From the sequence record MH816966: a stretch of 64,000 bases of DNA; one strand, written 5' to 3'. Below, piece after piece: positions 1 through 64,000 of this stretch. A program made the position numbers and the translations under genes. The first letter of the stretch is position 1, and every line of letters begins with the position of its first letter. The notes under the pieces are model-generated. The model saw only the letters and a list, made by a program, of their open reading frames with translations, had not been told where the DNA came from and did no database searches. The stretch is from Escherichia phage FEC19.

Positions 1-2
1 CT

Positions 3-311
3 ATCGTTACTCGCTTTACCCTCGAAAACGCAACCGCCGAAGTCCAGGGCGTTACGCTTACTTACGGCGAAATTCTCGCGAAATTCTCCGGCGTTCGCTT
101 AGGCGAAGAAATTAACGACGCGACGGTAATCGAGCAACTCGCTGCTTCTCGCTTAGAGCGCGACGAAAACGGATTCTTCGAAGTCGATGCGGAATTAAAT
201 TTATGCGGTAAAACGGCGTTTATTAACGAGTTCGAACTCGCCGTTTTAGTCAATTACGATAGCAAAGCTTATGCCTTCGCCCTCGAATTAATCGAAGACG
301 ACGAAGAGTAA
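3..311 (+). CDS. hypothetical protein, 5'-truncated at window edge, acidic C-terminus
   Basis: Open frame from window start to TAA at 309-311; CG-rich codon style unlike the bulk of the window. Confidence 0.45.
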   Translation: MVTRFTLENATAEVQGVTLTYGEILAKFSGVRLGEEINDATVIEQLAASRLERDENGFFEVDAELNLCGKTAFINEFELAVLVNYDSKAYAFALELIEDDEE

Positions 312-391
312 GAGAGGATTTTTAGAGCGTCGTGCGCGGCGCTTTAATAAAATTCTTTCGCGCCTAGCGCCCTAACAAATAGGAGTTTATT

Positions 392-1018
392 ATGGTTAGC
401 TTAAATCGCTTTTCTACTAGCGGCGACGTTATCGCAACTAAGACCGCCGACCTCGTTGCATTTTATAATGCAAATTCCGGCTCTAAGCCGATTAAGAAAT
501 TTGCGGACCGGCGGACCGCCGAGACTCGCGTAATCGCGCTAATCGAGTCCTTAAACGCGCTCGATGAGCCGTCCAACGAATCGCCCATCCCCGACGCGAA
601 GTCGCGTGAGGAAGTGTCCAGCGATGTAAAAACGCATAAGGCGCGTGCGGTCGTTAAAAAGGCCGAGCCGACTCAGGAAGAACTCGACGCGATGACCGAC
701 GAAGAGTATGAAGCATTCGTTAAAAGCGGCCTAAACGATAGTGCAAATTGCGTAGTGCAAAATGGAACTCCTTCCCATCGCCGTTCGAATAGCGAAGGTA
801 TTGCAAAAAGTTGGGATAATAAGGAAGTGGCGCAAAAGCGTCTCACCCGTAACGGCGTCATGGTCGAGGGAGTAGGCGAGTTCAAATCGGTCCGCGTAGC
901 GTTCGCCGCGCTGGGATTACCGGATAGCAAGCACATTCGCTTCCGCATGAAACTTAAGGAAGCTGGACGCTTGAACTTTGAGTTCGGCAACAAGTCCTAC
1001 ACCTTCCAGATCATCTAA
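392..1018 (+). CDS. hypothetical protein
   Basis: 208-aa ORF with AGGAG RBS at 379-383; contains two ATAGTGCAAAT-type motif copies in frame. Confidence 0.5.
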   Translation: MVSLNRFSTSGDVIATKTADLVAFYNANSGSKPIKKFADRRTAETRVIALIESLNALDEPSNESPIPDAKSREEVSSDVKTHKARAVVKKAEPTQEELDAMTDEEYEAFVKSGLNDSANCVVQNGTPSHRRSNSEGIAKSWDNKEVAQKRLTRNGVMVEGVGEFKSVRVAFAALGLPDSKHIRFRMKLKEAGRLNFEFGNKSYTFQII

Positions 1019-1023
1019 TCGAA

Positions 1024-1046
1024 TGGCGGCCCTTCGGGGTCGCTTT
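1024..1046 (+). terminator. stem-loop (TTCG loop) followed by T-run, putative intrinsic terminator after ORF 392..1018
   Basis: ggcccttcggggtc hairpin then gcttttc. Confidence 0.45.
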
Positions 1047-1068
1047 TCATAGTGCAAATTGGTGGCTT

Positions 1069-1332
1069 ATGAATACGCTTATTCTTATCGCTACGTTGTC
1101 CATCGGAAGCGGTCGCACCTTATCCCTTTACGACCATAGTGCAAATTGCGTTTACCCAACGCGCGTTGCGGCGATAGTTAATAGTGCAAATCGAATGCTA
1201 TTCGAGACTTGTTGGCGGGTTGATAACGAGAAAGGACGCATCGTCTTAGGTTATAGTGCAAATCTGCTGGTGGAGTCGTTCGACTGGACGGCTGAAGGTC
1301 GTAAATTGTTACGTAAAGTGACTAAAAGATGA
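1069..1332 (+). CDS. questionable ORF overlapping the motif array (three in-frame copies encode H/N/Y-S-A-N)
   Basis: 87-aa ORF; the DNA-level identity of the repeats suggests the region may be non-coding. Confidence 0.2.
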   Translation: MNTLILIATLSIGSGRTLSLYDHSANCVYPTRVAAIVNSANRMLFETCWRVDNEKGRIVLGYSANLLVESFDWTAEGRKLLRKVTKR

Positions 1333-1391
1333 CTTATAATAATACACTTTCTAACGCGTTTATGGTTGCAACCTTCCCAGTCGTATTACCG

Positions 1392-1431
1392 ATGGCCCTA
1401 GAAGTGGAGAAAACGTGTTCTAGGGCCATTT
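1392..1431. terminator. perfect 10-bp inverted repeat hairpin (ggccctagaa / ttctagggcc) between converging units, T-run on plus side
   Basis: Inverted repeat read directly; followed by attttat. Confidence 0.5.
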
Positions 1432-1446
1432 TATAGTGCAAATTGG

Positions 1447-1920
1447 CTAGTGGCGGGAGAATTGCTCACCCTCTTTGGCCGCCTCTCCAAAATCCTTGTA
1501 GAAATCATCCATGGAACGGCCCATTTTACTATTGCCGTTTTCATCAATCATTGTGATGCCGTAGATGATATTCAGTTCACGAATGGCATTAAGCTTGGCT
1601 GACGCCGCGACTTCTGGATCACGCACAAGCTTCACTAAATTGTGGATGGAACTCTTTACGCTCCACAATTCTTTCAATGGCATCTCTTCCATACGCTTTT
1701 TGTAGCGCATCTTGTAGTACGGATTGCGCTGAGTGCAGAGGATTCGCTGGCCAGTGTAGTTATCGGTCGCAACCTCCATGCCAAATACTAGTGCAAAAGC
1801 TGCGCGCATGTCATGTCCCTGAATAACAAGGTCAATGAACTCATCGAATAACGCCTGATTATGCTCTGCAAATCGTGGGTCTTCAAAGTCTTCAGGCATT
1901 GCTACATAATCTTGACTCAT
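1447..1920 (-). CDS. hypothetical protein (start moved to internal Met MSQDYV)
   Basis: ORF 1447..2115 trimmed; sigma70-like promoter (TTGAAT / TGTATAAT) at ~1965-1995 lies inside the longer ORF. Confidence 0.5.
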   Translation of the reverse strand: MSQDYVAMPEDFEDPRFAEHNQALFDEFIDLVIQGHDMRAAFALVFGMEVATDNYTGQRILCTQRNPYYKMRYKKRMEEMPLKELWSVKSSIHNLVKLVRDPEVAASAKLNAIRELNIIYGITMIDENGNSKMGRSMDDFYKDFGEAAKEGEQFSRH

Positions 1921-2139
1921 AGTGCAAATCCCATAGTGCAAATTAATAGTGTGAATTATACAATGATTGAACATTATATTCAAGTGCAGATTGATGTTCA
2001 AATTGGCTGTAAACGTACATAAATCATAGTGCTGAATGAATATCGGACCGTGGTGCGTGGTGTACTGTTTGATACGTATAAAAGAAATCCATCCCTTTCG
2101 CCGCTTGTTATGCAAATCAATGACTTAGCCGCAGCTGGC

Positions 2140-2450
2140 TGGTTGAAGCGTATCATGACGTATCATCCGTATCGCCGCAAGTCTTTGTTTTTATTTATAT
2201 CTTACGGATAATACGTATAAATATAAGTTTAGTATAAGTATGAGGATGTAGAAAAAAATTAATTTAAATTAATTCAAAATGGAGTTAATTGTTTTTTTCA
2301 AAGTTGTATAAAGTATAGCGGCGACGCGTATCATCCGTATCATCCGTAAGATGTACCACTGAACCCAGTCGCGGCGCACCATAGAAGTGTGTGGAGTGAA
2401 CTACGGATAGGTCCAAATCTTACGTCATTATACGCTTAAATTCTATGCGT
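2140..2450. repeat. composite intergenic element copy 1: multiple TACGGATGA/TCATCCGTA 9-mers in both orientations, AT-rich palindromic core, GCGTATAATGACGTA box
   Basis: A ~45-bp block (ataaagtat.gcgg..acgcgtatcatccgtatcatccgtaagat) is near-identical to 54420-54468. Confidence 0.8.
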
Positions 2451-2720
2451 AAGGTTAGCCAGCTAACTATATCTCCTTTTTAATTTCAAGCGGCAATCCC
2501 AGAGACGGCGCAGCCTACAGGCCCACACACCACGGTACACGCCCCAAAACCTAGTGATTCCCTCTCCAATACCACAACACCACAGTACAATATTCTTCCA
2601 AATTCGCACACATATTCAAGACACAAAAATCACGTCACAATACTCACACCCCCACCATCCTCTAATAGATTTACACAAATCAATCGCTTTATCCGATAAT
2701 AAAGACTCACAAGCAACAAG

Positions 2721-2744
2721 CAAACAAAAAGGGCCAATCGGCCC
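2721..2744 (-). terminator. intrinsic terminator after gene 2763..3215
   Basis: gggccaatcggccc hairpin; minus strand reads hairpin then tttttgttt. Confidence 0.6.
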
Positions 2745-2762
2745 TCTTAACATTAATCACTA

Positions 2763-3215
2763 TTAAAATATAAAATTCTTCACTCCAAGCCTTTTAAATT
2801 CCTTCCTTATCATCATATTAAACTTCTTCAATTTAGTTTTATTCATCCTTAAAGGATTGTAAGTGAGTACCTCTTCTATTACTTCCTTACGCATCTTTGA
2901 GCGCATATTAGTTAAGTAATAATTCTTGAACATATTAATAAGGTGATTGGCTTCCAGCTTAAGCTCAATTACTTCTTCCGATTCATCAAGCTCAAGTAAT
3001 CCTTTTTGCGTAAGAATATCTCTTAATATATTCTGGCACTTCTTGCAATCACCTTTACCTAAAAGCGAATCGATATAATCGCCGCTGACGCGCTCATCAC
3101 CGAAATATGTTGCGCGACCGCAAAGGCTTTGCACTTCTCCTTCGTCAAAGTAATGCGCACGATGGCCCCACTTCGGTATGGCCCAACCAGCGGCGATAAG
3201 CTTGTTACCCATCAC
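2763..3215 (-). CDS. hypothetical early protein
   Basis: 150-aa ORF in tightly packed minus-strand operon. Confidence 0.5.
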   Translation of the reverse strand: MMGNKLIAAGWAIPKWGHRAHYFDEGEVQSLCGRATYFGDERVSGDYIDSLLGKGDCKKCQNILRDILTQKGLLELDESEEVIELKLEANHLINMFKNYYLTNMRSKMRKEVIEEVLTYNPLRMNKTKLKKFNMMIRKEFKRLGVKNFIF

Positions 3216-3637
3216 CCCTCCTTAACGACGCGATAAGCAATGATGTCGCTGCCCTTTAACGCGCCTATATGGCCCCAGTGAAGATGGTCAGAGAGTCTTG
3301 ACAGTACTTTATCTCCTCCATTGCGCAGCTTGTATTCAACCATCTTCCCAGGCACCGGATTATTGCCACCAAACCACACGGTCCACGCTTCCTCCTTCGG
3401 CGCATCAACGTCCACGCCTATAGTAGCAACAACGTCATGCAACTGCTTAACGAGCGCCGATGCATCACGGACCTGCGAGCGTAATGCAACCAACTCGCGT
3501 TGCGCTTCACTGTATTTCGCTTCCAGCGCGGCGTAGTCCTCATATGCAACAAAACGTCCTTCGTGACTTTCTGGAACAGGAGTGATGTCGAAATCTTCTG
3601 TCGCCACATCGTATGTCAGGTCATAACGTTGTATCAT
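3212..3637 (-). CDS. hypothetical early protein; C-terminal domain paralogous to 4841..5341
   Basis: Shared C-terminal W.GG.NPVPGK...IIAYRVV motif. Confidence 0.55.
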   Translation of the reverse strand: MIQRYDLTYDVATEDFDITPVPESHEGRFVAYEDYAALEAKYSEAQRELVALRSQVRDASALVKQLHDVVATIGVDVDAPKEEAWTVWFGGNNPVPGKMVEYKLRNGGDKVLSRLSDHLHWGHIGALKGSDIIAYRVVKEG

Positions 3638-3854
3638 TTAACTTCTCCAAAATTTCAATAGCGATTTGCGTTTGCTTCTCAAGAGCAAGACGCAACATGT
3701 CAATTTGCAAGTCACGATGGGCCAGTTCAGCAGCGATGTCCGCCTTGCTGTAAAGTCCTTCATGCGTCATGGCAAAGATGTGGCGCGTATAATAGCCGCC
3801 CTCGTCGAGTTGCTCGATGTCACGCTGCCCGACTGCGTATTGCTTATCGGTCAT
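3621..3854 (-). CDS. hypothetical early protein
   Basis: 77-aa ORF, operon packing. Confidence 0.4.
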   Translation of the reverse strand: MTDKQYAVGQRDIEQLDEGGYYTRHIFAMTHEGLYSKADIAAELAHRDLQIDMLRLALEKQTQIAIEILEKLNDTTL

Positions 3855-4183
3855 GATGCATCCTTAGTTGGATAGAATTTAGGGTTGTTCTTATAGAATG
3901 CCTTGAGCCATGCCTTTGCTTCGGCGATGCTGCTGAACTCTTCCTTGGAGAGTCCGGTGCGGTCCTCGCCTGCGACCTTGAAATGGATGCGCACCTTGAG
4001 CCGAAGGTTGGTTGCTCTCGCGTAGTGGCCTTCATAGCCGTCATGGTTGAGACTTACTATCGCGGCGAGCATCTCGCAATCTTCTTTATCGGGATTGCCG
4101 CTGTAACAAGTCGGCCAGCCGCGACGTTGGAATGACCTGTATTGGCCTGTTGGCTCAGGGTCCACGTACCATTTCAATTTCAT
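3851..4183 (-). CDS. hypothetical early protein
   Basis: 110-aa ORF, start overlaps upstream stop. Confidence 0.5.
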   Translation of the reverse strand: MKLKWYVDPEPTGQYRSFQRRGWPTCYSGNPDKEDCEMLAAIVSLNHDGYEGHYARATNLRLKVRIHFKVAGEDRTGLSKEEFSSIAEAKAWLKAFYKNNPKFYPTKDAS

Positions 4184-4503
4184 TCGAATTTCTCCGTTTC
4201 TTTAATGCACTGTAACACTTCTTCAAGGCCCACTTCAACTTGAACATCGCTGTGACGCATCTCATCAATGAAGTCATCTTCACAGCGTATCGGGTTGTGC
4301 ATCGTTAATATTTCAAATACCTTGACGTGACTTACCAAAGGCAGAAGGTGCTTCCTTACTAGTTTGATCAAAACATCGTGGGAGTCTTTGTCTTTTAATT
4401 CTGATTCAATATTGTTTTCTTCACAGAAAAGTGACACAATGTCGCCATCCATGAATCCGAACTTAGATGCAAGCGAACGCGCCTGCAAGTGAAGAGTTTT
4501 CAT
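4180..4503 (-). CDS. hypothetical early protein
   Basis: 107-aa ORF, overlapping start/stop with neighbours. Confidence 0.5.
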   Translation of the reverse strand: MKTLHLQARSLASKFGFMDGDIVSLFCEENNIESELKDKDSHDVLIKLVRKHLLPLVSHVKVFEILTMHNPIRCEDDFIDEMRHSDVQVEVGLEEVLQCIKETEKFE

Positions 4504-4841
4504 TTGACCTTCTCCAATTGGAATCTTGCTTCTGGAAAGCCTGCGACAAACATGTCACGGCCCTCGACATCACGCTTCACGAACCAACGCATTCCGCTGA
4601 CTACCGTGAAGACAATTTGCCTTCCATCAATAATAAGTCCTTTTGCCTCATAAAGCAAATAAGTCTGACCGACTTTGAAGCTTAACATATCCTTGCTTGT
4701 GCTGGTGCACTTGAGCCGCCACTGGGTGAGATTTGATTCGCTTGCTTCGATGTCAACAACCTTACCGCGCAGCGACGATGTGCGCTGAAGCTCTTGCATT
4801 TGCTCGTCGAACGTGAGTTCACGGCCTTCTTGCTCTTCCAT
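4500..4841 (-). CDS. hypothetical early protein
   Basis: 113-aa ORF. Confidence 0.5.
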   Translation of the reverse strand: MEEQEGRELTFDEQMQELQRTSSLRGKVVDIEASESNLTQWRLKCTSTSKDMLSFKVGQTYLLYEAKGLIIDGRQIVFTVVSGMRWFVKRDVEGRDMFVAGFPEARFQLEKVK

Positions 4842-5341
4842 TATTCCTCCACGACGCGATAAGCAATGATGTCATAAACGCTTCCGTTGTGCTGCCACAG
4901 CCATCCTTCTGAATTGGATGAATAAGAAGACTTCTCTTCATTCCTCCACATCAACATGACCTTCTTACCAGGCACCGGATTCTTGCCGCCAGCCCATTCA
5001 ATCCAACCTTCATGAGATTCTTCGGGCTTCTTCAAGTGCTCATGCTTCTCACCGATGTGGGCGACAGGTTGACGGCTTCCGTAATAGAATGCCAACGCAA
5101 CGTCGTAGGATGGATGGGTGTTGGATAAGCAAATGTCATCACACCAAAGCTCCATGGTGCGCGACTTAAGCGTCATCATATTAGTATACCACTCGATGGT
5201 GTAGTGGTCGTTAAGGTTGCCGACAATATAGAAGTTGCGGCAAAAGTGCGCAGCGTCATCCGACTTCTCGCGGCTATAGCTTCTGATTGCGCCTGCCTTT
5301 ACAGCCATTTCCAATACTGCTTCGAGTTGTTCGATTTTCAT
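4841..5341 (-). CDS. hypothetical early protein; C-terminal domain paralogous to 3212..3637
   Basis: C-terminus WAGGKNPVPGKKV...DIIAYRVVEE. Confidence 0.55.
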   Translation of the reverse strand: MKIEQLEAVLEMAVKAGAIRSYSREKSDDAAHFCRNFYIVGNLNDHYTIEWYTNMMTLKSRTMELWCDDICLSNTHPSYDVALAFYYGSRQPVAHIGEKHEHLKKPEESHEGWIEWAGGKNPVPGKKVMLMWRNEEKSSYSSNSEGWLWQHNGSVYDIIAYRVVEE

Positions 5342-5583
5342 TTCTTTACTCCTAGTTCAATTTGATAGCCGATTGACAATTCATTTTCGCCGATGTTGAA
5401 TGCATCAACGGGCTGCGACATCACCGCCTTTAAATATACCTTCTTGCGCCGCTTTGCCTTGTACAAACAACGGTCGCCGCTGCGGTTGTAGATGTTAAGC
5501 CAGGTGCGCTTACTGATCTTATAAGGCACATGCGGCTTGATGAATAATAAACGGGCCTTAAGATTGGATGTCATAGTATTCAC
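5338..5583 (-). CDS. hypothetical early protein (basic)
   Basis: 81-aa ORF. Confidence 0.4.
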   Translation of the reverse strand: MNTMTSNLKARLLFIKPHVPYKISKRTWLNIYNRSGDRCLYKAKRRKKVYLKAVMSQPVDAFNIGENELSIGYQIELGVKK

Positions 5584-5882
5584 TTCCCTCCAAACGTTGC
5601 AACACGGATGTCGCGACGCGAAAAAGTCAGAACAGTGTCAAGGCTGCCAGCACAGGTTATGAATATATCGTCTGCAACAAGGTCATACCCGCCGACGCAA
5701 AGAATAAATGTGTCATCGCTATTCTTTAATAGCATGATTGCTGCAACACCGTCCTTTTTATTCTTAAAGAAGAATACTGGCTCACCGCCTTCTTGCGTCT
5801 CCTTGAACTCTTTAATTGCACCACAGTTCACGGCTTCTTGCAAAGCATTCAAAACCTTTTTCTTCATTGCTTCGTTACTCAT
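5580..5882 (-). CDS. hypothetical early protein (start at internal Met MSNEAM)
   Basis: AAAGGAGA RBS 7 nt upstream of ATG at 5880-5882; the longer ORF would overlap the promoter. Confidence 0.5.
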   Translation of the reverse strand: MSNEAMKKKVLNALQEAVNCGAIKEFKETQEGGEPVFFFKNKKDGVAAIMLLKNSDDTFILCVGGYDLVADDIFITCAGSLDTVLTFSRRDIRVATFGGK

Positions 5883-5910
5883 AATCAATTCTCCTTTGCT
5901 TGATGAACTA

Positions 5911-5957
5911 AGTATAATACAGGCAAATAAAAAGGCAAGCATTTAGCTCACCTTTTT
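5911..5957 (-). promoter_or_regulatory. terminator-promoter cassette copy A: hairpin plus U-run after gene 5961..6221, overlapping sigma70-like promoter (TTGCCT-16-TATACT)
   Basis: 28-bp core aaaaggcaagcatttagctcaccttttt identical to 7470-7497. Confidence 0.6.
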
Positions 5958-5960
5958 GAA

Positions 5961-6221
5961 TTAAATATTCTTCGCCTCTTCGTGGAGGCCGACCGACCTT
6001 AGTTTTCGTCGCAAGTAAGCTTTCTTTTCACTCTCCCGCCCGGCTGGAGTCACGCGCCAGCGTAATGTGTTCTCCAGATTCTTGCGTCGGTTGTGCTTGT
6101 CGAGTAGCTCTACCAGTGCCTTTGCGTCGTCGAGTGTTAATGCCACGGGCCGCGACCCATTAACGGCTTGTCGAAGCTTCCGCGCGGCAACGGCTAACTT
6201 AGTCATCGGACCTTTGTTCAC
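5961..6221 (-). CDS. hypothetical early protein (basic)
   Basis: 86-aa ORF. Confidence 0.5.
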   Translation of the reverse strand: MNKGPMTKLAVAARKLRQAVNGSRPVALTLDDAKALVELLDKHNRRKNLENTLRWRVTPAGRESEKKAYLRRKLRSVGLHEEAKNI

Positions 6222-6613
6222 GGCAACTCCTTATTCATAGGCGTGATAGACAACACCTTTACGTCTGTGATGTCACGGTTGTATTCGCGCTTGATTTGTA
6301 GAATCTGGGATTGGATGCGCGCGATAAAGTGCCACGTGATGCCTTCCTTAACGTTAATCCAGGCCGCAAGCTGAATTGAATCGATTTCACTTCTCAATGT
6401 CATCGGTCTGTAAGCAGCACTTTGTGCACCATAAGCAGGCTGTGTATCGTAAGCTGAATACTTGAATGACACCAAGAACATTCTTTCTTCAAGCTGACTC
6501 TCGCTATTAGGATTCTTATCACAATTAGCCATGTGTCGCAAGAACTCTTCATGCGGAAGATGCATCACATCGTGACAATACGGACAACGTTTCATTCTCA
6601 TTTTACACCTCAT
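6218..6613 (-). CDS. hypothetical Cys/His zinc-finger-like protein, paralog of 6603..6887
   Basis: N-terminal CPYCHDVMHLPHEEFLRHMANC motif. Confidence 0.5.
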   Translation of the reverse strand: MRCKMRMKRCPYCHDVMHLPHEEFLRHMANCDKNPNSESQLEERMFLVSFKYSAYDTQPAYGAQSAAYRPMTLRSEIDSIQLAAWINVKEGITWHFIARIQSQILQIKREYNRDITDVKVLSITPMNKELP

Positions 6614-6887
6614 GCAAGAAAGACAAAGATTTGATGCAGACTATTTCTTTTCCAGATACTTCCTTTATTGTATCCAGCAGGCTTTCATACGCCTTTTTGG
6701 TGATCACCATTTCTTTCGTGGTAACGATTCCTGTTGCGCCTGAGCCGTCGTCTGCTTCCGCGTGATAATGATAATAGTAACGCGTCGAATTTTCAGGATT
6801 AGCTTCACAAACGTTAACGTGATGTAAATATTCTTCAACAGGAAGTCGCATAGTTAACAAGCAATGTGGGCAGCGTTGCACCTTCAT
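6603..6887 (-). CDS. hypothetical Cys/His zinc-finger-like protein, paralog of 6218..6613
   Basis: N-terminal RCPHCLLTMRLPVEEYLHHVNVCE motif. Confidence 0.5.
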   Translation of the reverse strand: MKVQRCPHCLLTMRLPVEEYLHHVNVCEANPENSTRYYYHYHAEADDGSGATGIVTTKEMVITKKAYESLLDTIKEVSGKEIVCIKSLSFLHEV

Positions 6888-7120
6888 TTTGCATACTCCA
6901 TAGCATATTGCTGCAGCTTAAACGCAGCCTTTTGTAATTGTTTGTGACGTTCAAATAACGTCTCACGCTTTTCAGCAGGGCAATCGGCGCGAAGCATTGT
7001 TATGGCAACGCTTGACATAGCATTCAATAAAAACTGAAAACGAGACACCATTCTCAGCTCATTACGCTTGTTGAAAGACAGCTTACCCAGCGCGGCATTC
7101 ATAATTGCACCTCGACACAC
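6884..7120 (-). CDS. hypothetical early protein
   Basis: 78-aa ORF. Confidence 0.4.
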   Translation of the reverse strand: MCRGAIMNAALGKLSFNKRNELRMVSRFQFLLNAMSSVAITMLRADCPAEKRETLFERHKQLQKAAFKLQQYAMEYAK

Positions 7121-7416
7121 GATTCACTAGCCTTGAATCCCCAGCCTTCCAGACCGACTTCGCCGCAGTAACGCGCCATTGCACGCTCATCCAAGAACCA
7201 ACCGTGATATTGCTCTATGTACTTTGGTTTTTCTGAATAACAGTGAATGACTCCGTCGTCATCAATGGCCACGTAACGCGTGCCAGGCGCGACTGGTACA
7301 ACTACGTTTGGGTGGACGATTGGCCAAGGCTTGATGTGTACGGCTGTGTCTAACTTAACGTTTGGCACCCTTGAAAGGTCTTTGTAAGCGCCCTCGTCCA
7401 TTCCTAAGTAAATCAT
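7099..7416 (-). CDS. hypothetical early protein
   Basis: 105-aa ORF immediately downstream of cassette copy B. Confidence 0.5.
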   Translation of the reverse strand: MIYLGMDEGAYKDLSRVPNVKLDTAVHIKPWPIVHPNVVVPVAPGTRYVAIDDDGVIHCYSEKPKYIEQYHGWFLDERAMARYCGEVGLEGWGFKASESCVEVQL

Positions 7417-7448
7417 AATTCACCTCGCTTGTTAGTCTTGATGAAAAG

Positions 7449-7497
7449 AGTATAAGTATTGATAAAAGAAAAGGCAAGCATTTAGCTCACCTTTTTG
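7449..7497 (-). promoter_or_regulatory. terminator-promoter cassette copy B (TTGCCT-17-TATACT)
   Basis: Same hairpin core as copy A, directly after stop of gene 7502..7834. Confidence 0.6.
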
Positions 7498-7501
7498 ATA
7501 T

Positions 7502-7834
7502 TCATTTTACATAGTGGAGTAGGTCAATCTCTATCTCGTGCCTTGTCCTTGTTATCTTTGTATCACCCGTCCTGTGGGAGACTTGATGGAAGAAAGAGTC
7601 TTTGTGAGCGCATCGTTCAAACATCACGCTGGCAAATCTGCAGCCGCATATTGCATCAAGCTTTGCTCCGTTAGACAAAAGGTTGAATGTCAATACAGTG
7701 TTATCCATCCTTGCATTTTGCTTGATGCAGGACTTTAAGAAGGCGTAAGAATCGGCAAATGATTTGTGCCTTTTACAAATATCTTTAACCTTTTCACGCT
7801 CATGCGCGGCGAGTATCTGATCACGTGTCATCAC
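7502..7834 (-). CDS. hypothetical early protein
   Basis: 110-aa ORF. Confidence 0.5.
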   Translation of the reverse strand: MMTRDQILAAHEREKVKDICKRHKSFADSYAFLKSCIKQNARMDNTVLTFNLLSNGAKLDAICGCRFASVMFERCAHKDSFFHQVSHRTGDTKITRTRHEIEIDLLHYVK

Positions 7835-8070
7835 TGCACCTCTGTTATTCCGGTAATGCGAACGATTACGGTGTCATCTAAATTGAACTGCTGCCGCGCG
7901 ACGCGCTTGATGTCGTCCTTAAGGTCCGCAATCAACTCCCTTGTTAACACTGTACGCTCTGAGACGTCATATTGAACGTCAAAGGTATACTCGCCATAAA
8001 ATACCGCGCCATTGGGAAGTTGTACGACATAGAATGCCATGTACATTGCATTGATATAATCTTCCATCAT
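7831..8070 (-). CDS. hypothetical early protein (start trimmed to MMEDY to remove overlap)
   Basis: ATGA-type overlap with upstream stop. Confidence 0.4.
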   Translation of the reverse strand: MMEDYINAMYMAFYVVQLPNGAVFYGEYTFDVQYDVSERTVLTRELIADLKDDIKRVARQQFNLDDTVIVRITGITEVQ

Positions 8071-8414
8071 ACATTCTCCACGGGTCGACGAATGAGTTTG
8101 CGTAATCCTTCGGGCCAGACCTTCTTGATGACGGCCTTTGCTGGGCTGGATGAAAGCTTCTTCAGCTTCAATAGGACACATCCTTCATCATCGTTCGGTT
8201 GCACCTGGATAACGACTCGCGCTTGTCGGTCGATGACCATGACATCCCCAATGCGAATGTCTTTTACCAACACGCCCATCTCCTTCGTGCCGGATACGCC
8301 ATTGATGTGATCAAAACCTTTTCGCAGCGGTTTCATTATTTCTTCTCCTGCCATTTCTCTGACACGCTTCTTAATCTCTGCGCCAAACAACACTTCGTCT
8401 TTAACATGAGCCAT
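8067..8414 (-). CDS. hypothetical early protein (start uncertain)
   Basis: ORF 8067..8492 trimmed to limit overlap with 8401..8880. Confidence 0.35.
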   Translation of the reverse strand: MAHVKDEVLFGAEIKKRVREMAGEEIMKPLRKGFDHINGVSGTKEMGVLVKDIRIGDVMVIDRQARVVIQVQPNDDEGCVLLKLKKLSSSPAKAVIKKVWPEGLRKLIRRPVENV

Positions 8415-8880
8415 GGTCGAGTACCTTATAGAATTTAGTGGTGAATCGCTCATCGCCATAGTAGCGATACTTGCCGCCGCCAGTGTTATCAAACCTTACC
8501 CATTGAATTAAAGTCTGGTCAGCGTCGTGCGACACGTAAATCACCCGGCCATTAACAGGAATTGCGCCCTCTTCCGCGTCCTTGCTTATGATTGAATCGC
8601 CGTTCTTGATGTCAAATATGTCAATCGGCTTAAGGCGCGGCTTTTTATCAACATAAGTTTGAATAGGAACTCTTACGCAACGTGATTGATGATGGACAAG
8701 TCTTTCAACATGCCTTTTGGTTGGCGGTAAAATCTCGAATGACTCAACGCCTGCAAACTCGCTGTCGATAAATTTATTTATTTTCATCCTTAATGGAATT
8801 GGGACGTTACATTGACTTGTTGCTGCTAAAATAATTGCTGCTTCTGTTTTACTTAACATTAAAGGGCGATGAATGATCAT
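8401..8880 (-). CDS. hypothetical early protein
   Basis: 159-aa ORF. Confidence 0.5.
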   Translation of the reverse strand: MIIHRPLMLSKTEAAIILAATSQCNVPIPLRMKINKFIDSEFAGVESFEILPPTKRHVERLVHHQSRCVRVPIQTYVDKKPRLKPIDIFDIKNGDSIISKDAEEGAIPVNGRVIYVSHDADQTLIQWVRFDNTGGGKYRYYGDERFTTKFYKVLDHGSC

Positions 8881-9038
8881 AATTAACCTCTGATTTGTGA
8901 CACAAAACGTTTATAATGTTCTTTGGCTAAGACGCGTGCGCGCTCTTTCGTATGGCCGCTGGCTTCAAGTACGCGACGAAGCTGCTTGATTGCGTCTGCT
9001 TTACTAACCTTGTTATCGTTAAACTGAAATTTATTCAT
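8881..9038 (-). CDS. small basic hypothetical protein (51 aa, not in ORF track)
   Basis: Fills the gap exactly, with start and stop overlapping the neighbouring genes. Confidence 0.35.
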
Positions 9039-9256
9039 GCTTCACAAGCCGCCTTAATTTGACGTGGAGTAACGATGACTACTTCACCAACCAGTGACTT
9101 GTCATCTTCTTTTACCGTATCGATTCGAACGCGATAGTGATTGCGACCGCGTGAATCAGTAAGGTATTGATCCAGCTCAAGGATGGTGCCTGCGCGCATA
9201 TTCTGTCCTGACATCCAACGGATACGGTCGCCAGCCTTAAGAGTTTTCTTTCTCAT
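9035..9256 (-). CDS. hypothetical early protein (start trimmed to MRKKTLK)
   Basis: Longer ORF would overlap 9264..9542. Confidence 0.4.
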   Translation of the reverse strand: MRKKTLKAGDRIRWMSGQNMRAGTILELDQYLTDSRGRNHYRVRIDTVKEDDKSLVGEVVIVTPRQIKAACEA

Positions 9257-9263
9257 CTTCAAC

Positions 9264-9542
9264 TCACTTATAGTATTTAAACATAGCCGCGCAAAAATCC
9301 TGCATGGCATTCTTAATTTGCTTCTTGAACAACGGGTCATGCATCGTTTCAACATTCGTCTTAATCCGAACGTGACCGATAACATCAAACGCAGTTGCTG
9401 GCATCGGCTCATAGATTTCATGATCGTTCAAGATTATATCTAGTCTTGACTCAGAAATCACGGGATAATTCTTTCCAGCAGTAAACTGGTCATCAATCGA
9501 TAACGTGCACTTGACAAAGAATACTTTGTATGTAGTAATCAT
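9264..9542 (-). CDS. hypothetical early protein
   Basis: 92-aa ORF. Confidence 0.45.
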   Translation of the reverse strand: MITTYKVFFVKCTLSIDDQFTAGKNYPVISESRLDIILNDHEIYEPMPATAFDVIGHVRIKTNVETMHDPLFKKQIKNAMQDFCAAMFKYYK

Positions 9543-9748
9543 AGTGAGTCCTTCGGGCCGCAGTAGCGCCCGTCCAGGTAGCGGTCGTATTGGATTAAAG
9601 CGAATGTTTTCAACGAAAGGTTACGGCGCTTAAACAGGTGACCAGTTGATGGATTCTGCTCGTGCGCCGTTGGATAAAGGCGTGTCAGGTAGTGGATGAG
9701 GACTTGTAAAGCTCTACGTTGCTTTGTTATTCTCCCTTGTGTATTCAT
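9539..9748 (-). CDS. hypothetical early protein (alternative: overlapping ORF 9714..9938)
   Basis: 69-aa ORF; ambiguous. Confidence 0.3.
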   Translation of the reverse strand: MNTQGRITKQRRALQVLIHYLTRLYPTAHEQNPSTGHLFKRRNLSLKTFALIQYDRYLDGRYCGPKDSL

Positions 9749-9977
9749 GGTTGAATCTACCCTCTGTCAATATCCGGTCGTGGATTACTATACCAGTACA
9801 GCGCAGGCGGTTGGCATTGCTTCGCGCCTTTGCTGCTTGATGAGGATTGAACAAGCCAAACAAACTAGCCTTAAAGGCAAACTGGTAATATTTGATTAAA
9901 GTACTAAGTGCTAACTCAATCCTGTCTAAATTAATCATAATATCACCTCGTCAGAAAAGCAAATATTTTGATGATAA

Positions 9978-10625
9978 TTATCCTGTGGCCTGCATATTGC
10001 GTACATACTTCTGCTCTAATGAATAGATGAAGTCGGCGACCGTCAATCCTTTTGTGTGCCACTCATACATTGTGTAGCCTGTATTCAGGAAATAGCCGCG
10101 CACCTTGTCCATTGCTTCAGCTTCCTCCATGGAAGCCATCAGCGCGGCGACGTTATCATAAGAAGGCACAAATCCCTTCTTGCGTAGCGCATTGCGCAAA
10201 TCTTTAGTTCTGAATCCAATCTTGCACAGGTCATCACGGCCCGTTGAAGATGCAACCTTCGGCAGTGCAAGGAACTCTTTGAGGAACATCGAGATGTTCA
10301 GGTCGCCTGCATCATCAAGCTTCTGGAGTCGGTTGCGACCGCGACCCTTGAATTCACTTGCACGAGGGTGAGCGCCAAAACAATGCGCCCCTTCCAATTT
10401 AGGGTCGATGATCATCAAATCTTTGCCTACGCGCAATTCAACGTAGTAAAGGTATGTCTCATCGACAAGCTTCGTGCGTTTACAGGTGATGGAGTCCTTA
10501 TCGTACCCAAAACCACGCAACACGGTTGAAATCATCCGGTTCATTTCTTCTCCATGAACGTCACTCTCTTTGTTCAGTTCACCGAGATGTTGAAAGAATT
10601 TAGCGATGTTGATTGCTTTATTCAT
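9978..10625 (-). CDS. hypothetical protein
   Basis: 215-aa ORF; stop overlaps start of upstream NTPase gene. Confidence 0.5.
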   Translation of the reverse strand: MNKAINIAKFFQHLGELNKESDVHGEEMNRMISTVLRGFGYDKDSITCKRTKLVDETYLYYVELRVGKDLMIIDPKLEGAHCFGAHPRASEFKGRGRNRLQKLDDAGDLNISMFLKEFLALPKVASSTGRDDLCKIGFRTKDLRNALRKKGFVPSYDNVAALMASMEEAEAMDKVRGYFLNTGYTMYEWHTKGLTVADFIYSLEQKYVRNMQATG

Positions 10626-12295
10626 CAGAATTCATCCTTATCTCTTCCTAAAGAACGTTTGCGTTCAATAACCTTCTTCAAGAATTCAATATCTTCAGGG
10701 TCAGACTCGTCGCGGATAAGATACGCTAAGATAGTCATCAAATCAGAAATGTATTCCCCTGCTTCATTCTTAATCAGCGGCGTAAAGTAACCACGCTGGT
10801 TGCGATAGGTTGCAGGCTCAAATCCAAGCTTCGACATGTGCGGCGCAAGGGTACGTGAGAAAGGCGACTTGCCGCACTTAGCTCTGAATCCCATAGCGAT
10901 TGCACCACTGGTGATGTGCCAGCGTCCGCTGTGATGTCGGTCATAAGGCGCGGTGATGACGACTTCAACAAGGTCGTTGTCGACCATCTCGTCACGGATA
11001 ACGCCGCGAGCGCGTTCCATTTCGTTCTTGCTGAACTCAGTAAGCATACGAGATGTCTCACCGACAAAGGCGTTATAACCTGCTTCGCCGTGCTTCTCCA
11101 TCCACGCAGCGCACTCAGCCATCAGCTGCCAAACGTCTTCTTTCAAAGTTGAAAGGTCAGCTTGGAAGTCTTTAGACCAGTTCGGTTGCCCGTCCTTGTC
11201 GGCGAGTTGGCCAACAAAGATAGGATACACACGACGGTTGCCTGTATCGTCACGTTGCATGCCTGCGTATTCGTTGCCGTCCATGATAGCAATCCACTGG
11301 CGTGGTTTAACCTGCGTGTCTTCAAATTTGAAGTCCAGGTCATCTTCCGTCTTAGTCAGGAATGCTTTCATGTTTTCGATGTCGGCCTTTTTAAAGCCTG
11401 TCATCTCACCAACGTTCGCGATAATTGAGCGACCCGTAATAGCTCGCAAGAACGGGTTGAAGTTCTGCGCGGCCAAGTTCAACGGAATCGGTGTTGCGTG
11501 GCGGTCGTTCATAATAGCTTCGCAAAGTAGCTTACTAAAATAACTCTTCCCTGCGTTCTGGCCGCCGATGAGCGCAATGGAGATTGGCGCTTGACAGCCA
11601 GGGTTGGTCAGGCGGTTATAGAGCGATAGCCAAAAATACACACCGATTTGTCGGTTTAACTCTGTATCGAACGGTCGGAATAGCTCGATAAGGTATTTCT
11701 CGATGCGCGCAGTGCCGTCCCATTCAGGAAGCTTCTTGTAGAAGAAGTCCATCAGGTCGTCGCGCTGATAACGCATGGCCCATTCCTTATAGGATTGAGC
11801 GACCTGACGTGAGTTTGGGTTGGACAGACCTGCTGCGTCGACAGCGGCAACTATCTCTGTGACTTCCAATGTACGGTCGGTGAATGTTTCGCCGCGATGG
11901 TCGACTAAGCGTCCACGAAAAGTATCTTTGTGAGGGAATGGGACAATGCCGCTTCCCTTATCAAACAACGCGTCGAAAACCGCATAACGGTTCATGTCAC
12001 TCGTCCGGTCCGCCTGAAGAACAAAATCATCTTTCGTCGGTTTGTAGTGAGGGAACTTGATTACCTGAAGTGAGGCGAGCAAACGTGCTCTTTCAACCAA
12101 GTCTTCTTCGCCGTAGCACTCCATGCGCTCTGCATCTTTCTCAACAGCCTTATGCTGGAGGCTGATTTTAGCTCTGGTGCCTTGCTGCTCTGCCGCTTGC
12201 ATCTCTTCTGACACACCAGCGTCTTGAATTTCGTCAAAGATTGCACCAAATTCATCACCTGTATCCTCTGGAAGATTGTCATGTTCAATTGACAT
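10625..12295 (-). CDS. VirE/D5-like P-loop NTPase, putative replication helicase
   Basis: Walker A IALIGGQNAGKSYFSKLL; size and layout like phage/plasmid primase-associated helicases. Confidence 0.6.
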   Translation of the reverse strand: MSIEHDNLPEDTGDEFGAIFDEIQDAGVSEEMQAAEQQGTRAKISLQHKAVEKDAERMECYGEEDLVERARLLASLQVIKFPHYKPTKDDFVLQADRTSDMNRYAVFDALFDKGSGIVPFPHKDTFRGRLVDHRGETFTDRTLEVTEIVAAVDAAGLSNPNSRQVAQSYKEWAMRYQRDDLMDFFYKKLPEWDGTARIEKYLIELFRPFDTELNRQIGVYFWLSLYNRLTNPGCQAPISIALIGGQNAGKSYFSKLLCEAIMNDRHATPIPLNLAAQNFNPFLRAITGRSIIANVGEMTGFKKADIENMKAFLTKTEDDLDFKFEDTQVKPRQWIAIMDGNEYAGMQRDDTGNRRVYPIFVGQLADKDGQPNWSKDFQADLSTLKEDVWQLMAECAAWMEKHGEAGYNAFVGETSRMLTEFSKNEMERARGVIRDEMVDNDLVEVVITAPYDRHHSGRWHITSGAIAMGFRAKCGKSPFSRTLAPHMSKLGFEPATYRNQRGYFTPLIKNEAGEYISDLMTILAYLIRDESDPEDIEFLKKVIERKRSLGRDKDEF

Positions 12296-12349
12296 TTAAT
12301 CCTCCTGATACGGCTTTGTTATATTGTTGCATGGATATATCCTTTCAGG

Positions 12350-12381
12350 GTGCGGTAAATAAACGCCAGAAATCTGGCGTT
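12350..12381 (-). terminator. hairpin (aacgccag / ctggcgtt) with modest U-run
   Basis: Perfect 8-bp inverted repeat with aaat loop. Confidence 0.4.
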
Positions 12382-12431
12382 GTATATTAATATAGTAAAA
12401 CTCAGTTTAAAGCAATATAACTGGTGAACTA

Positions 12432-12722
12432 TCAGCAAGGAAATTGGTCAGCGTATGCCTTTCTCAATTTGTTTACTGACTGAACAGAATGAAGGTATTG
12501 GCAATCGGTGAAGATGCGGCGCAAACAATCCATAGAAGACAGGTCATCGTTAGTAACCACCAGAATCTCTTCCGAAGGGCAACCAGCTTCTTTGGCAATC
12601 TCATTAAGATTTGAGCCATTAATTTCTTCAACACGTTTCACCTCATCGATACCGTAAACATCAACGGCAACTTCGATGTCGTCATCGCTGATATTCTCAC
12701 CATAAAGAATTACAATATTCAT
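12432..12722 (-). CDS. hypothetical early protein (acidic)
   Basis: 96-aa ORF. Confidence 0.5.
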   Translation of the reverse strand: MNIVILYGENISDDDIEVAVDVYGIDEVKRVEEINGSNLNEIAKEAGCPSEEILVVTNDDLSSMDCLRRIFTDCQYLHSVQSVNKLRKAYADQFPC

Positions 12723-12823
12723 TTACTCACCCCTGCCAAATAATGTGCCATATCCAATACATATAATAGCCCCAGGATGATAACAAGGGAAATGATTAAT
12801 GTGTATTTCTTTACGGCTTTCAT
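12719..12823 (-). CDS. small hydrophobic peptide (34 aa, one predicted TM), not in ORF track
   Basis: MKAVKKYTLIISLVIILGLLYVL...; stop overlaps next start. Confidence 0.3.
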   Translation of the reverse strand: MKAVKKYTLIISLVIILGLLYVLDMAHYLAGVSK

Positions 12824-12841
12824 ATGTATCTATACCTAAAT

Positions 12842-13105
12842 TTACTGTTGAGGATCACCGATGGAGTCTGTCGCATCCCATTCAACGCGTGCTGTACGTT
12901 CTGCTGGTGGACAACCTTCTCCGGCGTAAAGCTCCACCACACCTTCGTGAGAGCAGCACTGGCACTCTACAAGGTCGCCGTCCTCCCAGGCACCTTCTTC
13001 TGCATTGCGATGCTGCCGCACCTTGATCACATCGCTTGCACAGTTAGGACAAGTCGAAAGACTGCTTGTGACGTTCCAAACGAACTCGTTGCGGAAAGCA
13101 CCCAT
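12842..13105 (-). CDS. hypothetical zinc-ribbon protein (CPNC...CQCC)
   Basis: Start trimmed to MGAFRNEF to abut upstream stop. Confidence 0.45.
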   Translation of the reverse strand: MGAFRNEFVWNVTSSLSTCPNCASDVIKVRQHRNAEEGAWEDGDLVECQCCSHEGVVELYAGEGCPPAERTARVEWDATDSIGDPQQ

Positions 13106-13106
13106 G

Positions 13107-13397
13107 CTACACCTCTTGATCTCGCTGTTGTTGAATCGCGGCTGCAGCTTCTTCAAAATTGACGGGCTCAACGGTAAATGTCGCGCTGACAGTGAAGTTG
13201 TTAATCGTCAGCAAAGTATTGAAACGCTCTGCATTCAGATTCATCGCCACGTGCGTCGACACATTAAGGATTGCACCAACGACTTCTTCCACCGCATAGC
13301 CTTTAAACAGAGGAAGAATTTCATTGACAAGCTTCAGCTCGTTCTCCACGCGAAGTTTTTGTGCTTCTTCAGTGGTCATCATTTTTGGTTCGTTCAT
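13107..13397 (-). CDS. hypothetical early protein
   Basis: 96-aa ORF. Confidence 0.5.
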   Translation of the reverse strand: MNEPKMMTTEEAQKLRVENELKLVNEILPLFKGYAVEEVVGAILNVSTHVAMNLNAERFNTLLTINNFTVSATFTVEPVNFEEAAAAIQQQRDQEV

Positions 13398-13399
13398 TT

Positions 13400-13546
13400 T
13401 TATTCCTTAACAAATTCAGAGTAGTGTTTGGCCGCAGCCGATTGGTGGTGAGCCATGACACCTTCAAGGGTGGGAAGCTCTACGTGCTTAGGTTCTAACG
13501 AATTTAACAGACCTTCAAGCTCGATGTTCAATTCTTCGCTTTGCAT
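13400..13546 (-). CDS. small hypothetical protein (48 aa, not in ORF track)
   Basis: GAGGTGA RBS upstream of ATG at 13544-13546. Confidence 0.35.
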   Translation of the reverse strand: MQSEELNIELEGLLNSLEPKHVELPTLEGVMAHHQSAAAKHYSEFVKE

Positions 13547-13604
13547 AAATCACCTCTGCTTCAGTTCATAAAATGATTATAGTTGCTAGAAAAATAAAAG
13601 CAAA

Positions 13605-14687
13605 CTATTTTATGCCACCTGCGCGACGATTTATCATATCAAGTTGATTCTCAATATAAGGCATGACTACTGCTTCAACAAAAGCGGTCCAGCCTTTCTT
13701 GCCTTCACCTTTCCGGTGACAGTCGTGAGCGCAACCGAAAACGAATTCATGTTCAGCGCCAGGGATTGGGCCTCGAAAATAAGCGCCGTATGGGTCGCCG
13801 TTGGTGTGCTCTTCACCCCAAGGACAGATGATGCGGCATTTACCTGACATGTTTTCAACCACATCGCCATCGGACCCTTCGCCCATCTTATTGCGCGCAA
13901 GGATTTGCTGGGCTATTTTATACCAAACAGCATCATATTTGTATTCGTCAACGTCGATTTGAATTTCACGCTTTTGCGGCATAACGACGTGGAAACCGAA
14001 GGCTTGGCAAATCTCTTCGATTGTGTAGCGCAAGGAATAGTCTGCATGGACAAGTCGGCAGCGGAACGGGTCGCCGTTCTCATCGACATATTTATAGGGG
14101 CCGTCGTGAGTCACACGCTTGTTGTTGATGCACCCAGGAACACGGCCCACGCGCGTCACGTCTTTAATCGTGTTGTCGCCGCCCTTCTTGAGTACCATGT
14201 TTACGAAAGACCCAAGGAATGCTTTGAACTGAATAAGATGGTCAATCGGTTCTTTAAAGAAGTACCACAGCTGATGGTTGTTCGGCGAAGTCTCGACGAT
14301 GACGGTTGGTTTTAGGCGCTCGAAAAAGAATTCCAAATCTAAATCGCCCTTTGACCCTTTACCGTGCCCAATGTCGTCGACCATCATCGCCATGCCATGA
14401 CCAAAGGCCGATTCCGTGCGCCAGTATCGCATCTCGCCTGTCTTTGGGTTGGGAGACTTACGCATTGAACTTATGCAGGCGTAACCGTTCTGATGTTGCA
14501 TCAGCGGCTTGCCAAGCTTCCAAGGCTTAGGCCAGAAGCTGCTGTTAATCTTTTTGCCGCGCTCGTCAGTCTGCACTGTTGCTTCAGGCGCAAACACGGT
14601 CATGACGCGTTCATCTTCTGGAATGCCTCTTTGGAGTTCCGTCAAAAACTCTTCGATTATTTTTGCTTCTTCTCTTAAACTAGCCAT
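13605..14687 (-). CDS. archaeo-eukaryotic-type primase (prim-pol-like) with C-terminal Cys/His zinc motif
   Basis: Ordered AEP-like motifs: MVDDIG (DxD), TSPNNHQLWYFF (sGxGxH-like), KDVTRV; C-terminal CPWGEEH...CAHDCH. Confidence 0.55.
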   Translation of the reverse strand: MASLREEAKIIEEFLTELQRGIPEDERVMTVFAPEATVQTDERGKKINSSFWPKPWKLGKPLMQHQNGYACISSMRKSPNPKTGEMRYWRTESAFGHGMAMMVDDIGHGKGSKGDLDLEFFFERLKPTVIVETSPNNHQLWYFFKEPIDHLIQFKAFLGSFVNMVLKKGGDNTIKDVTRVGRVPGCINNKRVTHDGPYKYVDENGDPFRCRLVHADYSLRYTIEEICQAFGFHVVMPQKREIQIDVDEYKYDAVWYKIAQQILARNKMGEGSDGDVVENMSGKCRIICPWGEEHTNGDPYGAYFRGPIPGAEHEFVFGCAHDCHRKGEGKKGWTAFVEAVVMPYIENQLDMINRRAGGIK

Positions 14688-14716
14688 CTTTCTTTCCTTC
14701 GGTGATCAATACCTGC

Positions 14717-14744
14717 AGTATAATATTGAGTGATACAAAGTCAA
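14717..14744 (-). promoter_or_regulatory. sigma70-like promoter (TTGACT-16-TATACT) for the primase operon
   Basis: Read from reverse complement upstream of ATG 14687. Confidence 0.5.
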
Positions 14745-14780
14745 CAATATTTACCATTTAGTTCACAATTTCGATTTACT

Positions 14781-14809
14781 TTGCTTTATACTATATCTGC
14801 AATTATACT
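14781..14809 (+). promoter_or_regulatory. sigma70-like promoter (TTGCTT-17-TATACT) for the plus-strand replication block
   Basis: Divergent from the minus-strand promoter in the same gap. Confidence 0.5.
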
Positions 14810-14847
14810 ATCAGAAAATATTTCCGCACTAACAAAGGTCGCCTGAA

Positions 14848-15174
14848 ATGAACGAAAAAGATACGAAGCAACGCGAACGTGCAACACACGTCGGCATCGT
14901 TGAGTCCTTCCTTAATACAAGACTGAATTCAAGTCTTACAATTATGCGATTCCTGGGTCAACCAGACAGAATCAAATTCATCTTTGCCGCAAATCCGGTA
15001 TCGCTTTACATCCCTGTTGAATCCATGGCGTACCTGGTGCGCGACGAGCAAGGGTGGAAGATACCAAACACGACTGTTTTCTTCAGCCACGTTGACGGTG
15101 AGATGTTTGAACGAAAAGAAGATTGCCATTTTATTCCAGTATATCTGGACCTTGAAAGCGTAGTGGAGTTATAA
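14848..15174 (+). CDS. hypothetical protein, first gene of plus-strand block
   Basis: 108-aa ORF; stop overlaps helicase start. Confidence 0.45.
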   Translation: MNEKDTKQRERATHVGIVESFLNTRLNSSLTIMRFLGQPDRIKFIFAANPVSLYIPVESMAYLVRDEQGWKIPNTTVFFSHVDGEMFERKEDCHFIPVYLDLESVVEL

Positions 15175-16358
15175 TGAACATTCCAGAATTTAATAATGAG
15201 CCAGTGATTCAGTTCAACGCGCAACAGATTGATGCCATCGAAAAGGCCGTTGCATGGTACAAGCGATTGCAGGACGGTAAAACGACGAAGCGCGTGTTTT
15301 TCATCGCTGGCTATGCAGGAACAGGTAAAACCTCTATTGCGCGTGAGATTGTGCGCCGTTGTGTCGGTGAGTACGGTGCCATTTATATTGCGCCGACCGG
15401 AAAGGCCGCCAGCCGATTGAAGCAGAAAGGGTGTCGTGGCGCGAAGACCCTTCACCAGTTCATCTATAACGTGCGCGGCGTAAATGACGACAATGAGCCA
15501 ATATTTTCGAGAAAGTCAAAGCTGGACGAAAAGCCGCATCTTGTAGTCCTTGATGAAGCTTCAATGGTTGGCGAGTGGGATACAGAGCGCCTTCTTGATC
15601 ACCGCATCCCTGTGCTGGCATTAGGCGACATTGGACAAGTCCCTCCAGTAAAAGCCGCCGCCTACTTTACTGAAGATGCCGTTGACGTCCTGTTAACCGA
15701 AATCATGCGGCAGGGGAAAGAGTCCAACATAATCCGCGCTTCCTTCTTCGTGCGACAGGGCAACCGACTTCCTCCGCGTGAATACGATGACGTAAAGGTG
15801 TTGGCTGAATCGCCGCGCGTTACCGCGCTGAAGAAATTCATGGGCGAAGATGATCAAATTATTTGTTCATATAATAGCACTAAAGATAAATGGAATTCAT
15901 TATTGCGACAAGTGAGCGGACGTATAACGCCAATGCCAGGAATCGGCGAGAAAGTTATTTGCACATTCAACCAACACGGGCCAGGATTCTGTAATGGCGA
16001 GCAAGGGATTGTTATTAGTTATGAGCCAGTGCCGGACTTTGAAAGGGATGAAGACGAGTCTAATGAAATCATGTATGTCAATTTGCGCTCGCTTACCGAT
16101 GGCAAGGATATAAAGGTTAAGATCAATCCTCTTTCCTTCTCTACTGATCAGGAAGTGCGCAAAGAGGCTCAACGCGCTGTTGGAGGTATGGACTATGGCT
16201 ATGTCATAACGGTGCACAAATCGCAAGGCAGCGAGTGGGACAATGTGTGCGTGCTGGAAGAAATCTTGCGCGGCGTTCCGTATGCCAAGATGATGTACAC
16301 AGCCATCACCCGCGCTAAGAAGAATCTGACCGTGTACCGTGATTTGAAAGCGCGTTAA
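15174..16358 (+). CDS. SF1 DNA helicase (RecD/Dda-like)
   Basis: GYAGTGKT Walker A, VVLDEASMV motif II, C-terminal ITVHKSQGSEWDNV. Confidence 0.8.
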   Translation: MNIPEFNNEPVIQFNAQQIDAIEKAVAWYKRLQDGKTTKRVFFIAGYAGTGKTSIAREIVRRCVGEYGAIYIAPTGKAASRLKQKGCRGAKTLHQFIYNVRGVNDDNEPIFSRKSKLDEKPHLVVLDEASMVGEWDTERLLDHRIPVLALGDIGQVPPVKAAAYFTEDAVDVLLTEIMRQGKESNIIRASFFVRQGNRLPPREYDDVKVLAESPRVTALKKFMGEDDQIICSYNSTKDKWNSLLRQVSGRITPMPGIGEKVICTFNQHGPGFCNGEQGIVISYEPVPDFERDEDESNEIMYVNLRSLTDGKDIKVKINPLSFSTDQEVRKEAQRAVGGMDYGYVITVHKSQGSEWDNVCVLEEILRGVPYAKMMYTAITRAKKNLTVYRDLKAR

Positions 16359-16517
16359 TGTTGACGTAAATTTACGAAAAATAAAACTGAAAATCAGTTT
16401 AATTAAAGTGGCATCGCCGCCAGAGTTTTTAGTTGCTACTGGCGGCGACTGAAGGCATAATTAAGTTATCCCAAACGGGGAATATAAAATAAACTAATTT
16501 ATTTAAGGACTGTGAAT

Positions 16518-17357
16518 ATGGCCGAAGCAATCAAAGTATTATCTAAAGAAGAAAAACAAGCAGCTGCAGCAGAACGTCGTCGCGTGGCTGAAGAAAAACG
16601 CCTGGCTAAAAAGAAAGAAGCCGAAGAAAAACGCCAGAAGCGTGAGCAGGAAAAACAAGCCAAGCGTGAAGAAGCTGCGCTGAAACGCAAGCAGGCTGCT
16701 GATGAGAAGGCTCAGAAGCGTGCTGAAGAAGCAGCGAAGAAAGCCAAAGAGCGTGCAGAAAAGGCTGCTGCTAAGAAAGCAGAGCGTGAAGCCGCTAAAG
16801 CAGCAAAAGAAATCGAAAAGGCAAAGGCTAAAGAAGAAGCCAAGCGCCTGAAAGCTGAACAAGCTGCTGCTAAGAAAGCAGAGCGTGATCAAGCCCGTGC
16901 TGCAGCGAAGGCCGAAAAAGAGAAGGCCAAAGAAGAAGCTAAAGCGAAACGCAAGGCAGAGCGTGAAGCTGCTAAGATTGCGGCTAAAGAAGCTGCAGAA
17001 AAGCAGAAAGAACAGCGTAAGAAAGAAGCTGAAGAACGTCGCAAAGCCATCGCAGAACGTAAGGCTGCTAAAAAGGCAAACGGTCAGCGTCGTGCAAAAG
17101 CAACCCACTTCATCTACACTGGCAATGGCCTGAGCCAGCCGCAAGAGCATTCCACCCGTGGACGCGTTCTGGCGGCGATCAAAGAAGGCGAAGTTGGCGT
17201 GGCGCAGTCTATCGATGAGCTGGGCGAAAAAGTTAAAGATCAACTGTTTGGCGCTTCCGTTCGCTCCTACCTGAGCAAGCTGGAAGAGATGGGCCACATC
17301 GAGTTTGTCGATGTTGAATCCAACGAAGATGCCGAAGACGGTGATCAAGCGGAATAA
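16518..17357 (+). CDS. K/A/E-rich low-complexity charged-repeat protein with small globular C-terminal domain
   Basis: ~200 aa of AEEKR/AKKAER-type repeats; ATG at 16518 preferred over GTG at 16512 (AAGGA RBS). Confidence 0.55.
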   Translation: MAEAIKVLSKEEKQAAAAERRRVAEEKRLAKKKEAEEKRQKREQEKQAKREEAALKRKQAADEKAQKRAEEAAKKAKERAEKAAAKKAEREAAKAAKEIEKAKAKEEAKRLKAEQAAAKKAERDQARAAAKAEKEKAKEEAKAKRKAEREAAKIAAKEAAEKQKEQRKKEAEERRKAIAERKAAKKANGQRRAKATHFIYTGNGLSQPQEHSTRGRVLAAIKEGEVGVAQSIDELGEKVKDQLFGASVRSYLSKLEEMGHIEFVDVESNEDAEDGDQAE

Positions 17358-17384
17358 CCTTAGGACGGTTATGCAGCGGTAATT

Positions 17385-17411
17385 GACCCACACTTGTTGT
17401 GGGTCTTTTTT
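17385..17411 (+). terminator. intrinsic terminator
   Basis: gacccaca / tgtgggtc stem followed by tttttt. Confidence 0.7.
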
Positions 17412-17489
17412 CATCTGTACTAAATAAAATGACTTGTTGCTGTAAAATAATTTAGCTATTATACTTCTCATATCACCCACAAAGGACAA

Positions 17490-18485
17490 ATGAACATGAA
17501 ACAACCTGTAATGATTATCGGCGGCGGACTGGCAGGACTTATCACCGCGTGTCACTTCCCGAACTCTGTTGTGTACGAAGCAGGGGAACGAGCGCAACAG
17601 CACAAGGCGCTGCTACGCTTTCGCAGCGAAGAAGTAAGCCGTATTACCGGAATCCCTTTTAAGGCCGTGACAGTTGACAAGGCTGTGTATTTTCGCGGCA
17701 ACTACTATCACGACCATTGCCCAATCAACCTTGCCAATATGTATTCCATGAAGGTCACCAATCAATTTGGCAGCCGTTCAATCATGAAGCTTAAGACTGC
17801 AACGCGTTATATTGCGCCTGATGACTTTTATGATCAGCTTGTCGACAAACTGGGTGACCGCATATTCTTTGATACTCCGGTTGATACTCTTTGCGGCTAT
17901 AGCGAGACGCCAATCATCAACACGTCGCCGCTGCCAGTAATGATGAAGCTTGCTGGGATTGATCAAAAGCTTGATTTCTCATTTGATAAAGCAAACATTC
18001 GCGTTTACCGCTTTAAGATTAAACGTAAGTGTGATTTGTATCAGACAATTTACTTCCCTGACTACTCCGTCAGAACTTACCGCGCATCAATTACTGGTGA
18101 CACGCTTATCATTGAAACAATTCCTTTGGTCAGCGTGAGTGAAGCTGCAGTTGAAGCCGCTGGCGGCATCACTCGTTACCGTGACATGAAGCTGCGCGCA
18201 GAAGTCGACGAAGTGTTGACAGCCTTTGGCCTCTCATGGAGTGACATTGCTCTTGAAGAAGTTGAAAAGGTCGACCAGAAATATGGCAAGATTGTCGACA
18301 TTCCGAAAGACTTGCGACACGCCCTACTCCTGCAGCTGACTATGGATTTGAACGTGTTCAGTGTCGGTCGATTTGCTACCTGGCGCAACATTTTGCTTGA
18401 TGACGTTGCCCATGACCTTGTTGAAGTTGAAAAACTCATCAAAGCAAATAACTATCAAAAATTTGCTTATATTGCTAATAAATAA
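17490..18485 (+). CDS. FAD/NAD(P)-binding Rossmann-fold oxidoreductase
   Basis: N-terminal VMIIGGGLAGLITA (GxGxxG) followed by acidic residue. Confidence 0.55.
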   Translation: MNMKQPVMIIGGGLAGLITACHFPNSVVYEAGERAQQHKALLRFRSEEVSRITGIPFKAVTVDKAVYFRGNYYHDHCPINLANMYSMKVTNQFGSRSIMKLKTATRYIAPDDFYDQLVDKLGDRIFFDTPVDTLCGYSETPIINTSPLPVMMKLAGIDQKLDFSFDKANIRVYRFKIKRKCDLYQTIYFPDYSVRTYRASITGDTLIIETIPLVSVSEAAVEAAGGITRYRDMKLRAEVDEVLTAFGLSWSDIALEEVEKVDQKYGKIVDIPKDLRHALLLQLTMDLNVFSVGRFATWRNILLDDVAHDLVEVEKLIKANNYQKFAYIANK

Positions 18486-18550
18486 TTTGCTTTCTGCTTC
18501 AATGGGCGTATACTTTAATCATTGAAGCAGAACTCATAGAGGAAACGAAA

Positions 18551-18997
18551 ATGAAACGAATCACTGGAATCGCGCTTGCCGCTACTGCTATTCTCGGCAC
18601 CATGTATATGGAAGCGACTGAAGCTGCCATCCGTACTTCCGATTCAATCGCTGTTTACGATTGCGAAGCGATGGACGGCAAGACCTCAGCAACGACTGGT
18701 GCAAAGATTACCACTTACATCGGTGTGAACGAGCAAGAAGGTCTGAATATTCAGATTCAAGGATTCACAGGGAAAGGTACCAACCGTACTCCGTGGATGC
18801 AACGTTTCACTTTCGTCCAACCTCGTTCAACTGGCGACTTTATCAATCTGATTGGTGAAAACCGTTCTGGTGCAGAAATCTTTACATCAATGAGTTCTAA
18901 TAATGAACCAAAGAAAAGTTTTCAGTTGCTTTATAACGCACAATTCGTTTATCATTGCACCTTCTCTGGTGATCAGCAACTAGTGAATTACCGTTAA
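18551..18997 (+). CDS. hypothetical protein with N-terminal signal-peptide-like segment
   Basis: MKRITGIALAATAILGTMYMEA; preceded by 11-bp perfect inverted repeat flanking TATACT. Confidence 0.45.
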   Translation: MKRITGIALAATAILGTMYMEATEAAIRTSDSIAVYDCEAMDGKTSATTGAKITTYIGVNEQEGLNIQIQGFTGKGTNRTPWMQRFTFVQPRSTGDFINLIGENRSGAEIFTSMSSNNEPKKSFQLLYNAQFVYHCTFSGDQQLVNYR

Positions 18998-19010
18998 TAG
19001 GATAATTAAA

Positions 19011-19841
19011 ATGAAAGTTGAATTAATTCGATACACCCAAGATGCACTTGACCTTTTGCTGGAAACAAAGAACACGCGCATGACTGGTAAGCCTGTCTCT
19101 GAGATGACGGAATCAGAGAAGCAAGAGCATTGGCGCTACATGCTTGATACAATCAAGTCGCCTTTTGACTTTGTGGACTATATCTTTGACATCACCGATG
19201 TTTCAAAGAATATGACCCATCAGATGGTGCGCACACGCACAGGCGCATATCAAGAACGCACCAGCCGCGCTCAGGAGTCGTCTGCATTTGATGCGATTCG
19301 TCCGAAGGCATTCTCACACCAAAATCCAGAGTTGATTGATCAATGTGAAGCATTTGGGACTGATGAAGAGCACCAGTCTTTACTTCAAAAGCAATACTTA
19401 GCAGAGAAGTGGGATGATGCGATGGCGACTATCGATGTTTTGTATCAAGAGCTTCGCGCGGCTGGCGCAGAGATTCAAGATGCACGTGCCGTGTTGCCTT
19501 CTAATATGCAAACGCATATCATGGCAAAGTTCAACTTGCGCACGCTGCAACAGATGGCGTCAAACCGCTTGTGCACGCGCACTCAAGGCGAGTATCAAGA
19601 AGTATTCCGCGCGATGGTTGCTGAAGTCCTCAAGGTGCACCCGTGGGCAAATCCATTATTACAGCCGCAATGCATCGGTATGGGTAAATGCGCGTTTCCT
19701 CGTCATGGCAAAGCCCATTGCCCTTGGTATCGTGATTGGATGGATACCACGGCACAGCAAGAAGAGTTGCGCATCCAGTTTTGGAGTGCGATGCCAATCA
19801 CCAACAATCCAGTTGCTAAAGATGGAGTATCAAAAGGATGA
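19011..19841 (+). CDS. ThyX-like protein (flavin-dependent thymidylate synthase family), divergent
   Basis: Segment DITDVSKNMTHQMVRTRTGAYQERTSR resembles the ThyX RHR-x7/8-S region but with RTR; Cys/His-containing C-terminal extension. Confidence 0.5.
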   Translation: MKVELIRYTQDALDLLLETKNTRMTGKPVSEMTESEKQEHWRYMLDTIKSPFDFVDYIFDITDVSKNMTHQMVRTRTGAYQERTSRAQESSAFDAIRPKAFSHQNPELIDQCEAFGTDEEHQSLLQKQYLAEKWDDAMATIDVLYQELRAAGAEIQDARAVLPSNMQTHIMAKFNLRTLQQMASNRLCTRTQGEYQEVFRAMVAEVLKVHPWANPLLQPQCIGMGKCAFPRHGKAHCPWYRDWMDTTAQQEELRIQFWSAMPITNNPVAKDGVSKG

Positions 19842-20710
19842 GCATTAAAAACAGCGAAATCTTAAACGTATTCGACCTTGACGGAACGCTGTTTGATGAC
19901 CGTTGGCGCTTAGACCGCATCAAGGTGGCAGGTCCGTTGTCAGACTATGATGACTATCACAGCGGTATTGGTTATGATCAGTTCTATCCTCACATTGCAT
20001 CAGCAGTAGAGTCGGCATCTCTTCGCGGTGAGGCGGTTGAATATTGGACTGCAAGGCCAGAAAAATACAGACAAGTGACTTTTGAACGTCTGGATAATGT
20101 TTTTCCTTTTGATGAATTTACAATCAAGATGAGAGACTATGGCGACAAACGTCCATCAACTATTATGAAATCTGCATGGCTATCGCACGCATTGCGGCAC
20201 GGCGATTATCGAATCATCAATGTATTCGACGACCGACAAGACGTACTCGCGCGGATGCAAGATGAAGCATTGTATTATAATTCCGTTGCTCAAAATAAAA
20301 TCGCTTTTACATTTAATCTTTGCAAGGCAGGTGAAGTGGTGCAACAATTAGCAATTGATCCAAGCGCAACAGGGCAAGAAGAGACTAAGGCTGTGGAAGT
20401 TGAACAATCTCCGGCAACTGCCGCCGATATTCTTGATGCAATGGCAGCAACCTTCCGTGAGCGCAACGCTGTCTATGGTGATAACGCTGTGATGGTAGGT
20501 CAGGTTATGCAAGTGCTTTTCCCTAATGGCGTGACGTTGAAAACGCCGGAAGACTACCACATGTGGCATCTGTTCGAGCTTAAGATTGTCAAGCTTACAC
20601 GCTTCGCAATCAGCGGCCTGAAGCACGAAGACTCTATACACGATGATGGTGTTTACAGCGCCATGTGTGAACGTCTTGTTAACGCCCATAATATTAATTT
20701 CAATAAATAG
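19838..20710 (+). CDS. HAD-superfamily phosphatase with additional C-terminal domain
   Basis: VFDLDGTLFDD (DxDGT) and NVFDDRQD motifs; ~130-aa C-terminal region of unknown function. Confidence 0.55.
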   Translation: MSIKNSEILNVFDLDGTLFDDRWRLDRIKVAGPLSDYDDYHSGIGYDQFYPHIASAVESASLRGEAVEYWTARPEKYRQVTFERLDNVFPFDEFTIKMRDYGDKRPSTIMKSAWLSHALRHGDYRIINVFDDRQDVLARMQDEALYYNSVAQNKIAFTFNLCKAGEVVQQLAIDPSATGQEETKAVEVEQSPATAADILDAMAATFRERNAVYGDNAVMVGQVMQVLFPNGVTLKTPEDYHMWHLFELKIVKLTRFAISGLKHEDSIHDDGVYSAMCERLVNAHNINFNK

Positions 20711-20775
20711 TTTACTTGTGCGTTTCGATGAGTTATATTTATCTCATCGAAACGAAGTCCAAAAAGGATAAATAA

Positions 20776-21459
20776 ATGAAAAAAGTAATTGTTGTAACTG
20801 GCTGCAATTCCGGTCTTGGTAAATCCATTTTTGACACCCTTGGCGCTTACGGTCATGAAGTTGTCGGTATTGATTTGGAGAACGGCTATGACATCCGTAA
20901 CGCGAAACAGATGAAAGAGCTTCTCTCTCAATACGACGTAGAAGGCTTGATCAACTGCGCTGGCGTCAACTCCAACAACTGGTTCGAAGATGTTAACTAC
21001 GAAGAGTTCAATCGCGTTATGCACACCAACGCCTTCTCTTTCGTCAACACGACTCAGGCCGCGCTGAAAAGTCTTATCGACAACAAAGGTTTTGTGATCA
21101 ATATCGTTTCTAACGCTGCGCATATTCCTATGACGTCCAGCTTGTGTTATAATGCTTCCAAGGCTGCTGCGCTCATGATTAGCAAGCAGATGGCTCACGA
21201 GCTTACGCCTAAATACGGGATCACGGTATTCTCTATTAGTCCTAACAAGCTACGTGGTACTGGCATGTCCAAACAAATTGAAGATGCTGTTTGCGCGACT
21301 CGCGGCTGGACTCCTGAGTATGCTGCTGAATACCAGAAAAAGGCGTTGATGAATGGATTGGAGACTGAGCCGCAAGTAATTGCTGACTTCATTCGCCATA
21401 TCTTAATTACGGGCGCATGGCGCTTTATGTCTGGTACTGATATTCCATTTGGGAAATAA
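20776..21459 (+). CDS. short-chain dehydrogenase/reductase (SDR)
   Basis: VTGCNSGLGKS cofactor motif and YNASK catalytic motif. Confidence 0.8.
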   Translation: MKKVIVVTGCNSGLGKSIFDTLGAYGHEVVGIDLENGYDIRNAKQMKELLSQYDVEGLINCAGVNSNNWFEDVNYEEFNRVMHTNAFSFVNTTQAALKSLIDNKGFVINIVSNAAHIPMTSSLCYNASKAAALMISKQMAHELTPKYGITVFSISPNKLRGTGMSKQIEDAVCATRGWTPEYAAEYQKKALMNGLETEPQVIADFIRHILITGAWRFMSGTDIPFGK

Positions 21460-21462
21460 ATC

Positions 21463-21633
21463 ATGACTATCAAAGTTGTTGTAGAAGTGATTGGCGACGT
21501 GGCAGAAGTGAAGATTGATCAAGAAGGCGTTGGATTTGAAGTAATAAGAATCGAAAACGCAAAGATTAACCACGAGCGCGTCGGTTCAATTGAGACTTAT
21601 TCCATAGAAGGCAACACAGTAATTAATCAATAA
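21463..21633 (+). CDS. small hypothetical protein (56 aa, not in ORF track)
   Basis: Fills gap between SDR and VOC genes; weak RBS. Confidence 0.3.
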   Translation: MTIKVVVEVIGDVAEVKIDQEGVGFEVIRIENAKINHERVGSIETYSIEGNTVINQ

Positions 21634-21653
21634 TATTTAATTAAGGAAACAAA

Positions 21654-22205
21654 ATGCCACATTTTAAAATTGAACAAATCGCCCTGTCAATTCCAGATGC
21701 TCAGCGCGCACAGGATTTTCTGGCTAAAATCGGCCTGACAGAATGGTTCCATGATCATGTTGTTGCTACTGGTCGCGTATTTGAAGCTGATGACTTTAAA
21801 GGTCAGCGCGGCGATTGCACCAACGAAGCTGACTTGCGCTTCAACTATCAAGCTGGCAACGGCACCGATGGCGGCGCTGGTAAGCCTCTTGAACTTGAAA
21901 TTCTTGACTACACGAAAGGCCGCAACTGGATTAACGAAAACATCGAATACATCGATGCACATGACAATCAGGTTAGCCATCTTGGTATGCACGTGACTGC
22001 CGCTGAACTTGCTGAATGGCGCAAGTTCTTTAAAGAAGAAGGCATTCAGGTTGCGCAGGAAGTTGTGACCGACTCTCACACCAACCCAAACATTGCTGGT
22101 CAGCGTCGTTACAACTATGTGATCTTTGATACGCGTGAAATCATTGGTGTCGACCTTAAGTTCATCGTGCGGTTGAATCAAGACGGTACTCCGTACACTG
22201 TATAA
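21654..22205 (+). CDS. VOC-fold (glyoxalase/dioxygenase-like) protein, putative
   Basis: Two beta-alpha-beta-like modules with His residues (HFKIEQIALSIPD, SHLGMHV); weak. Confidence 0.4.
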   Translation: MPHFKIEQIALSIPDAQRAQDFLAKIGLTEWFHDHVVATGRVFEADDFKGQRGDCTNEADLRFNYQAGNGTDGGAGKPLELEILDYTKGRNWINENIEYIDAHDNQVSHLGMHVTAAELAEWRKFFKEEGIQVAQEVVTDSHTNPNIAGQRRYNYVIFDTREIIGVDLKFIVRLNQDGTPYTV

Positions 22206-22221
22206 CGAATCGTGAATCTGT

Positions 22222-22247
22222 GGCCGTCCTAATGGGCGGCCTTTTTG
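22222..22247 (+). terminator. intrinsic terminator
   Basis: ggccgtcc taat gggcggcc then ttttt. Confidence 0.6.
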
Positions 22248-22259
22248 TAGGAGGCCAAT

Positions 22260-22802
22260 GTGTTATTTCTCCCTTATGACTTCGAAACAACCGGATTAAC
22301 CGTGCACCCGAAAGCGCCGCTTGGAATGCAGCCGCGCCCTATTGAATTTGCAGGCCTGTTGACGGATGGAAAAGAGATTCTTGAAACTTTCGAGTTCATA
22401 ATTAATCCTGAAATTGTGATTGAAGAAATCATCACAAAGATTACCGGATTAACCAATGAAGACCTTGAGTGCAATCCACCCTTTATTCATTTCGTTCCGC
22501 AACTAAAAGACATCTTCAAGAAGACTGATGCCACTATCGCGCACAACCATGCGTTCGATAAGAACATCCTTGATTATGCATTGCAGCGCGAAGGTCTTAC
22601 ACTTGGTGATGTTAATTTTCCAGAAATAAACATTTGTACAGTCGAGCAAACCTTGCCTATTTTTGGCCGAAGAGTTAAGCTTCAAGAGCTGTATGAATTA
22701 TATTTCGGAAAATATGAACAGAAGCACCGTGCATTAGACGACGTAATATTACTGCACAAAGTCTGCCAACAAATTGGCGTATATGACATCTGGAGTAAAT
22801 AA
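22260..22802 (+). CDS. dnaQ: DnaQ-like 3'-5' proofreading exonuclease
   Basis: Exo I YDFETTG, Exo II AHNHAFD, Exo III HRALDD; GTG start with strong GGAGG RBS. Confidence 0.8.
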   Translation: MLFLPYDFETTGLTVHPKAPLGMQPRPIEFAGLLTDGKEILETFEFIINPEIVIEEIITKITGLTNEDLECNPPFIHFVPQLKDIFKKTDATIAHNHAFDKNILDYALQREGLTLGDVNFPEINICTVEQTLPIFGRRVKLQELYELYFGKYEQKHRALDDVILLHKVCQQIGVYDIWSK

Positions 22803-25699
22803 TGTTTCCACAATTGAGAGTTCGCAGCGGTTACACGTTCAAAGAAGTATATGGACGGCATCCTGAAATTATAGCACGGCTCAAAGAGTTGGGCTGCGAA
22901 GTCGCGGCATTAGTTGATAACAATACATGGGGTCACGTTCGCTGGGAAAAGGAATGCCAGAAAAATGATATTAAGCCTATGTTCGGCATGGAGATTCCAA
23001 TCATCGACCCTGATGCGGACCCGAAAAAGGGATTCAAACCGAAGGCTTGGATATTGGCGCTTGACCTGAAATCCTTTTACAATGCGACCACGCTTGCAAC
23101 ACAGCGCGGCGGATTGACCCGTGCAGAGTTCGGGGCGCTGGATGGCGTCGTTAAATTCTGTGGCGGTGCCGTGGAGCTGCTGCGGCCAGAGGACTACGAT
23201 TATATAGACGTCAACCCATCATCGTTCCTTTTGGCCAAGCGCCAGGTATTGGCTCACCGCAGCAACGGAAGGCCGCTGGTTTTAACCGGATACAACCACA
23301 TGCCTTCACCTGAGCACGTTGACTTTGCTTATGCTTGGGAAGTGCGCGACACGGTTAAGCCGCACTGCATCGTTGACGCGGAAGACTTGCGCAAACAGCT
23401 TAAAGGAATCCTGACCGAAGATGAGTTGAATCAAGCAACGGCCAATGCGGTTGATATTGCAAACGGAATCGTTGGGCTTGACCTGAAGCTGCGCAAGGCA
23501 CCGATTATCCACCTTGCTGGTGACATGGTAAAGCTTGCTCGTGAGGGGATGGAGTACCGCCTCAAAGCAGGTCACATCAAAGAATGGACGCAGGAATATG
23601 AGGACCGATTCAACGAAGAGATTCACCAGATTCAGCTGAAAGATTTCGACTCATACTTTCTGGTGGTAGCGGACCTTGTACGATTTGCAAAAACAAAAAT
23701 GCTCGTCGGACCCGCTCGCGGCTCATCGGCTGGTTCACTGGTTTGTTATTGCCTCGGCATCACGGAAGTTGACCCAATCCCGTATAAGCTGCTATTTGCC
23801 CGATTCATCGACGTAAGCCGCGCCGACCTCCCTGATATTGATATTGACTTTGAGGACACCAAACGCTATATGGTGTTTGATTACCTCAAAGAAAAATACG
23901 GCGAAATGAACGTTGCAAAGCTTGGAAACATCAACACGCTTAAGGCCAACTCAGTAATGGCTCAGGTTGGTAAGAAGTTCAACATTGGATATCACGAAAC
24001 GGCCAACATTAAAAACGCATTGCTTGAATACTCATCCGGTGACGCCCGTTATGGTCACGGTCTGGAGGATACCTTTGCAACAACGACCACGGGCCAAGAG
24101 TTCGTGGCGAAATATCCTGACGCCGCGCGATGCATGGGTGACCTTGAGATTCACCCTTCTCACACTGGCGTTCATGCAGCGGGAATCATTGTGTGTAATG
24201 ACCCAATCTCTGATTACTGTACTGTAACGGCGGAAGGGATTGCGCAAATTGATAAGCCTGACAGCGAATACCTTAACCTTTTGAAGCTTGATGCGTTGGG
24301 CCTTCGTACCCTCGGCATCATTTCTGATACTGGCGTGATAGATGCTGAAACGCTGTACGGAATCAAGCTTGATGATCAAAGCGTCCTTGACATCCTTAAC
24401 GAAAACAAAATGTCAGGCATCTTCCAGTTTGAAGGTGACGCTGTACGCTCAGTAACCAACTTTGTGCACGTTGATAACTTTAACAAAATCGATAACCTGA
24501 CAGCACTTGGTCGACCTGGCCCGTTGTCATCCGGTATGGCCCAAAAATACATCGAACGCGCGGCAGGACGTGCGCCGATTGAGTACGACGTGCCGCAGCT
24601 TGAGCCGTACTTAAAAGAGACTTACGGCGTGTTCCTTTACCAAGAGCAAATCATGGCCGTGGTTAAAGAGATTGGTTCATTTGACTGGGCGAAAACATCA
24701 GCCGTGCGTAAGGCGATGTCAGGTCGTAAGGGTGAGGAATACTTTAACAAGCTTGGCGAAGACTTCGTTGCAGGCGCAATAAATAACGGCGTACCGGAAG
24801 CGGATGCAAGAAAGCTTTGGCAGGCGATGGCGACGTTCGGGTCATGGGGCTTTAACAAGTCACACTCCGTGTCATACGCGGTCGTAACCTACTGGACCTT
24901 GTGGCTTAAACGACACTACCCGTTGGAATTTGCCGCTGCTTGCTTACGCGCTGCTAAGGACGAAGACCAGACGATTGCGATATTACGTGAACTTGCGAAG
25001 GAAGGCGTGGATTATGTGCCAATCGACCCTGATCACTCTTCAATGAACTGGACCATCGCTAACGGAAAGCTAATCGGCGGCATCATGAACGCTAAAGGGT
25101 ACGGAATGGTGAAGGCGATGAAGTACATCGAAGCACGTGAAGCCGGAACCTTAACGCAAAAGCAGAAGGATGCATTGGCCAATGCTGAAGTCAAATACGG
25201 CGACCTTACAGAGATGCACACCAAGTTCGGCTGGGCATATAATGACCCATATCTTATTGGCGTCACTTCCGGCGCTTCAATACGCCAGATGAAGGAAGTA
25301 GGCGATGATGAGCGTGCAATAGTAATCGGCAAACTGACCAAGAAAGTGCTGGCAGACGAGAACGAAGCAACACGCATCCGTAAACGTCTTGAGCGCGGCA
25401 TTTACACAAAGCACGGCAAACTTAAAAAGGGTCTTCAAGCTGATGGTCGCTACGCAGAGTTTGACCAGTATGGAAACAAGCTTGAAACTCAATTCATCGA
25501 CCTTATGTGCAAGGACGATTCGACCGACTCGCCAATGCGCTTCAGGATTCGCCCAGAGAAGTTCCAGAAATACGGGAAGTACATTGCAGAGAACGTCGGG
25601 AACGGTGCATTCTTCCTGATGAAAGGCCGCAAGCTTGAAGGTATTGATATGTTCATCGTCGACGTTATCAAACAGGTGTATCCAGATGGCAACAAATAA
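22802..25699 (+). CDS. dnaE: DNA polymerase III alpha-like (DnaE family, PHP N-terminus)
   Basis: N-terminal LRVRSGYTF PHP-like start, PDIDIDFED catalytic aspartates, LLKLDALGLRTL motif; 965 aa. Confidence 0.85.
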   Translation: MFPQLRVRSGYTFKEVYGRHPEIIARLKELGCEVAALVDNNTWGHVRWEKECQKNDIKPMFGMEIPIIDPDADPKKGFKPKAWILALDLKSFYNATTLATQRGGLTRAEFGALDGVVKFCGGAVELLRPEDYDYIDVNPSSFLLAKRQVLAHRSNGRPLVLTGYNHMPSPEHVDFAYAWEVRDTVKPHCIVDAEDLRKQLKGILTEDELNQATANAVDIANGIVGLDLKLRKAPIIHLAGDMVKLAREGMEYRLKAGHIKEWTQEYEDRFNEEIHQIQLKDFDSYFLVVADLVRFAKTKMLVGPARGSSAGSLVCYCLGITEVDPIPYKLLFARFIDVSRADLPDIDIDFEDTKRYMVFDYLKEKYGEMNVAKLGNINTLKANSVMAQVGKKFNIGYHETANIKNALLEYSSGDARYGHGLEDTFATTTTGQEFVAKYPDAARCMGDLEIHPSHTGVHAAGIIVCNDPISDYCTVTAEGIAQIDKPDSEYLNLLKLDALGLRTLGIISDTGVIDAETLYGIKLDDQSVLDILNENKMSGIFQFEGDAVRSVTNFVHVDNFNKIDNLTALGRPGPLSSGMAQKYIERAAGRAPIEYDVPQLEPYLKETYGVFLYQEQIMAVVKEIGSFDWAKTSAVRKAMSGRKGEEYFNKLGEDFVAGAINNGVPEADARKLWQAMATFGSWGFNKSHSVSYAVVTYWTLWLKRHYPLEFAAACLRAAKDEDQTIAILRELAKEGVDYVPIDPDHSSMNWTIANGKLIGGIMNAKGYGMVKAMKYIEAREAGTLTQKQKDALANAEVKYGDLTEMHTKFGWAYNDPYLIGVTSGASIRQMKEVGDDERAIVIGKLTKKVLADENEATRIRKRLERGIYTKHGKLKKGLQADGRYAEFDQYGNKLETQFIDLMCKDDSTDSPMRFRIRPEKFQKYGKYIAENVGNGAFFLMKGRKLEGIDMFIVDVIKQVYPDGNK

Positions 25700-26108
25700 C
25701 CGCGAGCAAAAATACATATTCGTTCCTTTGAAGAAGCATTCAGAATCAATATTGAAGCTTCAACGAATCGAATCGATGACTGGTGATGGCGTGCCGGACG
25801 TAATCGGCACCAACCGGAAAGGTCGCGGCTTTTGGCTTGAAATGAAGTTCTTTGAATCGTGGCCTGCAAGGGCCACCACTGCACCTTTCAGAAATGCATT
25901 TGAGAAAGGTCAGTGCAGCTTTCTTTCTTCGTGGAATGATTGGAAATACCCATCATTTGTTTTGCTTAAAGTCGATTCTGAGAAGATGTTTTATTTAGTC
26001 CACCCTTCGATTGAATTAAAGCGTTATAATATTGCAGACGTTCAACGTGAGATAATCGTGAAGGGAACTATTCACCACATCATTAAGTATTTAGAGGAAT
26101 TGTCATGA
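25686..26108 (+). CDS. VRR-NUC / PD-(D/E)xK-type nuclease, putative
   Basis: PDVIG...GRGFWLEMK arrangement; start at ATG overlapping dnaE stop. Confidence 0.5.
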   Translation: MATNNREQKYIFVPLKKHSESILKLQRIESMTGDGVPDVIGTNRKGRGFWLEMKFFESWPARATTAPFRNAFEKGQCSFLSSWNDWKYPSFVLLKVDSEKMFYLVHPSIELKRYNIADVQREIIVKGTIHHIIKYLEELS

Positions 26109-27628
26109 AAACACAAGGGATGCGCCACCAGCTTCTGGCGCTTGATAAAGCAGGCCGCAGAAAATACTTTGCCTATTTCATGGAACAGGGTCTTGGTAAA
26201 ACTTGGACCGCTTTGGCAGAGTTTGAAAAGCACTTCACCGCTGGCGCGTTCGATGCCATGGTAGTCATCGCTCCAAACGGTGTCCACTCAAACTGGATTC
26301 GTCGTGAAGCGCCAGAGCACCTTTCCATCAAGTGGATTGGGCACTACTGGCGCGGCAACGATAAGATGAAAACTAAAAAGGGCAAGGCGCTTTGGGAGAA
26401 GATGTTTGCTGATCACTACCCCGAAGGCGAAGTGCCTGCGCGCATCTTCTCATTCAACATCGATACTGTCAACACACCAGTCGGTTATCAACACATCGAG
26501 TCGGTCTTGAAGAAGTACCGCTGCCTGATGATCATCGACGAATCAACGCGCATCAAGAATAACACAGCCAAACGCTCCATCAAGGTTGTGGAATTGGGAC
26601 GGCTGGCAAAGGCCCGTCGAATCCTTTCTGGCACGCCGTTGCCGCGCTCGCCTGCGGATATTTACATGCAATACCACTTCCTTGAAGCAGGATTGCTCGG
26701 CACCAAATCATTCCGTGCCTTTAACTCTGAATTTACAGTGCTGCTTGAAGCGCACGACCCAGAGATGCAAGCCATCCTCAAGAAAATCGGCGGCAATGGC
26801 TATGGGATTCCGCAAGTGCCGCGCAAAGACCAGTTTGGCCGACCGATGTACAAGAACCTTGACAAGCTTATCCGGCTGATGGAACCGCACTATTTTCGTG
26901 CAACAAAAGCAGAATACTTGCCTGACCTTCCAGAGAAGGTGTACAAGTTTATTGACTTCGAGTTGTCGCCTAAACAACGCGATGTTTACGATGAACTCAA
27001 GAATGAGTACAACTATTTGATGGAATACAAGGGCGAAGAAGAAAACGTCAAGTTTGAGATGATCGCGTCGCGCACTAAGATGAAGCAGGTGACATCCGGC
27101 TTTGTTAAGGTGTATGATGAGATGGTCTACATGGAAGACAACCCACGATTCACGGCCTTTAAGGATTATGTGGAAGGTGTGCTGGAAGATGACCCAGAGC
27201 GCAAATTCATCGTTTGGGCCATCTTTAAGGAAGAGATGAACCAGATTAAGGACTGGCTTGAGTCTGAAGGCGTGGTCACTGGTGTATACAATGGTGAAAC
27301 GTCCAAAGAGCAGCGAGAGTTCTTAATTGATGACTTCCAGAAGAATACAGTCGAGAACGGCGGAACGCAAGTCTTGGTTTGCCACGCTGCAGCGGCAGGC
27401 ATCGGCATCACTCTTACCGCCGCTGACTTGGCAATTTATTATTCTTGCAACTACGACAACGAGCTGCGCAAACAATCCGAAGACCGAAATCACCGCATCG
27501 GCACCAAATCAAGCGTGTTGTATGTTGATTTTATTGGTGTTGATACCATCGACGAAGAAATTCAGCGTTCACTCAGTATGAAGTCAATGCTTGCTGATCA
27601 CATCCTCGACGGCAAAAAGATGAATTAA
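26105..27628 (+). CDS. SNF2-family helicase/ATPase
   Basis: GLGKTWTAL motif I, MIIDESTRIKN motif II, C-terminal helicase region. Confidence 0.8.
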   Translation: MKTQGMRHQLLALDKAGRRKYFAYFMEQGLGKTWTALAEFEKHFTAGAFDAMVVIAPNGVHSNWIRREAPEHLSIKWIGHYWRGNDKMKTKKGKALWEKMFADHYPEGEVPARIFSFNIDTVNTPVGYQHIESVLKKYRCLMIIDESTRIKNNTAKRSIKVVELGRLAKARRILSGTPLPRSPADIYMQYHFLEAGLLGTKSFRAFNSEFTVLLEAHDPEMQAILKKIGGNGYGIPQVPRKDQFGRPMYKNLDKLIRLMEPHYFRATKAEYLPDLPEKVYKFIDFELSPKQRDVYDELKNEYNYLMEYKGEEENVKFEMIASRTKMKQVTSGFVKVYDEMVYMEDNPRFTAFKDYVEGVLEDDPERKFIVWAIFKEEMNQIKDWLESEGVVTGVYNGETSKEQREFLIDDFQKNTVENGGTQVLVCHAAAAGIGITLTAADLAIYYSCNYDNELRKQSEDRNHRIGTKSSVLYVDFIGVDTIDEEIQRSLSMKSMLADHILDGKKMN

Positions 27629-27702
27629 TATCAAAAATAATTTGACTTGTCACGGAAGATGAGTCATAATTACTTCATCGAAACGAAATAGAGGAATACA
27701 AA

Positions 27703-27966
27703 ATGGTACGCATCCTTGAACGTTACAAAAATGAAGCTACTGGCGCAATCGCGTTCAAACGTCTTTTGGTCAAAGAAATTGACGGTATGTTCCGCGTTGT
27801 AAAAGAGTTTGATTATGGCAACGGTGCTGGGGTGAATACCGTAATTATGCCTGGCATCAAGGCATATAAGACTTTAAAAGGCGCTGAGAAGGCTTTGGCG
27901 GCTTGGAAACCTGAACGTTATCAAATGACCCGTGTTGAAGGGCTAATGCAAGAAGGTAAAATATGA
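27703..27966 (+). CDS. hypothetical protein
   Basis: 87-aa ORF with promoter-like TTGACT-18-ATAATT upstream. Confidence 0.45.
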   Translation: MVRILERYKNEATGAIAFKRLLVKEIDGMFRVVKEFDYGNGAGVNTVIMPGIKAYKTLKGAEKALAAWKPERYQMTRVEGLMQEGKI

Positions 27967-28520
27967 GCAATATTAATTGGGAAGATGATTTGCCGCAGGT
28001 TGCTCCTGAGAGCATTCAGGAGCGTCTTGCGCGCTTAGTATCTGAATTGGCAGAGCGCCAAGAAGCTTTGACAGAGCTTGAAGATGAAGCTGATATGCAA
28101 AAGCAGCGCATCAGTGAAATCAAAACTGTTCTGCTTCCTGGCGTTATGGATGAGCTTGGCGTGTCCGAAATCAAGCTTGAAGACAAGACCAAAATCAAGG
28201 TCGAGTCAAAAGTAAACGCTTCAATCAAGAAAGAAAATGAATTGAAGGTATTCGATTGGCTTGTCAACAATGGTTACGGCGGCTTGATCAAGTCCAGCGT
28301 CACGGCTGAGTTCGGTCGCGAAGAAATCGAGCAAGCGCAAGAGATTGTTGCCGCGCTGCGTGAAGATGGTGTTGAAGCCACGTTGAAACAAGGCGTTCAT
28401 TCTGCTACACTGAAGTCGTTTGTAAAAGAACAGCTGGAAGCGGGCAATCCAGTTAGTGAAGATATTAGCGTTTTTGAATACAAAGAAGCTAAAATAACCT
28501 TGCCTAAAAGCAAAAAGTAA
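27963..28520 (+). CDS. hypothetical acidic coiled-coil protein
   Basis: 185-aa ORF. Confidence 0.45.
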   Translation: MSNINWEDDLPQVAPESIQERLARLVSELAERQEALTELEDEADMQKQRISEIKTVLLPGVMDELGVSEIKLEDKTKIKVESKVNASIKKENELKVFDWLVNNGYGGLIKSSVTAEFGREEIEQAQEIVAALREDGVEATLKQGVHSATLKSFVKEQLEAGNPVSEDISVFEYKEAKITLPKSKK

Positions 28521-28579
28521 TTTAACCTTTATCTTGAAATCAGGTTGCCACGAAACTTGATACTATAGGAAAATATCAA

Positions 28580-29440
28580 ATGTCTAAGAAAGAAACCACC
28601 GAAGTTGCAGTGAAAAACACCCAGATGTCCGCTATGGCTGATTTTGTCGACATGACCGATTTTGGCGCTGGTTTTGAAGGTGCCGATGCCGATGCGTATG
28701 CCATTCCTTTTATCGTCGTACTGCAGAAGATGTCTCCTATGGTCGACGAAGATGATCCAAAACACGTTCCTGGCGCAAAGGCTGGCATGCTTTACAACAC
28801 CGTTACTGGTGAGTTGTATGACGGCAAGAAAGGCGTGCAGATCATCCCTTGCGCATTCAAACGCACCTTCATTCTTTGGGGCGGTCGCGAGTCCGACGAT
28901 AAAGGCTTTAAAGGTGAATTCACCAAAGAGCACGTTGATGCAGAAGTCGCGGCAGGCCGCGCTGTTGAGATCAACGGTAAGGTATTCGTGCCGGACGAAA
29001 ACGGCAAGGTGCACGAGAAGAAATCTCCTTACTACGCAGATACACGCAACCACTTCGTAATTCTGTTGAACGAAGAAACTGGTGAATTTGGTAGCGCAAT
29101 GCTGTCTCTGACTTCTTCCATGATCAAGCCGTCTCGCATGCTGATGACCGCTCTGCAGCAGAAGAAAGTTCAGACTCCGCAGGGTCTGAAAACGCCGCCG
29201 ACCTTTATGAACATCGTTCGCATGGGTACTGCATCCCAGTCCAAAGACGGCAACACCTGGTCTGTTCTGAAGTTTGAGCTGGAAGGTCTGGTGCAGGACA
29301 AAGGCCTGTACGAAGTCGCCAAGGCATTCCACAACGACGTAGTGGGCGGTAACGTTAACATCGACCGCAGCAAGCAGGAAGAAGCAAGCGGTGCCGCTGG
29401 TCCTGTCAATGAAACTCCTACCGACGCAGAAGAGTTTTAA
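28580..29440 (+). CDS. putative single-stranded DNA-binding protein
   Basis: Acidic C-terminal tail ending ...TDAEEF, reminiscent of SSB tails; position in replication block. Confidence 0.35.
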   Translation: MSKKETTEVAVKNTQMSAMADFVDMTDFGAGFEGADADAYAIPFIVVLQKMSPMVDEDDPKHVPGAKAGMLYNTVTGELYDGKKGVQIIPCAFKRTFILWGGRESDDKGFKGEFTKEHVDAEVAAGRAVEINGKVFVPDENGKVHEKKSPYYADTRNHFVILLNEETGEFGSAMLSLTSSMIKPSRMLMTALQQKKVQTPQGLKTPPTFMNIVRMGTASQSKDGNTWSVLKFELEGLVQDKGLYEVAKAFHNDVVGGNVNIDRSKQEEASGAAGPVNETPTDAEEF

Positions 29441-29459
29441 TCGACAATCAAATCAACAA

Positions 29460-29485
29460 GGCTGCCGATTGGCGGCCTTTTATTT
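29460..29485 (+). terminator. intrinsic terminator
   Basis: ggctgcc gatt ggcggcc then ttttatttat. Confidence 0.55.
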
Positions 29486-29497
29486 ATCTGGTGCATC

Positions 29498-30016
29498 ATG
29501 ATAGAAAGAATTGTACCGCTCTTGAAGATTCTGGCCCTTGTTGGCGCGTTTGCCGCTGGATCATACGTTGAAGACCTGCAGCAAACCAACGCATCACTGG
29601 CCAAGGATAATCAATATCTGACATCGCTTAATGAGCGTAAGGACAAGATAAATGCACTCGAAGAGCAAATTGCATCTTTACAGGTTGAATCGGCATCGGC
29701 ATATGAGAAAGGTCGCCAGGAAGCGCAACTGGTTGCTGATGACACTATTGCTCGTTACAAGTCTGGGAATATCAAGTTGCGCGCGCAACTCAGCTGCTCC
29801 CGTGAGTTACTCAGGAGTATGCCCGACTCTGCGACCACTGGACGCCTCTCTATCCCAGAAGGAAACTGTGGACTATCAGAAGAAGATGTCAGTTTTCTTG
29901 TTCAGTTCGCCGCAGAAACAAATCGATTAAAAGAGAAAGTTAATAGCTTGATTGATACTTATAATCAGGCTAAAATAAAAATCGATCAATTCAATGCATC
30001 AAAGGAAAATAAATGA
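29498..30016 (+). CDS. Rz-like i-spanin, putative
   Basis: N-terminal TM segment, coiled-coil periplasmic region, NIKLRAQLSC resembling the Rz RRRLHIKAVC region. Confidence 0.45.
   Translation: MIERIVPLLKILALVGAFAAGSYVEDLQQTNASLAKDNQYLTSLNERKDKINALEEQIASLQVESASAYEKGRQEAQLVADDTIARYKSGNIKLRAQLSCSRELLRSMPDSATTGRLSIPEGNCGLSEEDVSFLVQFAAETNRLKEKVNSLIDTYNQAKIKIDQFNASKENK
29739..29930 (+). CDS. Rz1-like o-spanin embedded in +1 frame of the Rz-like gene, putative
   Basis: MTLLLVTSLGISSC lipobox-like signal then short Pro-containing mature part with second Cys. Confidence 0.4.
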   Translation: MTLLLVTSLGISSCARNSAAPVSYSGVCPTLRPLDASLSQKETVDYQKKMSVFLFSSPQKQID

Positions 30017-30636
30017 AACAGATTTATGCAAACATTCGCCAGTGGGCTTCTGACCGTAACATCATCCAAGGTTGCGACCTTAAGGACCAATACCCGAAGC
30101 TTATCAGCGAGTTCGGGGAGTTAACCGACCACGTTGATCAACTCCATGACCTTGTGTTCTTCGACCCTGAAATTGGATATACAGAGCAAGCCATCTGTGA
30201 CTTGCAGGCAGCAATTAAGGACGACATCGGCGATTGCCTTGTTGTGTTGACCATCCTGGCGGCGCAAAACGGTACTGAAATCGAAAACATTAATGGCGGC
30301 GGTTGTGCTGATAAAGGCGCTCACCCTCATTCATTCATCCTTCGCCTGGCAAAGACCCTTGGACGGCTTGGTGATGCTATTGCTAAGAATCAGACCATGG
30401 ATATTGACGTCACCATCATGGCCGCAGTCGATTACCTTTCCGGCGTAGCTCATGATTATGGCCTTCGCTTATCCGACTGTGCGCAAGCGGCCTACGAAGA
30501 CATCAAGGACCGCAAAGGTGTCATGTACAACGGAACGTTCATCAAATCTACTGATCCAGCTTATGAGCACTCCTGCAAAATGGTAAAGAAGCTGGAACTT
30601 GAAGACCGTGTGATCAGAGAAGTTACAGGACAATAA
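30013..30636 (+). CDS. mazG: MazG-like nucleotide pyrophosphohydrolase
   Basis: LISEFGELTDHV and DDIGDCLVVLTILA resemble MazG EExxE / metal-binding helices. Confidence 0.55.
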   Translation: MKQIYANIRQWASDRNIIQGCDLKDQYPKLISEFGELTDHVDQLHDLVFFDPEIGYTEQAICDLQAAIKDDIGDCLVVLTILAAQNGTEIENINGGGCADKGAHPHSFILRLAKTLGRLGDAIAKNQTMDIDVTIMAAVDYLSGVAHDYGLRLSDCAQAAYEDIKDRKGVMYNGTFIKSTDPAYEHSCKMVKKLELEDRVIREVTGQ

Positions 30637-30638
30637 TT

Positions 30639-31601
30639 ATGACAGCATTAAAACCAATGAAGGGTTGCCAACGTAAGCAGATTATCGAGCGCGGCGAGGA
30701 CGTGCCGCTGCCTTGCGGACTGTCATTCAAGGTCGATGGCATACGTGCAATGGCGTATGACAACTTGCCAATGGGCACTTCCGGCATGCCGTTGCGCAAC
30801 GTTCAAATCAAAAAAGAGTTCCTCTTTTTGGGTGAACTAATTCACGGACTTGATGGAGAGCTAATCGACGGCAATCCAAATGATAAGAACGTCATGCAAC
30901 AGGCCTATACTGCATGCATGAATACTGATGCAATCACTAACTTTACATGGTGGGTGTTTGATGACTTCAGCGACCCTGATCTGCCTTTTGAAAAGCGTTA
31001 TGCAAACTATCGAGCTAGAGTTGCTGAGGTCAATCAGCATCTCATCAACCATGGTCGACGCCCATTCCTTCGCGCTCTCGAATATCGAAACATCGAAAAT
31101 ATGGAACAGTACGCGGCGATGCAAATCGAAGCAGACCAGCTTGGATATGAAGGCTTGTATGGCAAGTCTTGGACGGGCAAATACAAGCATGGCCGCGCGA
31201 CGCCGAAGTCACGTGATGTGTGGAAGGACAAGCCGTGGACGGATGAAGAAGGATTGATCATAGACTTCGTTGAGATGATGGAGAACAACAACGAAGCATT
31301 CATTGACGAATTGGGTCGCACCAAGCGTTCAAAAGAGGCTGAAGGTTTAGTTGCAAAAGGATACCTTGGCTCATTCGTAGTCGTCAATCCGAAATATGTG
31401 GATGAGAAAGGTGAAATGATTCCTTTCCGCGTATCCGCTGGTTCAATGCCTATGGCAGAGAGAAAAATGCTTTGGGAGAATCGCGAGAACTATCGCGATA
31501 AATATCTAACGTATAAATTCTTTAACTTCGGCATTGTTGATGTGCCGCGCTCTGCTTTGTATAAATGCTTCCGTGATATTACCGATATGGAGTATTTTTA
31601 A
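30639..31601 (+). CDS. ATP-dependent DNA ligase
   Basis: Motif I FKVDGIRA (KxDG), DGELI, EGLYGK downstream. Confidence 0.7.
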   Translation: MTALKPMKGCQRKQIIERGEDVPLPCGLSFKVDGIRAMAYDNLPMGTSGMPLRNVQIKKEFLFLGELIHGLDGELIDGNPNDKNVMQQAYTACMNTDAITNFTWWVFDDFSDPDLPFEKRYANYRARVAEVNQHLINHGRRPFLRALEYRNIENMEQYAAMQIEADQLGYEGLYGKSWTGKYKHGRATPKSRDVWKDKPWTDEEGLIIDFVEMMENNNEAFIDELGRTKRSKEAEGLVAKGYLGSFVVVNPKYVDEKGEMIPFRVSAGSMPMAERKMLWENRENYRDKYLTYKFFNFGIVDVPRSALYKCFRDITDMEYF

Positions 31602-31676
31602 GACACTAGATAAATAATTGGTGCGGATAATCTATCGCGTTGTTTTATAGAATTTAATATACAGTGTATACATAAA

Positions 31677-31701
31677 GCCGGAAATCTCCGGCTTTTCTTT
31701 T
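31677..31701 (+). terminator. intrinsic terminator after ligase
   Basis: gccgga aatc tccggc then ttttctttt. Confidence 0.65.
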
Positions 31702-31777
31702 ATTTACCTTTCGCCTTATTTACTTTCAAAACCTTCGGCCTATACTATTAATATTCGTAATCAAAAGGTGAATTATA

Positions 31778-32320
31778 ATGAAATCGAAAACTTTAAAGAT
31801 TGTTTTGATCACCATCATGGCTATGCTGACAGTCTTGTTCTTCACCAAAAGTGCAGCGGCTGAAAGTATGTTTACGCCGCCAAATAGTAATGCCAAAGTG
31901 TTAACGAGATATTTTAACAACGGCCAATCGTTCGAATTTTGCTGGAACAAATATGATGTGATAAAGGAAAGGTTTGATAAGGAAAAGATGTGCGTAATGA
32001 ATGATCGCGGTCGCCAAGTCGTTTCGTTTGTGTTCGGAATGTCAATTGCAAAAGTTGATGCCGCTGAAATCGTTGTCAGGTATAATACATTGGACAGCGG
32101 CCTTGTCGACAAGACATACCCTGTTGCAGTAGACAGCAGGACAGGCGGCGCACTCATACTCACTCCAGAAGATAAATCAGATGTCGTTAACATGCTCATC
32201 AACAGCAAAGACGTAATCGTGTTTTATCATGTTGAAGGCGTATCAGACTACCAAATGGCCTACTATCCACTGCCCTTAAGAGATGCTTCAGGTAATGTTA
32301 AGACACAGGATGTGCGTTGA
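31778..32320 (+). CDS. secreted/periplasmic hypothetical protein (signal peptide)
   Basis: MKSKTLKIVLITIMAMLTVLFFTKSAAAE. Confidence 0.5.
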   Translation: MKSKTLKIVLITIMAMLTVLFFTKSAAAESMFTPPNSNAKVLTRYFNNGQSFEFCWNKYDVIKERFDKEKMCVMNDRGRQVVSFVFGMSIAKVDAAEIVVRYNTLDSGLVDKTYPVAVDSRTGGALILTPEDKSDVVNMLINSKDVIVFYHVEGVSDYQMAYYPLPLRDASGNVKTQDVR

Positions 32321-32547
32321 CATGGGTGGTAGTTATGCAGAAAGATTTGGAAGAAAACAAAAGGCTGAAAAAGGCTTTGACGTCTCAAATCTTGTCCCTG
32401 TTGGTAAAGCTTATTGGGGAGTCAATTAGCAACAAGGTGGCACGGGCCGCGATTGTTGGCGTGATTGGCATGGCGGGGTATTACTTCGACTTGCCAGACA
32501 TTGATACAAGTTCCGCGCCGCCAGTCCAGGTTGAAGCCGTGAAATAA
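32317..32547 (+). CDS. small membrane protein (one TM), possible holin or lysis/exclusion factor
   Basis: AAIVGVIGMAGYYF hydrophobic segment; adjacent to endolysin. Confidence 0.35.
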   Translation: MTWVVVMQKDLEENKRLKKALTSQILSLLVKLIGESISNKVARAAIVGVIGMAGYYFDLPDIDTSSAPPVQVEAVK

Positions 32548-32551
32548 ACAA

Positions 32552-32571
32552 AGGCCCATATGGGCCTTTTT
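32552..32571. terminator. bidirectional intrinsic terminator between converging blocks
   Basis: aggccca ta tgggcct flanked by A-run and T-run. Confidence 0.65.
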
Positions 32572-32572
32572 C

Positions 32573-33217
32573 TTACATAACTGCTAGTGCATCCTTGTAA
32601 CGCTTCCGTCGCAAATCCCCATGGTTAGCCGTATTCGGCGCGGCCCCGTTAATCCGCTTCACGGTCGAATCAAATGCACCCGCATCGGCAAGTGGAATGC
32701 AACCGCTGTTCTTGAAGAACCACGCTGCGCTGTCAGCGATGTATTTCGGCTCAGTCAAAATGTCAGGGTTATTCAAGGCGTCATACCCTGATTGCTTTGA
32801 ATACTCTGCATAGTTATCCTTTCCAGTCAGCTGAATGGCACCACGGCCACGGTACTTCCAACCGTCGCCAGATGCTACCGAACCATTTCCCATTCGGTTT
32901 GCATATGTATTATTGGCGATTTCCATTGGTTTACGGGCAATCGACAACGCCAAGGAGTTTGGTGCGCCACCGAAACGACCGCTGACGCTGTAACGGCTAG
33001 GCCACGTGTTGGCAAGACCCTGTGCAGAGTAGTTGAGATTTTCCACAAATGTTCTCAAGCTGCCTGTCTCTACTCCTACGTTTGCAAGGAATGCCGCGAT
33101 GGCATTCTTGCTTTTGATTCCGTAGTGCTCACAAGCCTGCTTGAAAGGGTCCACCCATTTCTCTGCGACATCCATGCTGCATCCGGTCCCTTTAGATATT
33201 ACGTTTGCATTAATCAT
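32573..33217 (-). CDS. endolysin, glycoside hydrolase family 19-like
   Basis: AIAAFLANVGVETGSL and GRGAIQLTG motifs typical of GH19 lysins. Confidence 0.75.
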   Translation of the reverse strand: MINANVISKGTGCSMDVAEKWVDPFKQACEHYGIKSKNAIAAFLANVGVETGSLRTFVENLNYSAQGLANTWPSRYSVSGRFGGAPNSLALSIARKPMEIANNTYANRMGNGSVASGDGWKYRGRGAIQLTGKDNYAEYSKQSGYDALNNPDILTEPKYIADSAAWFFKNSGCIPLADAGAFDSTVKRINGAAPNTANHGDLRRKRYKDALAVM

Positions 33218-33225
33218 AAATCACC

Positions 33226-35013
33226 TTATGCGCTTCTGTACCAGCCGTTCAAGACGACATATCGCGGCAGAGTTGAAACAGCCGTTGGGACGGACTGCCC
33301 TGCATCGCCAGTGTTACCGACCACATCGTGAGTGTGAGCGGGGAGGGTATATCCATGGCTGTGATTGCCAGCGTAATTTATATTCAACCCATGAGTGTGT
33401 GACCCAGAAGATTGAATATTGTGAACGTGGTTGCCGTTAGTTGAGGTGTTGTATTTATAGTTGTCCCAGTCGCCGCCCTTTCGACTTCCGAAGTTGTTGT
33501 GCGTCCCATCATACACGCCATACCGCGCATCATTCGTATTTGCTTCACCCCAGCTACTGTCATGGTGGTGGTTGCCTGCTGAATCCATTCCGTGCACGTG
33601 AGCACCGTTTTGACTGGTATCGCCTGTGTGGTTATGGTTGCCTGCGTCTCCAGTGGTATTGGACCATGGACCACTCTGTCGCGTAGTTATGTTCACGCTG
33701 TGATTGTGCAGAGGAAGCATGGCGGCGGTAAGAGTAACAGAGTCTGCACCTCCAGTGTCAAGACCGTTTCTTGCCGTGCCAGACGTCCTGATGACCATGT
33801 TATCAGGCAACCTGGTCCATACCTGACCGTAAGCGCCCAGTTTAGTATTTGGGTTAGTGCCATTAGTCAAGAATCGAGTCTCACCGACTTCGAATACATC
33901 ACCCATAGTTATCAACTTCGCGGCCAAAGCATCGAGTTGGCGCTTTGTGACAAACTGTTGCGGCTCACTAGCATCGACACCGATTTGCGCCGCGCCGAAT
34001 GCTTGAAGAAGACGCCAAACGGTGCCGTCATAAATAATAGTAAAAGGAAGAAGACCGACGATGGACCCTGCTGGCAGCTCGCCGCCGTCGAATCCAAGGA
34101 CTGCAACTTTGTTTGCACCAATGGTCACGGTAACAGGTCCGGTGGTCGTTACATCATTGACAATTGTCAGGCGACTACCTGCTGACGGAGGCCATGAATA
34201 ACCTGCTGGAACGGTAAGGATTATATCTTGTGCGCCTTTACCTGATGCAAGATTCGGCGTTCCAATTTGCACGTCTTGAACAGTTGCATTTTGAATCCAA
34301 GCACTCCAAGCGCCAGACGTATAAGAGCGGGTGAAAACATATCCGTTCATTGACGTGTATTGTTGCAGGGCGAAAGTCTGCGCATTAACCTGCCAAGCGC
34401 AAACCTGGAGACGACCTGCAACCTTCGTCGCACCAACCGCGTTCGGGATGTTAGAGCAGAGAGCGGCGACTGCGTCAGATTGAATAACAATAGTTGTGGA
34501 AGTCGTGATATTATCAAAGTCCACAAAGTTTGAAATCAGTCCGCGAACAAAATACGGGTTTTGCGCATCGCCGCCAGCAGGCATAGGAATATATTTTCGC
34601 GCTTCGCTAGGCAGCGTCAATTCCTGCCAAGATTCCGTTTCGCCGTTAGCTGGGACTGCGCTGGTGTTGCCGTCAACCACGCTCTGGAAAATGCGCCATT
34701 CAGGCGCTGAAGGGGTGCCAGAGTTGCTTACAACGATGGCATTTTTCGGGTATCCATCTGGCTTCAAGTCAGACGAGAAATACTGTTGAGCGCCGTGGTC
34801 CTGGATGAACATAAGGTTGTCGGTGATCAGATTCAGCAACCAGTTCATCGACTCACGTTCAACTGCTTTCGCGGCGACGTTTCCGGCTTCCAGCGCAAGT
34901 GCATAGTCAGGGGTGTAGCCGCGCTGGAAGTTCACATAACCGCTTGGACTTGCATCCGGCACCACGGATACATCACCGCTTTGCGCGAAAGGTCTGTTAA
35001 TAAGTGTTGGCAT
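33226..35013 (-). CDS. tail fiber protein with C-terminal His-rich HxH repeats
   Basis: N-terminal fiber-like region; C-terminus with many HxH/HNH triplets; GAGGA RBS before trimmed start. Confidence 0.7.
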   Translation of the reverse strand: MPTLINRPFAQSGDVSVVPDASPSGYVNFQRGYTPDYALALEAGNVAAKAVERESMNWLLNLITDNLMFIQDHGAQQYFSSDLKPDGYPKNAIVVSNSGTPSAPEWRIFQSVVDGNTSAVPANGETESWQELTLPSEARKYIPMPAGGDAQNPYFVRGLISNFVDFDNITTSTTIVIQSDAVAALCSNIPNAVGATKVAGRLQVCAWQVNAQTFALQQYTSMNGYVFTRSYTSGAWSAWIQNATVQDVQIGTPNLASGKGAQDIILTVPAGYSWPPSAGSRLTIVNDVTTTGPVTVTIGANKVAVLGFDGGELPAGSIVGLLPFTIIYDGTVWRLLQAFGAAQIGVDASEPQQFVTKRQLDALAAKLITMGDVFEVGETRFLTNGTNPNTKLGAYGQVWTRLPDNMVIRTSGTARNGLDTGGADSVTLTAAMLPLHNHSVNITTRQSGPWSNTTGDAGNHNHTGDTSQNGAHVHGMDSAGNHHHDSSWGEANTNDARYGVYDGTHNNFGSRKGGDWDNYKYNTSTNGNHVHNIQSSGSHTHGLNINYAGNHSHGYTLPAHTHDVVGNTGDAGQSVPTAVSTLPRYVVLNGWYRSA

Positions 35014-35023
35014 TGCCGTTCCT

Positions 35024-37762
35024 CTACACGATGTATTTAATTTTTGATAAAAGGGTTGATGCCCAATCACCAGTTAAGTCAGTTATGTTCATGCTTGAAA
35101 CATAACCACCAGCAGCACTTCTCGGAAAGTTTACTGTTGCTACAACATCACCATTAGAAGCAATCAATTGAATTCCAGTGGCAAGTGATCCTGGGTTTTT
35201 GATGTATATAGAAGTCGCAGTTTTCTTTGCGAAATCTTCGCTTGTTGAAATTGCAAGCGCATTCATCGTACTACCAGACACAAGCATCAAGCTTAAAATA
35301 TCAAGTTCAAGAGTCGTACCAACTTCGGTCGGCAAGTCTTTCCCTGATATCAAACCGATGCTGATGCCGCCTGTCGATCCATCCCAGGTAGAGCCTTCAA
35401 CAATCTCAGCGGCAAGGTCAATTTCGATACGTTGCAAATCACCTGCGCCTATGTTGTAGAATTTAGGGATATAGCCACCCATCCCATCCGGTACAGTTAC
35501 AAAAAGTTTTTGACCGTTAACCGTGTTGTTTTTGACTATTGCGATAAACGACAAAGGGCCAGTCAGGGTGCCAGTGTATTTAGTAGCAAGTACAGCGCGT
35601 GCATAACCGGACGCTGGCACAGTCCCTATTGTAGCGGAAAGCTTGAATGATGGGAACTGGTTGGGCACACCGCTGATTGGCGTCGCTGTGACAGTGTTTA
35701 CGCCATCCTCAATGATATTGCCAAAAGATGTACCGTCGTTTGGCTGTGTGTAGCGCCAATAGTTAGTGATTGCCGTGCGTGGTATTTCACGACCAAAGTC
35801 ATCTCTTGATGCTTTTGAGATTGAATAGTCGTTGACAAGCGCGCCGTCGACGACCTGGTTCACACCTTTCAAAGATTCAAGCTGGCGTATCACACCGTTG
35901 AAGTTGTTCAGCGGCCACTCGTTAATGCCGCCAACTCTGATGATACCGTCAGTGTTAATCCACGCAACACCTTCCGTTTCAAATCCTACGCGCGTGTCTG
36001 TTATGTCGCTGACAGTCAAATCGATATCAGATAAGTCTGCGACTTCTTGGTAAAGCTGCCATCGTATTCCGGCATTTGCTGGCAAGAATCCTTCATTCCT
36101 GTCGCCAACTAGCGTCTTAAAGTTGTCAGACAGGTTGTTGGCGAAATAAGGTCCGATGACGTATTCCATGTAATAGTCGGCGGTCGGAGGCGGCGGTACT
36201 CCATCCAGCCTGCTAACGTTCCATGAGCGTCTGATTCCATCAGTCTCTGCAATCAGCGTGGCGTTCCCTGGGTACGGGTAGCCGCCGATTGAGCCAGAGT
36301 ATGCAAGTGATGAGCCAGGTTGCATGAATGACTCGCCAACTACACCGTTTCTTGTCGTCAGCGGTCCGTTTGCACAGGAGATGTTATTGAGCGTTCCCGC
36401 CGTTACAGACAGGATTGCTGTTCCGTCAGAAGGAGGGTTTTGCGTTCCATAAAAATAAGGCTCAGGCCCATTTGGATTCTGAACAGGGTCGCAGACGCAA
36501 ATCGAGTATCCAAACAAAAGGGCATCAGACCCTTCAGGCAATTCACGAGTTTGAGTTGATCCAGCGGCAGTCGCCTTCAACTCTATTGAAAAGCTGGTAC
36601 TTACTCCAGAAGCAGCGGTTGCCGTCTGCTCTACAATCCAGATTCGATACCAATCGCCGCCAATTGCTTTTATGCCACCACGGTTTGATTCCCTTCTTAC
36701 TCCATCGAATTTGCCTTTGATGAAATAGCTCAATGACGGGTCCAAGTTGAACTGGCCAGTGACGGGGTCAAACAGCTTTCCATTACTCGATGCATCACTA
36801 TTCTCTGTAACAGAAACAGAAGCGACGTTTTCAGAAAGCACCTTTATGTAGAAGCTATAGCAAACGTTGACGCCAGCCTGCGAAGGAAGCGAAATTGATT
36901 TGGCACTTGGATTATTGGCCAAAGAATACACAGGCTCACCGCTTGAAGCCGTCTTGATGACCCTTACTGCGTTGGCAAAATTCTCTATGGCCTCGCCTGG
37001 GTAATCGCCACACAACTGCCCATAGTAATCAGGCCCACCATACTGTCTGGTATCGCCGCCGACAAGCCCTGCGCCGGAACCATTTCCCCATGAGTACCAA
37101 TCTGGGTGCGCCATCCGTGACACGGTGCCTGACACTCCGCTGATGGTCAGCCCGGCGTTGTTGCCATGGCTTAAAAGTATCTGCTTATAATCATGCTGAA
37201 TCTCAGTTGACCCCTGCCAGTCGTACAGAAGGAATGAGCCATTGGTTGATTCAGACGAAGACACCGCGCCTTGAGTATTGTCGGTCACATATGCGTAGCG
37301 TGATGAAGAGTAATCCCAAGACTCTCCACGGTTGAAAATCCACTTAAGCATGCGGTTGATACTTTCGATGCGGCCATCACTTGTAAGCGTCAGATAACGA
37401 AGCTTAAGAAGTATGCGCGCTTCTTCGATATTCTTTACAACCTTCCCGCCAGCACCAAAGAAGTTGCCGCCGATGTTGTCCGCACCTTCAAAGTTGTCGC
37501 GCGTCGGTCCAAACGCCCAGTTGTGCTCATAATTGCTTAAGTCCACAAAGTCTCTTGGTATGCAAAGAATGTCGCACCAAATATAAATTCCCATTGCATC
37601 ACAAGTGTCAATGTTAAAAATGTTATTGTACCAGTCAGTCCAAAACTGATCTTGGTATCTTTCATACCAGTCACTTTTCTTTTGCACCAAAGATGTAATG
37701 TTTGGTGCATTGTTCTGCATCCACTTAAGGTTTTGCAACAGGTTTGTGTCAAACTTTTGCAT
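35024..37762 (-). CDS. large tail/baseplate-associated structural protein
   Basis: 912-aa ORF within tail module. Confidence 0.5.
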   Translation of the reverse strand: MQKFDTNLLQNLKWMQNNAPNITSLVQKKSDWYERYQDQFWTDWYNNIFNIDTCDAMGIYIWCDILCIPRDFVDLSNYEHNWAFGPTRDNFEGADNIGGNFFGAGGKVVKNIEEARILLKLRYLTLTSDGRIESINRMLKWIFNRGESWDYSSSRYAYVTDNTQGAVSSSESTNGSFLLYDWQGSTEIQHDYKQILLSHGNNAGLTISGVSGTVSRMAHPDWYSWGNGSGAGLVGGDTRQYGGPDYYGQLCGDYPGEAIENFANAVRVIKTASSGEPVYSLANNPSAKSISLPSQAGVNVCYSFYIKVLSENVASVSVTENSDASSNGKLFDPVTGQFNLDPSLSYFIKGKFDGVRRESNRGGIKAIGGDWYRIWIVEQTATAASGVSTSFSIELKATAAGSTQTRELPEGSDALLFGYSICVCDPVQNPNGPEPYFYGTQNPPSDGTAILSVTAGTLNNISCANGPLTTRNGVVGESFMQPGSSLAYSGSIGGYPYPGNATLIAETDGIRRSWNVSRLDGVPPPPTADYYMEYVIGPYFANNLSDNFKTLVGDRNEGFLPANAGIRWQLYQEVADLSDIDLTVSDITDTRVGFETEGVAWINTDGIIRVGGINEWPLNNFNGVIRQLESLKGVNQVVDGALVNDYSISKASRDDFGREIPRTAITNYWRYTQPNDGTSFGNIIEDGVNTVTATPISGVPNQFPSFKLSATIGTVPASGYARAVLATKYTGTLTGPLSFIAIVKNNTVNGQKLFVTVPDGMGGYIPKFYNIGAGDLQRIEIDLAAEIVEGSTWDGSTGGISIGLISGKDLPTEVGTTLELDILSLMLVSGSTMNALAISTSEDFAKKTATSIYIKNPGSLATGIQLIASNGDVVATVNFPRSAAGGYVSSMNITDLTGDWASTLLSKIKYIV

Positions 37763-37768
37763 AGTTCC

Positions 37769-39040
37769 TCACACAAATTTAACGTTGATGAAGCCGCGCA
37801 TAGTATTCGCCTTATCCCAAGGGTTGGCAATCCACTCGCTGCCGTAATCGGATGGATAATTTGGCGCTGCCTGTCCGCTTTTTACTGCTGCAATTTTGCA
37901 ATCTTTAATGTACAGACCTGGATACTCGCAAGACACTGCTGAAGCAATCTCAAAAGAAGATTGAGATTGGCCCACTGCATATCCTTGCTCGCCGTTAAAA
38001 TTTCCATTACCGTAATTCAACACAGCGGCAATAATGGATTCGGCATCGGCGGTTGCGGTGCCTCTTACAACAGTAATATCGACATACAAGTCATATATGA
38101 CAGCAGTGTTGAACTTTACGAAATAAGACAGTTGCGATTCTTCGTCGACAACTTCTATTCCATCAGGCGAGTTGACTGGATCACCCTGGTTGGTAGCACC
38201 AAAGTCCCACGGCTGGCCGCCCATCTTTGCCTTGAAAATAGTCTCAGCAAAAACTTGCTTATCGAACGTTCCGCTTGCGCACACCCAGACACCGTTAGGC
38301 GTTGAAAAGGTGATGCCGCGCACCGTTCCAGGCAATCCCGTGTCGTTCTCCACGACCATCACCGATTCCACGCCGTCGACCGACATGGCGCGAGCGCGAA
38401 TAGCACCAAGCGATGCAATTCCCTGCTGGTAAAGGCGCTTAACGCGAGCGGCCTTTAACGCTCCGTCGCCCATGTATTGTGTTCCTGGCACGGTCGTCGT
38501 TTCCGACGTTGAATAAGTTCTTGACCATCCGATGACGTCATAACCTTGCACCACTGTGAACTCTTCATCAGGTGCAACAGTGAATGATCCATAGTCTTTT
38601 GACGCAAGAGTCATATTGCTTGTCTTGCCAGTCGAAGCGATTTGAACGTCTTCCAGCACATACCAGTATGTACCATTTGAATCAGTAAGAAGACTTCCAG
38701 CAGGAATTTCCAGCAGCGGCGTTCCCTCTGCAGTCACACCTTTCAGCATCGTGCTTACGTTTTTTGTGCGCTCGATACCAAGAAACGCCGCGATTGCATC
38801 AAGATATACTCCATATGAGTAGTTAGGGTTGATGAGACTTCCCAATTCGGCATTGTTCTTCATCACTGAAGTTCTTGCCAACGTCTCTGTTGCGATTAGC
38901 GTGCCTTGCGGCGTCGAAGCATCAACATCAAGCCCGACCCCTAAAGACTCAATCCATTCACCTTGAACATCAGCCAATAAATCTGCCGTGTCAATGGTGA
39001 TCACACCAGTACTTACTATGTAAGAATATTGTGCACTCAT
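37769..39040 (-). CDS. baseplate protein (gpJ-like?), putative
   Basis: 423-aa ORF in baseplate position. Confidence 0.4.
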   Translation of the reverse strand: MSAQYSYIVSTGVITIDTADLLADVQGEWIESLGVGLDVDASTPQGTLIATETLARTSVMKNNAELGSLINPNYSYGVYLDAIAAFLGIERTKNVSTMLKGVTAEGTPLLEIPAGSLLTDSNGTYWYVLEDVQIASTGKTSNMTLASKDYGSFTVAPDEEFTVVQGYDVIGWSRTYSTSETTTVPGTQYMGDGALKAARVKRLYQQGIASLGAIRARAMSVDGVESVMVVENDTGLPGTVRGITFSTPNGVWVCASGTFDKQVFAETIFKAKMGGQPWDFGATNQGDPVNSPDGIEVVDEESQLSYFVKFNTAVIYDLYVDITVVRGTATADAESIIAAVLNYGNGNFNGEQGYAVGQSQSSFEIASAVSCEYPGLYIKDCKIAAVKSGQAAPNYPSDYGSEWIANPWDKANTMRGFINVKFV

Positions 39041-39765
39041 TCTATCATATTCCCAGTTCTGTTTCCAGGCCCGTTACCGATATGCCCGTGAGTGGATACA
39101 TCAATGCCGCCGACCGTTGTGCCAGTCGGAAGCGTTGCCGTCGTTCCTTCTTTGCCTTCTATCCCACCATTGAATGTTGCTTTTCCATTTACTATCAATT
39201 GTTGATCGATAGTGGTTATCGGGGTCTTGACGTTTACTCCAGCAGACGCAGTTATGTTTATTGAGTCATCGCTTAGTGCAATTCTCACAGCGCCGCTGAG
39301 GGATTGAATTACCATTGACCCCGCATCCTCTCCGCTTATGGTGTATTTTCGGAATACATCCGGTATGAACAGTCCATCAGCGAAAGTTTTTACACGGCCA
39401 TTGGTAGGCGCGGTCGGCTTCAATTCTTCAAGGAATGTCGACAACTCGCGGTCGCCAGCGAATATCCAGCCCAAGTCGCCTTCCTTCAAAGGGAAGTTGA
39501 TCACGAATCCGCCGCCGCCGATTGCCAGTACCGGAATTGACACCAAAGGTTGACGCTCCACTGGCTTATCATCAAGACTTACGAAATGAATAACAGGTTT
39601 TATGACTGCTAAATTTTTCTTGCGGTCATAAGATATTACTTGCGCAGGAATCATGCCATCAGTGGTATACTTGCCACGGTCCAGCATTCCCTGAAGCGCG
39701 GCAAACATACTTGATTTGTCAGTTTGGTTGGGGCTTGTAAGTTGGGTTAACTTTTCTGCCATCAT
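39037..39765 (-). CDS. tail/baseplate structural protein
   Basis: AGGAG RBS before trimmed start MMAEKL. Confidence 0.45.
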   Translation of the reverse strand: MMAEKLTQLTSPNQTDKSSMFAALQGMLDRGKYTTDGMIPAQVISYDRKKNLAVIKPVIHFVSLDDKPVERQPLVSIPVLAIGGGGFVINFPLKEGDLGWIFAGDRELSTFLEELKPTAPTNGRVKTFADGLFIPDVFRKYTISGEDAGSMVIQSLSGAVRIALSDDSINITASAGVNVKTPITTIDQQLIVNGKATFNGGIEGKEGTTATLPTGTTVGGIDVSTHGHIGNGPGNRTGNMIE

Positions 39766-39822
39766 AGACTCCTTATATCTGATCAACAAATTATAATCTA
39801 TAAGGAGTCTATAAGCAATATT

Positions 39823-40344
39823 TTAGCGATTTGACTTTGATTCTTTAATGGCAGCTTCGTTTGAGTAGGCTTCATTAAGTGATTTTGCTATTAAACCATC
39901 AAACATGGCAAATGCATCACGCAGTGAATAGTATTCTTCCAACTCCTTTAAAGATGCAAGGCCGTTATTTATTAGACTTGCAACCATTGGCTCAAGATAA
40001 TTAGGCTCTACTGTCGGTGCATCAGCCAAGAATCTATTTGGAATTTTGGTGCTTTTCCAATCGCTAAGGAATCCAAAGTTGTGCTTTTTAACGGCTTCCA
40101 TCAATACTTTCAACACAAGATTAGGCGGCAAGTGATTAGGAATACTTTTCACTTCCTCACTAATTACTTTTTCAGAATTAAGCCTTACTTTGGACCCGTC
40201 ATATTTGATCACATAACATTCACTCAATAATTCAAGTGGAGTTAATATACTTATGTCATCCACCATTTCAAATGCATCTATTGCGCTAAATTGATGAATT
40301 TCATAAGTCACGCCAAACAAGTCGATTATTTTATTCTTTCTCAT
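39823..40344 (-). CDS. tail module hypothetical protein
   Basis: 173-aa ORF. Confidence 0.45.
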   Translation of the reverse strand: MRKNKIIDLFGVTYEIHQFSAIDAFEMVDDISILTPLELLSECYVIKYDGSKVRLNSEKVISEEVKSIPNHLPPNLVLKVLMEAVKKHNFGFLSDWKSTKIPNRFLADAPTVEPNYLEPMVASLINNGLASLKELEEYYSLRDAFAMFDGLIAKSLNEAYSNEAAIKESKSNR

Positions 40345-40346
40345 AT

Positions 40347-41219
40347 TTATGCCGATGGTGCAACGCCGCCCGTCACCGTAAATATATCATCACGACTCGC
40401 TAAATCATATTCAAGTTGCATGATGACAAATGTGGTGTCGTTCAAGCTTGGGTTTAAGACTGATTTGAATTTAACACCTTGTGCAAGCTTCAAATCTGCG
40501 TTATACATACAAGTGAAGTCTGCACCCCACTCGTTCCACATCGGTATTCCGACAAATTCCTCAATGACTGTAATCTGGTCTGGATTTAGAATTTTGTCTT
40601 TATCCTTAACAATTAACGTATCGTCATCAATGTATGCCGCGATGGAGTTGCGTTGATAGTTCTGGATCTCAAGCAGCAGCGCAGCAGCAACATATGTCGT
40701 TCTTCCTGGATTCACAAGGCGCTGATTATTAATCGACGTGTCGCAAATAACAGTATCGATGTCCATTTGTTTTGCAGACCATTCCACGAACTCTTTGAAA
40801 GTCGGGTTGGATGGCGCAGCTTGAGTTATGAACTTCGTTCTGTTTATTTGGTTGGTGTAACAAGTGATTCTGATGACTATATTCGGCGGCGGCGCTGTTA
40901 TCTCAACTGTCGTCACCTGTCCCTTGTATACCAAGTTGCTGCTGATTACGTTTCCCTCTCTGTATCCAGCTTCAATAGTCACGTTGACGTAGTTCGCCGC
41001 CAGCTGACCTTGATCACGCAGACGTTTGTTGAATGCCGTGAAGTTGGAAAGCAGGTACTCTCTCAAGTACCCTGTTAATCCTGCGACTTCAATCGTGGCC
41101 TTATTCTGAACGGAAAGTGCTGCCTTTTTGATTCGGCATCTAAGCATCAATCCTTCATCAAGCACTTGGCTTGTGCCATCCGGCATAAATAAGGTGACTT
41201 TAAGGATTCTCTTTTTCAA
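40347..41219 (-). CDS. tail structural protein immediately after tape measure
   Basis: 290-aa ORF. Confidence 0.45.
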   Translation of the reverse strand: MKKRILKVTLFMPDGTSQVLDEGLMLRCRIKKAALSVQNKATIEVAGLTGYLREYLLSNFTAFNKRLRDQGQLAANYVNVTIEAGYREGNVISSNLVYKGQVTTVEITAPPPNIVIRITCYTNQINRTKFITQAAPSNPTFKEFVEWSAKQMDIDTVICDTSINNQRLVNPGRTTYVAAALLLEIQNYQRNSIAAYIDDDTLIVKDKDKILNPDQITVIEEFVGIPMWNEWGADFTCMYNADLKLAQGVKFKSVLNPSLNDTTFVIMQLEYDLASRDDIFTVTGGVAPSA

Positions 41220-41223
41220 ATTA

Positions 41224-43404
41224 TCACCACTTCAAAGGTGTAGCAGTAAGGTTGTTTATGTCGTTGATATCATCTTGTTCAAGCACACGCTTAGTCTCAA
41301 TCGCCGTGCTTCTTGGGTCTTGAGCGCCGTTGACGTTGATGACAACGTTTTTCTGACCCATAGTGATATCACGCCCACCAGGTCGACTATTCGCGGAAAG
41401 GTCACTGCCGTATTTCTGGAATGCCTCAAGCTGAAATGCCGCAAGACGAGCATTCTTCATCGCTTCGGCCTGAATGTTCGGTCTTACACCTGGAGTTGAA
41501 GCCAGCTGCATGTTTTTAATATAATCCCTTTGCGTTCCAAGTTTAAGGTAAGTTTGAGCAAAGTCAATATCACCTTTGTTTACTTGTCCTTGCATCAGCT
41601 GCTCAACTGGCACGTTGAGGTATCCTGCAATAGCTTCTTGCAGCTGTCTGTATTGCACCGTTTGGCGGGATTGTCCCTGTACTGGAGCGTAGCTGCCTTT
41701 TGGCGCTTCTACTCCGCTACCGCTAAGCACTGGAGTAACTGGTGCACCTTGCGGCGCTCCCGTGGCGTATTCTCCATTCGCCTGTCGTTCGAGAGCGGCC
41801 ATTACCTTGCCAGGGTATGCACGGGTGTTCTTTCCCCATCCGCTGCGGTCATATCCGCCGTGATACATAGTCAGCGCAAGATTCCAATCGCCATTAGCAG
41901 CGGTGAAATATTCCTTGAGAAGTTGAGCGCCGCCCATAATGTTTTGTCTAGGGTCGTTGCCGTCTGTGATGCCAAGACCCTTGAAGTTGGAAGGCATTAT
42001 TTGCATCAGTCCGGTCGCGCCTGCTCCGCTTACGGCATTAGGGTTGAATCCAGATTCGACTTCTGTGACGGCCTTCATCATCGCAACAGGTATTCCATAA
42101 CGCTTGGAGGCTTCCTCATAGATTGAGTCGTAAGCGGTCGGATTGCCTGACCCCAAGTTATTGCCTACGGTCGCACCAGTACTTAGTGCTGGTGTTCCAG
42201 GTATGGCGGATTGGCCTGCGCTTCGTCCTATCTCACCAGCCCATGCAGCCCACGCTTGTCGCTCATCAATGACTCCAGCAAAGGTTGAAACGGCGCTTGA
42301 AAACAGGTTTATATCGCGAGTGAAAAGTGCTTGCGCAGAACGTTGTTCAGCCGCGTTTTGCTCCTGGTTCCTCTGGCGTTTCACATCGCCGTCGGCCATC
42401 TGCGTGATCCATCTATCAACGGCACGCTCGTGACGCTCGTTAACAGCCGCTTGTTTATCAAACGGGTGTTTCAAGTCAGCGATGAAATTGTCGACAAATT
42501 CAGACCATCCATCAGACATTCTTTGGAACATCATCTGGAATCCTTCGACTGTATCGGCAGTCTTGCTGACAAGCGTCGAGAATGCCGGCATCACGTTCTC
42601 GCCGATTACCAGTTCAATGCGTCGCCAGTCTTCTTGAATTTGGCCCATGCTGTTTCGTATCGTTTCAAGTGCGGCCTGCTGTCTTTGCAGCTTCGCGGTT
42701 TCTTCGTCGCTTATACGGGTGCTTTCTTTGACTGATTGATTTCGCTCACGAAGCGCACGGACTTCATCAGCGGTAAAACCTGCCAGAGCACCAATAGCAC
42801 GAGCGGTTTGCTCATTTACACTTCTCAGCTTTGTGCCAATTTCATCAAGCAGCTGGTTTGTGTCTTTTATGCCGCCGTTACTGTTGAAAGGACTGGTTCC
42901 CATCTTGTTAAGCAACAAGTTGTCCTTGTTCATAACATCTGGGTTGGTGTATGCGTTGAATGCGAGATTAGAAGCCTTGCTGATCAAATCCCTTGACCCT
43001 TGCGCACCAAGAACTCCGCCTGAACTCTCATTCAATTGTCGCTGTAATTGCTCCACGCCAATTGGTGAAAGTCCTGCTTCAAATCCCAGCTTCCTTTGCG
43101 CTTCGTATTCTTTTCGAACATCAACAATGGATTTGACGACGACAGCCAATCCTGCGACAACAGGAACGAGCGCGGCAAAGCGATAAGTAAGCCGCGCAAG
43201 GATTCCGTCAATAGACCCCAGTTCAGCTGTGAGAGGCTTCAGCTCACCAAACACATCTTTGAATGCTCCGGTGAAGTCTTTACCAGCGGCCTTTGCCTTT
43301 TTGTTTGTCTGATCAACCTTATCTTGCAATTGCTCAAGACGATTGATGGACTCTTTCAAGTCCACCGTATATTGAAGAACAAATTTTTCTAATGAGTCAG
43401 ACAC
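41224..43404 (-). CDS. tape measure protein with lytic transglycosylase (SLT-like) domain
   Basis: Coiled-coil N-terminal part, hydrophobic segment, TEVESGFNPNAVSGAGATGLMQIMP motif. Confidence 0.7.
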   Translation of the reverse strand: MSDSLEKFVLQYTVDLKESINRLEQLQDKVDQTNKKAKAAGKDFTGAFKDVFGELKPLTAELGSIDGILARLTYRFAALVPVVAGLAVVVKSIVDVRKEYEAQRKLGFEAGLSPIGVEQLQRQLNESSGGVLGAQGSRDLISKASNLAFNAYTNPDVMNKDNLLLNKMGTSPFNSNGGIKDTNQLLDEIGTKLRSVNEQTARAIGALAGFTADEVRALRERNQSVKESTRISDEETAKLQRQQAALETIRNSMGQIQEDWRRIELVIGENVMPAFSTLVSKTADTVEGFQMMFQRMSDGWSEFVDNFIADLKHPFDKQAAVNERHERAVDRWITQMADGDVKRQRNQEQNAAEQRSAQALFTRDINLFSSAVSTFAGVIDERQAWAAWAGEIGRSAGQSAIPGTPALSTGATVGNNLGSGNPTAYDSIYEEASKRYGIPVAMMKAVTEVESGFNPNAVSGAGATGLMQIMPSNFKGLGITDGNDPRQNIMGGAQLLKEYFTAANGDWNLALTMYHGGYDRSGWGKNTRAYPGKVMAALERQANGEYATGAPQGAPVTPVLSGSGVEAPKGSYAPVQGQSRQTVQYRQLQEAIAGYLNVPVEQLMQGQVNKGDIDFAQTYLKLGTQRDYIKNMQLASTPGVRPNIQAEAMKNARLAAFQLEAFQKYGSDLSANSRPGGRDITMGQKNVVINVNGAQDPRSTAIETKRVLEQDDINDINNLTATPLKW

Positions 43405-43407
43405 AGT

Positions 43408-43824
43408 TTACCCCTTGTTTGGAGTCTCGCCGCTGAGGAATGGCGCGATTAATCGCATCGATTCGCCAATAAATGCTGCAGCCATTTCGCCGCCAGCTTG
43501 TTCCCAGTATCCTTCACGTTCAGCGTGAGTCTCTGGGTTGATTCCGTTTTCCATCAACACTGCTTCGAAAACCAATTTCAAGTTTTCCCAGTCGCCAAGA
43601 TGGTTGTCAATAAGTGCGCCAGTGCTCAGCGGAATTTCTTGCCCGACATCAAGTTCAACCTTTGCAAAGCTTAACACTTCCATTGTGTATTCTGAACGGA
43701 ATGCAGGGTCTTTTGACATTGCAAATTCGATGAATCGGCGCTGTATGTTCCAACCTTCCATCGCAGTCATTTTGCTGATTTTAATTTCTACTTTACGACC
43801 AGTTTGTTTATTGGTGATCTTCAT
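43408..43824 (-). CDS. tail assembly protein, putative
   Basis: 138-aa ORF directly upstream of tape measure. Confidence 0.4.
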   Translation of the reverse strand: MKITNKQTGRKVEIKISKMTAMEGWNIQRRFIEFAMSKDPAFRSEYTMEVLSFAKVELDVGQEIPLSTGALIDNHLGDWENLKLVFEAVLMENGINPETHAEREGYWEQAGGEMAAAFIGESMRLIAPFLSGETPNKG

Positions 43825-43825
43825 T

Positions 43826-44386
43826 TTATATTCCTACTGTTGATTTTATTTTATTATATAACGAACTCACAGTTGTAGTCAAACTGACTGGCTCTTTAAT
43901 AGCCACGCCATTTGACGATTCATCTGCGGACTGTTTAGGGTCAAAGCTTCCTTGAATACTAAATGACGTCTGTTCAAATGTTATTACAATTGAGACTCCA
44001 TTCAGGTTTTCTTCTGACTGAGTTATTTCGACATCAGACATCGACATTTTGCTTGCAATTATGCTTCGAGAAGTTATTGAAAATGTGACTTCATCATTGT
44101 CGAATGTATTAATTATGTTTTCAATAGTCGATTGGTCGTTGCAAATTACGTTTAGCGCCATGTGCGCTGGCATTATTACTTTTGCCGCCTGTAGATTGCT
44201 TACTGAGGATGTACTTGATACTTCCACCACCTGCATCGCCGTTCCAGCAATTGGAAATTGAGTAGTTTCTGCTGGTGATGTTATTTCTGCAGACACTGGA
44301 GAAAGCCTTGTCCAGACAGGAAGCCCTGTCGACTCATTCGTTATGGTCAGAGATTGACCAGAAAGCAGAATCGAAACAAAGTCCAT
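43826..44386 (-). CDS. tail module hypothetical protein
   Basis: 186-aa ORF. Confidence 0.45.
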   Translation of the reverse strand: MDFVSILLSGQSLTITNESTGLPVWTRLSPVSAEITSPAETTQFPIAGTAMQVVEVSSTSSVSNLQAAKVIMPAHMALNVICNDQSTIENIINTFDNDEVTFSITSRSIIASKMSMSDVEITQSEENLNGVSIVITFEQTSFSIQGSFDPKQSADESSNGVAIKEPVSLTTTVSSLYNKIKSTVGI

Positions 44387-44919
44387 CAGAACATCCCCTT
44401 GATGCCATTCATCACCTTTGTTGCAACGCCAGTGACGCTGGCAGTAGTCTCTTTTATATAAGCGATGCCGCGCTCAATGACAGTGGAGTCGGCTGCTTGC
44501 GCTGTTTGAATAGACACATCCTGCTGTGTTAATATCTCGTGGAAGACCAGTTGTATGGGTTGTGAAGTTATATTGTCAGCATCTTGGCTGAGATTGTTAT
44601 TTTGCAGCACCATACGTTCAAATATTAGCCCACGAGAATTTATTGTGTATATAGTGGACCTATTTTGCAGCATCTTTGCGATTGCTTCGGACGCGCTTTT
44701 TGTCTGTGCTATTACAGTCACAGTCAATATTCTAGGCATTTTGACCCTGCCATCGACAATATAGCTTCCATCCTCCCTTTGGTTCTTGAATATCTTTGCT
44801 TGGAGTCTTATTTTAACGTTAACAATCGCCCAACCAAGCGTTGACACTTCCCCAAGGTTGAAGCTTCTTATTGTGAAGCTTCTGTTGGAAAGACTATATG
44901 ACAATAAATCGATAGCCAT
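44386..44919 (-). CDS. tail module hypothetical protein
   Basis: 177-aa ORF. Confidence 0.45.
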   Translation of the reverse strand: MAIDLLSYSLSNRSFTIRSFNLGEVSTLGWAIVNVKIRLQAKIFKNQREDGSYIVDGRVKMPRILTVTVIAQTKSASEAIAKMLQNRSTIYTINSRGLIFERMVLQNNNLSQDADNITSQPIQLVFHEILTQQDVSIQTAQAADSTVIERGIAYIKETTASVTGVATKVMNGIKGMF

Positions 44920-45416
44920 TAAATTGACCCCAATATACTCTGCACCACGCCTTTTGCAATTTGTGATGTGCTCTGTGCGCCGCCGTAGCTGGCAAACACG
45001 AATGTGTATCTGTTTGTCTTACGACGACCGGATTGCTCAATGGAGTCGCCAAGCGGACCGCTGATGATGGTCCCGTTCGAAAATGCTACTCTGCCGCCAT
45101 CAGGATATGTAATAAGCATTGATGTGACATCCTGTATAGGAAGCCACTTGAATCCGCCTTTACGAGCGGAAAGCAAAAGCTTTAGATTTATGTCGTCTTC
45201 AGTGTTTGGGATCACTGCAATGGATACGCGAACGACGGCGGCCTTGTCATAAATACAAATGCCGCCGTCATAAGTAAGTTGATAGCCTACTGATTCAACT
45301 TCCTCAATAATTAGCGAATCCTGGTCATCAGACAAAGAACTGATATTCAGCCCAACAGGAAAAGATTGGAGAGCGACAATTCTAATGCTTGTGCCAAATC
45401 CACTAATATTGACCAT
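44919..45416 (-). CDS. tail tube-like protein, paralog of 46367..46834
   Basis: N-terminus MVNISGFGTSIRIVA. Confidence 0.45.
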   Translation of the reverse strand: MVNISGFGTSIRIVALQSFPVGLNISSLSDDQDSLIIEEVESVGYQLTYDGGICIYDKAAVVRVSIAVIPNTEDDINLKLLLSARKGGFKWLPIQDVTSMLITYPDGGRVAFSNGTIISGPLGDSIEQSGRRKTNRYTFVFASYGGAQSTSQIAKGVVQSILGSI

Positions 45417-45418
45417 GT

Positions 45419-45685
45419 TTACTCCGCAGATGCAGATTTAACTGCTGCAAGAATTTCATCCTTATAAGAAAGACCTTTGATGTCAATCTCATGTTCCTTT
45501 GCATAAGCCTTCAATTCAGAGACGCTCATTGAATCAAAATCAACTTTCGATTCCACTGCCTTCTCTTCAACCTGTTCTTTCTTCTCCGCAACAGGGTTTG
45601 AAGTCTTTTTGAATAATTCCGATGCGTCTTCAAATTTTTCGCCAAATTTCATGACGCCATTAGCAAAATGAATTACTTGTGCCAT
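45419..45685 (-). CDS. tail module hypothetical protein
   Basis: 88-aa ORF. Confidence 0.45.
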   Translation of the reverse strand: MAQVIHFANGVMKFGEKFEDASELFKKTSNPVAEKKEQVEEKAVESKVDFDSMSVSELKAYAKEHEIDIKGLSYKDEILAAVKSASAE

Positions 45686-46041
45686 TATTGATTACTCACC
45701 TTTATACGTTCGCCATAAATAGTCACCACTTCAGCGGTGAATCCAAGAATACCGTTTTGGATGGTGACAGTCAATGAGTCGATTCCGGCAACGTCTGCTT
45801 TCTTCAGAATAGCATCTGCAATCGACTTTCTCGCACCGTCTTCATCAACGGGCGATTTGAAAACAGTGCCTAAATAATCGACTCCGTTTTCAACATCGTA
45901 CAAGTCTTCACCAAGTCGCATTTGATGCGCTGCCTTGATAACTTGTACCATGGCCTTTTCTCCTGACAGAATATTCAAATTTCTTCCATCAGGCAGAAAC
46001 AGGTCGTTGTTATCATTAACTTCAATCGTTAGAGTTGTCAA
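45685..46041 (-). CDS. tail module hypothetical protein
   Basis: 118-aa ORF. Confidence 0.45.
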   Translation of the reverse strand: MTTLTIEVNDNNDLFLPDGRNLNILSGEKAMVQVIKAAHQMRLGEDLYDVENGVDYLGTVFKSPVDEDGARKSIADAILKKADVAGIDSLTVTIQNGILGFTAEVVTIYGERIKVSNQ

Positions 46042-46367
46042 ATTGCAAACTCCGCTTCAGCAGTTTTCTGGAATTCAGCCAACTCAGATTCTGACATGTA
46101 ATATAAATTACAGCCGCCAGAGTTAAAATTCTCATAATCGGGTGTGCTGTCAAAAATAAAATTGCCGTACCCAATCATGAGATATTTATAAGGCACCATT
46201 GGTATACCACCAAAACAACGTACCCCCTGAATCAACAATTCGCCATTGCGGTAAACATCTGCGCACATGTGCTCAATTGCGGCGAATATGTGCAGCTGCC
46301 AATAAGCACCGTCAACGTTAAAGCTGATATTCTGGTTAGGTACGCTGTCAAGTGGTATTTGATACAT
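46038..46367 (-). CDS. tail module hypothetical protein
   Basis: 109-aa ORF. Confidence 0.45.
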   Translation of the reverse strand: MYQIPLDSVPNQNISFNVDGAYWQLHIFAAIEHMCADVYRNGELLIQGVRCFGGIPMVPYKYLMIGYGNFIFDSTPDYENFNSGGCNLYYMSESELAEFQKTAEAEFAI

Positions 46368-46834
46368 TATAAAATCTCTTGGTTGCTCACGCCAGTTTTG
46401 ACTACGTTCTCAAACTTAAAGCGATATTGACGTGTTTTTACACGACCCTGAGACTGGATGCCAGGAATTACTGAGCCAGTCGTCAAAGTGCCCTTGTTCA
46501 GTGTAATGACCATGCCAGAAGGGTAGGTCAGAATAAGGGTGATCACGTCTTTCGCAGAGTTCTTTCGCTTGCCTACACGGTTAGCCGCTGCCAGAACATC
46601 TAAGTTCACATCGCTTTCAGAAGTAGGGATGATGTTGACGCCTACTTCAAGAGGGTTGGCACGGTTCCATACTACCAGGTCACCGTTCAATCCCATTGCT
46701 GCTTCAGAGATTTGAAGATCAGGCGCGTCAATCGGATCAGCATCATCTGCGAAATCAGAAAGAGTTACACCATTTGGAAAAGTGTTTGATGCCACTAAAC
46801 GAATCGAAGCGCCAAAACCGGAAACGTTAATCAT
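46367..46834 (-). CDS. tail tube-like protein
   Basis: N-terminus MINVSGFGASIRLVA; follows large tail protein. Confidence 0.45.
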   Translation of the reverse strand: MINVSGFGASIRLVASNTFPNGVTLSDFADDADPIDAPDLQISEAAMGLNGDLVVWNRANPLEVGVNIIPTSESDVNLDVLAAANRVGKRKNSAKDVITLILTYPSGMVITLNKGTLTTGSVIPGIQSQGRVKTRQYRFKFENVVKTGVSNQEIL

Positions 46835-46881
46835 TACAGATTCCTCTCAGAGAGATGGCCGCCAGTTACGGCGGCAATTAT

Positions 46882-48420
46882 TTAGATAAGAACGTCACGA
46901 CCTTCAACGCGACGCACAGCATCATCTTTAGAGTAGATTAGCGTGTATGTTGCATAGTATTCGGTGCGCCCATCGGAAGTGGTTTCAGTATCAAAATCTA
47001 CAGTCAGCCAGTAACCGATAGTTTCAACCTGCCGCCAAGCAGTGTTGTCACCGGAAGTTTGCGTGATGTATTGTTTCTGAATCTCAGTCAGCGCCTTGCC
47101 AACAGAGATGGTGCCGTTCACTTTTGCGTTATCCACAGCAACCTGAATCATGGCTTGCACAGTCGCTTTCCCTTCTTCGTTAGCAGGGACGCGACCAAGA
47201 TTCAAGAACATGCTGAACAGCTGAGATGTAATAGCAGACTTGAGCCACATTTCGTTGGCATAAGTGTTCATATCAACTGCTGCTGTTGACCCGCCCATCA
47301 ATACGCCGCGCTGGAAGAATGCCAAGGTTTGTCCGGCCTGCTGAGTAGCACCGATGTAGTTCGCACGGTTTTGATCAGCAGTATCTGCGCGAGAGTCAGT
47401 TGAAACAGTCACGTTGCGAGTATCAAACTGATAATACATGTAGTTTTGAGTCGCATTCACAGTATTATAGTTTGTTGCCGCGAGGATTTCAGCAGGTGCT
47501 TGGTCGATGTAATCGTTGGCAAGGTTAGTTGCGCGAATCATCATGCCAACGCCTGAGTACCCTTTCAGAGCGGTGTAGTATGACCCGATATTAGCGAACG
47601 AAGTCGAGAATAAATACATGTACATATTATTCTGCGAATGAGTCCACGCTGCCACAGCGGTAATCTCTTCCAGAGTTCGGTCTGCTCCAGCGAAAAGGAA
47701 TGAGCCGAAGTTGTTGGAGATTTCCACAGATGCTGCGATTGCTTCTACCGGACTTGAAACGCCCTGGCCTGCAACGGTTACGGTGCCAGTGGTGGTCCAA
47801 CCCAACGCTTGAGACGGGTCGGTCGGTTGGCCTGTGACGTTGATAGACAGGTTGCCTGCACCAGCGGTAGACGGTGCTGCTTCCAGCGTGAACTGCTGAG
47901 TATTAGCATTCCAATACACTTCTGCATCAGCAAGTGCAGGCACCGATGTGCCACCTTCTGCTGCAAATTTAGTATTGATTGCCGTTTCCAGAAGTTCAGC
48001 AACATTTGCCAGACTTGTCGCTGCTGAAAGGTTAATTGCGTCAGTCAGGTAGTCTGTGCCATCGTAAGTGATGCTTAAGATAGCGCCAGTGAATGCCTGA
48101 AACGTAGCAAGCACTTTAGGCTCAGTATCACCGATTACCATTGCTGGAATCGCAGTCGACACAATACGCGAGAAGCTGATCGAATCAGGCGAGTTAATTT
48201 GCTTGCTGATGAATCCAAAATATAATGCTGCGCGCTTATATTCTTCGGAAGAATAACCGAAATATGATCCAACAGCATCAGCCGTTGAAAATTCTGCTAC
48301 AATGCCAGGCGGCAGAACTGTATTAGAAGTCATGACGCGAAGAGACAGTTTGCGAACTGCAACAGCCGCGCCTGCTCCGACCCCTGATACAATTTTAATA
48401 TAACGAGATTGACTGATCAC
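46882..48420 (-). CDS. major tail structural protein (sheath-like?)
   Basis: 512 aa, immediately upstream of tube-like gene; no motif confirmed. Confidence 0.4.
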   Translation of the reverse strand: MISQSRYIKIVSGVGAGAAVAVRKLSLRVMTSNTVLPPGIVAEFSTADAVGSYFGYSSEEYKRAALYFGFISKQINSPDSISFSRIVSTAIPAMVIGDTEPKVLATFQAFTGAILSITYDGTDYLTDAINLSAATSLANVAELLETAINTKFAAEGGTSVPALADAEVYWNANTQQFTLEAAPSTAGAGNLSINVTGQPTDPSQALGWTTTGTVTVAGQGVSSPVEAIAASVEISNNFGSFLFAGADRTLEEITAVAAWTHSQNNMYMYLFSTSFANIGSYYTALKGYSGVGMMIRATNLANDYIDQAPAEILAATNYNTVNATQNYMYYQFDTRNVTVSTDSRADTADQNRANYIGATQQAGQTLAFFQRGVLMGGSTAAVDMNTYANEMWLKSAITSQLFSMFLNLGRVPANEEGKATVQAMIQVAVDNAKVNGTISVGKALTEIQKQYITQTSGDNTAWRQVETIGYWLTVDFDTETTSDGRTEYYATYTLIYSKDDAVRRVEGRDVLI

Positions 48421-48432
48421 GTCGGTGTCCTC

Positions 48433-48918
48433 TTATTTAATGACTTGGCTGTTGACAGATTGCCACATAAGACTGCTGTGGATTAAAGGCTTGTCGAATC
48501 CCTTCACACGTACAGTATATCTGGCGTTTCTTTGCCACGGTCCGTTTTTAATTGATTCGACAATCTTTGCTTCCATCGCAAGCCCAATTTGACCCAATGC
48601 CTGTCTAGCGTCTATTTTACCGGAAAAAATCTTTTTAGCAATTTTATTCTCTATTTCACTGCGCTCACTAACGAATAATTCATAGGCATATCTCATGAAT
48701 GGTCTGGGTGGCACTTCTACCCTGACTGGGCCTTGTCCAAAGTTCAAAACGGCTATGTGACCAAATTCGTTAAGCCGCGCGACTTCTGAAACCAACATTC
48801 CTTCTCCACCAGTTTCTGAAGGGTATCTGGTAGAATCAAACCATCCCGCCTCGACAGTAAGACCCTTCATAGATTGAAGCGCCTTAATCTGTTTTTCTAT
48901 CATTTTTGATTTTGTCAT
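48433..48918 (-). CDS. head-tail joining / tail completion protein, putative
   Basis: Position; start trimmed to MTKSKM. Confidence 0.4.
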   Translation of the reverse strand: MTKSKMIEKQIKALQSMKGLTVEAGWFDSTRYPSETGGEGMLVSEVARLNEFGHIAVLNFGQGPVRVEVPPRPFMRYAYELFVSERSEIENKIAKKIFSGKIDARQALGQIGLAMEAKIVESIKNGPWQRNARYTVRVKGFDKPLIHSSLMWQSVNSQVIK

Positions 48919-48919
48919 A

Positions 48920-49501
48920 TTACACCGGAACGTCACCCAAATCATTATTAACAGCTCTTGCCACTGCAGGAGTATCAATTGAAATTGCGTTTCTGTGAAG
49001 TATTACCAAATCAAAAGAAGGGAATGATTCAAATTGCGACATATCATCATAAAACTTTTCATTATTATTCATGTCGATTCGATATACTGAGGCCTGATGC
49101 TTTTTGAACCAATCTCTCAGATTAGCTTTATGAGTTATGAATCTTGCCAAATAAGTCAATACGTCATTAGCAGTAGGCTTTTCTGGGTCACCAGGGACTT
49201 CTGGAAATAAGCCACTAATTTGAAAACGTGTTGCGTATATCTGATCTTCAATATCTTTAAATTTGCCGTTTACAAATTGAGACTCATCATTGACAAATTC
49301 ACTTTTCCTCATGGACCATCCAAACGGAACTGAGAATAAAAGGTTAAACCAAATTTGGTCACCAGTCGGAATGCCCTGTTGAGTCGGTTGATACTTTTTC
49401 TGGACCGGAACAGCAGAAAGGTCTGCACGACTATACGCCGCCAGACCTTCTTCAATTCGCGTTGCCAGCATGTCAATCAGGTCGACATCTGTCATATACA
49501 C
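48920..49501 (-). CDS. head-tail connector region hypothetical protein
   Basis: 193-aa ORF. Confidence 0.45.
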   Translation of the reverse strand: MYMTDVDLIDMLATRIEEGLAAYSRADLSAVPVQKKYQPTQQGIPTGDQIWFNLLFSVPFGWSMRKSEFVNDESQFVNGKFKDIEDQIYATRFQISGLFPEVPGDPEKPTANDVLTYLARFITHKANLRDWFKKHQASVYRIDMNNNEKFYDDMSQFESFPSFDLVILHRNAISIDTPAVARAVNNDLGDVPV

Positions 49502-49502
49502 C

Positions 49503-49889
49503 TCAAGTAGACACTGGAAAGCTTTGTTTTATTTCCACGGCAAGGCAAGTCGTCCAACCATCTTGGTCAAACCATGTCGTTTCATCTTCCATTTTATACG
49601 TTTTCCCACCAAACACAAAATAGTCGCCGGAAGCGTCGCGGTCAAGGTCAACAATGTCTTTGTCTACCCAGATTTTGACATAGTTCTTTTGAAGCTCCAA
49701 TCCAAGCTCGACGTATTGATTTCGAAGAACAGCCTGCACCGAAGCAAGTAGCGTGATTGGTTCTTCATAAGTGGTAACGTAGTTGCGCATTTTATCAAGA
49801 GTGCGCCCCTTGTACATGTAATATTGAATCGGTTGGCGACCGATGACCTTTGTCGCAACTCGATATAAGTTTACGCCAGGAATCCTCAC
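49503..49889 (-). CDS. head-tail connector region hypothetical protein
   Basis: 128-aa ORF. Confidence 0.45.
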   Translation of the reverse strand: MRIPGVNLYRVATKVIGRQPIQYYMYKGRTLDKMRNYVTTYEEPITLLASVQAVLRNQYVELGLELQKNYVKIWVDKDIVDLDRDASGDYFVFGGKTYKMEDETTWFDQDGWTTCLAVEIKQSFPVST

Positions 49890-50350
49890 CAGAATACCCC
49901 ACCAATTTTACGAAATCCTTCGCGCTCTGGAAGACCGCCAAACGACAAGCCGCCGACAGCCAGTGCTTGCAGAAGCGCCCAAAGCGCCATGCCATAAGGA
50001 GTACTTGAAAGCCAGTATTCCCAACCATCACTTGCAGGCGGCGCTACCTTATTCACGGTGATGTCACCGATTGTTGCACCAGTCACGAAGCCGCCTTGTT
50101 CAACTCCGTCACCAGAAGACACAGACACCTGTTGGTCTGTGGCTATGCATAAAAGATGAGCCGTCATATATTCCAATGCCAGCTCCAATTTACTGCCATT
50201 TAAAACACGACAAGGACTGTCTTGTGATTCAATAAATTCACATGCCATGTCATAGAAAACTTGAAGCGTTGTGTCAGGGAATTTTACCTGATCAGCAAAC
50301 TGTGGAAATTTTATTCTGAACTTTTCGTAATCTAATGACATGGCATTCAC
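49886..50350 (-). CDS. head-tail connector region hypothetical protein
   Basis: 154-aa ORF. Confidence 0.45.
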   Translation of the reverse strand: MNAMSLDYEKFRIKFPQFADQVKFPDTTLQVFYDMACEFIESQDSPCRVLNGSKLELALEYMTAHLLCIATDQQVSVSSGDGVEQGGFVTGATIGDITVNKVAPPASDGWEYWLSSTPYGMALWALLQALAVGGLSFGGLPEREGFRKIGGVFW

Positions 50351-50355
50351 CTTAT

Positions 50356-50820
50356 TTAAACGCGGAACAAATCATCTTCTTGTTCGCCGCTCAATTTAAC
50401 CTTGATGCGCTTGTCAGCCGTCTCACGCGTCATAGGTGCGAACGGGTCATCTGACATGCCGCGCACTTCTTTAGCGACAGCTTTATGATTGCCAACGATG
50501 TCGTGGTTAACCACTTTAACCAGACCTTTTTCAAGGTGCTGCTTGAATACGTGATGATCTTTTAAATGTTCAAAATCAGCATCGCTTACAACGGTGACGA
50601 TTCCTTCAGGAGTCCACAAAGGTGCACCATCAGCGCCTTTTGCCATTTCACCAAAGCCGGAAGTTGCCGAAGTAAGACCAGCACCGCCCTTGATCAGAAT
50701 CTGTTTGCGAATATTTGGAAGAGCGCCTGAACCAGCTTTTGCATTCGGGTTTTCTTTCACTTCCGTATAGAAAGTGTAGTTGACTGACATAGACATAGTT
50801 GAAACGATGTATTTTGGCAT
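50356..50820 (-). CDS. structural hypothetical protein
   Basis: 154-aa ORF. Confidence 0.45.
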   Translation of the reverse strand: MPKYIVSTMSMSVNYTFYTEVKENPNAKAGSGALPNIRKQILIKGGAGLTSATSGFGEMAKGADGAPLWTPEGIVTVVSDADFEHLKDHHVFKQHLEKGLVKVVNHDIVGNHKAVAKEVRGMSDDPFAPMTRETADKRIKVKLSGEQEDDLFRV

Positions 50821-50880
50821 TTTGTAGTCCTATTTATATAAGCCTCAGATAAGCCCCTACAGCCCTTGAGGTCTATTGAT

Positions 50881-50910
50881 ATGGGGCGAAGCCTTTCGAC
50901 CACGCCCCAT
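50881..50910. other. strong stem-loop (atggggcg / cgccccat) just downstream of capsid gene
   Basis: Perfect 8-bp inverted repeat; U-run only on plus side. Confidence 0.4.
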
Positions 50911-50935
50911 GTGTTTTACTGTGTAATCACAGCAA

Positions 50936-52075
50936 TTAGATACCAGTCATACGGACGACTGCGAAAGGACGCTTGAGCAGAACGCCTGCTGTTGCGTTTG
51001 CGTAGTCTTCAACGTAGCTCTTAGCACGTTTCTCAACGCCCAGAGTCATGAACTTAGTCTGAACCAGCTGGCTGAATACGGAACCATCGTCGCTTGAACC
51101 ATCAATTGAGGAATCGATGTGATCAGCGTACAGATATGCCACGTTCAGGAAAGTCGGGTCACTGCCAAGTGCGCCGTTGAGTTCCGGTGCAGATTTGATC
51201 TTCATCTTCGGATAAGTCTGGGTGATCCAGTCACGTACAGAAATACCGAAGTCGGTGGTGTTTGACAGCCAATCAATAGAGTTGGTCGGCAGCGCCAGAG
51301 TCATATCAACCTTCTCTGGATCAATCTGGTCCTGAGAGTTGACACGGATTTGACGAACCATCAAACGGATGTCTGCAGTCACCTGTTGGAAGGTCGCAGT
51401 AGCCCAGCCGGAAGTGGTGTTTGAAGTCATCGCCGCTGGCAGGTTTGGATCATTCAGGAAGCCGAACGTGCGGTTGTTCCCGTTGTACCAGCCATAGAAG
51501 CCGATTGCGTTACGCATGATTTCCAGAGATACAGCAGCCTGCTGGCGCTTGGTCTCTGCGGAGTTCAGACGCATCGCAGACGCGCGACCTTCTTCCAGCA
51601 TGCCGACTGCCATGCCCATTTCACCACGAACGATGGAGCGGCGTTCAAAGTTTACGTTCCAGCTTGCCAGAGGAATAGAGGTGAAATCACCATATTCAAC
51701 TGCGGTGCCAGCTGGTTCAACGATACCCTGAACGATTTCCGCATCTTCCCACTGACCAACGGTGTCAATACCAACCAGCTCATCGATTTTACGAGCGGCG
51801 GTCATGATTTTGACGAAGCCAGGCAGCCACTGTTGCAGGAATTGCAGCGGGGTCGGGATTGATGGCGTGGTCTGCGGCGCAGTAAACGCGGCGTCACCTA
51901 CGCGGAAAGCGCCTGCACGGTTTAAGTGCTCAATCTGATCACGCACAATCGCGGAATCAAACACAATACCGATACGAGCAAGCTGGGAAACAGCCGCGTC
52001 GGTTACGGATTGCATATCAAAAGGACGCACCTTGCTCGCTGGGAGGCGAGAGTGTGTTTGGCTAATGCGAGTCAT
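50936..52075 (-). CDS. major capsid protein, putative
   Basis: 379 aa, position after protease/scaffold, followed by stem-loop. Confidence 0.6.
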
Positions 52076-52089
52076 TATTCACCTGCCTA

Positions 52090-52707
52090 TTAACGAGTCA
52101 ATTGTACAATGGTATAAGTGGAAGACTGGACGCTTGGGCCGGAAAGGGCAATAGTCGTCGGGTCAATCACAATACCGCCTGGGATGGCAACCATGCCAGT
52201 TGGCAATGAGCCAGTATAGGCGATAATTGCACCAATAGGCAAGTTGTTCGGGTTGTTACCGCTGGAAATGCCTTTAGGTACATAAGCAAGCAGGTCGCCA
52301 TAGTTAAGCGTCTGCGGACTGGTGCTTGGGTTGAATACTTCAACTACGAGGCCCGTGCACATATCATAGAACTCGCCTTCGCTATATTGAGGCAGAACCA
52401 TGCTGGCACCCAAAGGGCCAGTAGAGTTGCCATACAGCGCGTAACGCTTGCTATTGCCGAGGATGCCGTAGTAGTTAGTGCCGCCCAGCTCAACTTCAAA
52501 GTCCTGCGCGCCCAAAGTTTTGGTTTGACCAGTACCCATTAAGGATACGTCAGTCTTAAAACCGAACACACGGCTGATGGCGTTTACGTTTGCGCCTTCG
52601 TTAGCGTTGGCAATTCGGCCTGGCTTCCCACGCTGTGGGCCGTCGCGAACGATGTCGCCAGGAAAGCCAGTTGTATATTGACGGCCTACACTAGTTTGGA
52701 AAGTCAT
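52090..52707 (-). CDS. capsid-associated structural protein
   Basis: Start trimmed to MTFQTS; lies between scaffold and capsid genes. Confidence 0.45.
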   Translation of the reverse strand: MTFQTSVGRQYTTGFPGDIVRDGPQRGKPGRIANANEGANVNAISRVFGFKTDVSLMGTGQTKTLGAQDFEVELGGTNYYGILGNSKRYALYGNSTGPLGASMVLPQYSEGEFYDMCTGLVVEVFNPSTSPQTLNYGDLLAYVPKGISSGNNPNNLPIGAIIAYTGSLPTGMVAIPGGIVIDPTTIALSGPSVQSSTYTIVQLTR

Positions 52708-52709
52708 GT

Positions 52710-54128
52710 TTATTCCCCTTTCAACCAAGCTTCAAACGCTTCGTCAGTTGCTGCAGAATCCGCAGCGGCCTTTTGTTTTGCGACTACACGCTGTTTTTGA
52801 CCGTGTTCAACGCCGCGCAGATAATTATCCACCACGTCAAACTCAGCACCATCAACGCACTTCAAGCCTAACTTTTTAGCGCCATATTTCGCTACGGACT
52901 TGGAGTCCATAGTTGCATGATCAAAGGCACCAACAACTTTAGACAGGCGCTGGTAGAGGCTATTCTTACGAGCAGAATCAGCGTAGAAAGCAGCAACTGC
53001 TGAATCAGATGCCATTGAGTGTTCCCCTTTTGCTGGACCTGGCGACGCTTTCGCCGCTTTTGTCGGTTTGTCATCTTTTTCGACCGAAGCCCCCTTTACG
53101 TTGCTGTTTTGCAGGCCGCTAACCACATCTTCAGCTTTGTCGCAAGGTGATACATCTTCAGCCTTGACTTCAACTTCTTCGTCTTTGACTTCGGCTTCAA
53201 CTTCTTCTTCATCACCTACCGCGCCACCTTTCAGTTTTGCAATAAGTGCTTCGATTTGGCTGATCAGTTGCGGAAGCTCGCCGCCAGCGTGAGATTCAGT
53301 TTCAACTTCAAACTTCTCTTCACCTTCTGGAGTCTCTTCAGCTTCTGCTTTGACTTCTGGATCAACCATCACTTCTTCACGTTCTTCGGTTGAATCCTTC
53401 TCTTCTGCTTTCACTTCAACTTCGTCCTGATGAGCAGCTTCGGTGCTCTCTTCATTCAGAAATTGTTCGAGCGCAGGGATCAGTGACTTCAGCTGTTCAA
53501 CAGCATTATCACGCGCTTTACCTTTTAACGGTTTTGGCATGTCTAAATCCTCGTTGGATGGTGTTACAGTCGTCAAACAAAGATGGTCAAAGCAACGACC
53601 ATCCAGCACCCGTGCACCTGGTACTCGACCAACGTCCACGAGAGCAATGTGGTTGCCGCGAAGAGTTGTCTGTACCACTTCATACGGCTGCCCGTCAAAC
53701 TCTCCAGACTGTATGATGAATTCACAGTCATAGCCCAAAGACAAGTCAACCTTTCCAGAATCGATGGCTTTCTTCAGACGACGGCTAAAAACTTTAAGGT
53801 CGCCGCGCATCCATGGCTTGTCATAATAAACATTGCCAGTTAGAACGCCATCAACGCCATACTCTTCGGGTGCTGTGTTATCCTCATCACCTTCGAATCC
53901 AGAAAGCATTTCGTGATTGTCGATGAAAGGGATATTTTTGAATGAATCTATCGCTTCGGGGTCTTTCACCGCTGACTCTGGGCGATAAACTTTTACGATG
54001 CGATTCGGATCACCATCAAGTCCAACCTGACCTGCAGAATAATCAAAAATGCCAAATGACGAAATGGGACAACCCACAATCGTCAAGAATCCATTTTTGT
54101 CAATTTCGCGTGCCGTTTGCATTCGCAT
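52710..54128 (-). CDS. prohead protease-like N-terminal domain fused to acidic scaffold-like region
   Basis: Long E/K/V-rich acidic repeats (EVEAEVKDEEVEVKAED) after a ~200-aa N-terminal domain. Confidence 0.5.
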   Translation of the reverse strand: MRMQTAREIDKNGFLTIVGCPISSFGIFDYSAGQVGLDGDPNRIVKVYRPESAVKDPEAIDSFKNIPFIDNHEMLSGFEGDEDNTAPEEYGVDGVLTGNVYYDKPWMRGDLKVFSRRLKKAIDSGKVDLSLGYDCEFIIQSGEFDGQPYEVVQTTLRGNHIALVDVGRVPGARVLDGRCFDHLCLTTVTPSNEDLDMPKPLKGKARDNAVEQLKSLIPALEQFLNEESTEAAHQDEVEVKAEEKDSTEEREEVMVDPEVKAEAEETPEGEEKFEVETESHAGGELPQLISQIEALIAKLKGGAVGDEEEVEAEVKDEEVEVKAEDVSPCDKAEDVVSGLQNSNVKGASVEKDDKPTKAAKASPGPAKGEHSMASDSAVAAFYADSARKNSLYQRLSKVVGAFDHATMDSKSVAKYGAKKLGLKCVDGAEFDVVDNYLRGVEHGQKQRVVAKQKAAADSAATDEAFEAWLKGE

Positions 54129-54151
54129 CCACCCTCAAATAAGTATTGTGT

Positions 54152-54180
54152 ATTATATCTAATGAAAAAAACTTAGGCAA
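54152..54180 (-). promoter_or_regulatory. sigma70-like promoter (TTGCCT-17-TATAAT) for capsid operon
   Basis: Read from reverse complement; GAGGGTGG RBS before ATG 54128. Confidence 0.55.
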
Positions 54181-54224
54181 ACAATAATTATGGTTTGAAT
54201 ATGTATAACAACCGATATAGCCGC

Positions 54225-54530
54225 GCCTTAATTAGTGTGATACGGATGATACGGATAAAATGAGGCGTATTTTTATCCGTATCGGTGTATAAGCCGCGCT
54301 ATCACTGGTGTGCTACGGATGATACGGATGATACGGATACTTTTCATATATAAGAGTTTATAAAAAAAATAAAATTAAATTAGATATATAATTTTAAATT
54401 AATTTATTTGAATTCCTATAAAGTATCGCGGCAACGCGTATCATCCGTATCATCCGTAAGATTCTTTTGAAAACAACTACTTACTTGATACGGATGATAC
54501 GTCATTATACGCGTAAAATCCTGCGGCAAT
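54225..54530. repeat. composite intergenic element copy 2 (TACGGATGA 9-mers, 13-bp perfect inverted repeat, AT-rich core, GCGTATAATGACGTA box)
   Basis: Homologous to 2140-2450; triple tandem tacggatga at ~54282-54308. Confidence 0.8.
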
Positions 54531-54545
54531 CCATTGCCAGGCGAT

Positions 54546-54683
54546 TCAGTGAATATTAAAAAGCACTCCAGCAACTAAAACGCCAATCAGCATCGAGTCG
54601 TAAACAGCCCATTTCCAAGAAAGCAAAGAGTTGCAATTAATATTTCGCACTTTAACGTAACGTGACTGAATAATCTTTTGCAT
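54546..54683 (-). CDS. small membrane protein (45 aa, C-terminal TM), not in ORF track
   Basis: AAGAGGA RBS; MQKIIQSRYVKV...MLIGVLVAGVLFNIH. Confidence 0.35.
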   Translation of the reverse strand: MQKIIQSRYVKVRNINCNSLLSWKWAVYDSMLIGVLVAGVLFNIH

Positions 54684-54693
54684 AACTTCCTCT

Positions 54694-55614
54694 TTAGTTC
54701 AACTTAATTGCGGTGATCTGTCCGTAAACGGTAGATGTCAATGCGTCTGTGCATTGATAGTTTAGATACACATTGCCAGGCGCGGCAAGAGTAATTATCT
54801 TTGTTGGAATATTGCCGCCGAAACGACCTGCAGCCCGAATGCCAGCAGACATCGTGAATGCATCATCCGTAATATCTGAATTACTTGTTGACAATTTTAC
54901 TGTAATTCCGGTATTCGCTTGAACTCCTTCTGTTGCGACAGTCAACTGACTTGCTGTCACAAGCCATTTCCCTGCAGGCAGGTTTAATGTTGCCAGATTC
55001 ACCAGAGTTGTCGGAGGATTGCTTACACTATTGCTTGTGTTTTGCACATTGCTTGCAGCAGCATTAAGAACTCCAGAACCATCAATTGATAGTGTCGTTC
55101 CTACTTTTACGCCACCCAAGGTTGATGCTGATGCAATCGGTAACGAGTATTGAGTAACACTAATTGTACCGTCACCTGCAACACTTATGCCACTTCCTAT
55201 CTTGACACCGCCGAGAACAGAAGCCGTTGCCGCTGGTAACGTGTATTGGTTGCCGCTGGATTTGACTACCTTAACGGCGACAGCATTCTTGGACCCTCCA
55301 GACTCCATGCCTATAATCACCGCTTCTCCAAAAGCGATGGTGATTGTAGATGCAGTTAAACCAGTCTGCACGTCTGTTATGTTCATTTTGGGAACTGAAA
55401 GTGTCAGATTCGGCTTGCTGGTAGAATCGCCATCATTACCGATCATAAAGAATTGACCAACTGAATTGTATCCAGACGCCAATGGCGGACTCAATGGAAC
55501 AATCAGGTTTTTATCGGATGTAAATTCTGAAACAATCGCCAAACCGTTAGCATATACAGCAGGCAATACTGGCGTTTGTCCAGATAGAGGAAACGTGCTG
55601 ATTGGTATCGTCAT
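54694..55614 (-). CDS. fiber-like structural protein with internal tandem repeat
   Basis: Repeat YTLPAATASVLGGVKIGSGISVAGDGTISV / YSLPIASASTLGGVKVGTTLSIDGSGVLNA. Confidence 0.5.
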   Translation of the reverse strand: MTIPISTFPLSGQTPVLPAVYANGLAIVSEFTSDKNLIVPLSPPLASGYNSVGQFFMIGNDGDSTSKPNLTLSVPKMNITDVQTGLTASTITIAFGEAVIIGMESGGSKNAVAVKVVKSSGNQYTLPAATASVLGGVKIGSGISVAGDGTISVTQYSLPIASASTLGGVKVGTTLSIDGSGVLNAAASNVQNTSNSVSNPPTTLVNLATLNLPAGKWLVTASQLTVATEGVQANTGITVKLSTSNSDITDDAFTMSAGIRAAGRFGGNIPTKIITLAAPGNVYLNYQCTDALTSTVYGQITAIKLN

Positions 55615-55621
55615 AATGACC

Positions 55622-56473
55622 TCAAATGATTGGTATTTTTCTGCACTTGCAGTGTATTGCCCATCCAGGAGGACCGATGTCACCCTTTTTGAACTTCAAT
55701 TCGCCGCCAACTTCCCATAGGCGCTTGTCATCAAGTTTAAATCTCATTCCGTCGACGTGTTCATGAGAGATTCGCGGCTCCTTTCCTGCTCCTGAGTGCG
55801 CCCATTCAAATTCTTCAACTCCATTCTGGCGCATTCTTTCATCGCTCAGAACGCAATACAATTTGCTTGTCTGGTCTTTGGCGATTAAGTCGACTCTCTT
55901 TGCAGAGAAGTGTTTTACGTTTCGCAGCGCCGCCTGAATGCCTGACGTGCCTTGCTGGGCTGGGTCGGGCGAAGTCAGTGAAAGCATAACTGCTTCGTAC
56001 ACTCTGTTGTGAATATCCTCGCCAACCTTGGTCACTAGAGTCGTGTTGAACGTCTCGCTTGTTCTAAGAGTGTTCTCAACGAATTTGTTATATGTGGCCT
56101 TTGGCGCTTCTATGCCTGCGGACTTAAGGCTGGCGAATGTAGCAGAAGTGGCACCCTTTTCGACCGACTTGATAAAATCAGCGGCAATCTTCGACCCAAC
56201 ACGCGCAAACGCCTTTGCCCATTTCAGCTGCAGACGTTTCATAAGAGTTTGGAATGTTGAATCAGCAGAGTCTTGCGCAAAGAACTTCTGCACCTGCTTC
56301 TTTTCAAGCCATTCTGAAATGCCTGCCTGATAGTCATCAATCATCGCATAGCAAAGACCTTTCATCTCACGACGGTAGGCCATCGCAATAGCGTTTGATG
56401 GGATTATCGGACTGCCGCGCCCGATTCTATCGGGTGAGCGGCGTTCACGTTTTTTCGAAGCTTTAAAAGCCAT
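55622..56473 (-). CDS. head morphogenesis protein, MuF/SPP1 gp7-like
   Basis: C-terminal EEFEWAHSGAGKEPRISHEHVDG motif; start trimmed to MAFKAS. Confidence 0.7.
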   Translation of the reverse strand: MAFKASKKRERRSPDRIGRGSPIIPSNAIAMAYRREMKGLCYAMIDDYQAGISEWLEKKQVQKFFAQDSADSTFQTLMKRLQLKWAKAFARVGSKIAADFIKSVEKGATSATFASLKSAGIEAPKATYNKFVENTLRTSETFNTTLVTKVGEDIHNRVYEAVMLSLTSPDPAQQGTSGIQAALRNVKHFSAKRVDLIAKDQTSKLYCVLSDERMRQNGVEEFEWAHSGAGKEPRISHEHVDGMRFKLDDKRLWEVGGELKFKKGDIGPPGWAIHCKCRKIPII

Positions 56474-56474
56474 A

Positions 56475-58850
56475 TCAACCTTGCTTCGGTGAATTAGTAG
56501 GATTATTGAGTGCTCCGTATGCTTGAGAGCAATCACCCTTCAACCACTCTTTGAATGAGTTCACATCTAATTCGTGGATTGAGTCGAATCCGTTCCAACC
56601 GTTACCAAATGATGCCTGATAAGCTTCTTTTGCTTCTTCTGCTGAATCGAATCCAAGCATGCACTTGTGTTCATCGAACTCGCCAGAGTAGTTATCGTTT
56701 TGGTTCACGATAAAGACCTTCGGCGACTTCAGATTTGTGCCAACAAAGCAGTCGACTTCATCGCCGTCCGCGCCCTTGGTGCCTTTGATGAATCCGTAGT
56801 GGTGCGGCATCTTGACTGCCCATTCACCGTCAAGGCTGTTTCCTCTACGGATGCTGTTGCGAGGATTCTCAATCCCAAGAATCAGCCCATGCAACTTCAT
56901 CTTAGGTAATGATGCTGCGTCCATCTTTCCAACGTTGTGTCGTAAGTTGACGACATTACCTTTGACGCTTGGAAGGGTAGACGGTTGCACCGACCGTGAA
57001 TCTTTTTGAGGGTCAAAATCCACATCCTGACCTTCTTTCAGGTAGTAATCCGCAATACCCTCCAGACCTTCTTTCAACTGCGTTAGGACATCAACCTGAT
57101 GGCTTGATTCATCGTCGGTATCGTCCATGTTGATTTCGACAGGCGCTCTGTCAGGGTTTTCCGCCAACTCACCGCGCGCGGCACCTTCTGGCATAATGCC
57201 TGTTTCACTGTAGAACTGGCCGCCCATCTTAACGACATCAGCTTTCGCCTGTTCAATATCGGCCTTACCTTGTAGGACTTCACCAGCAGACTTGCCAAGC
57301 AATGCCATATTCTCTGGAGACATCCCTGGTGTTTCTTCTGCCGCATCTTCCGGCAGACGGTTGTAGCCGCTGTTTTTGTCGTCTTTGATGCGGTCGCGCT
57401 CTTCATCAGGAGAAATGACGCCAGCATCAATAAGAGTTTTGCCAGTGTTGGCTCGCTTATCATTGATTTCTGCAAGTTGAGTAGCAGTAAGTGAGCCAAC
57501 TGGTTCCCATGCAACCTTAACATCGACATCCACCCCTTCTGATTTGAGAAGGATTTTGTAATGGCGGTCGAGAATTTTTGTCAGGTCATGCTGCTGGCAC
57601 GTTTCCAACTCTTCGTGATAGCTGACCATCTCGAATTCACCAGTGGCGTTAAAGCCTTTTGGCGAAGTCCCAAGCAGTTTGGTCGACGGAACTTTTGCGA
57701 TTGCGGCCACCAGCTGGTACTGGTTCATGATGATGCTGTCGAAGTCTGACAAGTTGATATCAAACTGGTCCATCTCTTCTTTTTGGCCAAGCACTTTGAC
57801 TGCATAGTTGTCGCGGTACTTGATCCACATCATCAGACGTTCTGCAAAAGACCGCTCATTGGCAATCGCCTTGTCAACGTCGGTCCGCAGCGTGGTTGTA
57901 CGCTTGGACATCGCCAGCAATGGCGCTTCGTTAGCGGTACGTTCAGCGGCATAGATGCGTTCATAAATCTGCTGAGTCAGAGGAATGCCGCCGTAAATAT
58001 AAGTTGGCTTGAGAATATCAGCTGGCTCATCATTGCGCAAGATGATGAGGTGACTTCGATGATAACGTTGTCCACTGATCACCCAGTATTCTGGATCATA
58101 GAAGTGCTGTGATGCAGGGTCGGCGGTGTTTTCAGACGTCAAAAATGGCATCATCCAATAAGGGTCGACCTGAATGATTCCCTTATAAGACCCCTTTGTC
58201 ACACCATCAATGTTAAAAGGCTTGCTGTAATATTCTGGGTCATCGCTACGCACATCAAATATGATGACGCGGATACCAAAAATATTTTTGAATCGTTCGG
58301 CTTCAACTAAGTGCTCTTTGATATTAAATTCTTTATCAATTTGCTTTAGGCGTTCGCTTGCCTGTACTGACAATTCTGACTCAGAACTGGATTTGACTTC
58401 CCATCCTTTACGGACCGCATCGCGGCCTACCATGGAACAAGCCTTGTTCACCAGCCAGTGCTGCGCGATGATGGCGCAAGCTTGATATCCGATAAATGAT
58501 TGCGATAAGTACCAGTTTTGCAACTGAATAGGTACTGTGTATGGGTTGACTTGCCCTTCTGAACTGATGTTCTTTAAGGCATTATCCATAACTTTTTTGG
58601 ATACTGTTGCGGAATCGACTGAGCGACCTTTTATGATTGCAACACCATCGCCATTAATATCAGGCTCATATAAAGGGAAGTCATCAACCGTTTTAAAGGT
58701 CGGTCGATTGCTTTCAGTCTTTTCCCAGCGTTGACCGCTGCCGCGCCTTTCAAGGCGTTCAAACGGTGCCAATGGGTCGCCTGGCGGCATCTCCGCTGGT
58801 TCGGCTTCTGGTTGCGTCTTCTCCCAGAGTTTTATGCCAAGAATTTTCAT
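56475..58850 (-). CDS. portal protein with C-terminal extension
   Basis: 792 aa between terminase and MuF; AGGTGG RBS before trimmed start MKILGIK. Confidence 0.65.
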   Translation of the reverse strand: MKILGIKLWEKTQPEAEPAEMPPGDPLAPFERLERRGSGQRWEKTESNRPTFKTVDDFPLYEPDINGDGVAIIKGRSVDSATVSKKVMDNALKNISSEGQVNPYTVPIQLQNWYLSQSFIGYQACAIIAQHWLVNKACSMVGRDAVRKGWEVKSSSESELSVQASERLKQIDKEFNIKEHLVEAERFKNIFGIRVIIFDVRSDDPEYYSKPFNIDGVTKGSYKGIIQVDPYWMMPFLTSENTADPASQHFYDPEYWVISGQRYHRSHLIILRNDEPADILKPTYIYGGIPLTQQIYERIYAAERTANEAPLLAMSKRTTTLRTDVDKAIANERSFAERLMMWIKYRDNYAVKVLGQKEEMDQFDINLSDFDSIIMNQYQLVAAIAKVPSTKLLGTSPKGFNATGEFEMVSYHEELETCQQHDLTKILDRHYKILLKSEGVDVDVKVAWEPVGSLTATQLAEINDKRANTGKTLIDAGVISPDEERDRIKDDKNSGYNRLPEDAAEETPGMSPENMALLGKSAGEVLQGKADIEQAKADVVKMGGQFYSETGIMPEGAARGELAENPDRAPVEINMDDTDDESSHQVDVLTQLKEGLEGIADYYLKEGQDVDFDPQKDSRSVQPSTLPSVKGNVVNLRHNVGKMDAASLPKMKLHGLILGIENPRNSIRRGNSLDGEWAVKMPHHYGFIKGTKGADGDEVDCFVGTNLKSPKVFIVNQNDNYSGEFDEHKCMLGFDSAEEAKEAYQASFGNGWNGFDSIHELDVNSFKEWLKGDCSQAYGALNNPTNSPKQG

Positions 58851-58956
58851 TGTTAACGCCACCTGACAGTGAAAGGGAATCAATCTATATTATAAATATT
58901 CATGTGTTTGTAAGCAAATGATATGTATGGTGATCATAAATAGTTCATAAAATATT

Positions 58957-58985
58957 TTGCTTTTGTATCATTTTGAGTTATATTT
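58957..58985 (+). promoter_or_regulatory. sigma70-like promoter (TTGCTT-17-TATATT) for opposite-strand cassette
   Basis: AT-rich gap; AAAGGAGA RBS before ATG 59013. Confidence 0.45.
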
Positions 58986-59012
58986 TAGTTAACCAAACGA
59001 AAGGAGATTGAA

Positions 59013-59429
59013 ATGAGCACAACAATTGTATTTGTCGTCCTACACAACGGCGAAGTCGTTAACGTATGCGAATATGAAGAACTGGCAAAGGCCACTGCTG
59101 CGCGATACGAAGGTGCTACTATTGACCCGTGGATTTTAGATGCGCGCAACGTCTTGCAGGCGACTTTGGATGAGTGGCTGTTGGGTCGCAAAGTCTATCC
59201 AGTAGACGACATCGACTCAATTCAAGGTGAAACAGTATATTTTGAAGATGAATGCGTTCGCGGCATCGGCAAATTTATGGGATTGTGCCCATCTTCATCC
59301 AAAAATAAATTTTATCGTATTCAAGTTGAAGAAAACGATATGTTTGACAAAGTTACGCGCTCGATTGTTCCTGACGGCGGCACTCCAATCTTTATGGCAG
59401 AATCAGACATCAAGGGGATCATCAAATGA
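59013..59429 (+). CDS. hypothetical protein in opposite-strand cassette
   Basis: 138-aa ORF with strong RBS. Confidence 0.5.
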   Translation: MSTTIVFVVLHNGEVVNVCEYEELAKATAARYEGATIDPWILDARNVLQATLDEWLLGRKVYPVDDIDSIQGETVYFEDECVRGIGKFMGLCPSSSKNKFYRIQVEENDMFDKVTRSIVPDGGTPIFMAESDIKGIIK

Positions 59430-59665
59430 GAACGTTAACCGAACTCGATGTTTTGAAAGACGTTGCAGCCGCGCTGGGCGTAGAATTATCCGAAAAGGCG
59501 ACACTAGGTGCTTTGCGTCGGGATTTACTCGAAGCTGTTGACCGCAACGATTTTGACCGTAAGTGTATGCAAAAGAAGATTCGGCAGGCGGTGAGAGCGG
59601 GTAAGCGATTCCGTGCCAGGTCGTTTGCCGCAAGAAAGCTTGACCTTCAGCACGGAATGCTTTGA
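59426..59665 (+). CDS. hypothetical basic protein in opposite-strand cassette
   Basis: 79-aa ORF; start overlaps upstream stop. Confidence 0.45.
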   Translation: MRTLTELDVLKDVAAALGVELSEKATLGALRRDLLEAVDRNDFDRKCMQKKIRQAVRAGKRFRARSFAARKLDLQHGML

Positions 59666-59668
59666 TTG

Positions 59669-61129
59669 TTAAAGGTTAGAGAAGAAGCCGGATGCTGCAA
59701 CGATTGGTTTCATCAATGCCATGATTGCTGCGTCCGCTTTGTTAGGTGATTTGACTCCACGCTTTGCCATATCCTTTTTGGATTCAACTTTGAACTTGCC
59801 AAGAACAGACGTATCTTTGCGCGGCGCTGACATCTCAAAAAGAAACGTCTCAATCTCTTCAGTAGTCCAAGCTGGAATCCCAAGTTCCGGTATACCATCG
59901 GTGTCGATTGAAATCAATTCATCAGTCGGATATACGGCTTGCCCAGTTGCATATTCGTATGTCTTTCTGAATCTCTCTGCAATTTCAGTCCACTTTTGCG
60001 CTTTTATGTTTGCGAAATGGTCTTTATTGAGTATTTCAACGTGTGGTAGCTCAAGAAAAACGTCATCAGGATCATCAACAGACCCTTGCGCGTTGAACGC
60101 ATTAAATTCGATTCTTGGAAATGATGGATTTTCATGTATTGCATACTCGTTTAGTTCATCAAACTTTGAACCAGCAAAAGCGCCGACACCGATGGCGTCA
60201 TAAGTTATGGAAGCGCCGAATGTAAGCGCATCTTTCCAAACTCCGCTTGCCGATTTCAACAATTCATCTTCCAGGCCTTCCCACGTCTTGATGCCGCGCA
60301 ATACGTTTCCTGTGACGAATGCAGTGGCGTTAAGGTCGTCGCCATCGTCCGCTACGTCAAAGCCTATACGGTTAGACCCTGACAAACTCCAGCCCAGCGT
60401 TGGGTGCTTGTGGAGATTAAGCGCGGCCTTAACGAATGCGCGGTTGATTACAGATTTGTCGCCGCCAGTCTTCGGCACGCCGCCATAAACGTGCTCTGCC
60501 TTTTTCGGGTCACGCTCGTACATGCCTGCAATAACGTCCAACATTGTTTGCGACAAGAATGGATTATCTTGCCAGTTTATCTTTTTAACAATTGCATTCT
60601 TCGGCGGTCGCATAACAAAGTTTTGATATACGAAATCGGCCTCTTCATCAGGGTTAAAGATGATCCATATTTCGGACCCTTCTTTACGTATTGTCGGCTC
60701 AATAATGTCCCACTGTTCTTCAGTAAGCGCGTGCGCTTCTTCCAGCCAAAGAACATCAACGCCTTCTGTTGATTTGATTTCATCAACGTTACGTGCGATA
60801 CCATAAAATAGAAATTCAGATTTAGTTCTTTTGTGTTCGATAGAGTTCTTTAATAAATTGAACTCATCTTTAAAATCAGAAATCTCTATTTTGTCTTTTA
60901 ATAGTGTATATACAGATTCAGAAATCTTGTTCTGGAATTGTCGAACGCAAAGGAATTTTAATTTGAAGTTTGCCGCCAAATAAATAGCAAAACCAGCGGC
61001 ATCGTGCGATTTGGAAGATGCACGACCGCCGTATATTACTTTGTATCGCGCTTTTGTCTTCCAGACTTCTTTTAAAGCAGGATTCAACTGGTACATGAAT
61101 TTCCAATTATGTGTTAATATTTTATTCAT
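59669..61129 (-). CDS. terL: terminase large subunit
   Basis: Walker A YKVIYGGRASSKS; acidic nuclease-like C-terminal half. Confidence 0.85.
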   Translation of the reverse strand: MNKILTHNWKFMYQLNPALKEVWKTKARYKVIYGGRASSKSHDAAGFAIYLAANFKLKFLCVRQFQNKISESVYTLLKDKIEISDFKDEFNLLKNSIEHKRTKSEFLFYGIARNVDEIKSTEGVDVLWLEEAHALTEEQWDIIEPTIRKEGSEIWIIFNPDEEADFVYQNFVMRPPKNAIVKKINWQDNPFLSQTMLDVIAGMYERDPKKAEHVYGGVPKTGGDKSVINRAFVKAALNLHKHPTLGWSLSGSNRIGFDVADDGDDLNATAFVTGNVLRGIKTWEGLEDELLKSASGVWKDALTFGASITYDAIGVGAFAGSKFDELNEYAIHENPSFPRIEFNAFNAQGSVDDPDDVFLELPHVEILNKDHFANIKAQKWTEIAERFRKTYEYATGQAVYPTDELISIDTDGIPELGIPAWTTEEIETFLFEMSAPRKDTSVLGKFKVESKKDMAKRGVKSPNKADAAIMALMKPIVAASGFFSNL

Positions 61130-61205
61130 ATTATAGTTTGCTTGTACAAGCTATATCAAGTAAAATTATGATTCCAGCTTAGTAGTGGATAAAGGGTGAT
61201 CTTTC

Positions 61206-61232
61206 GGCCAGATTTTTTCTGGCCATTTTTTT
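61206..61232 (+). terminator. stem-loop with T-run (ggccagattttttctggcc attttttt)
   Basis: Inverted repeat read directly; orientation uncertain. Confidence 0.35.
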
Positions 61233-61252
61233 GATTAAAATTCACAAAAAGT

Positions 61253-61280
61253 TTGCCTTTCTGAAACTCTGCGTTATAAT
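61253..61280 (+). promoter_or_regulatory. sigma70-like promoter (TTGCCT-16-TATAAT) for right-end plus-strand genes
   Basis: Consensus -10 and near-consensus -35. Confidence 0.55.
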
Positions 61281-61306
61281 CATATTAACTCAAAACCGGA
61301 GGTAAT

Positions 61307-61522
61307 ATGAAACTCATCGACCGTGCCATCAAAGCCATAGATAACCATTCCACAGCTATTGCATTTGTAATGGGATTCTGTTTTACTGCTGCGTTTGGCG
61401 ACGTTCACACATTCAAGTCTGTCATCTTGTGCTGGTCTATCTGGTCCCTCATTTCTCTGGTTTTGATTCTTCCGATGACGTGGCTTATCCTTACTTGTCT
61501 GGAATCTCAAGGTGAAGACTGA
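61307..61522 (+). CDS. small membrane protein (two hydrophobic segments), holin candidate
   Basis: 71 aa with two hydrophobic stretches. Confidence 0.4.
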   Translation: MKLIDRAIKAIDNHSTAIAFVMGFCFTAAFGDVHTFKSVILCWSIWSLISLVLILPMTWLILTCLESQGED

Positions 61523-61743
61523 TGAGACTATCAATCAAAGAGCGGGCAAAACGTCCCAAAAGGAGTGAGCCAAAAGCGAAATATACATGCGTAGGCGGTC
61601 CATTCGACGGTCAAGCGATGTGGCTTTCAAAATCTAATCCATCGACGGTTGAGTTTAGCCTTCATGGAATGCGCGGCAGATACCTGCTAAACAGAGAAAC
61701 AATCGGCAGCACATTTGTGGAGTGGAAAGAAAATGGCAAGTGA
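61522..61743 (+). CDS. hypothetical basic protein
   Basis: 73-aa ORF. Confidence 0.4.
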   Translation: MRLSIKERAKRPKRSEPKAKYTCVGGPFDGQAMWLSKSNPSTVEFSLHGMRGRYLLNRETIGSTFVEWKENGK

Positions 61744-61966
61744 ATTAACTTTAAAAGTACCAAAAGAAGTGCTAGATAAGGCATATGCAGATTCTGTAAA
61801 AGAATTGGCCGTGGTGCTTGGGATTGAAAATGAATTTAACGTTCAATTGCAATTCCTTAAGGACACGCTTCAAATTAAAGAGAATAGAGAGGCTGGAAGC
61901 GGTGCGCCTTTAGCTCTGGCAATCCTCTATACAGGTCTGATTTTGCAATCTGGAGACGAACTGTGA
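61733..61966 (+). CDS. hypothetical protein (start uncertain)
   Basis: ORF 61715..61966, internal ATG preferred. Confidence 0.3.
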   Translation: MASELTLKVPKEVLDKAYADSVKELAVVLGIENEFNVQLQFLKDTLQIKENREAGSGAPLALAILYTGLILQSGDEL

Positions 61967-62162
61967 ATCGTTGGTGCAGTTGGAAGTTGAAACGTCTTGC
62001 CTGGGCCAATGCCGCCAATTCTGCTGGCCCAATCACCGCTGGCGTTGGGTCGGTATGGGATGGCGAAGGCCGTTGGGACTCGCTGTGTGGTACGCGCCTA
62101 TTCTTTCGCGTAAAATAATTATCACCCTTCCCACTTCGGGAAGGGAATTTAAAGAGGTTATC

Positions 62163-62504
62163 ATGAACAACACTTTATCACAACTGCTAATCTGGACTAT
62201 CGCCGCTATCATCGGCACCGTCATTATGATGTCAAGCGCAAAGGCGCAAACTGATATTTGCGGCAGACTTATTTCTGAGAATGGCGAGATTTATTATGGC
62301 AACTCAAAAGGCGATTATATATCACCTGAAGTTTGCGCTCAGAAGAAGGCGGAAATGCAAAAGCAGTATCATGAAGATCAATCCATATCTCAGGCCGCGC
62401 TGATTGAATTAAGTATATCAGCCATCATCTTTCTGATCGTTTTTATGCTCATTATTAAACCAAATAATGACAGCAACCGTCATATTCCTCTCAAAAGAAA
62501 TTAA
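62163..62504 (+). CDS. membrane protein with N-terminal signal/TM and C-terminal TM
   Basis: AAAGAGG RBS 5 nt before ATG; hydrophobic segments at both ends. Confidence 0.4.
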   Translation: MNNTLSQLLIWTIAAIIGTVIMMSSAKAQTDICGRLISENGEIYYGNSKGDYISPEVCAQKKAEMQKQYHEDQSISQAALIELSISAIIFLIVFMLIIKPNNDSNRHIPLKRN

Positions 62505-62542
62505 GGCTATAATACGGTTGTCGACAAAACGAGGACCGTAAA

Positions 62543-64000
62543 ATGCCAAGGCTAATATTCAAAAACAACTTTGAGGTCGCGCTTGCTCAGCCAACGACGA
62601 CTTCAGACACCACAATTACAATCCGCTCAGGGTCGGGCTTTCCGACCTTGGCCGCAAACGAGCGTGTAGTGGCGACAATCGTCGACGCTGCAACAGGCCT
62701 CCAATTCGAAATCATCACAGTAACAGCCGTCGTTGGTGATGTCCTGACCGTTCAGCGTGCACAGGAAGGGACTGCAGCGCGTGCATGGGCGGCTGGCGAC
62801 ATGCTTTCCATTCGAACAACTGCTGCGACTTTGACGGGTACTGTCCGAAACTTTGGCGTAATTCCTAATGGAGTAAACCTTAACGCGCTGAACGGAAGCT
62901 GGTTCGGGCAGTATTACCAACTGGCTGATTCTGGGGCATCAATATCACTCAACTATCCTGTCGCACAAGCGGGAATACTTGAAGTTTTACAAACGGGAGT
63001 TTCAACGAACGGATGTGTTCAGCGATACACACCTTACAACACTAACACTGTATACCAGAGGCTGTATAATGCCATCACATCAACTTGGTCTGATTGGGTT
63101 CAAGTTTATAATACGCAAAGCGTTATACCAGTCGCAAATGGCGGTACAGGACAAACGACCATCCAAGGGATGAAGTCTGCTTTTGGATTCGGAACGGTCG
63201 CTGATCAAAACATTGTTCCCACTTCAATGGGCGGTACGGGATCAGCAGACAATGCGCAGGCATGGCTTAACATTCGTCCACAAGGGTCGACTCCGCTGGC
63301 TGGCGACCCTGTGAATGATTATGATGCCGCAACTAAGCGTTGGGTTGAGAACTTAGTAAATACTGGCACCGTTGGCCCAAGCATGAACGGTGTTATGAAC
63401 TATGGCGTCGGTGACTTCCACTTACGCGACAGTCGTGCTTATATTCAACCATATGAAGTCGTTGCTGATGGGCAGTTGTTAAACCGCGCTGACTGGCCTG
63501 AACTTTGGGCGTATGCGCAAATGCTTTCTCCTATTGCTGATGCCGACTGGCTTGCTGACCCAGCGAAACGCGGCAAGTATTCACTTGGTAATGGCACAAC
63601 GACATTCCGTGTACCAGACAGAAATGGTGTCCAGACCGGTTCCATACAAGCCTTATTTGGCAGGGGTGACGGCGGTAATTCATCGGCCAACGGAGTCGTT
63701 TCTGAGTCAGGTGCACCAAATATAACTTACTCCGCGCCGCACACAATGGTCACGTTGGCTTCTGCGCCAAGTCAGGTGGCGACTAATGGCGCTTTTCAGT
63801 CGATCACTTCTGGGGACTCTCCAGCAGCAGCAGGTTCTGGTTCAAGATTCATACAAACAAACTTTGACGCTTCTCGATCAAGCCCTGTATACGGAAGATC
63901 AGCAGCGGAAATCGTTCCGCGTAACTTTGTTGGCGTTTGGGTGATTCGTGCATCGGGTGGCTTTGTTGCCGCGAATACGACTTGGAGCGTTATTAATGGT
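62543..64000 (+). CDS. tail fiber protein with tail-collar-like domain, 3'-truncated at window edge
   Basis: Own translation: VANGGTGQTT, PTSMGGTGSADNAQAWLNIRP, DYDAATKRWVEN, LLNRADWPELWAYA...GNGTTFRVPDRNG. Confidence 0.65.
   Translation, partial: MPRLIFKNNFEVALAQPTTTSDTTITIRSGSGFPTLAANERVVATIVDAATGLQFEIITVTAVVGDVLTVQRAQEGTAARAWAAGDMLSIRTTAATLTGTVRNFGVIPNGVNLNALNGSWFGQYYQLADSGASISLNYPVAQAGILEVLQTGVSTNGCVQRYTPYNTNTVYQRLYNAITSTWSDWVQVYNTQSVIPVANGGTGQTTIQGMKSAFGFGTVADQNIVPTSMGGTGSADNAQAWLNIRPQGSTPLAGDPVNDYDAATKRWVENLVNTGTVGPSMNGVMNYGVGDFHLRDSRAYIQPYEVVADGQLLNRADWPELWAYAQMLSPIADADWLADPAKRGKYSLGNGTTTFRVPDRNGVQTGSIQALFGRGDGGNSSANGVVSESGAPNITYSAPHTMVTLASAPSQVATNGAFQSITSGDSPAAAGSGSRFIQTNFDASRSSPVYGRSAAEIVPRNFVGVWVIRASGGFVAANTTWSVING

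What the first reader, a model, noticed from the sequence alone, without database searches (positions are those of the whole stretch)
10625..14687. AEP-type primase and D5/VirE-like NTPase encoded separately on the early strand, apart from the polymerase block
The primase-like protein (motifs MVDDIG, SPNNHQLWYFF, zinc ribbon) and the P-loop NTPase (GGQNAGKS) are in the minus-strand early block, separated by small genes, while DnaE, DnaQ, SF1 and SNF2 helicases are on the plus strand. The replisome composition (AEP primase plus DnaE-type polymerase plus two helicase classes) is an uncommon combination.
Basis: partly seen in the sequence, partly recalled or inferred. Interest (0 to 1): 0.4.

Follow-up and report, generated by a model that had tools for sequence, protein, structure and literature searches.

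The report
Known phage primase and helicase genes

Summary

The split pair and the same replisome recur in about 360 phage records (Pbunavirus, Bcepfunavirus and others). It has been noted for PB1-like phages since 2010 and was described for Pbunavirus Banzai in 2025. The combination is therefore lineage-typical rather than surprising. 'Early' expression was not tested.

One side observation may be new. An iteron plus AT-rich element occurs exactly twice per genome in three genera, each with its own iteron sequence. One copy sits downstream of the helicase gene. It is a candidate origin, but a packaging or regulatory role is not excluded.

The parts
13605..14687 (-). Primase gene (360 aa): RepB'-family AEP catalytic domain (aa ~40-237), a linker, and a C-terminal Cys/His zinc-type domain (aa ~270-340)
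14367..14384 (-). AEP motif I (MVDDIG; D104 and D105 invariant)
   Evidence: Alignment of 47 homologues; coordinates.
14256..14288 (-). AEP motif II, RepB'-type with Gln in place of His (SPNNHQLWYFF; S134, N137 and Q139 invariant)
   Evidence: Aligns to RepB' 'ETSPKNYQAW'. The His-to-Gln change is typical of the RepB' family (PMC5862659).
14160..14183 (-). Probable AEP motif III (GGDNTIKD; G169, G170 and D171 invariant), followed by the conserved R179 and R182 (probable motif IV Arg)
   Evidence: The assignment of these residues to motifs is inferred.
13716..13826 (-). Zinc-type ligand cluster C288-x5-H294 ... C319-x-H321-x2-(C/H)
14717..14744 (-). Sigma-70-like promoter (TTGACT-16-TATACT, 10 of 12 matches) upstream of the primase gene, in the divergent intergenic region 14688-14847
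   Evidence: This is a consensus match only.
13400..13546 (-). Small gene, 48 aa, unknown function
   Evidence: annotated in WFC.
13107..13397 (-). Small gene, 96 aa, unknown function
   Evidence: Substitutions at codon positions 1/2/3 = 10/2/37 against WFC.
12842..13105 (-). Small gene, 87 aa, four-Cys zinc ribbon (CPNC...CQCC)
   Evidence: Substitutions at codon positions 1/2/3 = 2/2/21. phrog_4446 E=5e-10. Not conserved at this position in Pbunavirus or Bcepfunavirus.
12720..12824 (-). Small gene, 34 aa, hydrophobic peptide
   Evidence: Read from the sequence; annotated in WFC.
12432..12722 (-). Small gene, 96 aa, unknown function
12362..12381 (-). Terminator-like hairpin (AACGCCAG-ATTT-CTGGCGTT followed by TATTT) between the small genes and the helicase gene
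   Evidence: Sequence. Annotated as a terminator in WFH and WFC. It fell below the threshold of the tool's own scan.
10625..12295 (-). Helicase gene (556 aa): N-terminal domain, VapE/SF3 ATPase core (aa ~190-383), a long helix, and a winged-helix C-terminal domain (aa ~431-510)
11543..11566 (-). Walker A (GGQNAGKS)
   Evidence: G244, Q246, G249 and K250 invariant, S251 nearly so.
11396..11413 (-). Walker B region (VGEMTG; E297 invariant)
11222..11242 (-). GNRRVYP, with R354 and R355 invariant (probable arginine finger). N341 (MDGNEY, nt 11267-11284) is the probable sensor / motif C.
   Evidence: The functional roles are inferred from SF3 helicases.
10766..11005 (-). Winged-helix C-terminal domain of the helicase, the least conserved folded part
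15174..16358 (+). Dda-like SF1 helicase, in the divergently transcribed block
22260..25699 (+). DnaQ-like 3'-5' exonuclease (22260-22802) and DnaE-type Pol III alpha (22802-25699)
   Evidence: Pfam RNase_T, DNA_pol3_alpha and finger domain. TIGR00594 475 bits, above its cut-off.
26105..27628 (+). SNF2-family translocase
2140..2460 (.). Tentative: iteron/AT-rich element 'site A', a candidate origin or terminus element about 8.3 kb downstream of the helicase gene
54220..54520 (.). Tentative: iteron/AT-rich element 'site B', in the gap upstream of the head protease gene

Best explanation
The two genes encode the primosome of a Wifcevirus. The 556-aa protein is a hexameric SF3 (VapE/D5-like) replicative helicase. 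Its C-terminal winged-helix domain probably lets it bind the origin and load itself, as SaPI Rep proteins do. The 360-aa protein is a RepB'-family archaeo-eukaryotic primase (AEP). Its C-terminal zinc-type domain replaces the helix-bundle (PriCT) domain of RepB' and S-2L PrimPol, and presumably holds the template and initiating nucleotide during primer synthesis. The primers are extended by the phage's own DnaE polymerase with its separate DnaQ-like proofreader. Ligase, polynucleotide kinase, and the Dda-like and SNF2 motors are accessory. The pair is a split version of the AEP-VirE-helicase fusions known from S-2L PrimPol and SaPI5 PriRep. It is the ancestral arrangement of the whole PB1-like phage lineage. 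Shown here: family membership, folds, conserved catalytic residues, gene arrangement and distribution. Inferred: enzymatic activities, hexamer formation, self-loading, primase-helicase contact and early expression.
Against: No protein of this phage lineage has been characterised biochemically, so all activities are inferred. The zinc domain has no sequence-level family assignment, and zinc binding is not shown. A terminator lies between the two genes, so they may not be co-transcribed. No contact between the two proteins was tested. No iteron array lies next to the helicase gene in this window, unlike in SaPIs.
Confidence: 0.85

Rival explanations
1. Both genes encode DNA primases, as RefSeq and PHROGs label them ('DNA primase' twice), so the 556-aa protein would itself be a primase or a primase-helicase fusion.
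For: RefSeq WFH gp071 and gp076 and PHROG families phrog_4861 and phrog_4630 are both labelled 'DNA primase'.
Confidence: 0.04
2. The AEP protein is a repair or restart primase-polymerase (translesion synthesis or repriming) rather than the replicative primase, and routine priming is done by host DnaG.
For: Many bacterial and phage AEPs are PrimPols with repair roles (PMC4538821). The closest structural match, S-2L PrimPol, is a polymerase (PMC8065100).
Against: No other primase was found in the region examined. The gene is strictly conserved with the helicase and DnaE across three genera at 51-65% identity. RepB', the family prototype, is a dedicated primase for Pol III (PMC4538821). A phage with its own DnaE, helicase and ligase would be expected to bring its own primase: 98% of dsDNA viruses that encode a polymerase do (PMC4889955).
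Confidence: 0.08
3. The primase-helicase pair belongs to a satellite or PICI-like mobile element inserted in the phage genome, not to the phage's own replisome.
For: Pri and Rep (VapE-like) pairs are typical of SaPIs and other satellites (PMC9371898). VapE core hits include Streptococcus satellite phages.
Against: The genes sit at the same syntenic position, divergent from the Dda/DnaE block, in Wifcevirus, Pbunavirus and Bcepfunavirus. Base composition is unremarkable. No integrase or att-like repeats flank them.
Confidence: 0.02

Closest known systems
Orthologous pair in PB1-like phages: Pbunavirus 14-1 gp73/gp75, Banzai_075/077, JG024 ORF77; Bcepfunavirus Maja 057/062
   Same: Same two proteins. 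The primase is 64% identical and the helicase 44% identical in Pbunavirus. They are separate genes on one strand, divergent from the Dda / DnaE / DnaQ / SNF2 / ligase block. The literature already notes that the primase lies outside the replication cluster (PMC3008698), and reads the helicase as a self-loading initiator (PMC12390725).
   Different: Only the spacing differs. There is one 61-aa membrane peptide between the genes in 14-1. Wifcevirus has five small genes plus a terminator (1.3 kb). Maja has four genes plus a terminator (2.5 kb).
Cyanophage S-2L PrimPol (PDB 6ZP9; AEP - PriCT-2 - VirE-family helicase in one polypeptide)
   Different: S-2L fuses the modules, has a PriCT-2 helix bundle instead of a zinc-type domain, and is thought to be the phage's only polymerase. 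Here the modules are split and a DnaE polymerase is present.
RSF1010 RepB' primase (PDB 3H20/3H25) with RepA helicase and RepC initiator
   Different: RepB' has a C-terminal helix bundle and no zinc motif (PMC4538821). Its helicase RepA is not SF3. A separate initiator, RepC, and specific ssiA/ssiB sites are used. None of these was found here.
SaPI1 Pri + Rep and SaPI5 PriRep (PDB 7PDS, 7OLA), staphylococcal self-loading helicases
   Different: 20% sequence identity. In SaPIs the origin lies immediately downstream of rep. In this window no iterons adjoin the gene; the nearest iteron/AT-rich element is 8.3 kb downstream.
Poxvirus D5 and phage NrS-1 primase-helicases
   Different: These are fusion proteins. 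The Pfam DUF5906 (NrS-1/D5-type) score is below its cut-off (22 against 27.6 bits). This protein belongs to the VapE family, not to D5 proper.

Membership tests
Archaeo-eukaryotic primase (AEP) superfamily | AEP catalytic fold | tested here: met
Archaeo-eukaryotic primase (AEP) superfamily | Motif I acidic pair, motif II (sxH or Gln variant) and motif III Asp conserved | tested here: met
   D104/D105, S134/N137/Q139 and D171 are invariant in 47 homologues. Motif II aligns to RepB'. Assignment of motifs III and IV is by position and conservation only.
Archaeo-eukaryotic primase (AEP) superfamily | De novo primer synthesis on ssDNA | not testable with these tools
   This needs an enzyme assay.
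RepB' family (Pfam PF16793; PrimPol-PV1 supergroup) | Match to the RepB_primase model above the gathering score | tested here: met
   126.4 bits against a cut-off of 24.3, aa 40-237 covering 4-181 of 186 model positions.
RepB' family (Pfam PF16793; PrimPol-PV1 supergroup) | Gln replacing the motif II His | tested here: met
   Q139 is invariant. This is the family trait described in PMC5862659.
RepB' family (Pfam PF16793; PrimPol-PV1 supergroup) | C-terminal PriCT-1 helix-bundle domain, as in the RSF1010 prototype | tested here: not met
   The C-terminus is a beta-rich Cys/His domain with one long helix. It has no Pfam hit. RepB' itself lacks a zinc motif (PMC4538821). This is a domain-architecture variant; the catalytic domain is still a family member.
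RepB' family (Pfam PF16793; PrimPol-PV1 supergroup) | Priming at specific ssi hairpin sites | not tested
   No search for ssiA-like hairpins was made.
VapE/VirE family of SF3 helicases (Pfam PF05272) | Match to the VapE-like_dom model above the gathering score | tested here: met
   100.1 bits against a cut-off of 25.
VapE/VirE family of SF3 helicases (Pfam PF05272) | Walker A, Walker B, sensor Asn and arginine finger conserved | tested here: met
   G244, Q246, G249, K250, E297, N341, R354 and R355 are invariant and S251 nearly so in 52 homologues. Functional roles are inferred.
VapE/VirE family of SF3 helicases (Pfam PF05272) | Fold of hexameric SF3 replicative helicases | tested here: met
Poxvirus D5 / NrS-1 type helicase (Pfam DUF5906, D5_N) | Match to D5-type models above the gathering score | tested here: not met
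   DUF5906 scores 22 bits against a cut-off of 27.6. There is no D5_N hit. The protein is D5-like at fold level only.
SaPI-type self-loading Rep initiator-helicases | C-terminal winged-helix DNA-binding domain | tested here: met
SaPI-type self-loading Rep initiator-helicases | Iterons in both orientations around an AT-rich region immediately downstream of the rep gene | tested here: not met
   No repeat arrays beyond chance in 9900-15300. Such an element does lie immediately downstream of the orthologous gene in 14-1 and Maja. In this window it lies 8.3 kb downstream.
SaPI-type self-loading Rep initiator-helicases | Sequence-specific origin binding and melting by the helicase | not testable with these tools
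   This needs EMSA or footprinting.

The most novel reading that the evidence does not exclude
The helicase is the replication initiator of the whole PB1-like lineage, and its variable winged-helix domain recognises a previously undescribed bipartite origin element. The element has lineage-specific iterons in both orientations around an 80-90% AT core, with a conserved GCGGC box beside it. It occurs exactly twice per genome. One copy lies downstream of the helicase gene and one lies upstream of the head protease gene. In Wifcevirus the copy downstream of the helicase also contains the left physical end of the 3.5-3.7 kb direct terminal repeat, which would link initiation of replication to formation of the genome ends.
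Probability: 0.3. Interest if true: 0.5.

Novelty: already known. Interest (0 to 1): 0.15.

Why it matters
The finding itself matters little. It is a correct re-annotation of genes already deposited for dozens of Wifcevirus genomes and hundreds of Pbunavirus genomes, and their roles have been discussed in print. It does have two uses. First, public labels are misleading: the helicase is called 'DNA primase' in RefSeq and PHROGs. Second, no enzyme of this replisome has been characterised, although Pbunavirus phages are widely used in therapy and Wifcevirus phages are reported to replicate unusually fast (BASEL preprint 10.1101/2024.09.12.612763). The RepB'-type AEP with a zinc-type domain in place of PriCT is a domain architecture not listed for the RepB' family in PMC5862659. 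The twice-per-genome iteron/AT-rich element gives a concrete, testable candidate for the unknown origin, or packaging site, of these phages.

Tried and rejected

2. NCBIfam gave no hit for either protein.

3. I looked for a SaPI-like origin next to the helicase gene. There were no repeat families beyond chance in 9900-15300. Promoter and terminator counts there equal those of shuffled sequence.

4. I considered the 87-aa zinc-ribbon gene between primase and helicase as a conserved primosome accessory and rejected it. The gene at that position is a membrane peptide in 14-1, and other genes occupy it in Maja.

5. I considered a satellite or PICI insertion and rejected it because the locus is syntenic across three genera.

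6. Rfam gave no match in 1-16000, so the CA-rich stretch is not a known RNA.

7. The supplementary tables of PMC4889955 and PMC10914365, which could list this lineage's replisome and the 14-1 transcription start sites, are not held. The RepB' structure paper is not held either.

8. GC skew was not used as origin evidence, because its turning points coincide with changes in transcription direction.
Full report
**Identity of the window.** The region 10000-15200 is 98.5% identical to Escherichia phage vB_EcoM-Ro157lw and 93-98% identical to 26 other records of the genus Wifcevirus. These are E. coli and Shigella myoviruses of 67-72 kb, described as distant relatives of Pbunavirus (PB1-like Pseudomonas phages) in the BASEL preprint. 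The primase protein is 100% identical to that of Ro157lw, and the helicase is 100% identical to that of ECML-117. RefSeq annotates both genes as 'DNA primase' (WFH gp071 and gp076).

**Observation.** ORF 13605-14687(-) encodes 360 aa and ORF 10625-12295(-) encodes 556 aa. The motifs MVDDIG, SPNNHQLWYFF, the Cys/His cluster and GGQNAGKS are at the positions given in 'parts'.

Between the two genes lie five minus-strand genes of 48, 96, 87, 34 and 96 aa. They are followed by a hairpin with a T-tract at 12362-12381, which WFH and WFC annotate as a terminator. After that come a strong ribosome-binding site and the helicase start codon. Comparison with WFC (93% identity) shows substitutions concentrated at third codon positions for the minus-strand 87-aa ORF (2/2/21) and the 96-aa ORF (10/2/37). 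The plus-strand ORF that WFH annotates at 12799-13026 shows 1/14/1, so it is probably a mis-call.

The plus strand carries a Dda-like SF1 helicase, a DnaQ-like exonuclease, a DnaE-type polymerase (TIGR00594 above its cut-off), an SNF2 translocase, an ATP-dependent ligase, a polynucleotide kinase and a thymidylate synthase.

- LigD polymerase domains

Invariant residues match the AEP motifs: D104/D105 (motif I), S134/N137/Q139 (motif II), G169/G170/D171, and R179/R182. A profile search aligns motif II with RepB' 'VVETSPKNYQAW'. A Gln in place of the usual motif II His is the stated hallmark of the RepB'-like family (PMC5862659).

There is no primase domain in this protein. The N-terminal 190 residues hit no Pfam family. 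The protein aligns only to the helicase part of the primase-helicase fusion families phrog_256 and phrog_16593. The public label 'DNA primase' is therefore wrong. Phages BcepF1, MTx and Maja already label their orthologues as helicases.

**Distribution and prior knowledge.** Full-length primase homologues at 51-65% identity occur in 363 phage records. These are about 300 Pbunavirus, 27 Wifcevirus, and Serratia, Erwinia, Burkholderia, Xanthomonas, Salmonella and Pantoea phages. The full-length helicase occurs in the same set.

In Pbunavirus 14-1 the genes are gp73 and gp75, with one 61-aa membrane peptide between them. In Bcepfunavirus Maja they are genes 057 and 062, 2.5 kb apart, with four genes and a terminator between them. 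In all three genera they lie on one strand, divergent from the Dda...DnaQ-DnaE...SNF2...ligase block. The split arrangement is therefore ancestral.

[quoted passage not shown] The Banzai paper of 2025 describes the same replisome and proposes the VapE-like protein as a self-loading initiator helicase (PMC12390725). [quoted passage not shown] RepB' primers are extended by Pol III in RSF1010 (PMC4538821). The 'uncommon combination' is thus a lineage trait with classical precedent.

**Mechanism.** The most likely mechanism has these steps, all inferred except where noted:
- The helicase binds an origin through its winged-helix domain, assembles as a hexamer, melts the DNA and unwinds it.
- The primase makes short primers on the exposed strands. 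Its zinc-type domain plays the template and initiating-nucleotide role that PriCT or helix-bundle domains play in RepB' and S-2L.
- Phage DnaE with its DnaQ-like exonuclease elongates the primers.
- Ligase and polynucleotide kinase process lagging-strand fragments.

What is shown is limited to folds, motifs, synteny and distribution. A near-consensus sigma-70-like promoter (TTGACT-16-TATACT, 14744-14717) precedes the primase gene. That fits early transcription by host RNA polymerase, but no expression data exist for this genus.

**Side observation.** While looking for an origin I found that the only iteron-like arrays in the window are at 2140-2460 (site A) and 54220-54520 (site B).
- Each site has 9-bp units (GATACGGAT / GATGATACG) in both orientations. 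They surround a core that is 90% AT at site B and 80% AT at site A, against 54% for the window.
- GATGATACG occurs 9 times against 0.47 expected. All nine ATACGGAT words in the window lie in the two sites.
- Both sites are conserved in all 27 Wifcevirus records.

The same architecture recurs in two other genera:
- In 14-1 the two most AT-rich 80-nt stretches of the genome lie in a 960-nt gap immediately downstream of the helicase gene and in the gap upstream of the head protease gene. They share CCGGTAATT iterons, and all five CGGTAATT words of the genome are there.
- In Maja the same two positions hold the two most AT-rich stretches, and they contain all ten TAGTTAAC words of the genome.

A box resembling AAAGT.TCGCGGCA adjoins the AT core in Wifcevirus and Pbunavirus, and GCGGCGA boxes occur in Maja. 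A CA-rich, G-poor stretch of about 120-300 nt follows the helicase-side copy in all three. Relative to the flanking genes, the element is inverted in Wifcevirus compared with 14-1 at both sites and with Maja at the head-protease site, which argues against a simple promoter role for the conserved core.

The helicase winged-helix domain is its least conserved folded part, at 25% against 58% identity. That is what a lineage-specific iteron reader would show.

However, the genome records of WFH and Ro157lw, from different laboratories, begin at the same nucleotide (window ~2280, inside the AT core of site A). They also end at the same nucleotide, giving direct terminal repeats of 3701 and 3533 bp (PMC6563267). 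The element could therefore equally be a terminase or packaging signal. A sigma-70 promoter was predicted in the AT core of the head-gap site in JG024 (PMC3008698). I regard the origin reading as possible, about 0.3, and untested.

**Verdict.** The biology is that of a known, conserved phage replication module, so novelty is 'already known' and interest is low.

Noticed in passing
window 2140-2460 and 54220-54520; also L005/L002 (14-1 record 12770-13322 and 58933-59600) and L006/L007 (Maja record 6123-6581 and 48133-48850): An iteron plus AT-rich element occurs exactly twice per genome in Wifcevirus, Pbunavirus and Bcepfunavirus, at syntenic positions: downstream of the helicase gene and upstream of the head protease gene. 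The iterons are lineage-specific: GATACGGAT, CCGGTAATT and GATAGTTAAC. Every genome-wide copy of the iteron word lies in the two sites. The element could be a replication origin, a packaging signal or a regulatory site.
   Followed up: partly
window ~2280 (AT core of site A): The deposited genomes of WFH and Ro157lw, from independent laboratories, start at the same nucleotide here and end at the same nucleotide. This gives exact direct terminal repeats of 3701 and 3533 bp. The left physical genome end therefore lies inside the iteron/AT-rich element. The right end has no such element.
   Followed up: partly
window 2480-2700; 14-1 record 59560-59880; Maja record 48680-48800: A CA-rich, G-poor non-coding stretch of about 120-300 nt lies next to the helicase-side copy of the element in all three genera. 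There is no Rfam match, and its function is unknown.
   Followed up: partly
window 12799-13026 (+) versus 12842-13105 (-): RefSeq WFH annotates a plus-strand ORF (gp074) here. Substitution patterns against WFC (1/14/1 for the plus frame, 2/2/21 for the minus frame) show that the real gene is the minus-strand 87-aa four-Cys zinc-ribbon protein, as annotated in WFC.
   Followed up: yes
window 10625-12295 (-): The VapE-type helicase is labelled 'DNA primase' in RefSeq and in PHROG phrog_4630, although it has no primase domain. The label appears to be inherited from primase-helicase fusion relatives.
   Followed up: yes
window 25635-26108 (+): This small protein is labelled 'DNA helicase' in PHROGs (phrog_2165) and RefSeq. 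It has no Pfam or NCBIfam hit and is too small for a helicase. The Pbunavirus Banzai paper calls the gene at the corresponding position a Holliday junction resolvase.
   Followed up: no
window 1048-1943: The 12-mer CATAGTGCAAAT, or close variants, is repeated six times in intergenic DNA of the terminal-repeat region. It may be a promoter or operator motif.
   Followed up: no
window 16512-17357 (+): A conserved protein (phrog_4765; 14-1 gp67) is built of Lys/Ala/Glu-rich repeats encoded by imperfect direct DNA repeats with spacings of 33-102 nt. A long antisense ORF (16539-17603) is probably an artefact of the repeat composition.
   Followed up: no
window 12328-12347: A palindrome centred on GGATATATCC lies between the terminator and the helicase start codon. 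It may be an operator or part of a promoter for the helicase transcription unit.
   Followed up: no

What the first reader, a model, noticed from the sequence alone, without database searches (positions are those of the whole stretch)
16518..17357. Highly repetitive K/A/E-rich protein inside the replication block
About 200 residues of near-pure Lys/Ala/Glu/Arg repeats (AEEKRLAKKKEAEEKRQKREQEK...) are followed by a ~80-aa globular-looking C-terminal domain. The composition resembles histone H1-like and nucleoid-associated proteins, so it may be a DNA- or RNA-binding scaffold, possibly for nucleoid remodelling or protection of phage DNA. The opposite strand carries a long spurious ORF from the same repeats.
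Basis: seen in the sequence. Interest (0 to 1): 0.55.

Follow-up and report, generated by a model that had tools for sequence, protein, structure and literature searches.

The report
Abundant phage helix-plus-winged-helix protein
This is a real, strongly conserved and apparently very abundant phage gene that joins a 27-nm charged helix built from 11-residue repeats to a small winged-helix domain; databases wrongly call it "TolA", and it most likely binds and organises phage DNA, though nobody has tested that.

Summary
The CDS at 16518-17357 (+) encodes 279 aa. Residues 11-190 are 88% Ala/Lys/Glu/Arg, followed by a globular domain and an acidic tail. The window is a Wifcevirus, an E. coli myovirus related to the Pseudomonas PB1-like phages.

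- **The gene is real.** Ten Wifcevirus orthologues are all exactly 840 nt, and pN/pS is 0.027. The antisense ORF is spurious.
- **It is expressed.** Published mass spectrometry found it in CsCl-purified virions of two sister phages. Its codon adaptation is the highest in the window.
- **The "repeats" are about 17 degenerate 11-residue units.** Lys/Arg recur every 3.68 residues in 16 of 17 diverged orthologues, giving one straight basic stripe on a predicted continuous helix.
- **It is not TolA.** It has no membrane anchor and no TolA domain III, and the BLAST match disappears once composition is corrected.
- **It is not histone H1-like.** The helix is 21% Glu, and many orthologues are near-neutral overall.

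Best reading: an abundant DNA-associated architectural protein, confidence about 0.4. Its function is untested and no paper I could search addresses it.

The parts
16416..16448 (+). Inverted repeat CGCCGCCAG-N15-CTGGCGGCG (hairpin, about -22 to -25 kcal/mol as RNA) between the helicase stop and the gene. It overlaps the -35 of the promoter-like site. It could be an attenuator or end of the helicase transcript, or an operator. Its function was not established.
   Evidence: Sequence. Retained in 10 Wifceviruses with few changes and no compensatory pairs. Each related genus also has a hairpin at this position.
16433..16461 (+). Sigma-70-type promoter-like site, TTGCTA-17 nt-CATAAT, about 57 nt upstream of the start codon.
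   Evidence: Consensus scan, 9 of 12 matches. By eye, comparable -35/-10 pairs (or an extended -10) are present upstream of the orthologues in LMA2, MTx, XcP1 and JSF39. The intergenic region is nearly invariant among Wifceviruses. Activity is inferred, not shown.
16505..16509 (+). Ribosome-binding site AAGGA, 8 nt before the ATG.
   Evidence: Sequence. A ribosome-binding site is annotated at the equivalent place in phage Mansfield.
16518..17357 (+). CDS of the 279-aa protein (phrog_4765). GenBank records call it 'hypothetical protein', 'TolA protein' or 'putative structural protein'.
   Evidence: Exactly 840 nt in 10 orthologues. 76 of 86 variable sites fall at codon position 3, and pN/pS is 0.027. 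CAI 0.595 is the highest in the window. MS detection is reported in PMC7048862.
16545..17093 (+). Residues 10-192: a predicted single continuous alpha-helix of about 27 nm, made of about 17 degenerate 11-residue (hendecad) repeats. Lys/Arg occupy repeat positions 1, 4/5 and 8, and Glu is excluded from those positions, so there is one straight basic stripe.
   Evidence: AF2 helix 10-192 with pLDDT above 90. Lys/Arg period 3.68 to 3.70 in 16 of 17 orthologues. Rows-of-11 register. DNA repeats spaced 33, 99 and 198 nt. pN/pS 0.007 within the genus.
17082..17309 (+). Residues 189-264: conserved basic arm G-x-R-R-x-K-A-T-H followed by a winged-helix-like domain (b1 197-200, H1 213-222, b2 229-231, H2 232-243, H3 248-257, b3 261-264). 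Invariant residues are R192, Q209, S212, R214, G227, R249 and K254.
17310..17354 (+). Residues 265-279: acidic, low-confidence C-terminal tail (DVESNEDAEDGDQAE, net about -8). It is present, with variable length, in most orthologues.
   Evidence: tail net charge -2 to -18 in most homologues; absent in P0023 and P0028.
17385..17411 (+). Rho-independent terminator: GACCCACA-cttgt-TGTGGGTC followed by TTTTTT.
   Evidence: Annotated as a terminator in WFH and Mansfield. A strong terminator follows the orthologue in all seven genera examined.
16539..17603 (-). Spurious antisense ORF of 354 aa, rich in F/L/S/C. It is stop-free only because it is the complement of GCN/AAR/GAR codons.
   Evidence: CAI 0.27. 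pN/pS 1.73 in its frame. Shortened by a stop in Mansfield.

Best explanation
The gene encodes an abundant architectural protein made by the phage during infection and associated with nucleic acid, most likely DNA.

Proposed mechanism (inferred):
1. The C-terminal winged-helix domain, together with the conserved RRxK arm just before it, anchors the protein on DNA.
2. The 27-nm N-terminal helix presents a straight stripe of Lys/Arg that recurs every 11/3 residues. This stripe either lies along neighbouring DNA or projects from it as a rigid charged rod.
3. Many copies therefore coat, space or bundle replicating phage DNA.
4. The acidic tail may fold back on the basic surfaces and tune binding.

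The protein is transcribed as its own unit (promoter, hairpin, strong terminator) inside the replication module, next to the Dda-like helicase. Its presence in CsCl-purified phage would follow either from association with phage DNA or from true packaging.

Shown: the gene is coding, highly constrained, expressed and recovered with purified phage. The hendecad periodicity is conserved, and the predicted folds are as stated.

Inferred: the DNA ligand, the coating or organising role, the role of the acidic tail, and promoter activity.
For: - **Fold:** winged helix with good model confidence. The residues invariant across 25 diverged homologues are mainly basic or polar. They sit on the putative recognition helix (R249, K254), at the start of H1 (S212, R214) and in the N-terminal arm (R192).
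- **Basic stripe:** Lys/Arg periodicity of 3.68 to 3.70 is conserved in 16 of 17 orthologues whose sequences are otherwise unalignable. Acidic residues are excluded from the stripe positions.
- **Abundance:** CAI 0.595 is the highest of about 75 ORFs in the window, above the likely major capsid gene at 0.547. The weights behave sensibly on E. coli genes: rplY 0.758, pal 0.677, tolA only 0.391.
- **Detection:** MS of CsCl-purified vB_Eco4M-7 gave 7 peptides, 25.8% coverage and score 1197.6, versus 936 for the capsid protein. The maximum coverage obtainable from tryptic peptides is about 30%.
- **Loss with DNA:** the orthologue S1_069 was not found in Pbunavirus SCUT-S1 particles from which the DNA had been released by LiCl and digested with DNase. 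That fits a protein that leaves with the DNA.
- **Context:** it forms an independent transcription unit next to the Dda-like helicase in seven genera and in distant metagenomic phages.
- **Constraint:** pN/pS is 0.007 across the helix and there is no length change in 10 phages.
- **Weak leads:** sub-threshold similarity to the nucleoid-associated protein YejK/NA37 and to the Csa3 wHTH domain.
Against: - There is no direct evidence of nucleic-acid binding.
- Winged helices also bind proteins, peptides or RNA. The best structural matches are the MetAP2/Ebp1/Arx1 insert (which I recall contacts ribosomal RNA) and RiPP leader-peptide recognition domains, not classical DNA-binding regulators. Foldseek finds nothing significant in the PDB.
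- Outside Wifcevirus the helix is only weakly basic, and many orthologues are neutral or acidic overall.
- The helix shrinks to about 35 residues in one homologue (P0027), so a long rod is not essential to the family.
- MS scores are not quantitative. ECML-117 gave only 2 peptides.
- CAI is a proxy for expression, and the weights were recalled from memory.
- The YejK similarity is inconclusive (hhalign probability 42%).
Confidence: 0.4

Rival explanations
1. It is a true virion component. It would be an internal head protein loaded into the procapsid, lying against the packaged DNA or the inner capsid wall, and delivered into the cell with the genome. There it might protect or organise the incoming DNA.
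For: - It was detected in CsCl-gradient-purified particles of two Wifceviruses. In vB_Eco4M-7 its score exceeds those of the portal, major capsid and sheath proteins.
- Other MS-detected products of genes in the 'replication block' belong to Pam3 gp33/gp34-like families. Genes outside the main structural module may therefore contribute to virions.
- Several Pbunavirus records call the orthologue 'putative structural protein'.
- The Pa193 cryo-EM paper reports unassigned trimer-like poly-alanine density of about 16 residues per chain under the capsid hexons, with no side-chain features. A degenerate Ala-rich repeat helix could look like that.
Against: - It was absent from the 31 proteins found in SCUT-S1 ghost particles.
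- It was not among the 19 gene products built into the E217 virion according to the paper's abstract, and my term searches of the E217 and Pa193 texts did not turn it up.
- The gene has its own sigma-70-like promoter in the replication module, not in the late structural operons.
- Clearly non-structural proteins (helicase, endolysin, reductase) were also detected in the same preparations, so carry-over occurs. Nucleoprotein might also band close to phage in CsCl (my inference).
- The 'structural protein' label appears to come from annotation. No MS evidence for it could be retrieved.
- DNA-bound proteins cannot pass through the portal motor, so a separate capsid-targeting route would be needed. 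No targeting signal is evident.
Confidence: 0.25
2. It is a replisome adaptor. In this reading the winged helix is a protein-interaction module, like the C-terminal winged helix of RPA32 or archaeal PBP2. It would recruit the neighbouring Dda-like helicase, or the polymerase or primase, and the long helix would act as a rigid spacer or tether.
For: - Adjacency to the Dda-like helicase is conserved across seven genera and in distant metagenomic contigs.
- No SSB is annotated in the Wifcevirus genome.
- Acidic C-terminal tails are typical of SSB-type hub proteins (general knowledge).
Against: - The whole replication module is syntenic in this phage group, so adjacency carries little weight. In P0028 the context differs.
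- A stoichiometric adaptor would not need the highest codon adaptation in the genome.
- The invariant surface residues are Arg/Lys/Ser/Gln rather than hydrophobic.
- The conserved basic stripe has no obvious role in a pure spacer.
- The N-terminus is not conserved, so the rod has no second binding module to space.
Confidence: 0.15
3. It is an RNA- or ribosome-associated factor. It would use a MetAP2/Ebp1-like insert fold plus a lysine-rich helix to bind rRNA or mRNA and so affect translation or RNA stability during infection.
For: - SelB winged helices, which bind RNA, are also among the hits.
- High abundance would suit a ribosome-directed factor.
Against: - The Foldseek matches are not significant (best E 0.77, TM about 0.5).
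- The genomic context is DNA replication.
- Co-purification with DNA-filled virions and absence from DNA-free ghosts points to DNA rather than ribosomes.
Confidence: 0.07
4. It is a TolA homologue or periplasm-spanning envelope protein, as annotated in several GenBank records. Alternatively, the region is non-coding low-complexity DNA.
For: - The 'TolA protein' label appears in ECML-117, vB_Eco4M-7, Ro157lw, Epa7 and in BFVD entries.
- An uncorrected BLASTP against E. coli TolA gives E = 1.6e-32.
Against: - The BLAST hit disappears with composition-based statistics and SEG filtering.
- There is no hydrophobic anchor: the maximum 19-residue Kyte-Doolittle mean is 0.61, versus 2.45 for TolA.
- The C-terminal domain is unrelated to TolA domain III.
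- TolA domain II lacks the 3.68-residue periodicity (power 1.7).
- There is no Pfam or NCBIfam hit.
- The non-coding reading is excluded by pN/pS 0.027, 76 of 86 variable sites at codon position 3, the invariant length and the MS peptides.
Confidence: 0.01

Closest known systems
TolA domain II (E. coli Tol-Pal system), the name given to this protein in several GenBank records
   Same: A long Lys/Ala/Glu-rich segment that is predicted to be helical. The composition is similar enough to give E = 1e-32 in an uncorrected BLASTP.
   Different: - No N-terminal membrane anchor.
- The C-terminal domain is a winged helix, not TolA domain III.
- No similarity remains after composition correction.
- TolA II has no 11/3 Lys/Arg periodicity (best period 5.3; power 1.7 at 3.68).
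- It is a cytoplasmic phage protein, with no TolQ/TolR partner annotated in the sister-phage regions examined.
Linker histone H1/H5 and bacterial 'H1-like' K/A/P-repeat proteins
   Same: A winged-helix globular domain joined to a long Lys/Ala-rich extension, and apparently high abundance.
   Different: - The domain order is reversed.
- The extension is predicted to be a rigid helix of 11-residue repeats with 21% Glu, not a disordered K/A/P tail.
- Family members are often near-neutral overall.
ER/K single alpha-helix (SAH) domains (myosin VI/X, caldesmon) and synthetic A(EAAAK)n rigid linkers (from general knowledge)
   Same: A very long helix predicted to stand alone. It is rich in E, K, R and A and has almost no hydrophobic seam: 7 hydrophobic residues other than Ala in 180.
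   Different: - The hallmark enrichment of Glu(i) to Lys(i+4) pairs is not consistently present (z about 0 in most orthologues).
- Basic residues are instead segregated into one stripe with exact 11/3 periodicity.
- There is no folded domain at the N-terminal end for the helix to space.
Hendecad (11-mer, 11/3) repeat helices: group 3 LEA proteins, apolipoproteins, alpha-synuclein (from general knowledge)
   Same: Tandem degenerate 11-residue repeats that keep one face of the helix straight. Group 3 LEA repeats are also K/A/E-rich.
   Different: - The conserved stripe here is cationic, not hydrophobic, so lipid binding is unlikely.
- No LEA_4 or apolipoprotein Pfam match at E <= 0.1.
- It is fused to a winged helix.
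KfrA of IncP plasmids (from memory; not tested beyond Pfam)
   Same: A small HTH or winged-helix DNA-binding domain fused to a long Ala-rich helical tail. The gene is preceded by an inverted repeat that overlaps its own promoter.
   Different: - The DNA-binding domain is N-terminal in KfrA.
- The KfrA tail is, as I recall, a heptad coiled coil.
- No KfrA_N Pfam match.
YejK/NdpA (Pfam NA37), a nucleoid-associated protein of enterobacteria
   Same: Weak sequence resemblance over H1-b2-H2 of the domain (YejK residues 208-253).
   Different: All matches are below threshold. hmmsearch against the PDB gives E 0.36. Four of 25 family members hit Pfam NA37, with best E 0.0046. hhalign probability is 42% over 41 columns. 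The overall architecture is different.

Membership tests
TolA (Tol-Pal) | N-terminal transmembrane anchor (domain I) | tested here: not met
   The maximum 19-residue Kyte-Doolittle mean is 0.61 in the target, versus 2.45 for E. coli TolA residues 14-32.
TolA (Tol-Pal) | C-terminal TolA domain III | tested here: not met
   No Pfam or NCBIfam match. BLASTP of the C-terminal domain against TolA gives E >= 16. The predicted fold is a winged helix.
TolA (Tol-Pal) | Sequence similarity that survives correction for composition | tested here: not met
   E = 1.6e-32 without correction; no hit with composition-based statistics plus SEG.
Linker histone H1/H5 | Globular GH1/GH5 winged-helix domain (Pfam Linker_histone) | tested here: not met
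Linker histone H1/H5 | Long, strongly basic, disordered K/A/P-rich tail | tested here: not met
   The region is 21% Glu with no Pro, and is predicted to be a continuous helix with pLDDT above 90. Net charge across the family is 0 to +15.
Winged-helix (wHTH) fold superfamily | Three-helix bundle with helix-turn-helix, packed against a small beta-sheet | tested here: met
Winged-helix (wHTH) fold superfamily | Binding of DNA through the recognition helix | not testable with these tools
   R249 and K254 on H3 and R192, S212 and R214 are invariant, which is compatible with DNA binding. No binding data exist.
ER/K single alpha-helix (SAH) | Long isolated helix without a hydrophobic seam | tested here: met
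   AF2 gives a single helix over residues 10-192. Hydrophobic residues other than Ala make up 4 to 6%. The oligomeric state was not tested.
ER/K single alpha-helix (SAH) | Enrichment of Glu(i) to Lys/Arg(i+4) salt-bridge pairs | tested here: not met
   z for E-to-K at i+4 is -0.1 in the window protein and between -1.9 and +2.0 across 17 orthologues.
Canonical heptad coiled coil | 3.5-residue periodicity of hydrophobic a/d positions | tested here: not met
   No significant 3.5 periodicity of Ala plus hydrophobic residues. The dominant periodicity is 3.68, and it belongs to Lys/Arg.
Hendecad (11/3) repeat helices | Coherent 11-residue repeat with 3.67-residue periodicity over the whole segment | tested here: met
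   Peak at 3.68 to 3.70 in 16 of 17 orthologues, with normalised power 8.5 to 28.6 against a null maximum of 9.9. The register is visible in rows of 11.
YejK/NdpA (Pfam NA37) | Pfam NA37 match above the gathering threshold | tested here: inconclusive
   Only sub-threshold hits: 4 of 25 members with best E 0.0046, PDB profile search E 0.36, hhalign probability 42%.

The most novel reading that the evidence does not exclude
The protein is a previously unrecognised kind of phage 'chromatin' protein. A winged-helix anchor carries a 13-33 nm alpha-helix whose 11/3-periodic Lys/Arg stripe lies straight along DNA. Two hendecads span 3.3 nm, about one DNA turn. The protein would be loaded into capsids with the genome, or line the inner capsid wall, which could account for the unassigned poly-Ala density under Pa193 hexons. 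It would then enter the cell with the DNA and shield it from host nucleases or silencing proteins. This would be a conserved feature of the therapeutic Pbunavirus phages and their relatives.
Probability: 0.1. Interest if true: 0.8.

Novelty: new variant of a known kind. Interest (0 to 1): 0.5.

Why it matters
- **It is a conserved, prominent protein of a therapeutic phage group.** It is found in 355 phage records spanning the PB1-like group: Pbunavirus (widely used in Pseudomonas phage therapy), Wifcevirus, Myosmarvirus, Bcepfunavirus and Carpasinavirus. It appears to be one of the most highly expressed gene products, yet it has no known function and is mislabelled "TolA" or "structural protein".
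- **These phages have no annotated SSB or histone-like protein.** An abundant DNA-organising protein would fill a gap in how they replicate and package DNA. That includes the reported 3-5 minute replication cycle of Wifceviruses.
- **The helix design is unusual.** It is a naturally occurring, exactly phased, cationic-stripe hendecad helix, which is of interest for protein design and for understanding how long helices could read a polyanion.
- **The mis-annotation can be corrected now.**

Tried and rejected
**Family and homology searches**
- Pfam, NCBIfam and PADLOC on the whole protein or the C-terminal domain gave nothing significant. PHROGs gave only the uncharacterised phrog_4765.
- phmmer and a profile search against PDB sequences gave only noise, plus a weak YejK hit. 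hhalign against E. coli YejK gave 42% probability, which is inconclusive.
- The word-indexed protein search returned only 5 fragments. The exhaustive search found only 27 cluster representatives among 1.84 billion proteins, so the family is narrow.

**Structure searches**
- Foldseek against the PDB gave nothing significant. BFVD returned only orthologues. afdb50 was unavailable.

**Related loci**
- The search for related loci failed with the alignment and found nothing with P0023.

**Literature**
- Nine searches found no functional study.
- The Ceyssens 2009 PB1-like paper is not held.
- The supplements of the Pa193 LC-MS paper and of the 14-1 ONT-cappable-seq paper are not held.
- The 'ORF66' text hits concerned unrelated phages: D3, N4-like phages and phiLCL12.

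**Readings tested and rejected**
- A heptad coiled coil and a classical ER/K SAH were both tested and not met.
- TolA membership was tested and rejected.
- Coding potential of the antisense ORF was tested and rejected.
- The upstream hairpin was checked for compensatory changes and none were found.
Full report
**What the window is.** The 1.3-kb region around the finding is 95.6 to 99.2% identical to 27 phage records. All are Wifcevirus or unclassified close relatives infecting E. coli or Shigella: RCIP0363, ECO71P1, WFH, WFC, ECML-117, vB_Eco4M-7 and BASEL phages Bas98-101. These are myoviruses of about 68 kb, distantly related to the Pseudomonas PB1-like phages (Pbunavirus).

**Checking the observation.** The ORF runs from ATG 16518 to TAA 17355-17357 and encodes 279 aa, with an AAGGA ribosome-binding site 8 nt upstream.
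- Residues 11-190 are 88% Ala/Lys/Glu/Arg, carry net charge +25, and contain only seven hydrophobic residues other than Ala.
- Residues 191-262 have ordinary composition.
- Residues 263-279 are strongly acidic, net -9.
- The upstream gene is a Dda/RecD-like SF1 helicase.
- Downstream lie a flavoprotein-like gene, ThyX, a polynucleotide kinase, a DnaE-type polymerase and a DnaB-like helicase.

**The gene is real and the antisense ORF is not.** Ten Wifcevirus orthologues all have a CDS of exactly 840 nt.
- Of 86 variable nucleotide sites, 76 fall at codon position 3.
- pN/pS is 0.027 overall, 0.007 in the low-complexity part and 0.067 in the globular part.
- In the frame of the 354-aa antisense ORF, pN/pS is 1.73. 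That ORF has CAI 0.27 and is interrupted in phage Mansfield.

Within the genus, then, even the exact sequence and length of the K/A/E region are under very strong purifying selection. This is unlike a freely slipping repeat.

**The protein is expressed and looks abundant.** A published study ran LC-MS/MS on CsCl-gradient-purified vB_Eco4M-7 and ECML-117, which are 97.6 and 98.4% identical to the window here.
- It detected the 31.1-kDa "TolA protein" in both phages.
- vB_Eco4M-7 gave 7 peptides, 25.8% coverage and score 1197.6. The same table scores the capsid protein at 936, the portal at 1112 and the sheath at 891.
- ECML-117 gave 2 peptides (PMC7048862).
- Only about 30% of the protein can yield tryptic peptides of 7 residues or more, so the coverage is close to saturating.

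The codon adaptation index (CAI, scored against E. coli usage) is 0.595. That is the highest of about 75 ORFs in the window, whose median is 0.283 and whose likely major capsid gene scores 0.547. The N- and C-terminal parts score alike. I recalled the weights from memory, but they behave as expected on E. coli genes: rplY 0.758, pal 0.677, typical genes about 0.3. The K/A/E-rich tolA scores only 0.391, so composition alone does not explain the high value.

**Transcription unit.**
- A sigma-70-like site (TTGCTA-17-CATAAT, 16433-16461) and an overlapping 9-bp inverted repeat (16416-16448) precede the gene.
- A strong intrinsic terminator follows it at 17385-17411.
- The upstream intergenic region is almost invariant among ten Wifceviruses.
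- In Pbunavirus LMA2, Serratia MTx, Burkholderia BcepF1, Xanthomonas XcP1, Salmonella PCSE1 and Vibrio JSF39 the orthologue is likewise preceded by a 110-200 nt spacer containing a hairpin and followed by a terminator. Promoter-like hexamers were visible by eye in four of them (LMA2, MTx, XcP1, JSF39).

Promoter activity is inferred, not shown.

**Family and context.** The C-terminal 94 residues find orthologues in 355 phage records. There are 293 Pseudomonas phage records, plus Serratia, Burkholderia, Xanthomonas, Pantoea, Salmonella and Vibrio phages. An exhaustive search of 1.84 billion representative proteins found only 27 clusters, so this is a narrow family specific to this phage lineage (phrog_4765, function unknown).

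Every full-length member has the same plan:
- a K/A/E-rich region of variable length, from about 35 to about 260 residues;
- the motif G-x-R-R-x-K-A-T-H;
- the conserved domain;
- usually an acidic tail.

The gene follows the Dda-like helicase in all seven genera and in two distant metagenomic phage contigs of about 70 kb. One very distant homologue has a different context.

**The "repeats" are hendecads with a basic stripe.** AlphaFold2, run on the single sequence, predicts one uninterrupted helix over residues 10-192 with pLDDT above 90. At 1.5 Angstrom per residue that is about 27 nm.
- There is no heptad hydrophobic seam.
- The salt-bridge signature of classical ER/K single helices, Glu(i) to Lys(i+4), is not consistently enriched.
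- Instead the Lys/Arg positions are periodic at 3.68 to 3.70 residues, which is 11/3, in 16 of 17 diverged orthologues. Normalised power is 8.5 to 28.6. In 300 shuffles of the window sequence the 95th percentile was 7.3 and the maximum 9.9.
- When the sequence is written in rows of 11 anchored at the conserved RR, Lys/Arg fill columns 1, 4/5 and 8. Acidic residues are almost absent from those columns. Examples are RAEKAKLKEAE in LMA2 and KAAEAQAKREA in PCSE1.
- The register holds for about 17 repeats without a stutter.
- The DNA-level direct repeats spaced 33, 99 and 198 nt fit the same 11-aa unit.

The conserved property is therefore a straight cationic stripe on a long helix, not bulk positive charge. 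Outside Wifcevirus the region carries only 0 to +15 net charge, and many orthologues are neutral or acidic overall.

**The C-terminal domain.** With a 27-sequence alignment, AlphaFold2 gives a confident model (pLDDT 87.5, pTM 0.75) with the order b1-H1-b2-H2-H3-b3.
- Foldseek against the PDB finds nothing significant. BFVD returns only orthologues labelled "TolA protein" or "putative structural protein".
- Residues invariant across 25 diverged homologues are R192, Q209, S212, R214, G227, R249 and K254. They lie in the basic arm, at the start of H1 and on H3, the usual recognition helix.
- Weak leads are YejK/NA37 (hhalign 42%, inconclusive) and the Csa3 wHTH domain.

**What it is not.**
- *TolA.* BLASTP against E. 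coli TolA gives E = 1.6e-32 only when composition correction is switched off, and nothing when it is on. The protein has no membrane anchor. Its C-terminal domain is unrelated to TolA III. TolA domain II lacks the 11/3 periodicity. The GenBank name is a low-complexity artefact.
- *Histone H1.* Glu makes up 21% of the region, which is predicted to be a rigid helix. The domain order is reversed. There is no Linker_histone match.

**Most likely mechanism (inferred).** I think the protein is an abundant DNA-associated architectural protein.
- The winged helix and its RRxK arm anchor it to DNA.
- The hendecad helix lays its basic stripe along DNA or projects from it as a rigid charged rod.
- The acidic tail may modulate binding.

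One indirect point favours DNA association. The protein is prominent in DNA-filled, CsCl-purified Wifcevirus particles. Its orthologue S1_069 is missing from the 31 proteins identified in Pbunavirus SCUT-S1 particles whose DNA had been released with LiCl and digested with DNase, although the neighbouring gene products ORF70 and ORF72 were seen there. I put confidence at about 0.4, because no binding experiment exists and winged helices can also bind proteins or RNA.

**Rivals.**
- *A true capsid-internal, co-injected protein (0.25).* It overlaps with the main explanation. The MS data support it. So does the unassigned, featureless poly-Ala density under Pa193 hexons. The ghost-particle MS, the gene's position and promoter type, and evident carry-over of non-structural proteins all weaken it.
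- *A replisome adaptor with an RPA32C-like winged helix (0.15).*
- *An RNA- or ribosome-binding factor (0.07).*
- *TolA homologue or non-coding DNA (0.01).* Effectively refuted.

**Novelty and verdict.** The sequences are in the databases but are uncharacterised and mis-annotated. I found no functional study in nine literature searches. The combination of a precisely phased cationic hendecad helix with a winged-helix anchor is, as far as I could determine, undescribed. I classify it as a new variant of a known kind: a winged-helix nucleic-acid-binding protein. Interest is moderate (0.5). It is a core, apparently very abundant protein of a therapeutically important phage group with a distinctive design, but its function is still only inferred.

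Noticed in passing
window 17490-18485 (+): A 331-aa protein starting MKQPVMIIGGGLAGL, which is a Rossmann GxGxxG motif for FAD or NAD. It belongs to phrog_4828 (unknown function) and has no Pfam hit. The Mansfield record calls it UDP-galactopyranose mutase on the basis of HHpred. It follows the K/A/E gene in Wifcevirus, Pbunavirus, MTx, XcP1 and PCSE1. A sugar-nucleotide flavoenzyme inside a replication block could hint at DNA or nucleotide modification.
   Followed up: partly
window 28580-29440 (+) and 27963-28520 (+): Two 'hypothetical' genes inside the replication/lysis block match Pfam Pam3_Gp34 (E 4e-86) and the Pam3 gp33-like family DUF7307 (E 3e-37). The first has the second-highest CAI in the window (0.561). 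By mass, both appear to correspond to products detected in purified virions (vB_Eco4M-7_70 and _71, ECML-117 gp68 and gp75; the first also to SCUT-S1 ORF54). They may be virion proteins encoded outside the main structural module.
   Followed up: partly
window 21654-22205 (+): A 183-aa protein with a weak Glyoxalase_4 hit (E 8e-4) and a high CAI of 0.487. By mass it appears to be the 'glyoxalase family protein' detected with a high score (718) in CsCl-purified vB_Eco4M-7. Its role is unknown.
   Followed up: no
window 16416-16448 (+): A 9-bp perfect inverted repeat, CGCCGCCAG-N15-CTGGCGGCG, overlaps the -35 of the promoter-like site upstream of the gene. It is conserved in ten Wifceviruses, and a hairpin occurs at the same place in related genera. 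It could be an operator for autoregulation by the winged-helix protein, or an attenuator of the helicase transcript.
   Followed up: partly
homologues P0008, P0012, P0015, P0016, P0018, P0020, P0021: Several distant family members begin with His-rich N-termini (MSHTHHHDAG..., MHKHHNHDHNP..., MSHGHHNHG...) ahead of the K/A/E helix. The Wifcevirus protein has nothing comparable. These might bind metal.
   Followed up: no
whole window / sister phage ManiWeber_Bas99 (locus L009): No single-stranded DNA-binding protein is annotated in the part of the sister genome I read (Bas99, 20-68 kb). That region does carry its own DnaE-type polymerase, two primases, DnaB-like and Dda-like helicases and a ligase.
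   Followed up: partly
window 14848-15174 (+) with antisense ORF 14929-15129 (-): In Pbunavirus Banzai the anti-Druantia gene DadIII-1 is reported to lie antisense within PBanzai_071, which by its number lies next to the Dda-like helicase PBanzai_070 (PMC12390725). The window has a 108-aa gene immediately upstream of the helicase, with a 66-aa antisense ORF. I did not check whether they are equivalent.
   Followed up: no
Pseudomonas phage Pa193 capsid (PMC11456595): The cryo-EM paper reports unassigned trimer-like density under the capsid hexons, modelled as three poly-Ala chains of about 16 residues with no side-chain features. A link to the Ala-rich repeat helix of this family is speculative.
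   Followed up: no

What the first reader, a model, noticed from the sequence alone, without database searches (positions are those of the whole stretch)
17490..22205. Enzyme cluster that may specify a nucleotide or DNA modification pathway
Between the SF1 helicase and the DnaQ/DnaE pair lie genes for a FAD/NAD(P)-binding oxidoreductase, a signal-peptide protein, a divergent ThyX-like protein, a HAD phosphatase with an extra C-terminal domain, an SDR, a small ORF, and a VOC-fold protein, with a MazG-like pyrophosphohydrolase further downstream. Phage clusters that combine a thymidylate-synthase homologue with redox and phosphatase enzymes are known to build non-canonical or hypermodified pyrimidines, but this combination (ThyX-type rather than ThyA-type, plus SDR and VOC) does not match the described pathways as far as I can recall.
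Basis: partly seen in the sequence, partly recalled or inferred. Interest (0 to 1): 0.8.

Follow-up and report, generated by a model that had tools for sequence, protein, structure and literature searches.

The report
Candidate phage thymine-hypermodification gene module
A terminator-bracketed enzyme cluster in this E. coli Wifcevirus phage is the best candidate for the still-unknown pathway that attaches a sugar-like group to thymines next to guanines in phage DNA, which would explain why these phages resist most restriction enzymes.

Summary
The seven ORFs at 17490-22205 exist as described and sit between two terminator-like hairpins.

**What the module is**
- The window is a Wifcevirus, an E. 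coli myovirus.
- The conserved core is a UGM/PPO-fold flavoprotein, a divergent ThyX and a HAD phosphatase, here fused to DUF6378. An SDR+VOC pair is an all-or-none add-on.
- The core is syntenic, directly upstream of DnaQ-DnaE, in about 360 GenBank phages and 80 IMG/VR loci.
- The signal-peptide protein and the 56-aa ORF are Wifcevirus-only inserts.

**Why it points to DNA modification**
- Pbunaviruses carry the core. A 2025 preprint found that their DNA has sugar-type hypermodified thymidine at TG, about a quarter of T, with no biosynthetic genes assigned.
- Wifceviruses resist all tested RM systems except EcoP1_I "without any known genome protection mechanism".
- I found no ThyA-type hydroxymethylase, 5-HMUDK, AADT, TET/JBP or glycosyltransferase.

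**New sequence evidence**
- GATC is tolerated almost only as TGATC: 111 of 113 sites, p about 1e-28.
- EcoRI and EcoRV sites are also T-flanked. EcoP1_I sites are not.
- The rule recurs in module-carrying phages of Enterobacterales. One is an unrelated podovirus that shares only the flavoprotein, ThyX, DnaQ and DnaE with this phage.
- Lambda lacks the rule; T7-likes show only a slight T enrichment.

The link from genes to modification is inferred, not shown.

The parts
17385..17405 (+). Terminator-like hairpin closing the upstream K/A/E-rich gene; it forms the 5' boundary of the cluster.
   Evidence: 8-bp stem with 5 GC pairs followed by a T-run. A terminator is annotated at the same place in phage Mansfield.
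17490..18485 (+). UGM/PPO-fold FAD-type flavoprotein (331 aa). It is the signature gene of the module and the prime candidate for the modification-specific step.
18551..18997 (+). 148-aa protein with a signal peptide. It is a Wifcevirus-only insert in the variable slot between the flavoprotein and ThyX, and is probably not part of the pathway.
   Evidence: It has no family hits. It is absent from all non-Wifcevirus loci.
19011..19841 (+). Divergent ThyX (Thy1 family). In every locus examined it is encoded after the flavoprotein gene.
   Evidence: Pfam Thy1 6.6e-29. It falls below the NCBIfam thyX equivalog cut-off. R78, R80, R90, R147, R165 and R174 are invariant, but H79 is T/S/N, Y91 is V/A/I, H178 is R and H53 is lost in 69 of 69 family members. 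ThyX is present in 50 of 50 loci.
19838..20710 (+). HAD (PNKP-type) phosphatase fused to a DUF6378 three-helix domain. Its start overlaps the ThyX stop by 4 nt.
20776..21459 (+). Classical SDR oxidoreductase. It is an accessory tailoring candidate that co-varies with VOC.
   Evidence: adh_short 1e-31. The TGxxxGxG and YxxxK motifs are read directly from the sequence. SDR and VOC occur together in 34 of 50 loci, with a single exception. Both are absent from Pbunavirus and Ss1.
21463..21633 (+). 56-aa ORF of unknown function. It is confined to some Wifceviruses.
   Evidence: It has no hits. It is found only in L007 and L009.
21654..22205 (+). VOC-like protein (glyoxalase/dioxygenase superfamily, weak match). 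It is an accessory tailoring candidate.
   Evidence: Glyoxalase_4 E 8e-4, below the gathering threshold. The family is conserved, with invariant H109 and H113.
22222..22241 (+). Terminator-like hairpin forming the 3' boundary of the cluster.
   Evidence: 8-bp stem with 7 GC pairs followed by TTTTT. A terminator is annotated here in Mansfield.
22260..25699 (+). DnaQ-like exonuclease and DnaE-type polymerase. They lie immediately downstream and always co-segregate with the module.
   Evidence: They are present in 48 of 50 loci. Full-length DnaE relatives occur in 375 records, close to the number of records that carry the module genes. Together with the flavoprotein and ThyX they are the only non-structural proteins shared with podovirus Ss1.
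30013..30636 (+). MazG-like pyrophosphohydrolase.
   Evidence: phrog_1992 3e-62; Pfam MazG is weak. It is not found next to the module in other loci.

Best explanation
The conserved core of this cluster is the genetic basis of a context-specific thymine hypermodification of virion DNA. The core is the UGM-fold flavoprotein, the ThyX variant and the HAD phosphatase (fused to DUF6378 in most lineages). It is expressed with the phage DnaQ/DnaE replication genes. The modification would be the same kind of sugar or polyol adduct on T in 5'-TG-3' that was found chemically in Pbunavirus F8 and 14-1. In Wifcevirus the SDR+VOC pair probably tailors the side chain further by redox or isomerisation, so the final nucleoside may differ from the Pbunavirus ones.

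The modified T protects restriction or nicking sites that contain or abut TG. These include GATC, EcoRI, EcoRV and EcoKI sites, but not EcoP1_I sites.

**Shown here**
- The gene families, the synteny and co-occurrence, and the absence of known thymidine-hypermodification enzymes.
- The T-flank site signature and its co-segregation with the flavoprotein, ThyX, DnaQ and DnaE.

**Taken from papers**
- The chemistry in Pbunavirus and the RM phenotype of Wifcevirus.

**Inferred**
- That Wifcevirus DNA is modified at all.
- That these genes do it.
- The division of labour: ThyX provides the C5 one-carbon or activated pyrimidine, the flavoprotein handles the sugar/polyol or the DNA-level TG-specific step, and HAD removes a phosphate from a sugar-phosphate or nucleotide intermediate.
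For: 1. **Relatives are modified.** Pbunaviruses carry homologues of the flavoprotein (38-42% identity), ThyX (about 49%) and HAD-DUF6378 in the same order upstream of DnaQ/DnaE. F8 and 14-1 virion DNA contains thymidine derivatives of 362 and 390 Da. These replace about a quarter of T in a TG motif, and the family lacks known modification genes. In the window 26.8% of T are followed by G.
3. **Module conservation.** ThyX is present in 50 of 50 loci, DUF6378 in 48 and HAD in 45. The HAD and DUF6378 parts are fused in 45 loci and split in 21. SDR and VOC are all-or-none. The three core genes occur in nearly the same number of GenBank records (360, 363, 370), with matching genus counts.
4. **No rival machinery.** No ThyA-type hydroxymethylase, P-loop 5-HMUDK, AADT, TET/JBP or glycosyltransferase appears among 36 window proteins scanned or in curated annotations.
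5. **GATC site signature.** There are 113 GATC sites against 247 expected. The 5'-T frequency is 0.73 against a background of 0.31, which makes GATC the top outlier of all 256 4-mers (p 3e-37). Only 2 sites lack a T flank on both strands where 54 would be expected (p 1e-28). The bias is confined to position -1 and holds in all codon phases.
6. **RM site flanks.** 12 of 13 EcoRI sites and 7 of 7 EcoRV sites are T-flanked (p 0.003 and 0.011). All 3 EcoKI sites contain TG. The 78 EcoP1_I sites contain no TG and have unbiased flanks. This matches the published phenotype.
7. **Same GATC rule in other module-carrying phages of Enterobacterales.** 5'-T frequencies are 0.88 in Pantoea Kyle, 0.55 in Serratia MTx and 0.82 in Cronobacter podovirus Ss1, which has 0 of 51 sites without a T flank. 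The rule is absent in lambda (0.29). It is only slight in 1.6 Mb of T7-like loci (0.38, with 38% of sites unflanked).
8. **Co-segregation.** Ss1 shares with this phage only the flavoprotein, ThyX, DnaQ, DnaE and a piece of tail fibre.
Against: - There are no chemical data for any Wifcevirus, and no in-vitro restriction data were found.
- No experiment links any of these genes to the Pbunavirus modification.
- F8 and 14-1 make different adducts although their modules have the same gene content at 90-94% nucleotide identity. The side-chain determinant may therefore lie elsewhere or in point differences.
- TG specificity requires a DNA-level, sequence-reading enzyme, and none of the module proteins has a recognisable DNA-binding or base-flipping domain.
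- The variant ThyX motif also occurs in actinophage ThyX-like genes that have no flavoprotein partner.
- The module is inseparable from DnaE/DnaQ in the data. Comparative genomics therefore cannot tell whether the trait depends on the enzymes, on the polymerase, or on both.
- The T-flank signature is indirect. Only lambda, T7-likes and 9 kb of E. coli served as negative controls.
Confidence: 0.55

Rival explanations
1. The modification is real, but this cluster is not what determines it. Wifcevirus DNA carries a TG-context modification, yet the specificity or chemistry is supplied by unrecognised proteins elsewhere, or by the DnaE/DnaQ replicase itself. The cluster would only supply nucleotides: ThyX makes dTMP, HAD and DUF6378 balance the pools, and the flavoprotein, SDR and VOC are auxiliary metabolic genes.
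For: - The module cannot be separated from DnaE/DnaQ.
- F8 and 14-1 make different adducts with the same module gene content.
- No DNA-binding domain is seen in the module proteins.
- Many small hypothetical genes remain unassigned.
- The variant ThyX is also found with DnaE-like polymerases in actinophages that lack the flavoprotein.
Against: - Ss1 and Wifcevirus share no other detectable proteins. A hidden determinant would have to be beyond the reach of BLAST in both phages.
- The flavoprotein is strongly conserved (about 60 invariant positions) and strictly coupled to ThyX in 50 of 50 loci, with no role in canonical dNTP synthesis.
Confidence: 0.2
2. Ordinary nucleotide metabolism with no DNA modification in Wifcevirus. 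A divergent but functional ThyX, a nucleotidase and unrelated auxiliary enzymes feed very fast replication. RM resistance would come from site composition or from unknown anti-restriction proteins.
For: - ThyX keeps all the dUMP- and flavin-contacting arginines.
- ThyX and HAD phosphatases are common in phages.
- Wifceviruses are reported to replicate extremely fast.
- General hexamer-palindrome avoidance is just as strong in unmodified lambda and T7.
Against: - It does not explain the flavoprotein, SDR and VOC.
- It does not explain resistance to EcoRI and EcoRV despite 13 and 7 sites.
- It does not explain the position -1 T rule at GATC, EcoRI and EcoRV sites, which lambda and T7-likes lack.
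- Homologous Pbunaviruses are chemically modified.
Confidence: 0.15
3. The cluster works in sugar or envelope metabolism. A UGM-like mutase, an SDR and a secreted protein would remodel a host nucleotide-sugar or the O-antigen, for example for superinfection exclusion. These phages use O-antigen as their receptor.
For: - The closest fold is UDP-galactopyranose mutase, and Mansfield annotates the gene that way.
- The SDR resembles sugar dehydrogenases.
- A signal-peptide protein sits inside the cluster.
- The receptor is O-antigen.
Against: - There is no glycosyltransferase.
- The flavoprotein gives no GLF Pfam hit. The region between residues 110 and 160 is much reduced, and the UGM flavin-proximal His motif is replaced.
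- The secreted protein is a Wifcevirus-only insert.
- The module is tied to ThyX and the replicase in phages of very different hosts.
- The phages are virulent.
Confidence: 0.05

Closest known systems
Pbunavirus (F8, 14-1) TG-specific thymidine hypermodification (Yee et al. 2025 preprint, PMC12191111)
   Same: The core genes are homologous: flavoprotein, ThyX variant and HAD-DUF6378, in the same order upstream of DnaQ/DnaE. Both groups resist restriction. The fraction of T in TG context, 27%, matches the reported quarter of T replaced. 14-1 also shows T-flank enrichment at GATC and GTAC.
   Different: No genes have been assigned in Pbunavirus, so the 'family' is defined only chemically. Wifcevirus adds SDR+VOC and may make a different adduct. 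The T-flank rule is far stronger in Wifcevirus. Wifcevirus DNA has not been analysed chemically.
5-hmdU-derived thymidine hypermodification pathways (M6, ViI, PhiW-14, SP10, PaMx11; Lee et al. 2018/2021)
   Same: Both give partial, context-dependent replacement of T by a bulky C5 derivative that blocks restriction. Both involve a thymidylate-synthase-type enzyme located with the replication genes. A DNA-acting flavoenzyme exists in PaMx11.
   Different: Those pathways need a ThyA-type dUMP hydroxymethylase, a P-loop 5-hmdU DNA kinase and an amino-acid:DNA transferase, and they append amino acids or polyamines. None of these genes is present here. The TS homologue here is ThyX-type. By analogy with Pbunavirus, the adduct is a sugar or polyol.
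Flavin-dependent thymidylate synthase ThyX (T. maritima TM0449, PBCV-1 A674R)
   Same: It has the Thy1 fold and a Pfam hit. The arginines that bind dUMP and polarise uracil are invariant.
   Different: The signature RHR...SxRY reads R-T-R...T-S-R-A. H53, H79, Y91 and H178 are never conserved in the 69-member subfamily. The protein scores below the NCBIfam equivalog cut-off. Some members carry a Cys-rich C-terminal extension.
UDP-galactopyranose mutase (Glf/UGM)
   Different: There is no sequence-level hit to GLF models or to PDB chains. PPOs score almost as well. The protein is shorter, with only two short helices where (from my own knowledge) UGM has a five-helix uridine-binding domain. The His-rich flavin-proximal motif is replaced by HKALLRFR.
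Glycosylated 5-hydroxycytosine / 5hmC systems (RB69, DLP3, RL38J1, T4)
   Same: These also put sugar-type adducts on a pyrimidine C5 substituent. A flavin-using TS homologue makes the handle, and a bona fide phage UGM occurs in RL38J1.
   Different: Those systems act on cytosine, replace it completely, use ThyA homologues and have dedicated glycosyltransferases. None of these features is seen here.

Membership tests
ThyX (flavin-dependent thymidylate synthase) | Thy1/ThyX fold recognised by the family HMM | tested here: met
   Pfam PF02511 E 6.6e-29, 101.5 bits against a cut-off of 24.8.
ThyX (flavin-dependent thymidylate synthase) | ThyX signature motif RHRxxSxxxxSxRY | tested here: not met
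   The window protein reads RTRTGAYQERTSRA. Across 69 module ThyX sequences H79 is T/S/N and Y91 is V/A/I in every case, and S88 is mostly T. Canonical phage ThyX from Bacillus and Clostridium phages keeps RHR...SQRY.
ThyX (flavin-dependent thymidylate synthase) | Score above the NCBIfam equivalog cut-off (TIGR02170) | tested here: not met
   78.8 bits against a cut-off of 87.9.
ThyX (flavin-dependent thymidylate synthase) | Arginines that bind the dUMP phosphate and polarise uracil (Tm R78, R80, R90, R147, R174) | tested here: met
   All are invariant in 69 of 69 sequences.
ThyX (flavin-dependent thymidylate synthase) | Converts dUMP + CH2-H4folate + NADPH to dTMP | not testable with these tools
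   This needs an enzyme assay or complementation of a thyA mutant.
UDP-galactopyranose mutase | Recognised by the GLF family model or by sequence similarity to solved UGMs | tested here: not met
   No Pfam or NCBIfam hit. A profile search of PDB sequences finds only the dinucleotide-binding motif at E > 0.1. hhalign against E. coli Glf gives 3.9% probability.
UDP-galactopyranose mutase | UGM three-domain fold | tested here: inconclusive
UDP-galactopyranose mutase | Interconverts UDP-pyranose and UDP-furanose | not testable with these tools
   This needs an enzyme assay.
5-hmdU-derived thymidine hypermodification pathway (Lee et al.) | ThyA-type dUMP hydroxymethylase | tested here: not met
   No Thymidylat_synt hit among 36 window proteins. 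The only TS homologue is ThyX-type.
5-hmdU-derived thymidine hypermodification pathway (Lee et al.) | 5-hmdU DNA kinase (P-loop) and amino-acid:DNA transferase (aGPT-Pplase) | tested here: not met
   Neither is detected by Pfam or PHROGs in the scanned proteins or in the Mansfield annotation. ORFs shorter than about 100 aa were not all scanned.
Base-J-like route (TET/JBP thymine dioxygenase + glycosyltransferase) | TET_JBP dioxygenase and a glycosyltransferase | tested here: not met
   No such Pfam hits.
Pbunavirus-type TG thymidine hypermodification | Non-canonical thymidine derivative in virion DNA replacing about a quarter of T | not testable with these tools
   This needs LC-MS of virion DNA. 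No published data were found for Wifcevirus.
Pbunavirus-type TG thymidine hypermodification | Protection confined to sites that contain or abut TG | tested here: inconclusive
   The evidence is indirect. GATC, EcoRI and EcoRV sites are almost always T-flanked, while EcoP1_I sites are not. This matches the RM phenotype. It is consistent with the feature but is not a measurement of modification.
Pbunavirus-type TG thymidine hypermodification | Shares the gene set conserved in Pbunavirus | tested here: met
   The flavoprotein, ThyX, HAD-DUF6378, DnaQ and DnaE are homologous and syntenic with 14-1 and F8.
HAD phosphatase superfamily | Family HMM above threshold and the DxDxT nucleophile motif | tested here: met
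   HAD_PNKP scores 33.5 against 27.6. The sequence contains FDLDGTL and FDDRQD.
Classical SDR | TGxxxGxG cofactor motif and S...YxxxK catalytic residues | tested here: met
   adh_short 1e-31. VTGCNSGLG and YNASK are present in the sequence and conserved across 43 homologues.
VOC (glyoxalase/bleomycin-resistance/dioxygenase) superfamily | Family HMM above the gathering threshold | tested here: inconclusive
   Glyoxalase_4 scores 20.1 bits against 27, E 8e-4. No structure prediction was run for this protein.

The most novel reading that the evidence does not exclude
The module encodes a previously undescribed, flavin-only route to sugar- or polyol-substituted thymine. It would work without a ThyA-type hydroxymethylase, a DNA kinase, an AADT, a TET enzyme or a glycosyltransferase.

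ThyX and UGM are the two textbook enzymes that work through covalent flavin-N5 iminium adducts. ThyX uses a one-carbon unit and UGM uses the open-chain C1 of a sugar. Their strict pairing here suggests that a sugar or sugar-phosphate aldehyde is carried on reduced flavin. It would then be joined to C5, or to the C5 methylene, of a uracil nucleotide or of T in TpG DNA.

HAD would then remove the sugar phosphate, and SDR/VOC would tailor the chain. My own arithmetic shows that a C-linked 1-deoxypentitol on dU has the F8 mass of 362.33. The F8 and 14-1 adducts differ by exactly CO (28 Da).

The modified T at the scissile N^GATC step would also make these phages immune to whatever counter-selects GATC in Dam+ hosts (MutH or MboI-type cleavage).
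Probability: 0.18. Interest if true: 0.92.

Novelty: new variant of a known kind. Interest (0 to 1): 0.8.

Why it matters
- **An open biosynthetic question.** Pbunaviruses are among the most used therapeutic Pseudomonas phages. Their DNA hypermodification was recognised only in 2025, and its biosynthesis is unassigned.
- **A short, testable gene list.** The module is conserved and widespread, with about 2000 homologues of the signature flavoprotein. This gives experimenters a flavoprotein, ThyX, HAD-DUF6378 and an optional SDR+VOC pair to test.
- **Wider reach.** The trait would extend to E. coli, Serratia, Pantoea, Cronobacter, Xanthomonas and many uncultured phages.
- **New chemistry.** If confirmed, this would be a new enzymatic logic for C5-pyrimidine hypermodification, ThyX-type and flavin-based.
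- **An explanation for phenotype.** It would account for the unexplained RM resistance of Wifcevirus.
- **A screening tool.** The T-flank rule at GATC offers a purely computational way to spot TG-modified phages.
- **Practical consequences.** It bears on phage therapy host range (RM and END nucleases), on cloning and sequencing of these phages, and on new DNA-modifying enzymes.

Tried and rejected
1. **General palindrome argument.** Twenty of 64 hexamer palindromes occur 0-1 times, and none of them contains TG or TT. This looked like a modification signature. Lambda and T7 show the same contrast, so it is not specific. I kept only the GATC, EcoRI and EcoRV position -1 rule, which the controls lack.
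2. **F8 versus 14-1.** I compared the two modules to find a gene explaining the tetritol versus pentose adducts. They are collinear at 90-94% identity with no gene-content difference.
3. **Flavoprotein as a true UGM.** Sequence searches against PDB and hhalign against E. coli Glf gave nothing. Only the fold and one C-terminal motif are similar.
5. **ThyX divergence as evidence of neofunctionalisation.** This was weakened because actinophage ThyX-like proteins share the variant motif without the flavoprotein. The Cys motif also occurs in a canonical Clostridium-phage ThyX.
6. **Literature.** I searched for in-vitro restriction data on Wifcevirus DNA and for any paper assigning genes to the Pbunavirus modification. 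None was found.
7. **Other candidate readings.** SDR as a FolM-like dihydrofolate reductase has no support in NCBIfam. MazG as part of the module fails because the gene is not syntenic elsewhere.

Full report
**Identity and anatomy**

The window is a Wifcevirus, an E. coli/Shigella myovirus of about 68-72 kb. The finding region is 93-98% identical to 27 GenBank Wifcevirus records. Seven + strand ORFs lie between a RecD-like helicase plus a K/A/E-rich protein upstream and DnaQ/DnaE downstream. They are bracketed by strong terminator-like hairpins at 17385-17405 and 22222-22241, which are annotated as terminators in phage Mansfield.

- The 331-aa protein has GxGxxG and no sequence-family hit apart from the function-unknown phrog_4828.
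- ThyX is a Thy1-family member (6.6e-29).
- The 290-aa protein is a HAD_PNKP phosphatase with an extra C-terminal domain.
- The 227-aa protein is a classical SDR.
- The 183-aa protein gives only a sub-threshold VOC hit.
- MazG-like lies at 30013-30636.

**The flavoprotein**

A C-terminal motif, GRFATWRNILLDDV, resembles E. coli Glf GRLAEYKYYDMHQV. However, the His-rich flavin-proximal motif is replaced by HKALLRFR and the middle helical region is much reduced. It is therefore a UGM/PPO-fold flavoprotein, not a demonstrable mutase.

The family has 1955 unannotated homologues, about 60 invariant positions and about a dozen conserved Arg/Lys residues. That suggests an anionic substrate.

**ThyX**

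Compared with T. maritima ThyX, the arginines that bind dUMP and polarise uracil (R78, R80, R90, R147, R165, R174) are invariant in 69 module-associated sequences. In contrast, H79 is T/S/N, Y91 is V/A/I, H178 is R and H53 is lost in every one. The protein also scores below the NCBIfam thyX equivalog cut-off.

Actinophage 'ThyX-like' proteins share this variant motif without any flavoprotein partner, whereas Bacillus and Clostridium phage ThyX are canonical. The divergence is therefore real, but it is not specific to this module.

**HAD-DUF6378**

The HAD domain has intact DxDxT and DD motifs. The C-terminal 100 aa belongs to DUF6378, and stand-alone homologues are 65-72% identical. It is the best conserved part of the protein across lineages. 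The two parts are fused in 45 loci and encoded as adjacent genes in 21. The model is a three-helix bundle with conserved His, Asp and Glu, and it has no informative structural neighbour.

**Conservation**

By tblastn, the flavoprotein is found in 360 phage records, the ThyX variant in 363 (at least 80% coverage) and the HAD protein in 370. The genus counts match: Pseudomonas 292/292/293, Escherichia 25, Serratia 9, Rhizobium 8-10, Xanthomonas 6.

I examined 80 IMG/VR loci plus GenBank loci. Fifty of them have at least 6 kb downstream of the flavoprotein gene. Among those 50:
- ThyX is present in 50.
- DUF6378 is present in 48 and HAD in 45.
- DnaQ and DnaE are present in 48.
- SDR and VOC occur together in 34, and one occurs without the other only once.

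Pbunaviruses and Cronobacter podovirus Ss1 have the core without SDR/VOC. The signal-peptide protein and the 56-aa ORF are Wifcevirus-only.

**Literature**
- Yee et al. (bioRxiv 2025, PMC12191111) showed that Pbunavirus F8 and 14-1 DNA resists enzymes whose sites contain TG.
- Their DNA contains thymidine derivatives of 362 Da ('erythrose/threose sugar alcohol derivative') and 390 Da ('circularized aldopentose derivative'), replacing about a quarter of T.
- The authors stress that the family lacks known modification genes. The paper never mentions a thymidylate synthase.
- I found no paper assigning genes to the modification and no chemical data for Wifcevirus.
- Known thymidine hypermodification needs a ThyA-type hydroxymethylase, a 5-hmdU DNA kinase and an amino-acid:DNA transferase. 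None of these, and no TET/JBP or glycosyltransferase, is detectable in 36 window proteins or in curated annotations.

**A sequence-level test**

I first noticed that the 20 hexamer palindromes occurring 0-1 times all lack TG and TT. Lambda and T7 show the same contrast, so I discarded that argument.

A specific signal survives.
- GATC is depleted: 113 sites against 247 expected.
- It is preceded by T at frequency 0.73 against a background of 0.31. This is the strongest 5'-T bias among all 256 4-mers (p 3e-37).
- Only 2 sites lack a T flank on both strands, where 54 would be expected (p 1e-28).
- 53 sites are TGATCA.
- The bias is confined to position -1 and holds in all three codon phases.

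The published RM phenotype fits the same rule.
- EcoRI sites are T-flanked in 12 of 13 cases.
- EcoRV sites are T-flanked in 7 of 7 cases.
- The three EcoKI sites contain TG.
- The 78 EcoP1_I sites contain no TG and have unbiased flanks.

That is the pattern reported: resistant to the tested RM systems, sensitive only to EcoP1_I.

The GATC rule recurs in module-carrying phages of Enterobacterales. The 5'-T frequencies are:
- Mansfield 0.65-0.78
- Pantoea Kyle 0.88
- Serratia MTx 0.55
- An IMG/VR relative (L036) 0.63
- Cronobacter podovirus Ss1 0.82, with 0 of 51 sites unflanked (p 1e-22)

It is weak in module carriers of Xanthomonas, Rhizobium and Pseudomonas. From my own knowledge, those hosts lack Dam/MutH. 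It is absent in lambda (0.29). It is only slight in 1.6 Mb of T7-like loci (0.38, with 38% of sites unflanked).

Ss1 shares with this phage only the flavoprotein, ThyX, DnaQ, DnaE and a tail-fibre fragment. Its orf32 is a weak HAD fused to DUF3310. The trait therefore co-segregates with this small gene set and does not need SDR/VOC.

The following is inference, drawing on my own knowledge. MutH and MboI-type enzymes cut N^GATC, so a bulky T at position -1 sits at the scissile step. One protected strand would be enough to prevent a double-strand break, which fits 'at least one T flank'.

**Mechanism**

The most likely reading (about 0.55) is that the core module specifies a TG-context thymine hypermodification of the Pbunavirus type, and that SDR+VOC tailor the side chain in Wifcevirus. 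The division of labour is inferred.
- ThyX would supply the C5 one-carbon or activated pyrimidine.
- The flavoprotein would handle the sugar/polyol or the DNA-level step.
- HAD would remove a phosphate.

Several weaknesses remain.
- None of the module proteins has a recognisable DNA-reading domain.
- F8 and 14-1 make different adducts with identical gene content.
- The module cannot be separated from DnaE/DnaQ.
- No chemistry exists for Wifcevirus.

The rivals are as follows:
- The modification is real but determined elsewhere (0.2).
- The cluster is ordinary nucleotide metabolism and there is no modification (0.15).
- The cluster works in envelope-sugar metabolism (0.05).

**Novelty**

The kind of system, a phage DNA hypermodification cluster, is known. 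This gene set and its implied flavin-based chemistry are not described, and the biosynthesis of the Pbunavirus modification is an open question that this module makes directly testable. The GATC T-flank rule appears to be a new observation, and it is usable as an in-silico marker.

Noticed in passing
whole window (113 GATC sites; the two exceptions are at 35376 and 40665): GATC is tolerated almost only when preceded by T on at least one strand: 111 of 113 sites, 53 of them TGATCA. The bias is confined to position -1 and is seen in all codon phases. The same rule holds in module-carrying phages of Pantoea, Serratia and Cronobacter. It is absent in lambda and only slight in T7-likes.
   Followed up: yes
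whole window: Hexamer palindromes are avoided to an extreme degree. Twenty of 64 occur 0-1 times (expected 10-18), including XbaI, BglII, BamHI, XhoI, SacI, NheI and SmaI sites. AAGCTT (51) and TGATCA (53) are about three-fold over-represented. The TG/TT contrast among palindromes is also present in lambda and T7, so it is not specific to this phage.
   Followed up: yes
window 16512-17357 (+), with an overlapping antisense ORF at 16539-17603 (-): A 281-aa Lys/Ala/Glu-rich low-complexity protein (phrog_4765) has a globular C-terminal part. It is conserved upstream of the module in PB1-like phages but not in other module carriers. The 354-aa antisense ORF is probably an artefact of the repeat composition.
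   Followed up: partly
window 19011-19841, residues about 185-245; also L088, L090, L091: ThyX carries a four-Cys pattern (RLC...CxxxxxC...C) in a C-terminal extension. The same pattern occurs in actinophage ThyX-like proteins and in a canonical Clostridium-phage ThyX. It may be a metal site. It is absent from about half of the module ThyX sequences.
   Followed up: partly
P0121-P0240; loci L033-L086: DUF6378 exists mostly as a stand-alone protein of about 96-100 aa. These are 65-72% identical to the window domain and occur on roughly 40-kb, partly marine, viral contigs. The domain is far better conserved than the HAD domain it is fused to here.
   Followed up: partly
L088, L091 (Mycobacterium phage Aikoy, Gordonia phage NovaSharks); Actinophages pair the same variant ThyX-like protein (R-S/Q-R, no RY) with DnaE-like polymerases but have no flavoprotein. 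This suggests an old ThyX-DnaE replication module to which the flavoprotein was later added in phages of Gram-negative hosts.
   Followed up: partly
L092+L004 (Pseudomonas phage 14-1): In this chemically TG-modified phage, GTAC (5'-T 0.43 against 0.22) and GATC (0.32 against 0.22) are also enriched for a 5' T. TGATCA occurs 29 times, against 0-2 for the other NGATCN palindromes.
   Followed up: partly
L051 (IMG/VR 3300000968_000017): This module-carrying contig has a single GATC in 16.9 kb where 66 are expected, and that one is TGATCA.
   Followed up: no
window 29498-30016 and 29652-29930: A nested i-spanin/o-spanin pair sits among the replication and nucleotide genes, directly upstream of MazG and ligase and far from the endolysin (per the Mansfield annotation).
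   Followed up: no
whole window: CAGCAG (the EcoP15I-type site) occurs 72 times against 25 expected. BsaI GGTCTC occurs once against 27 expected.
   Followed up: no
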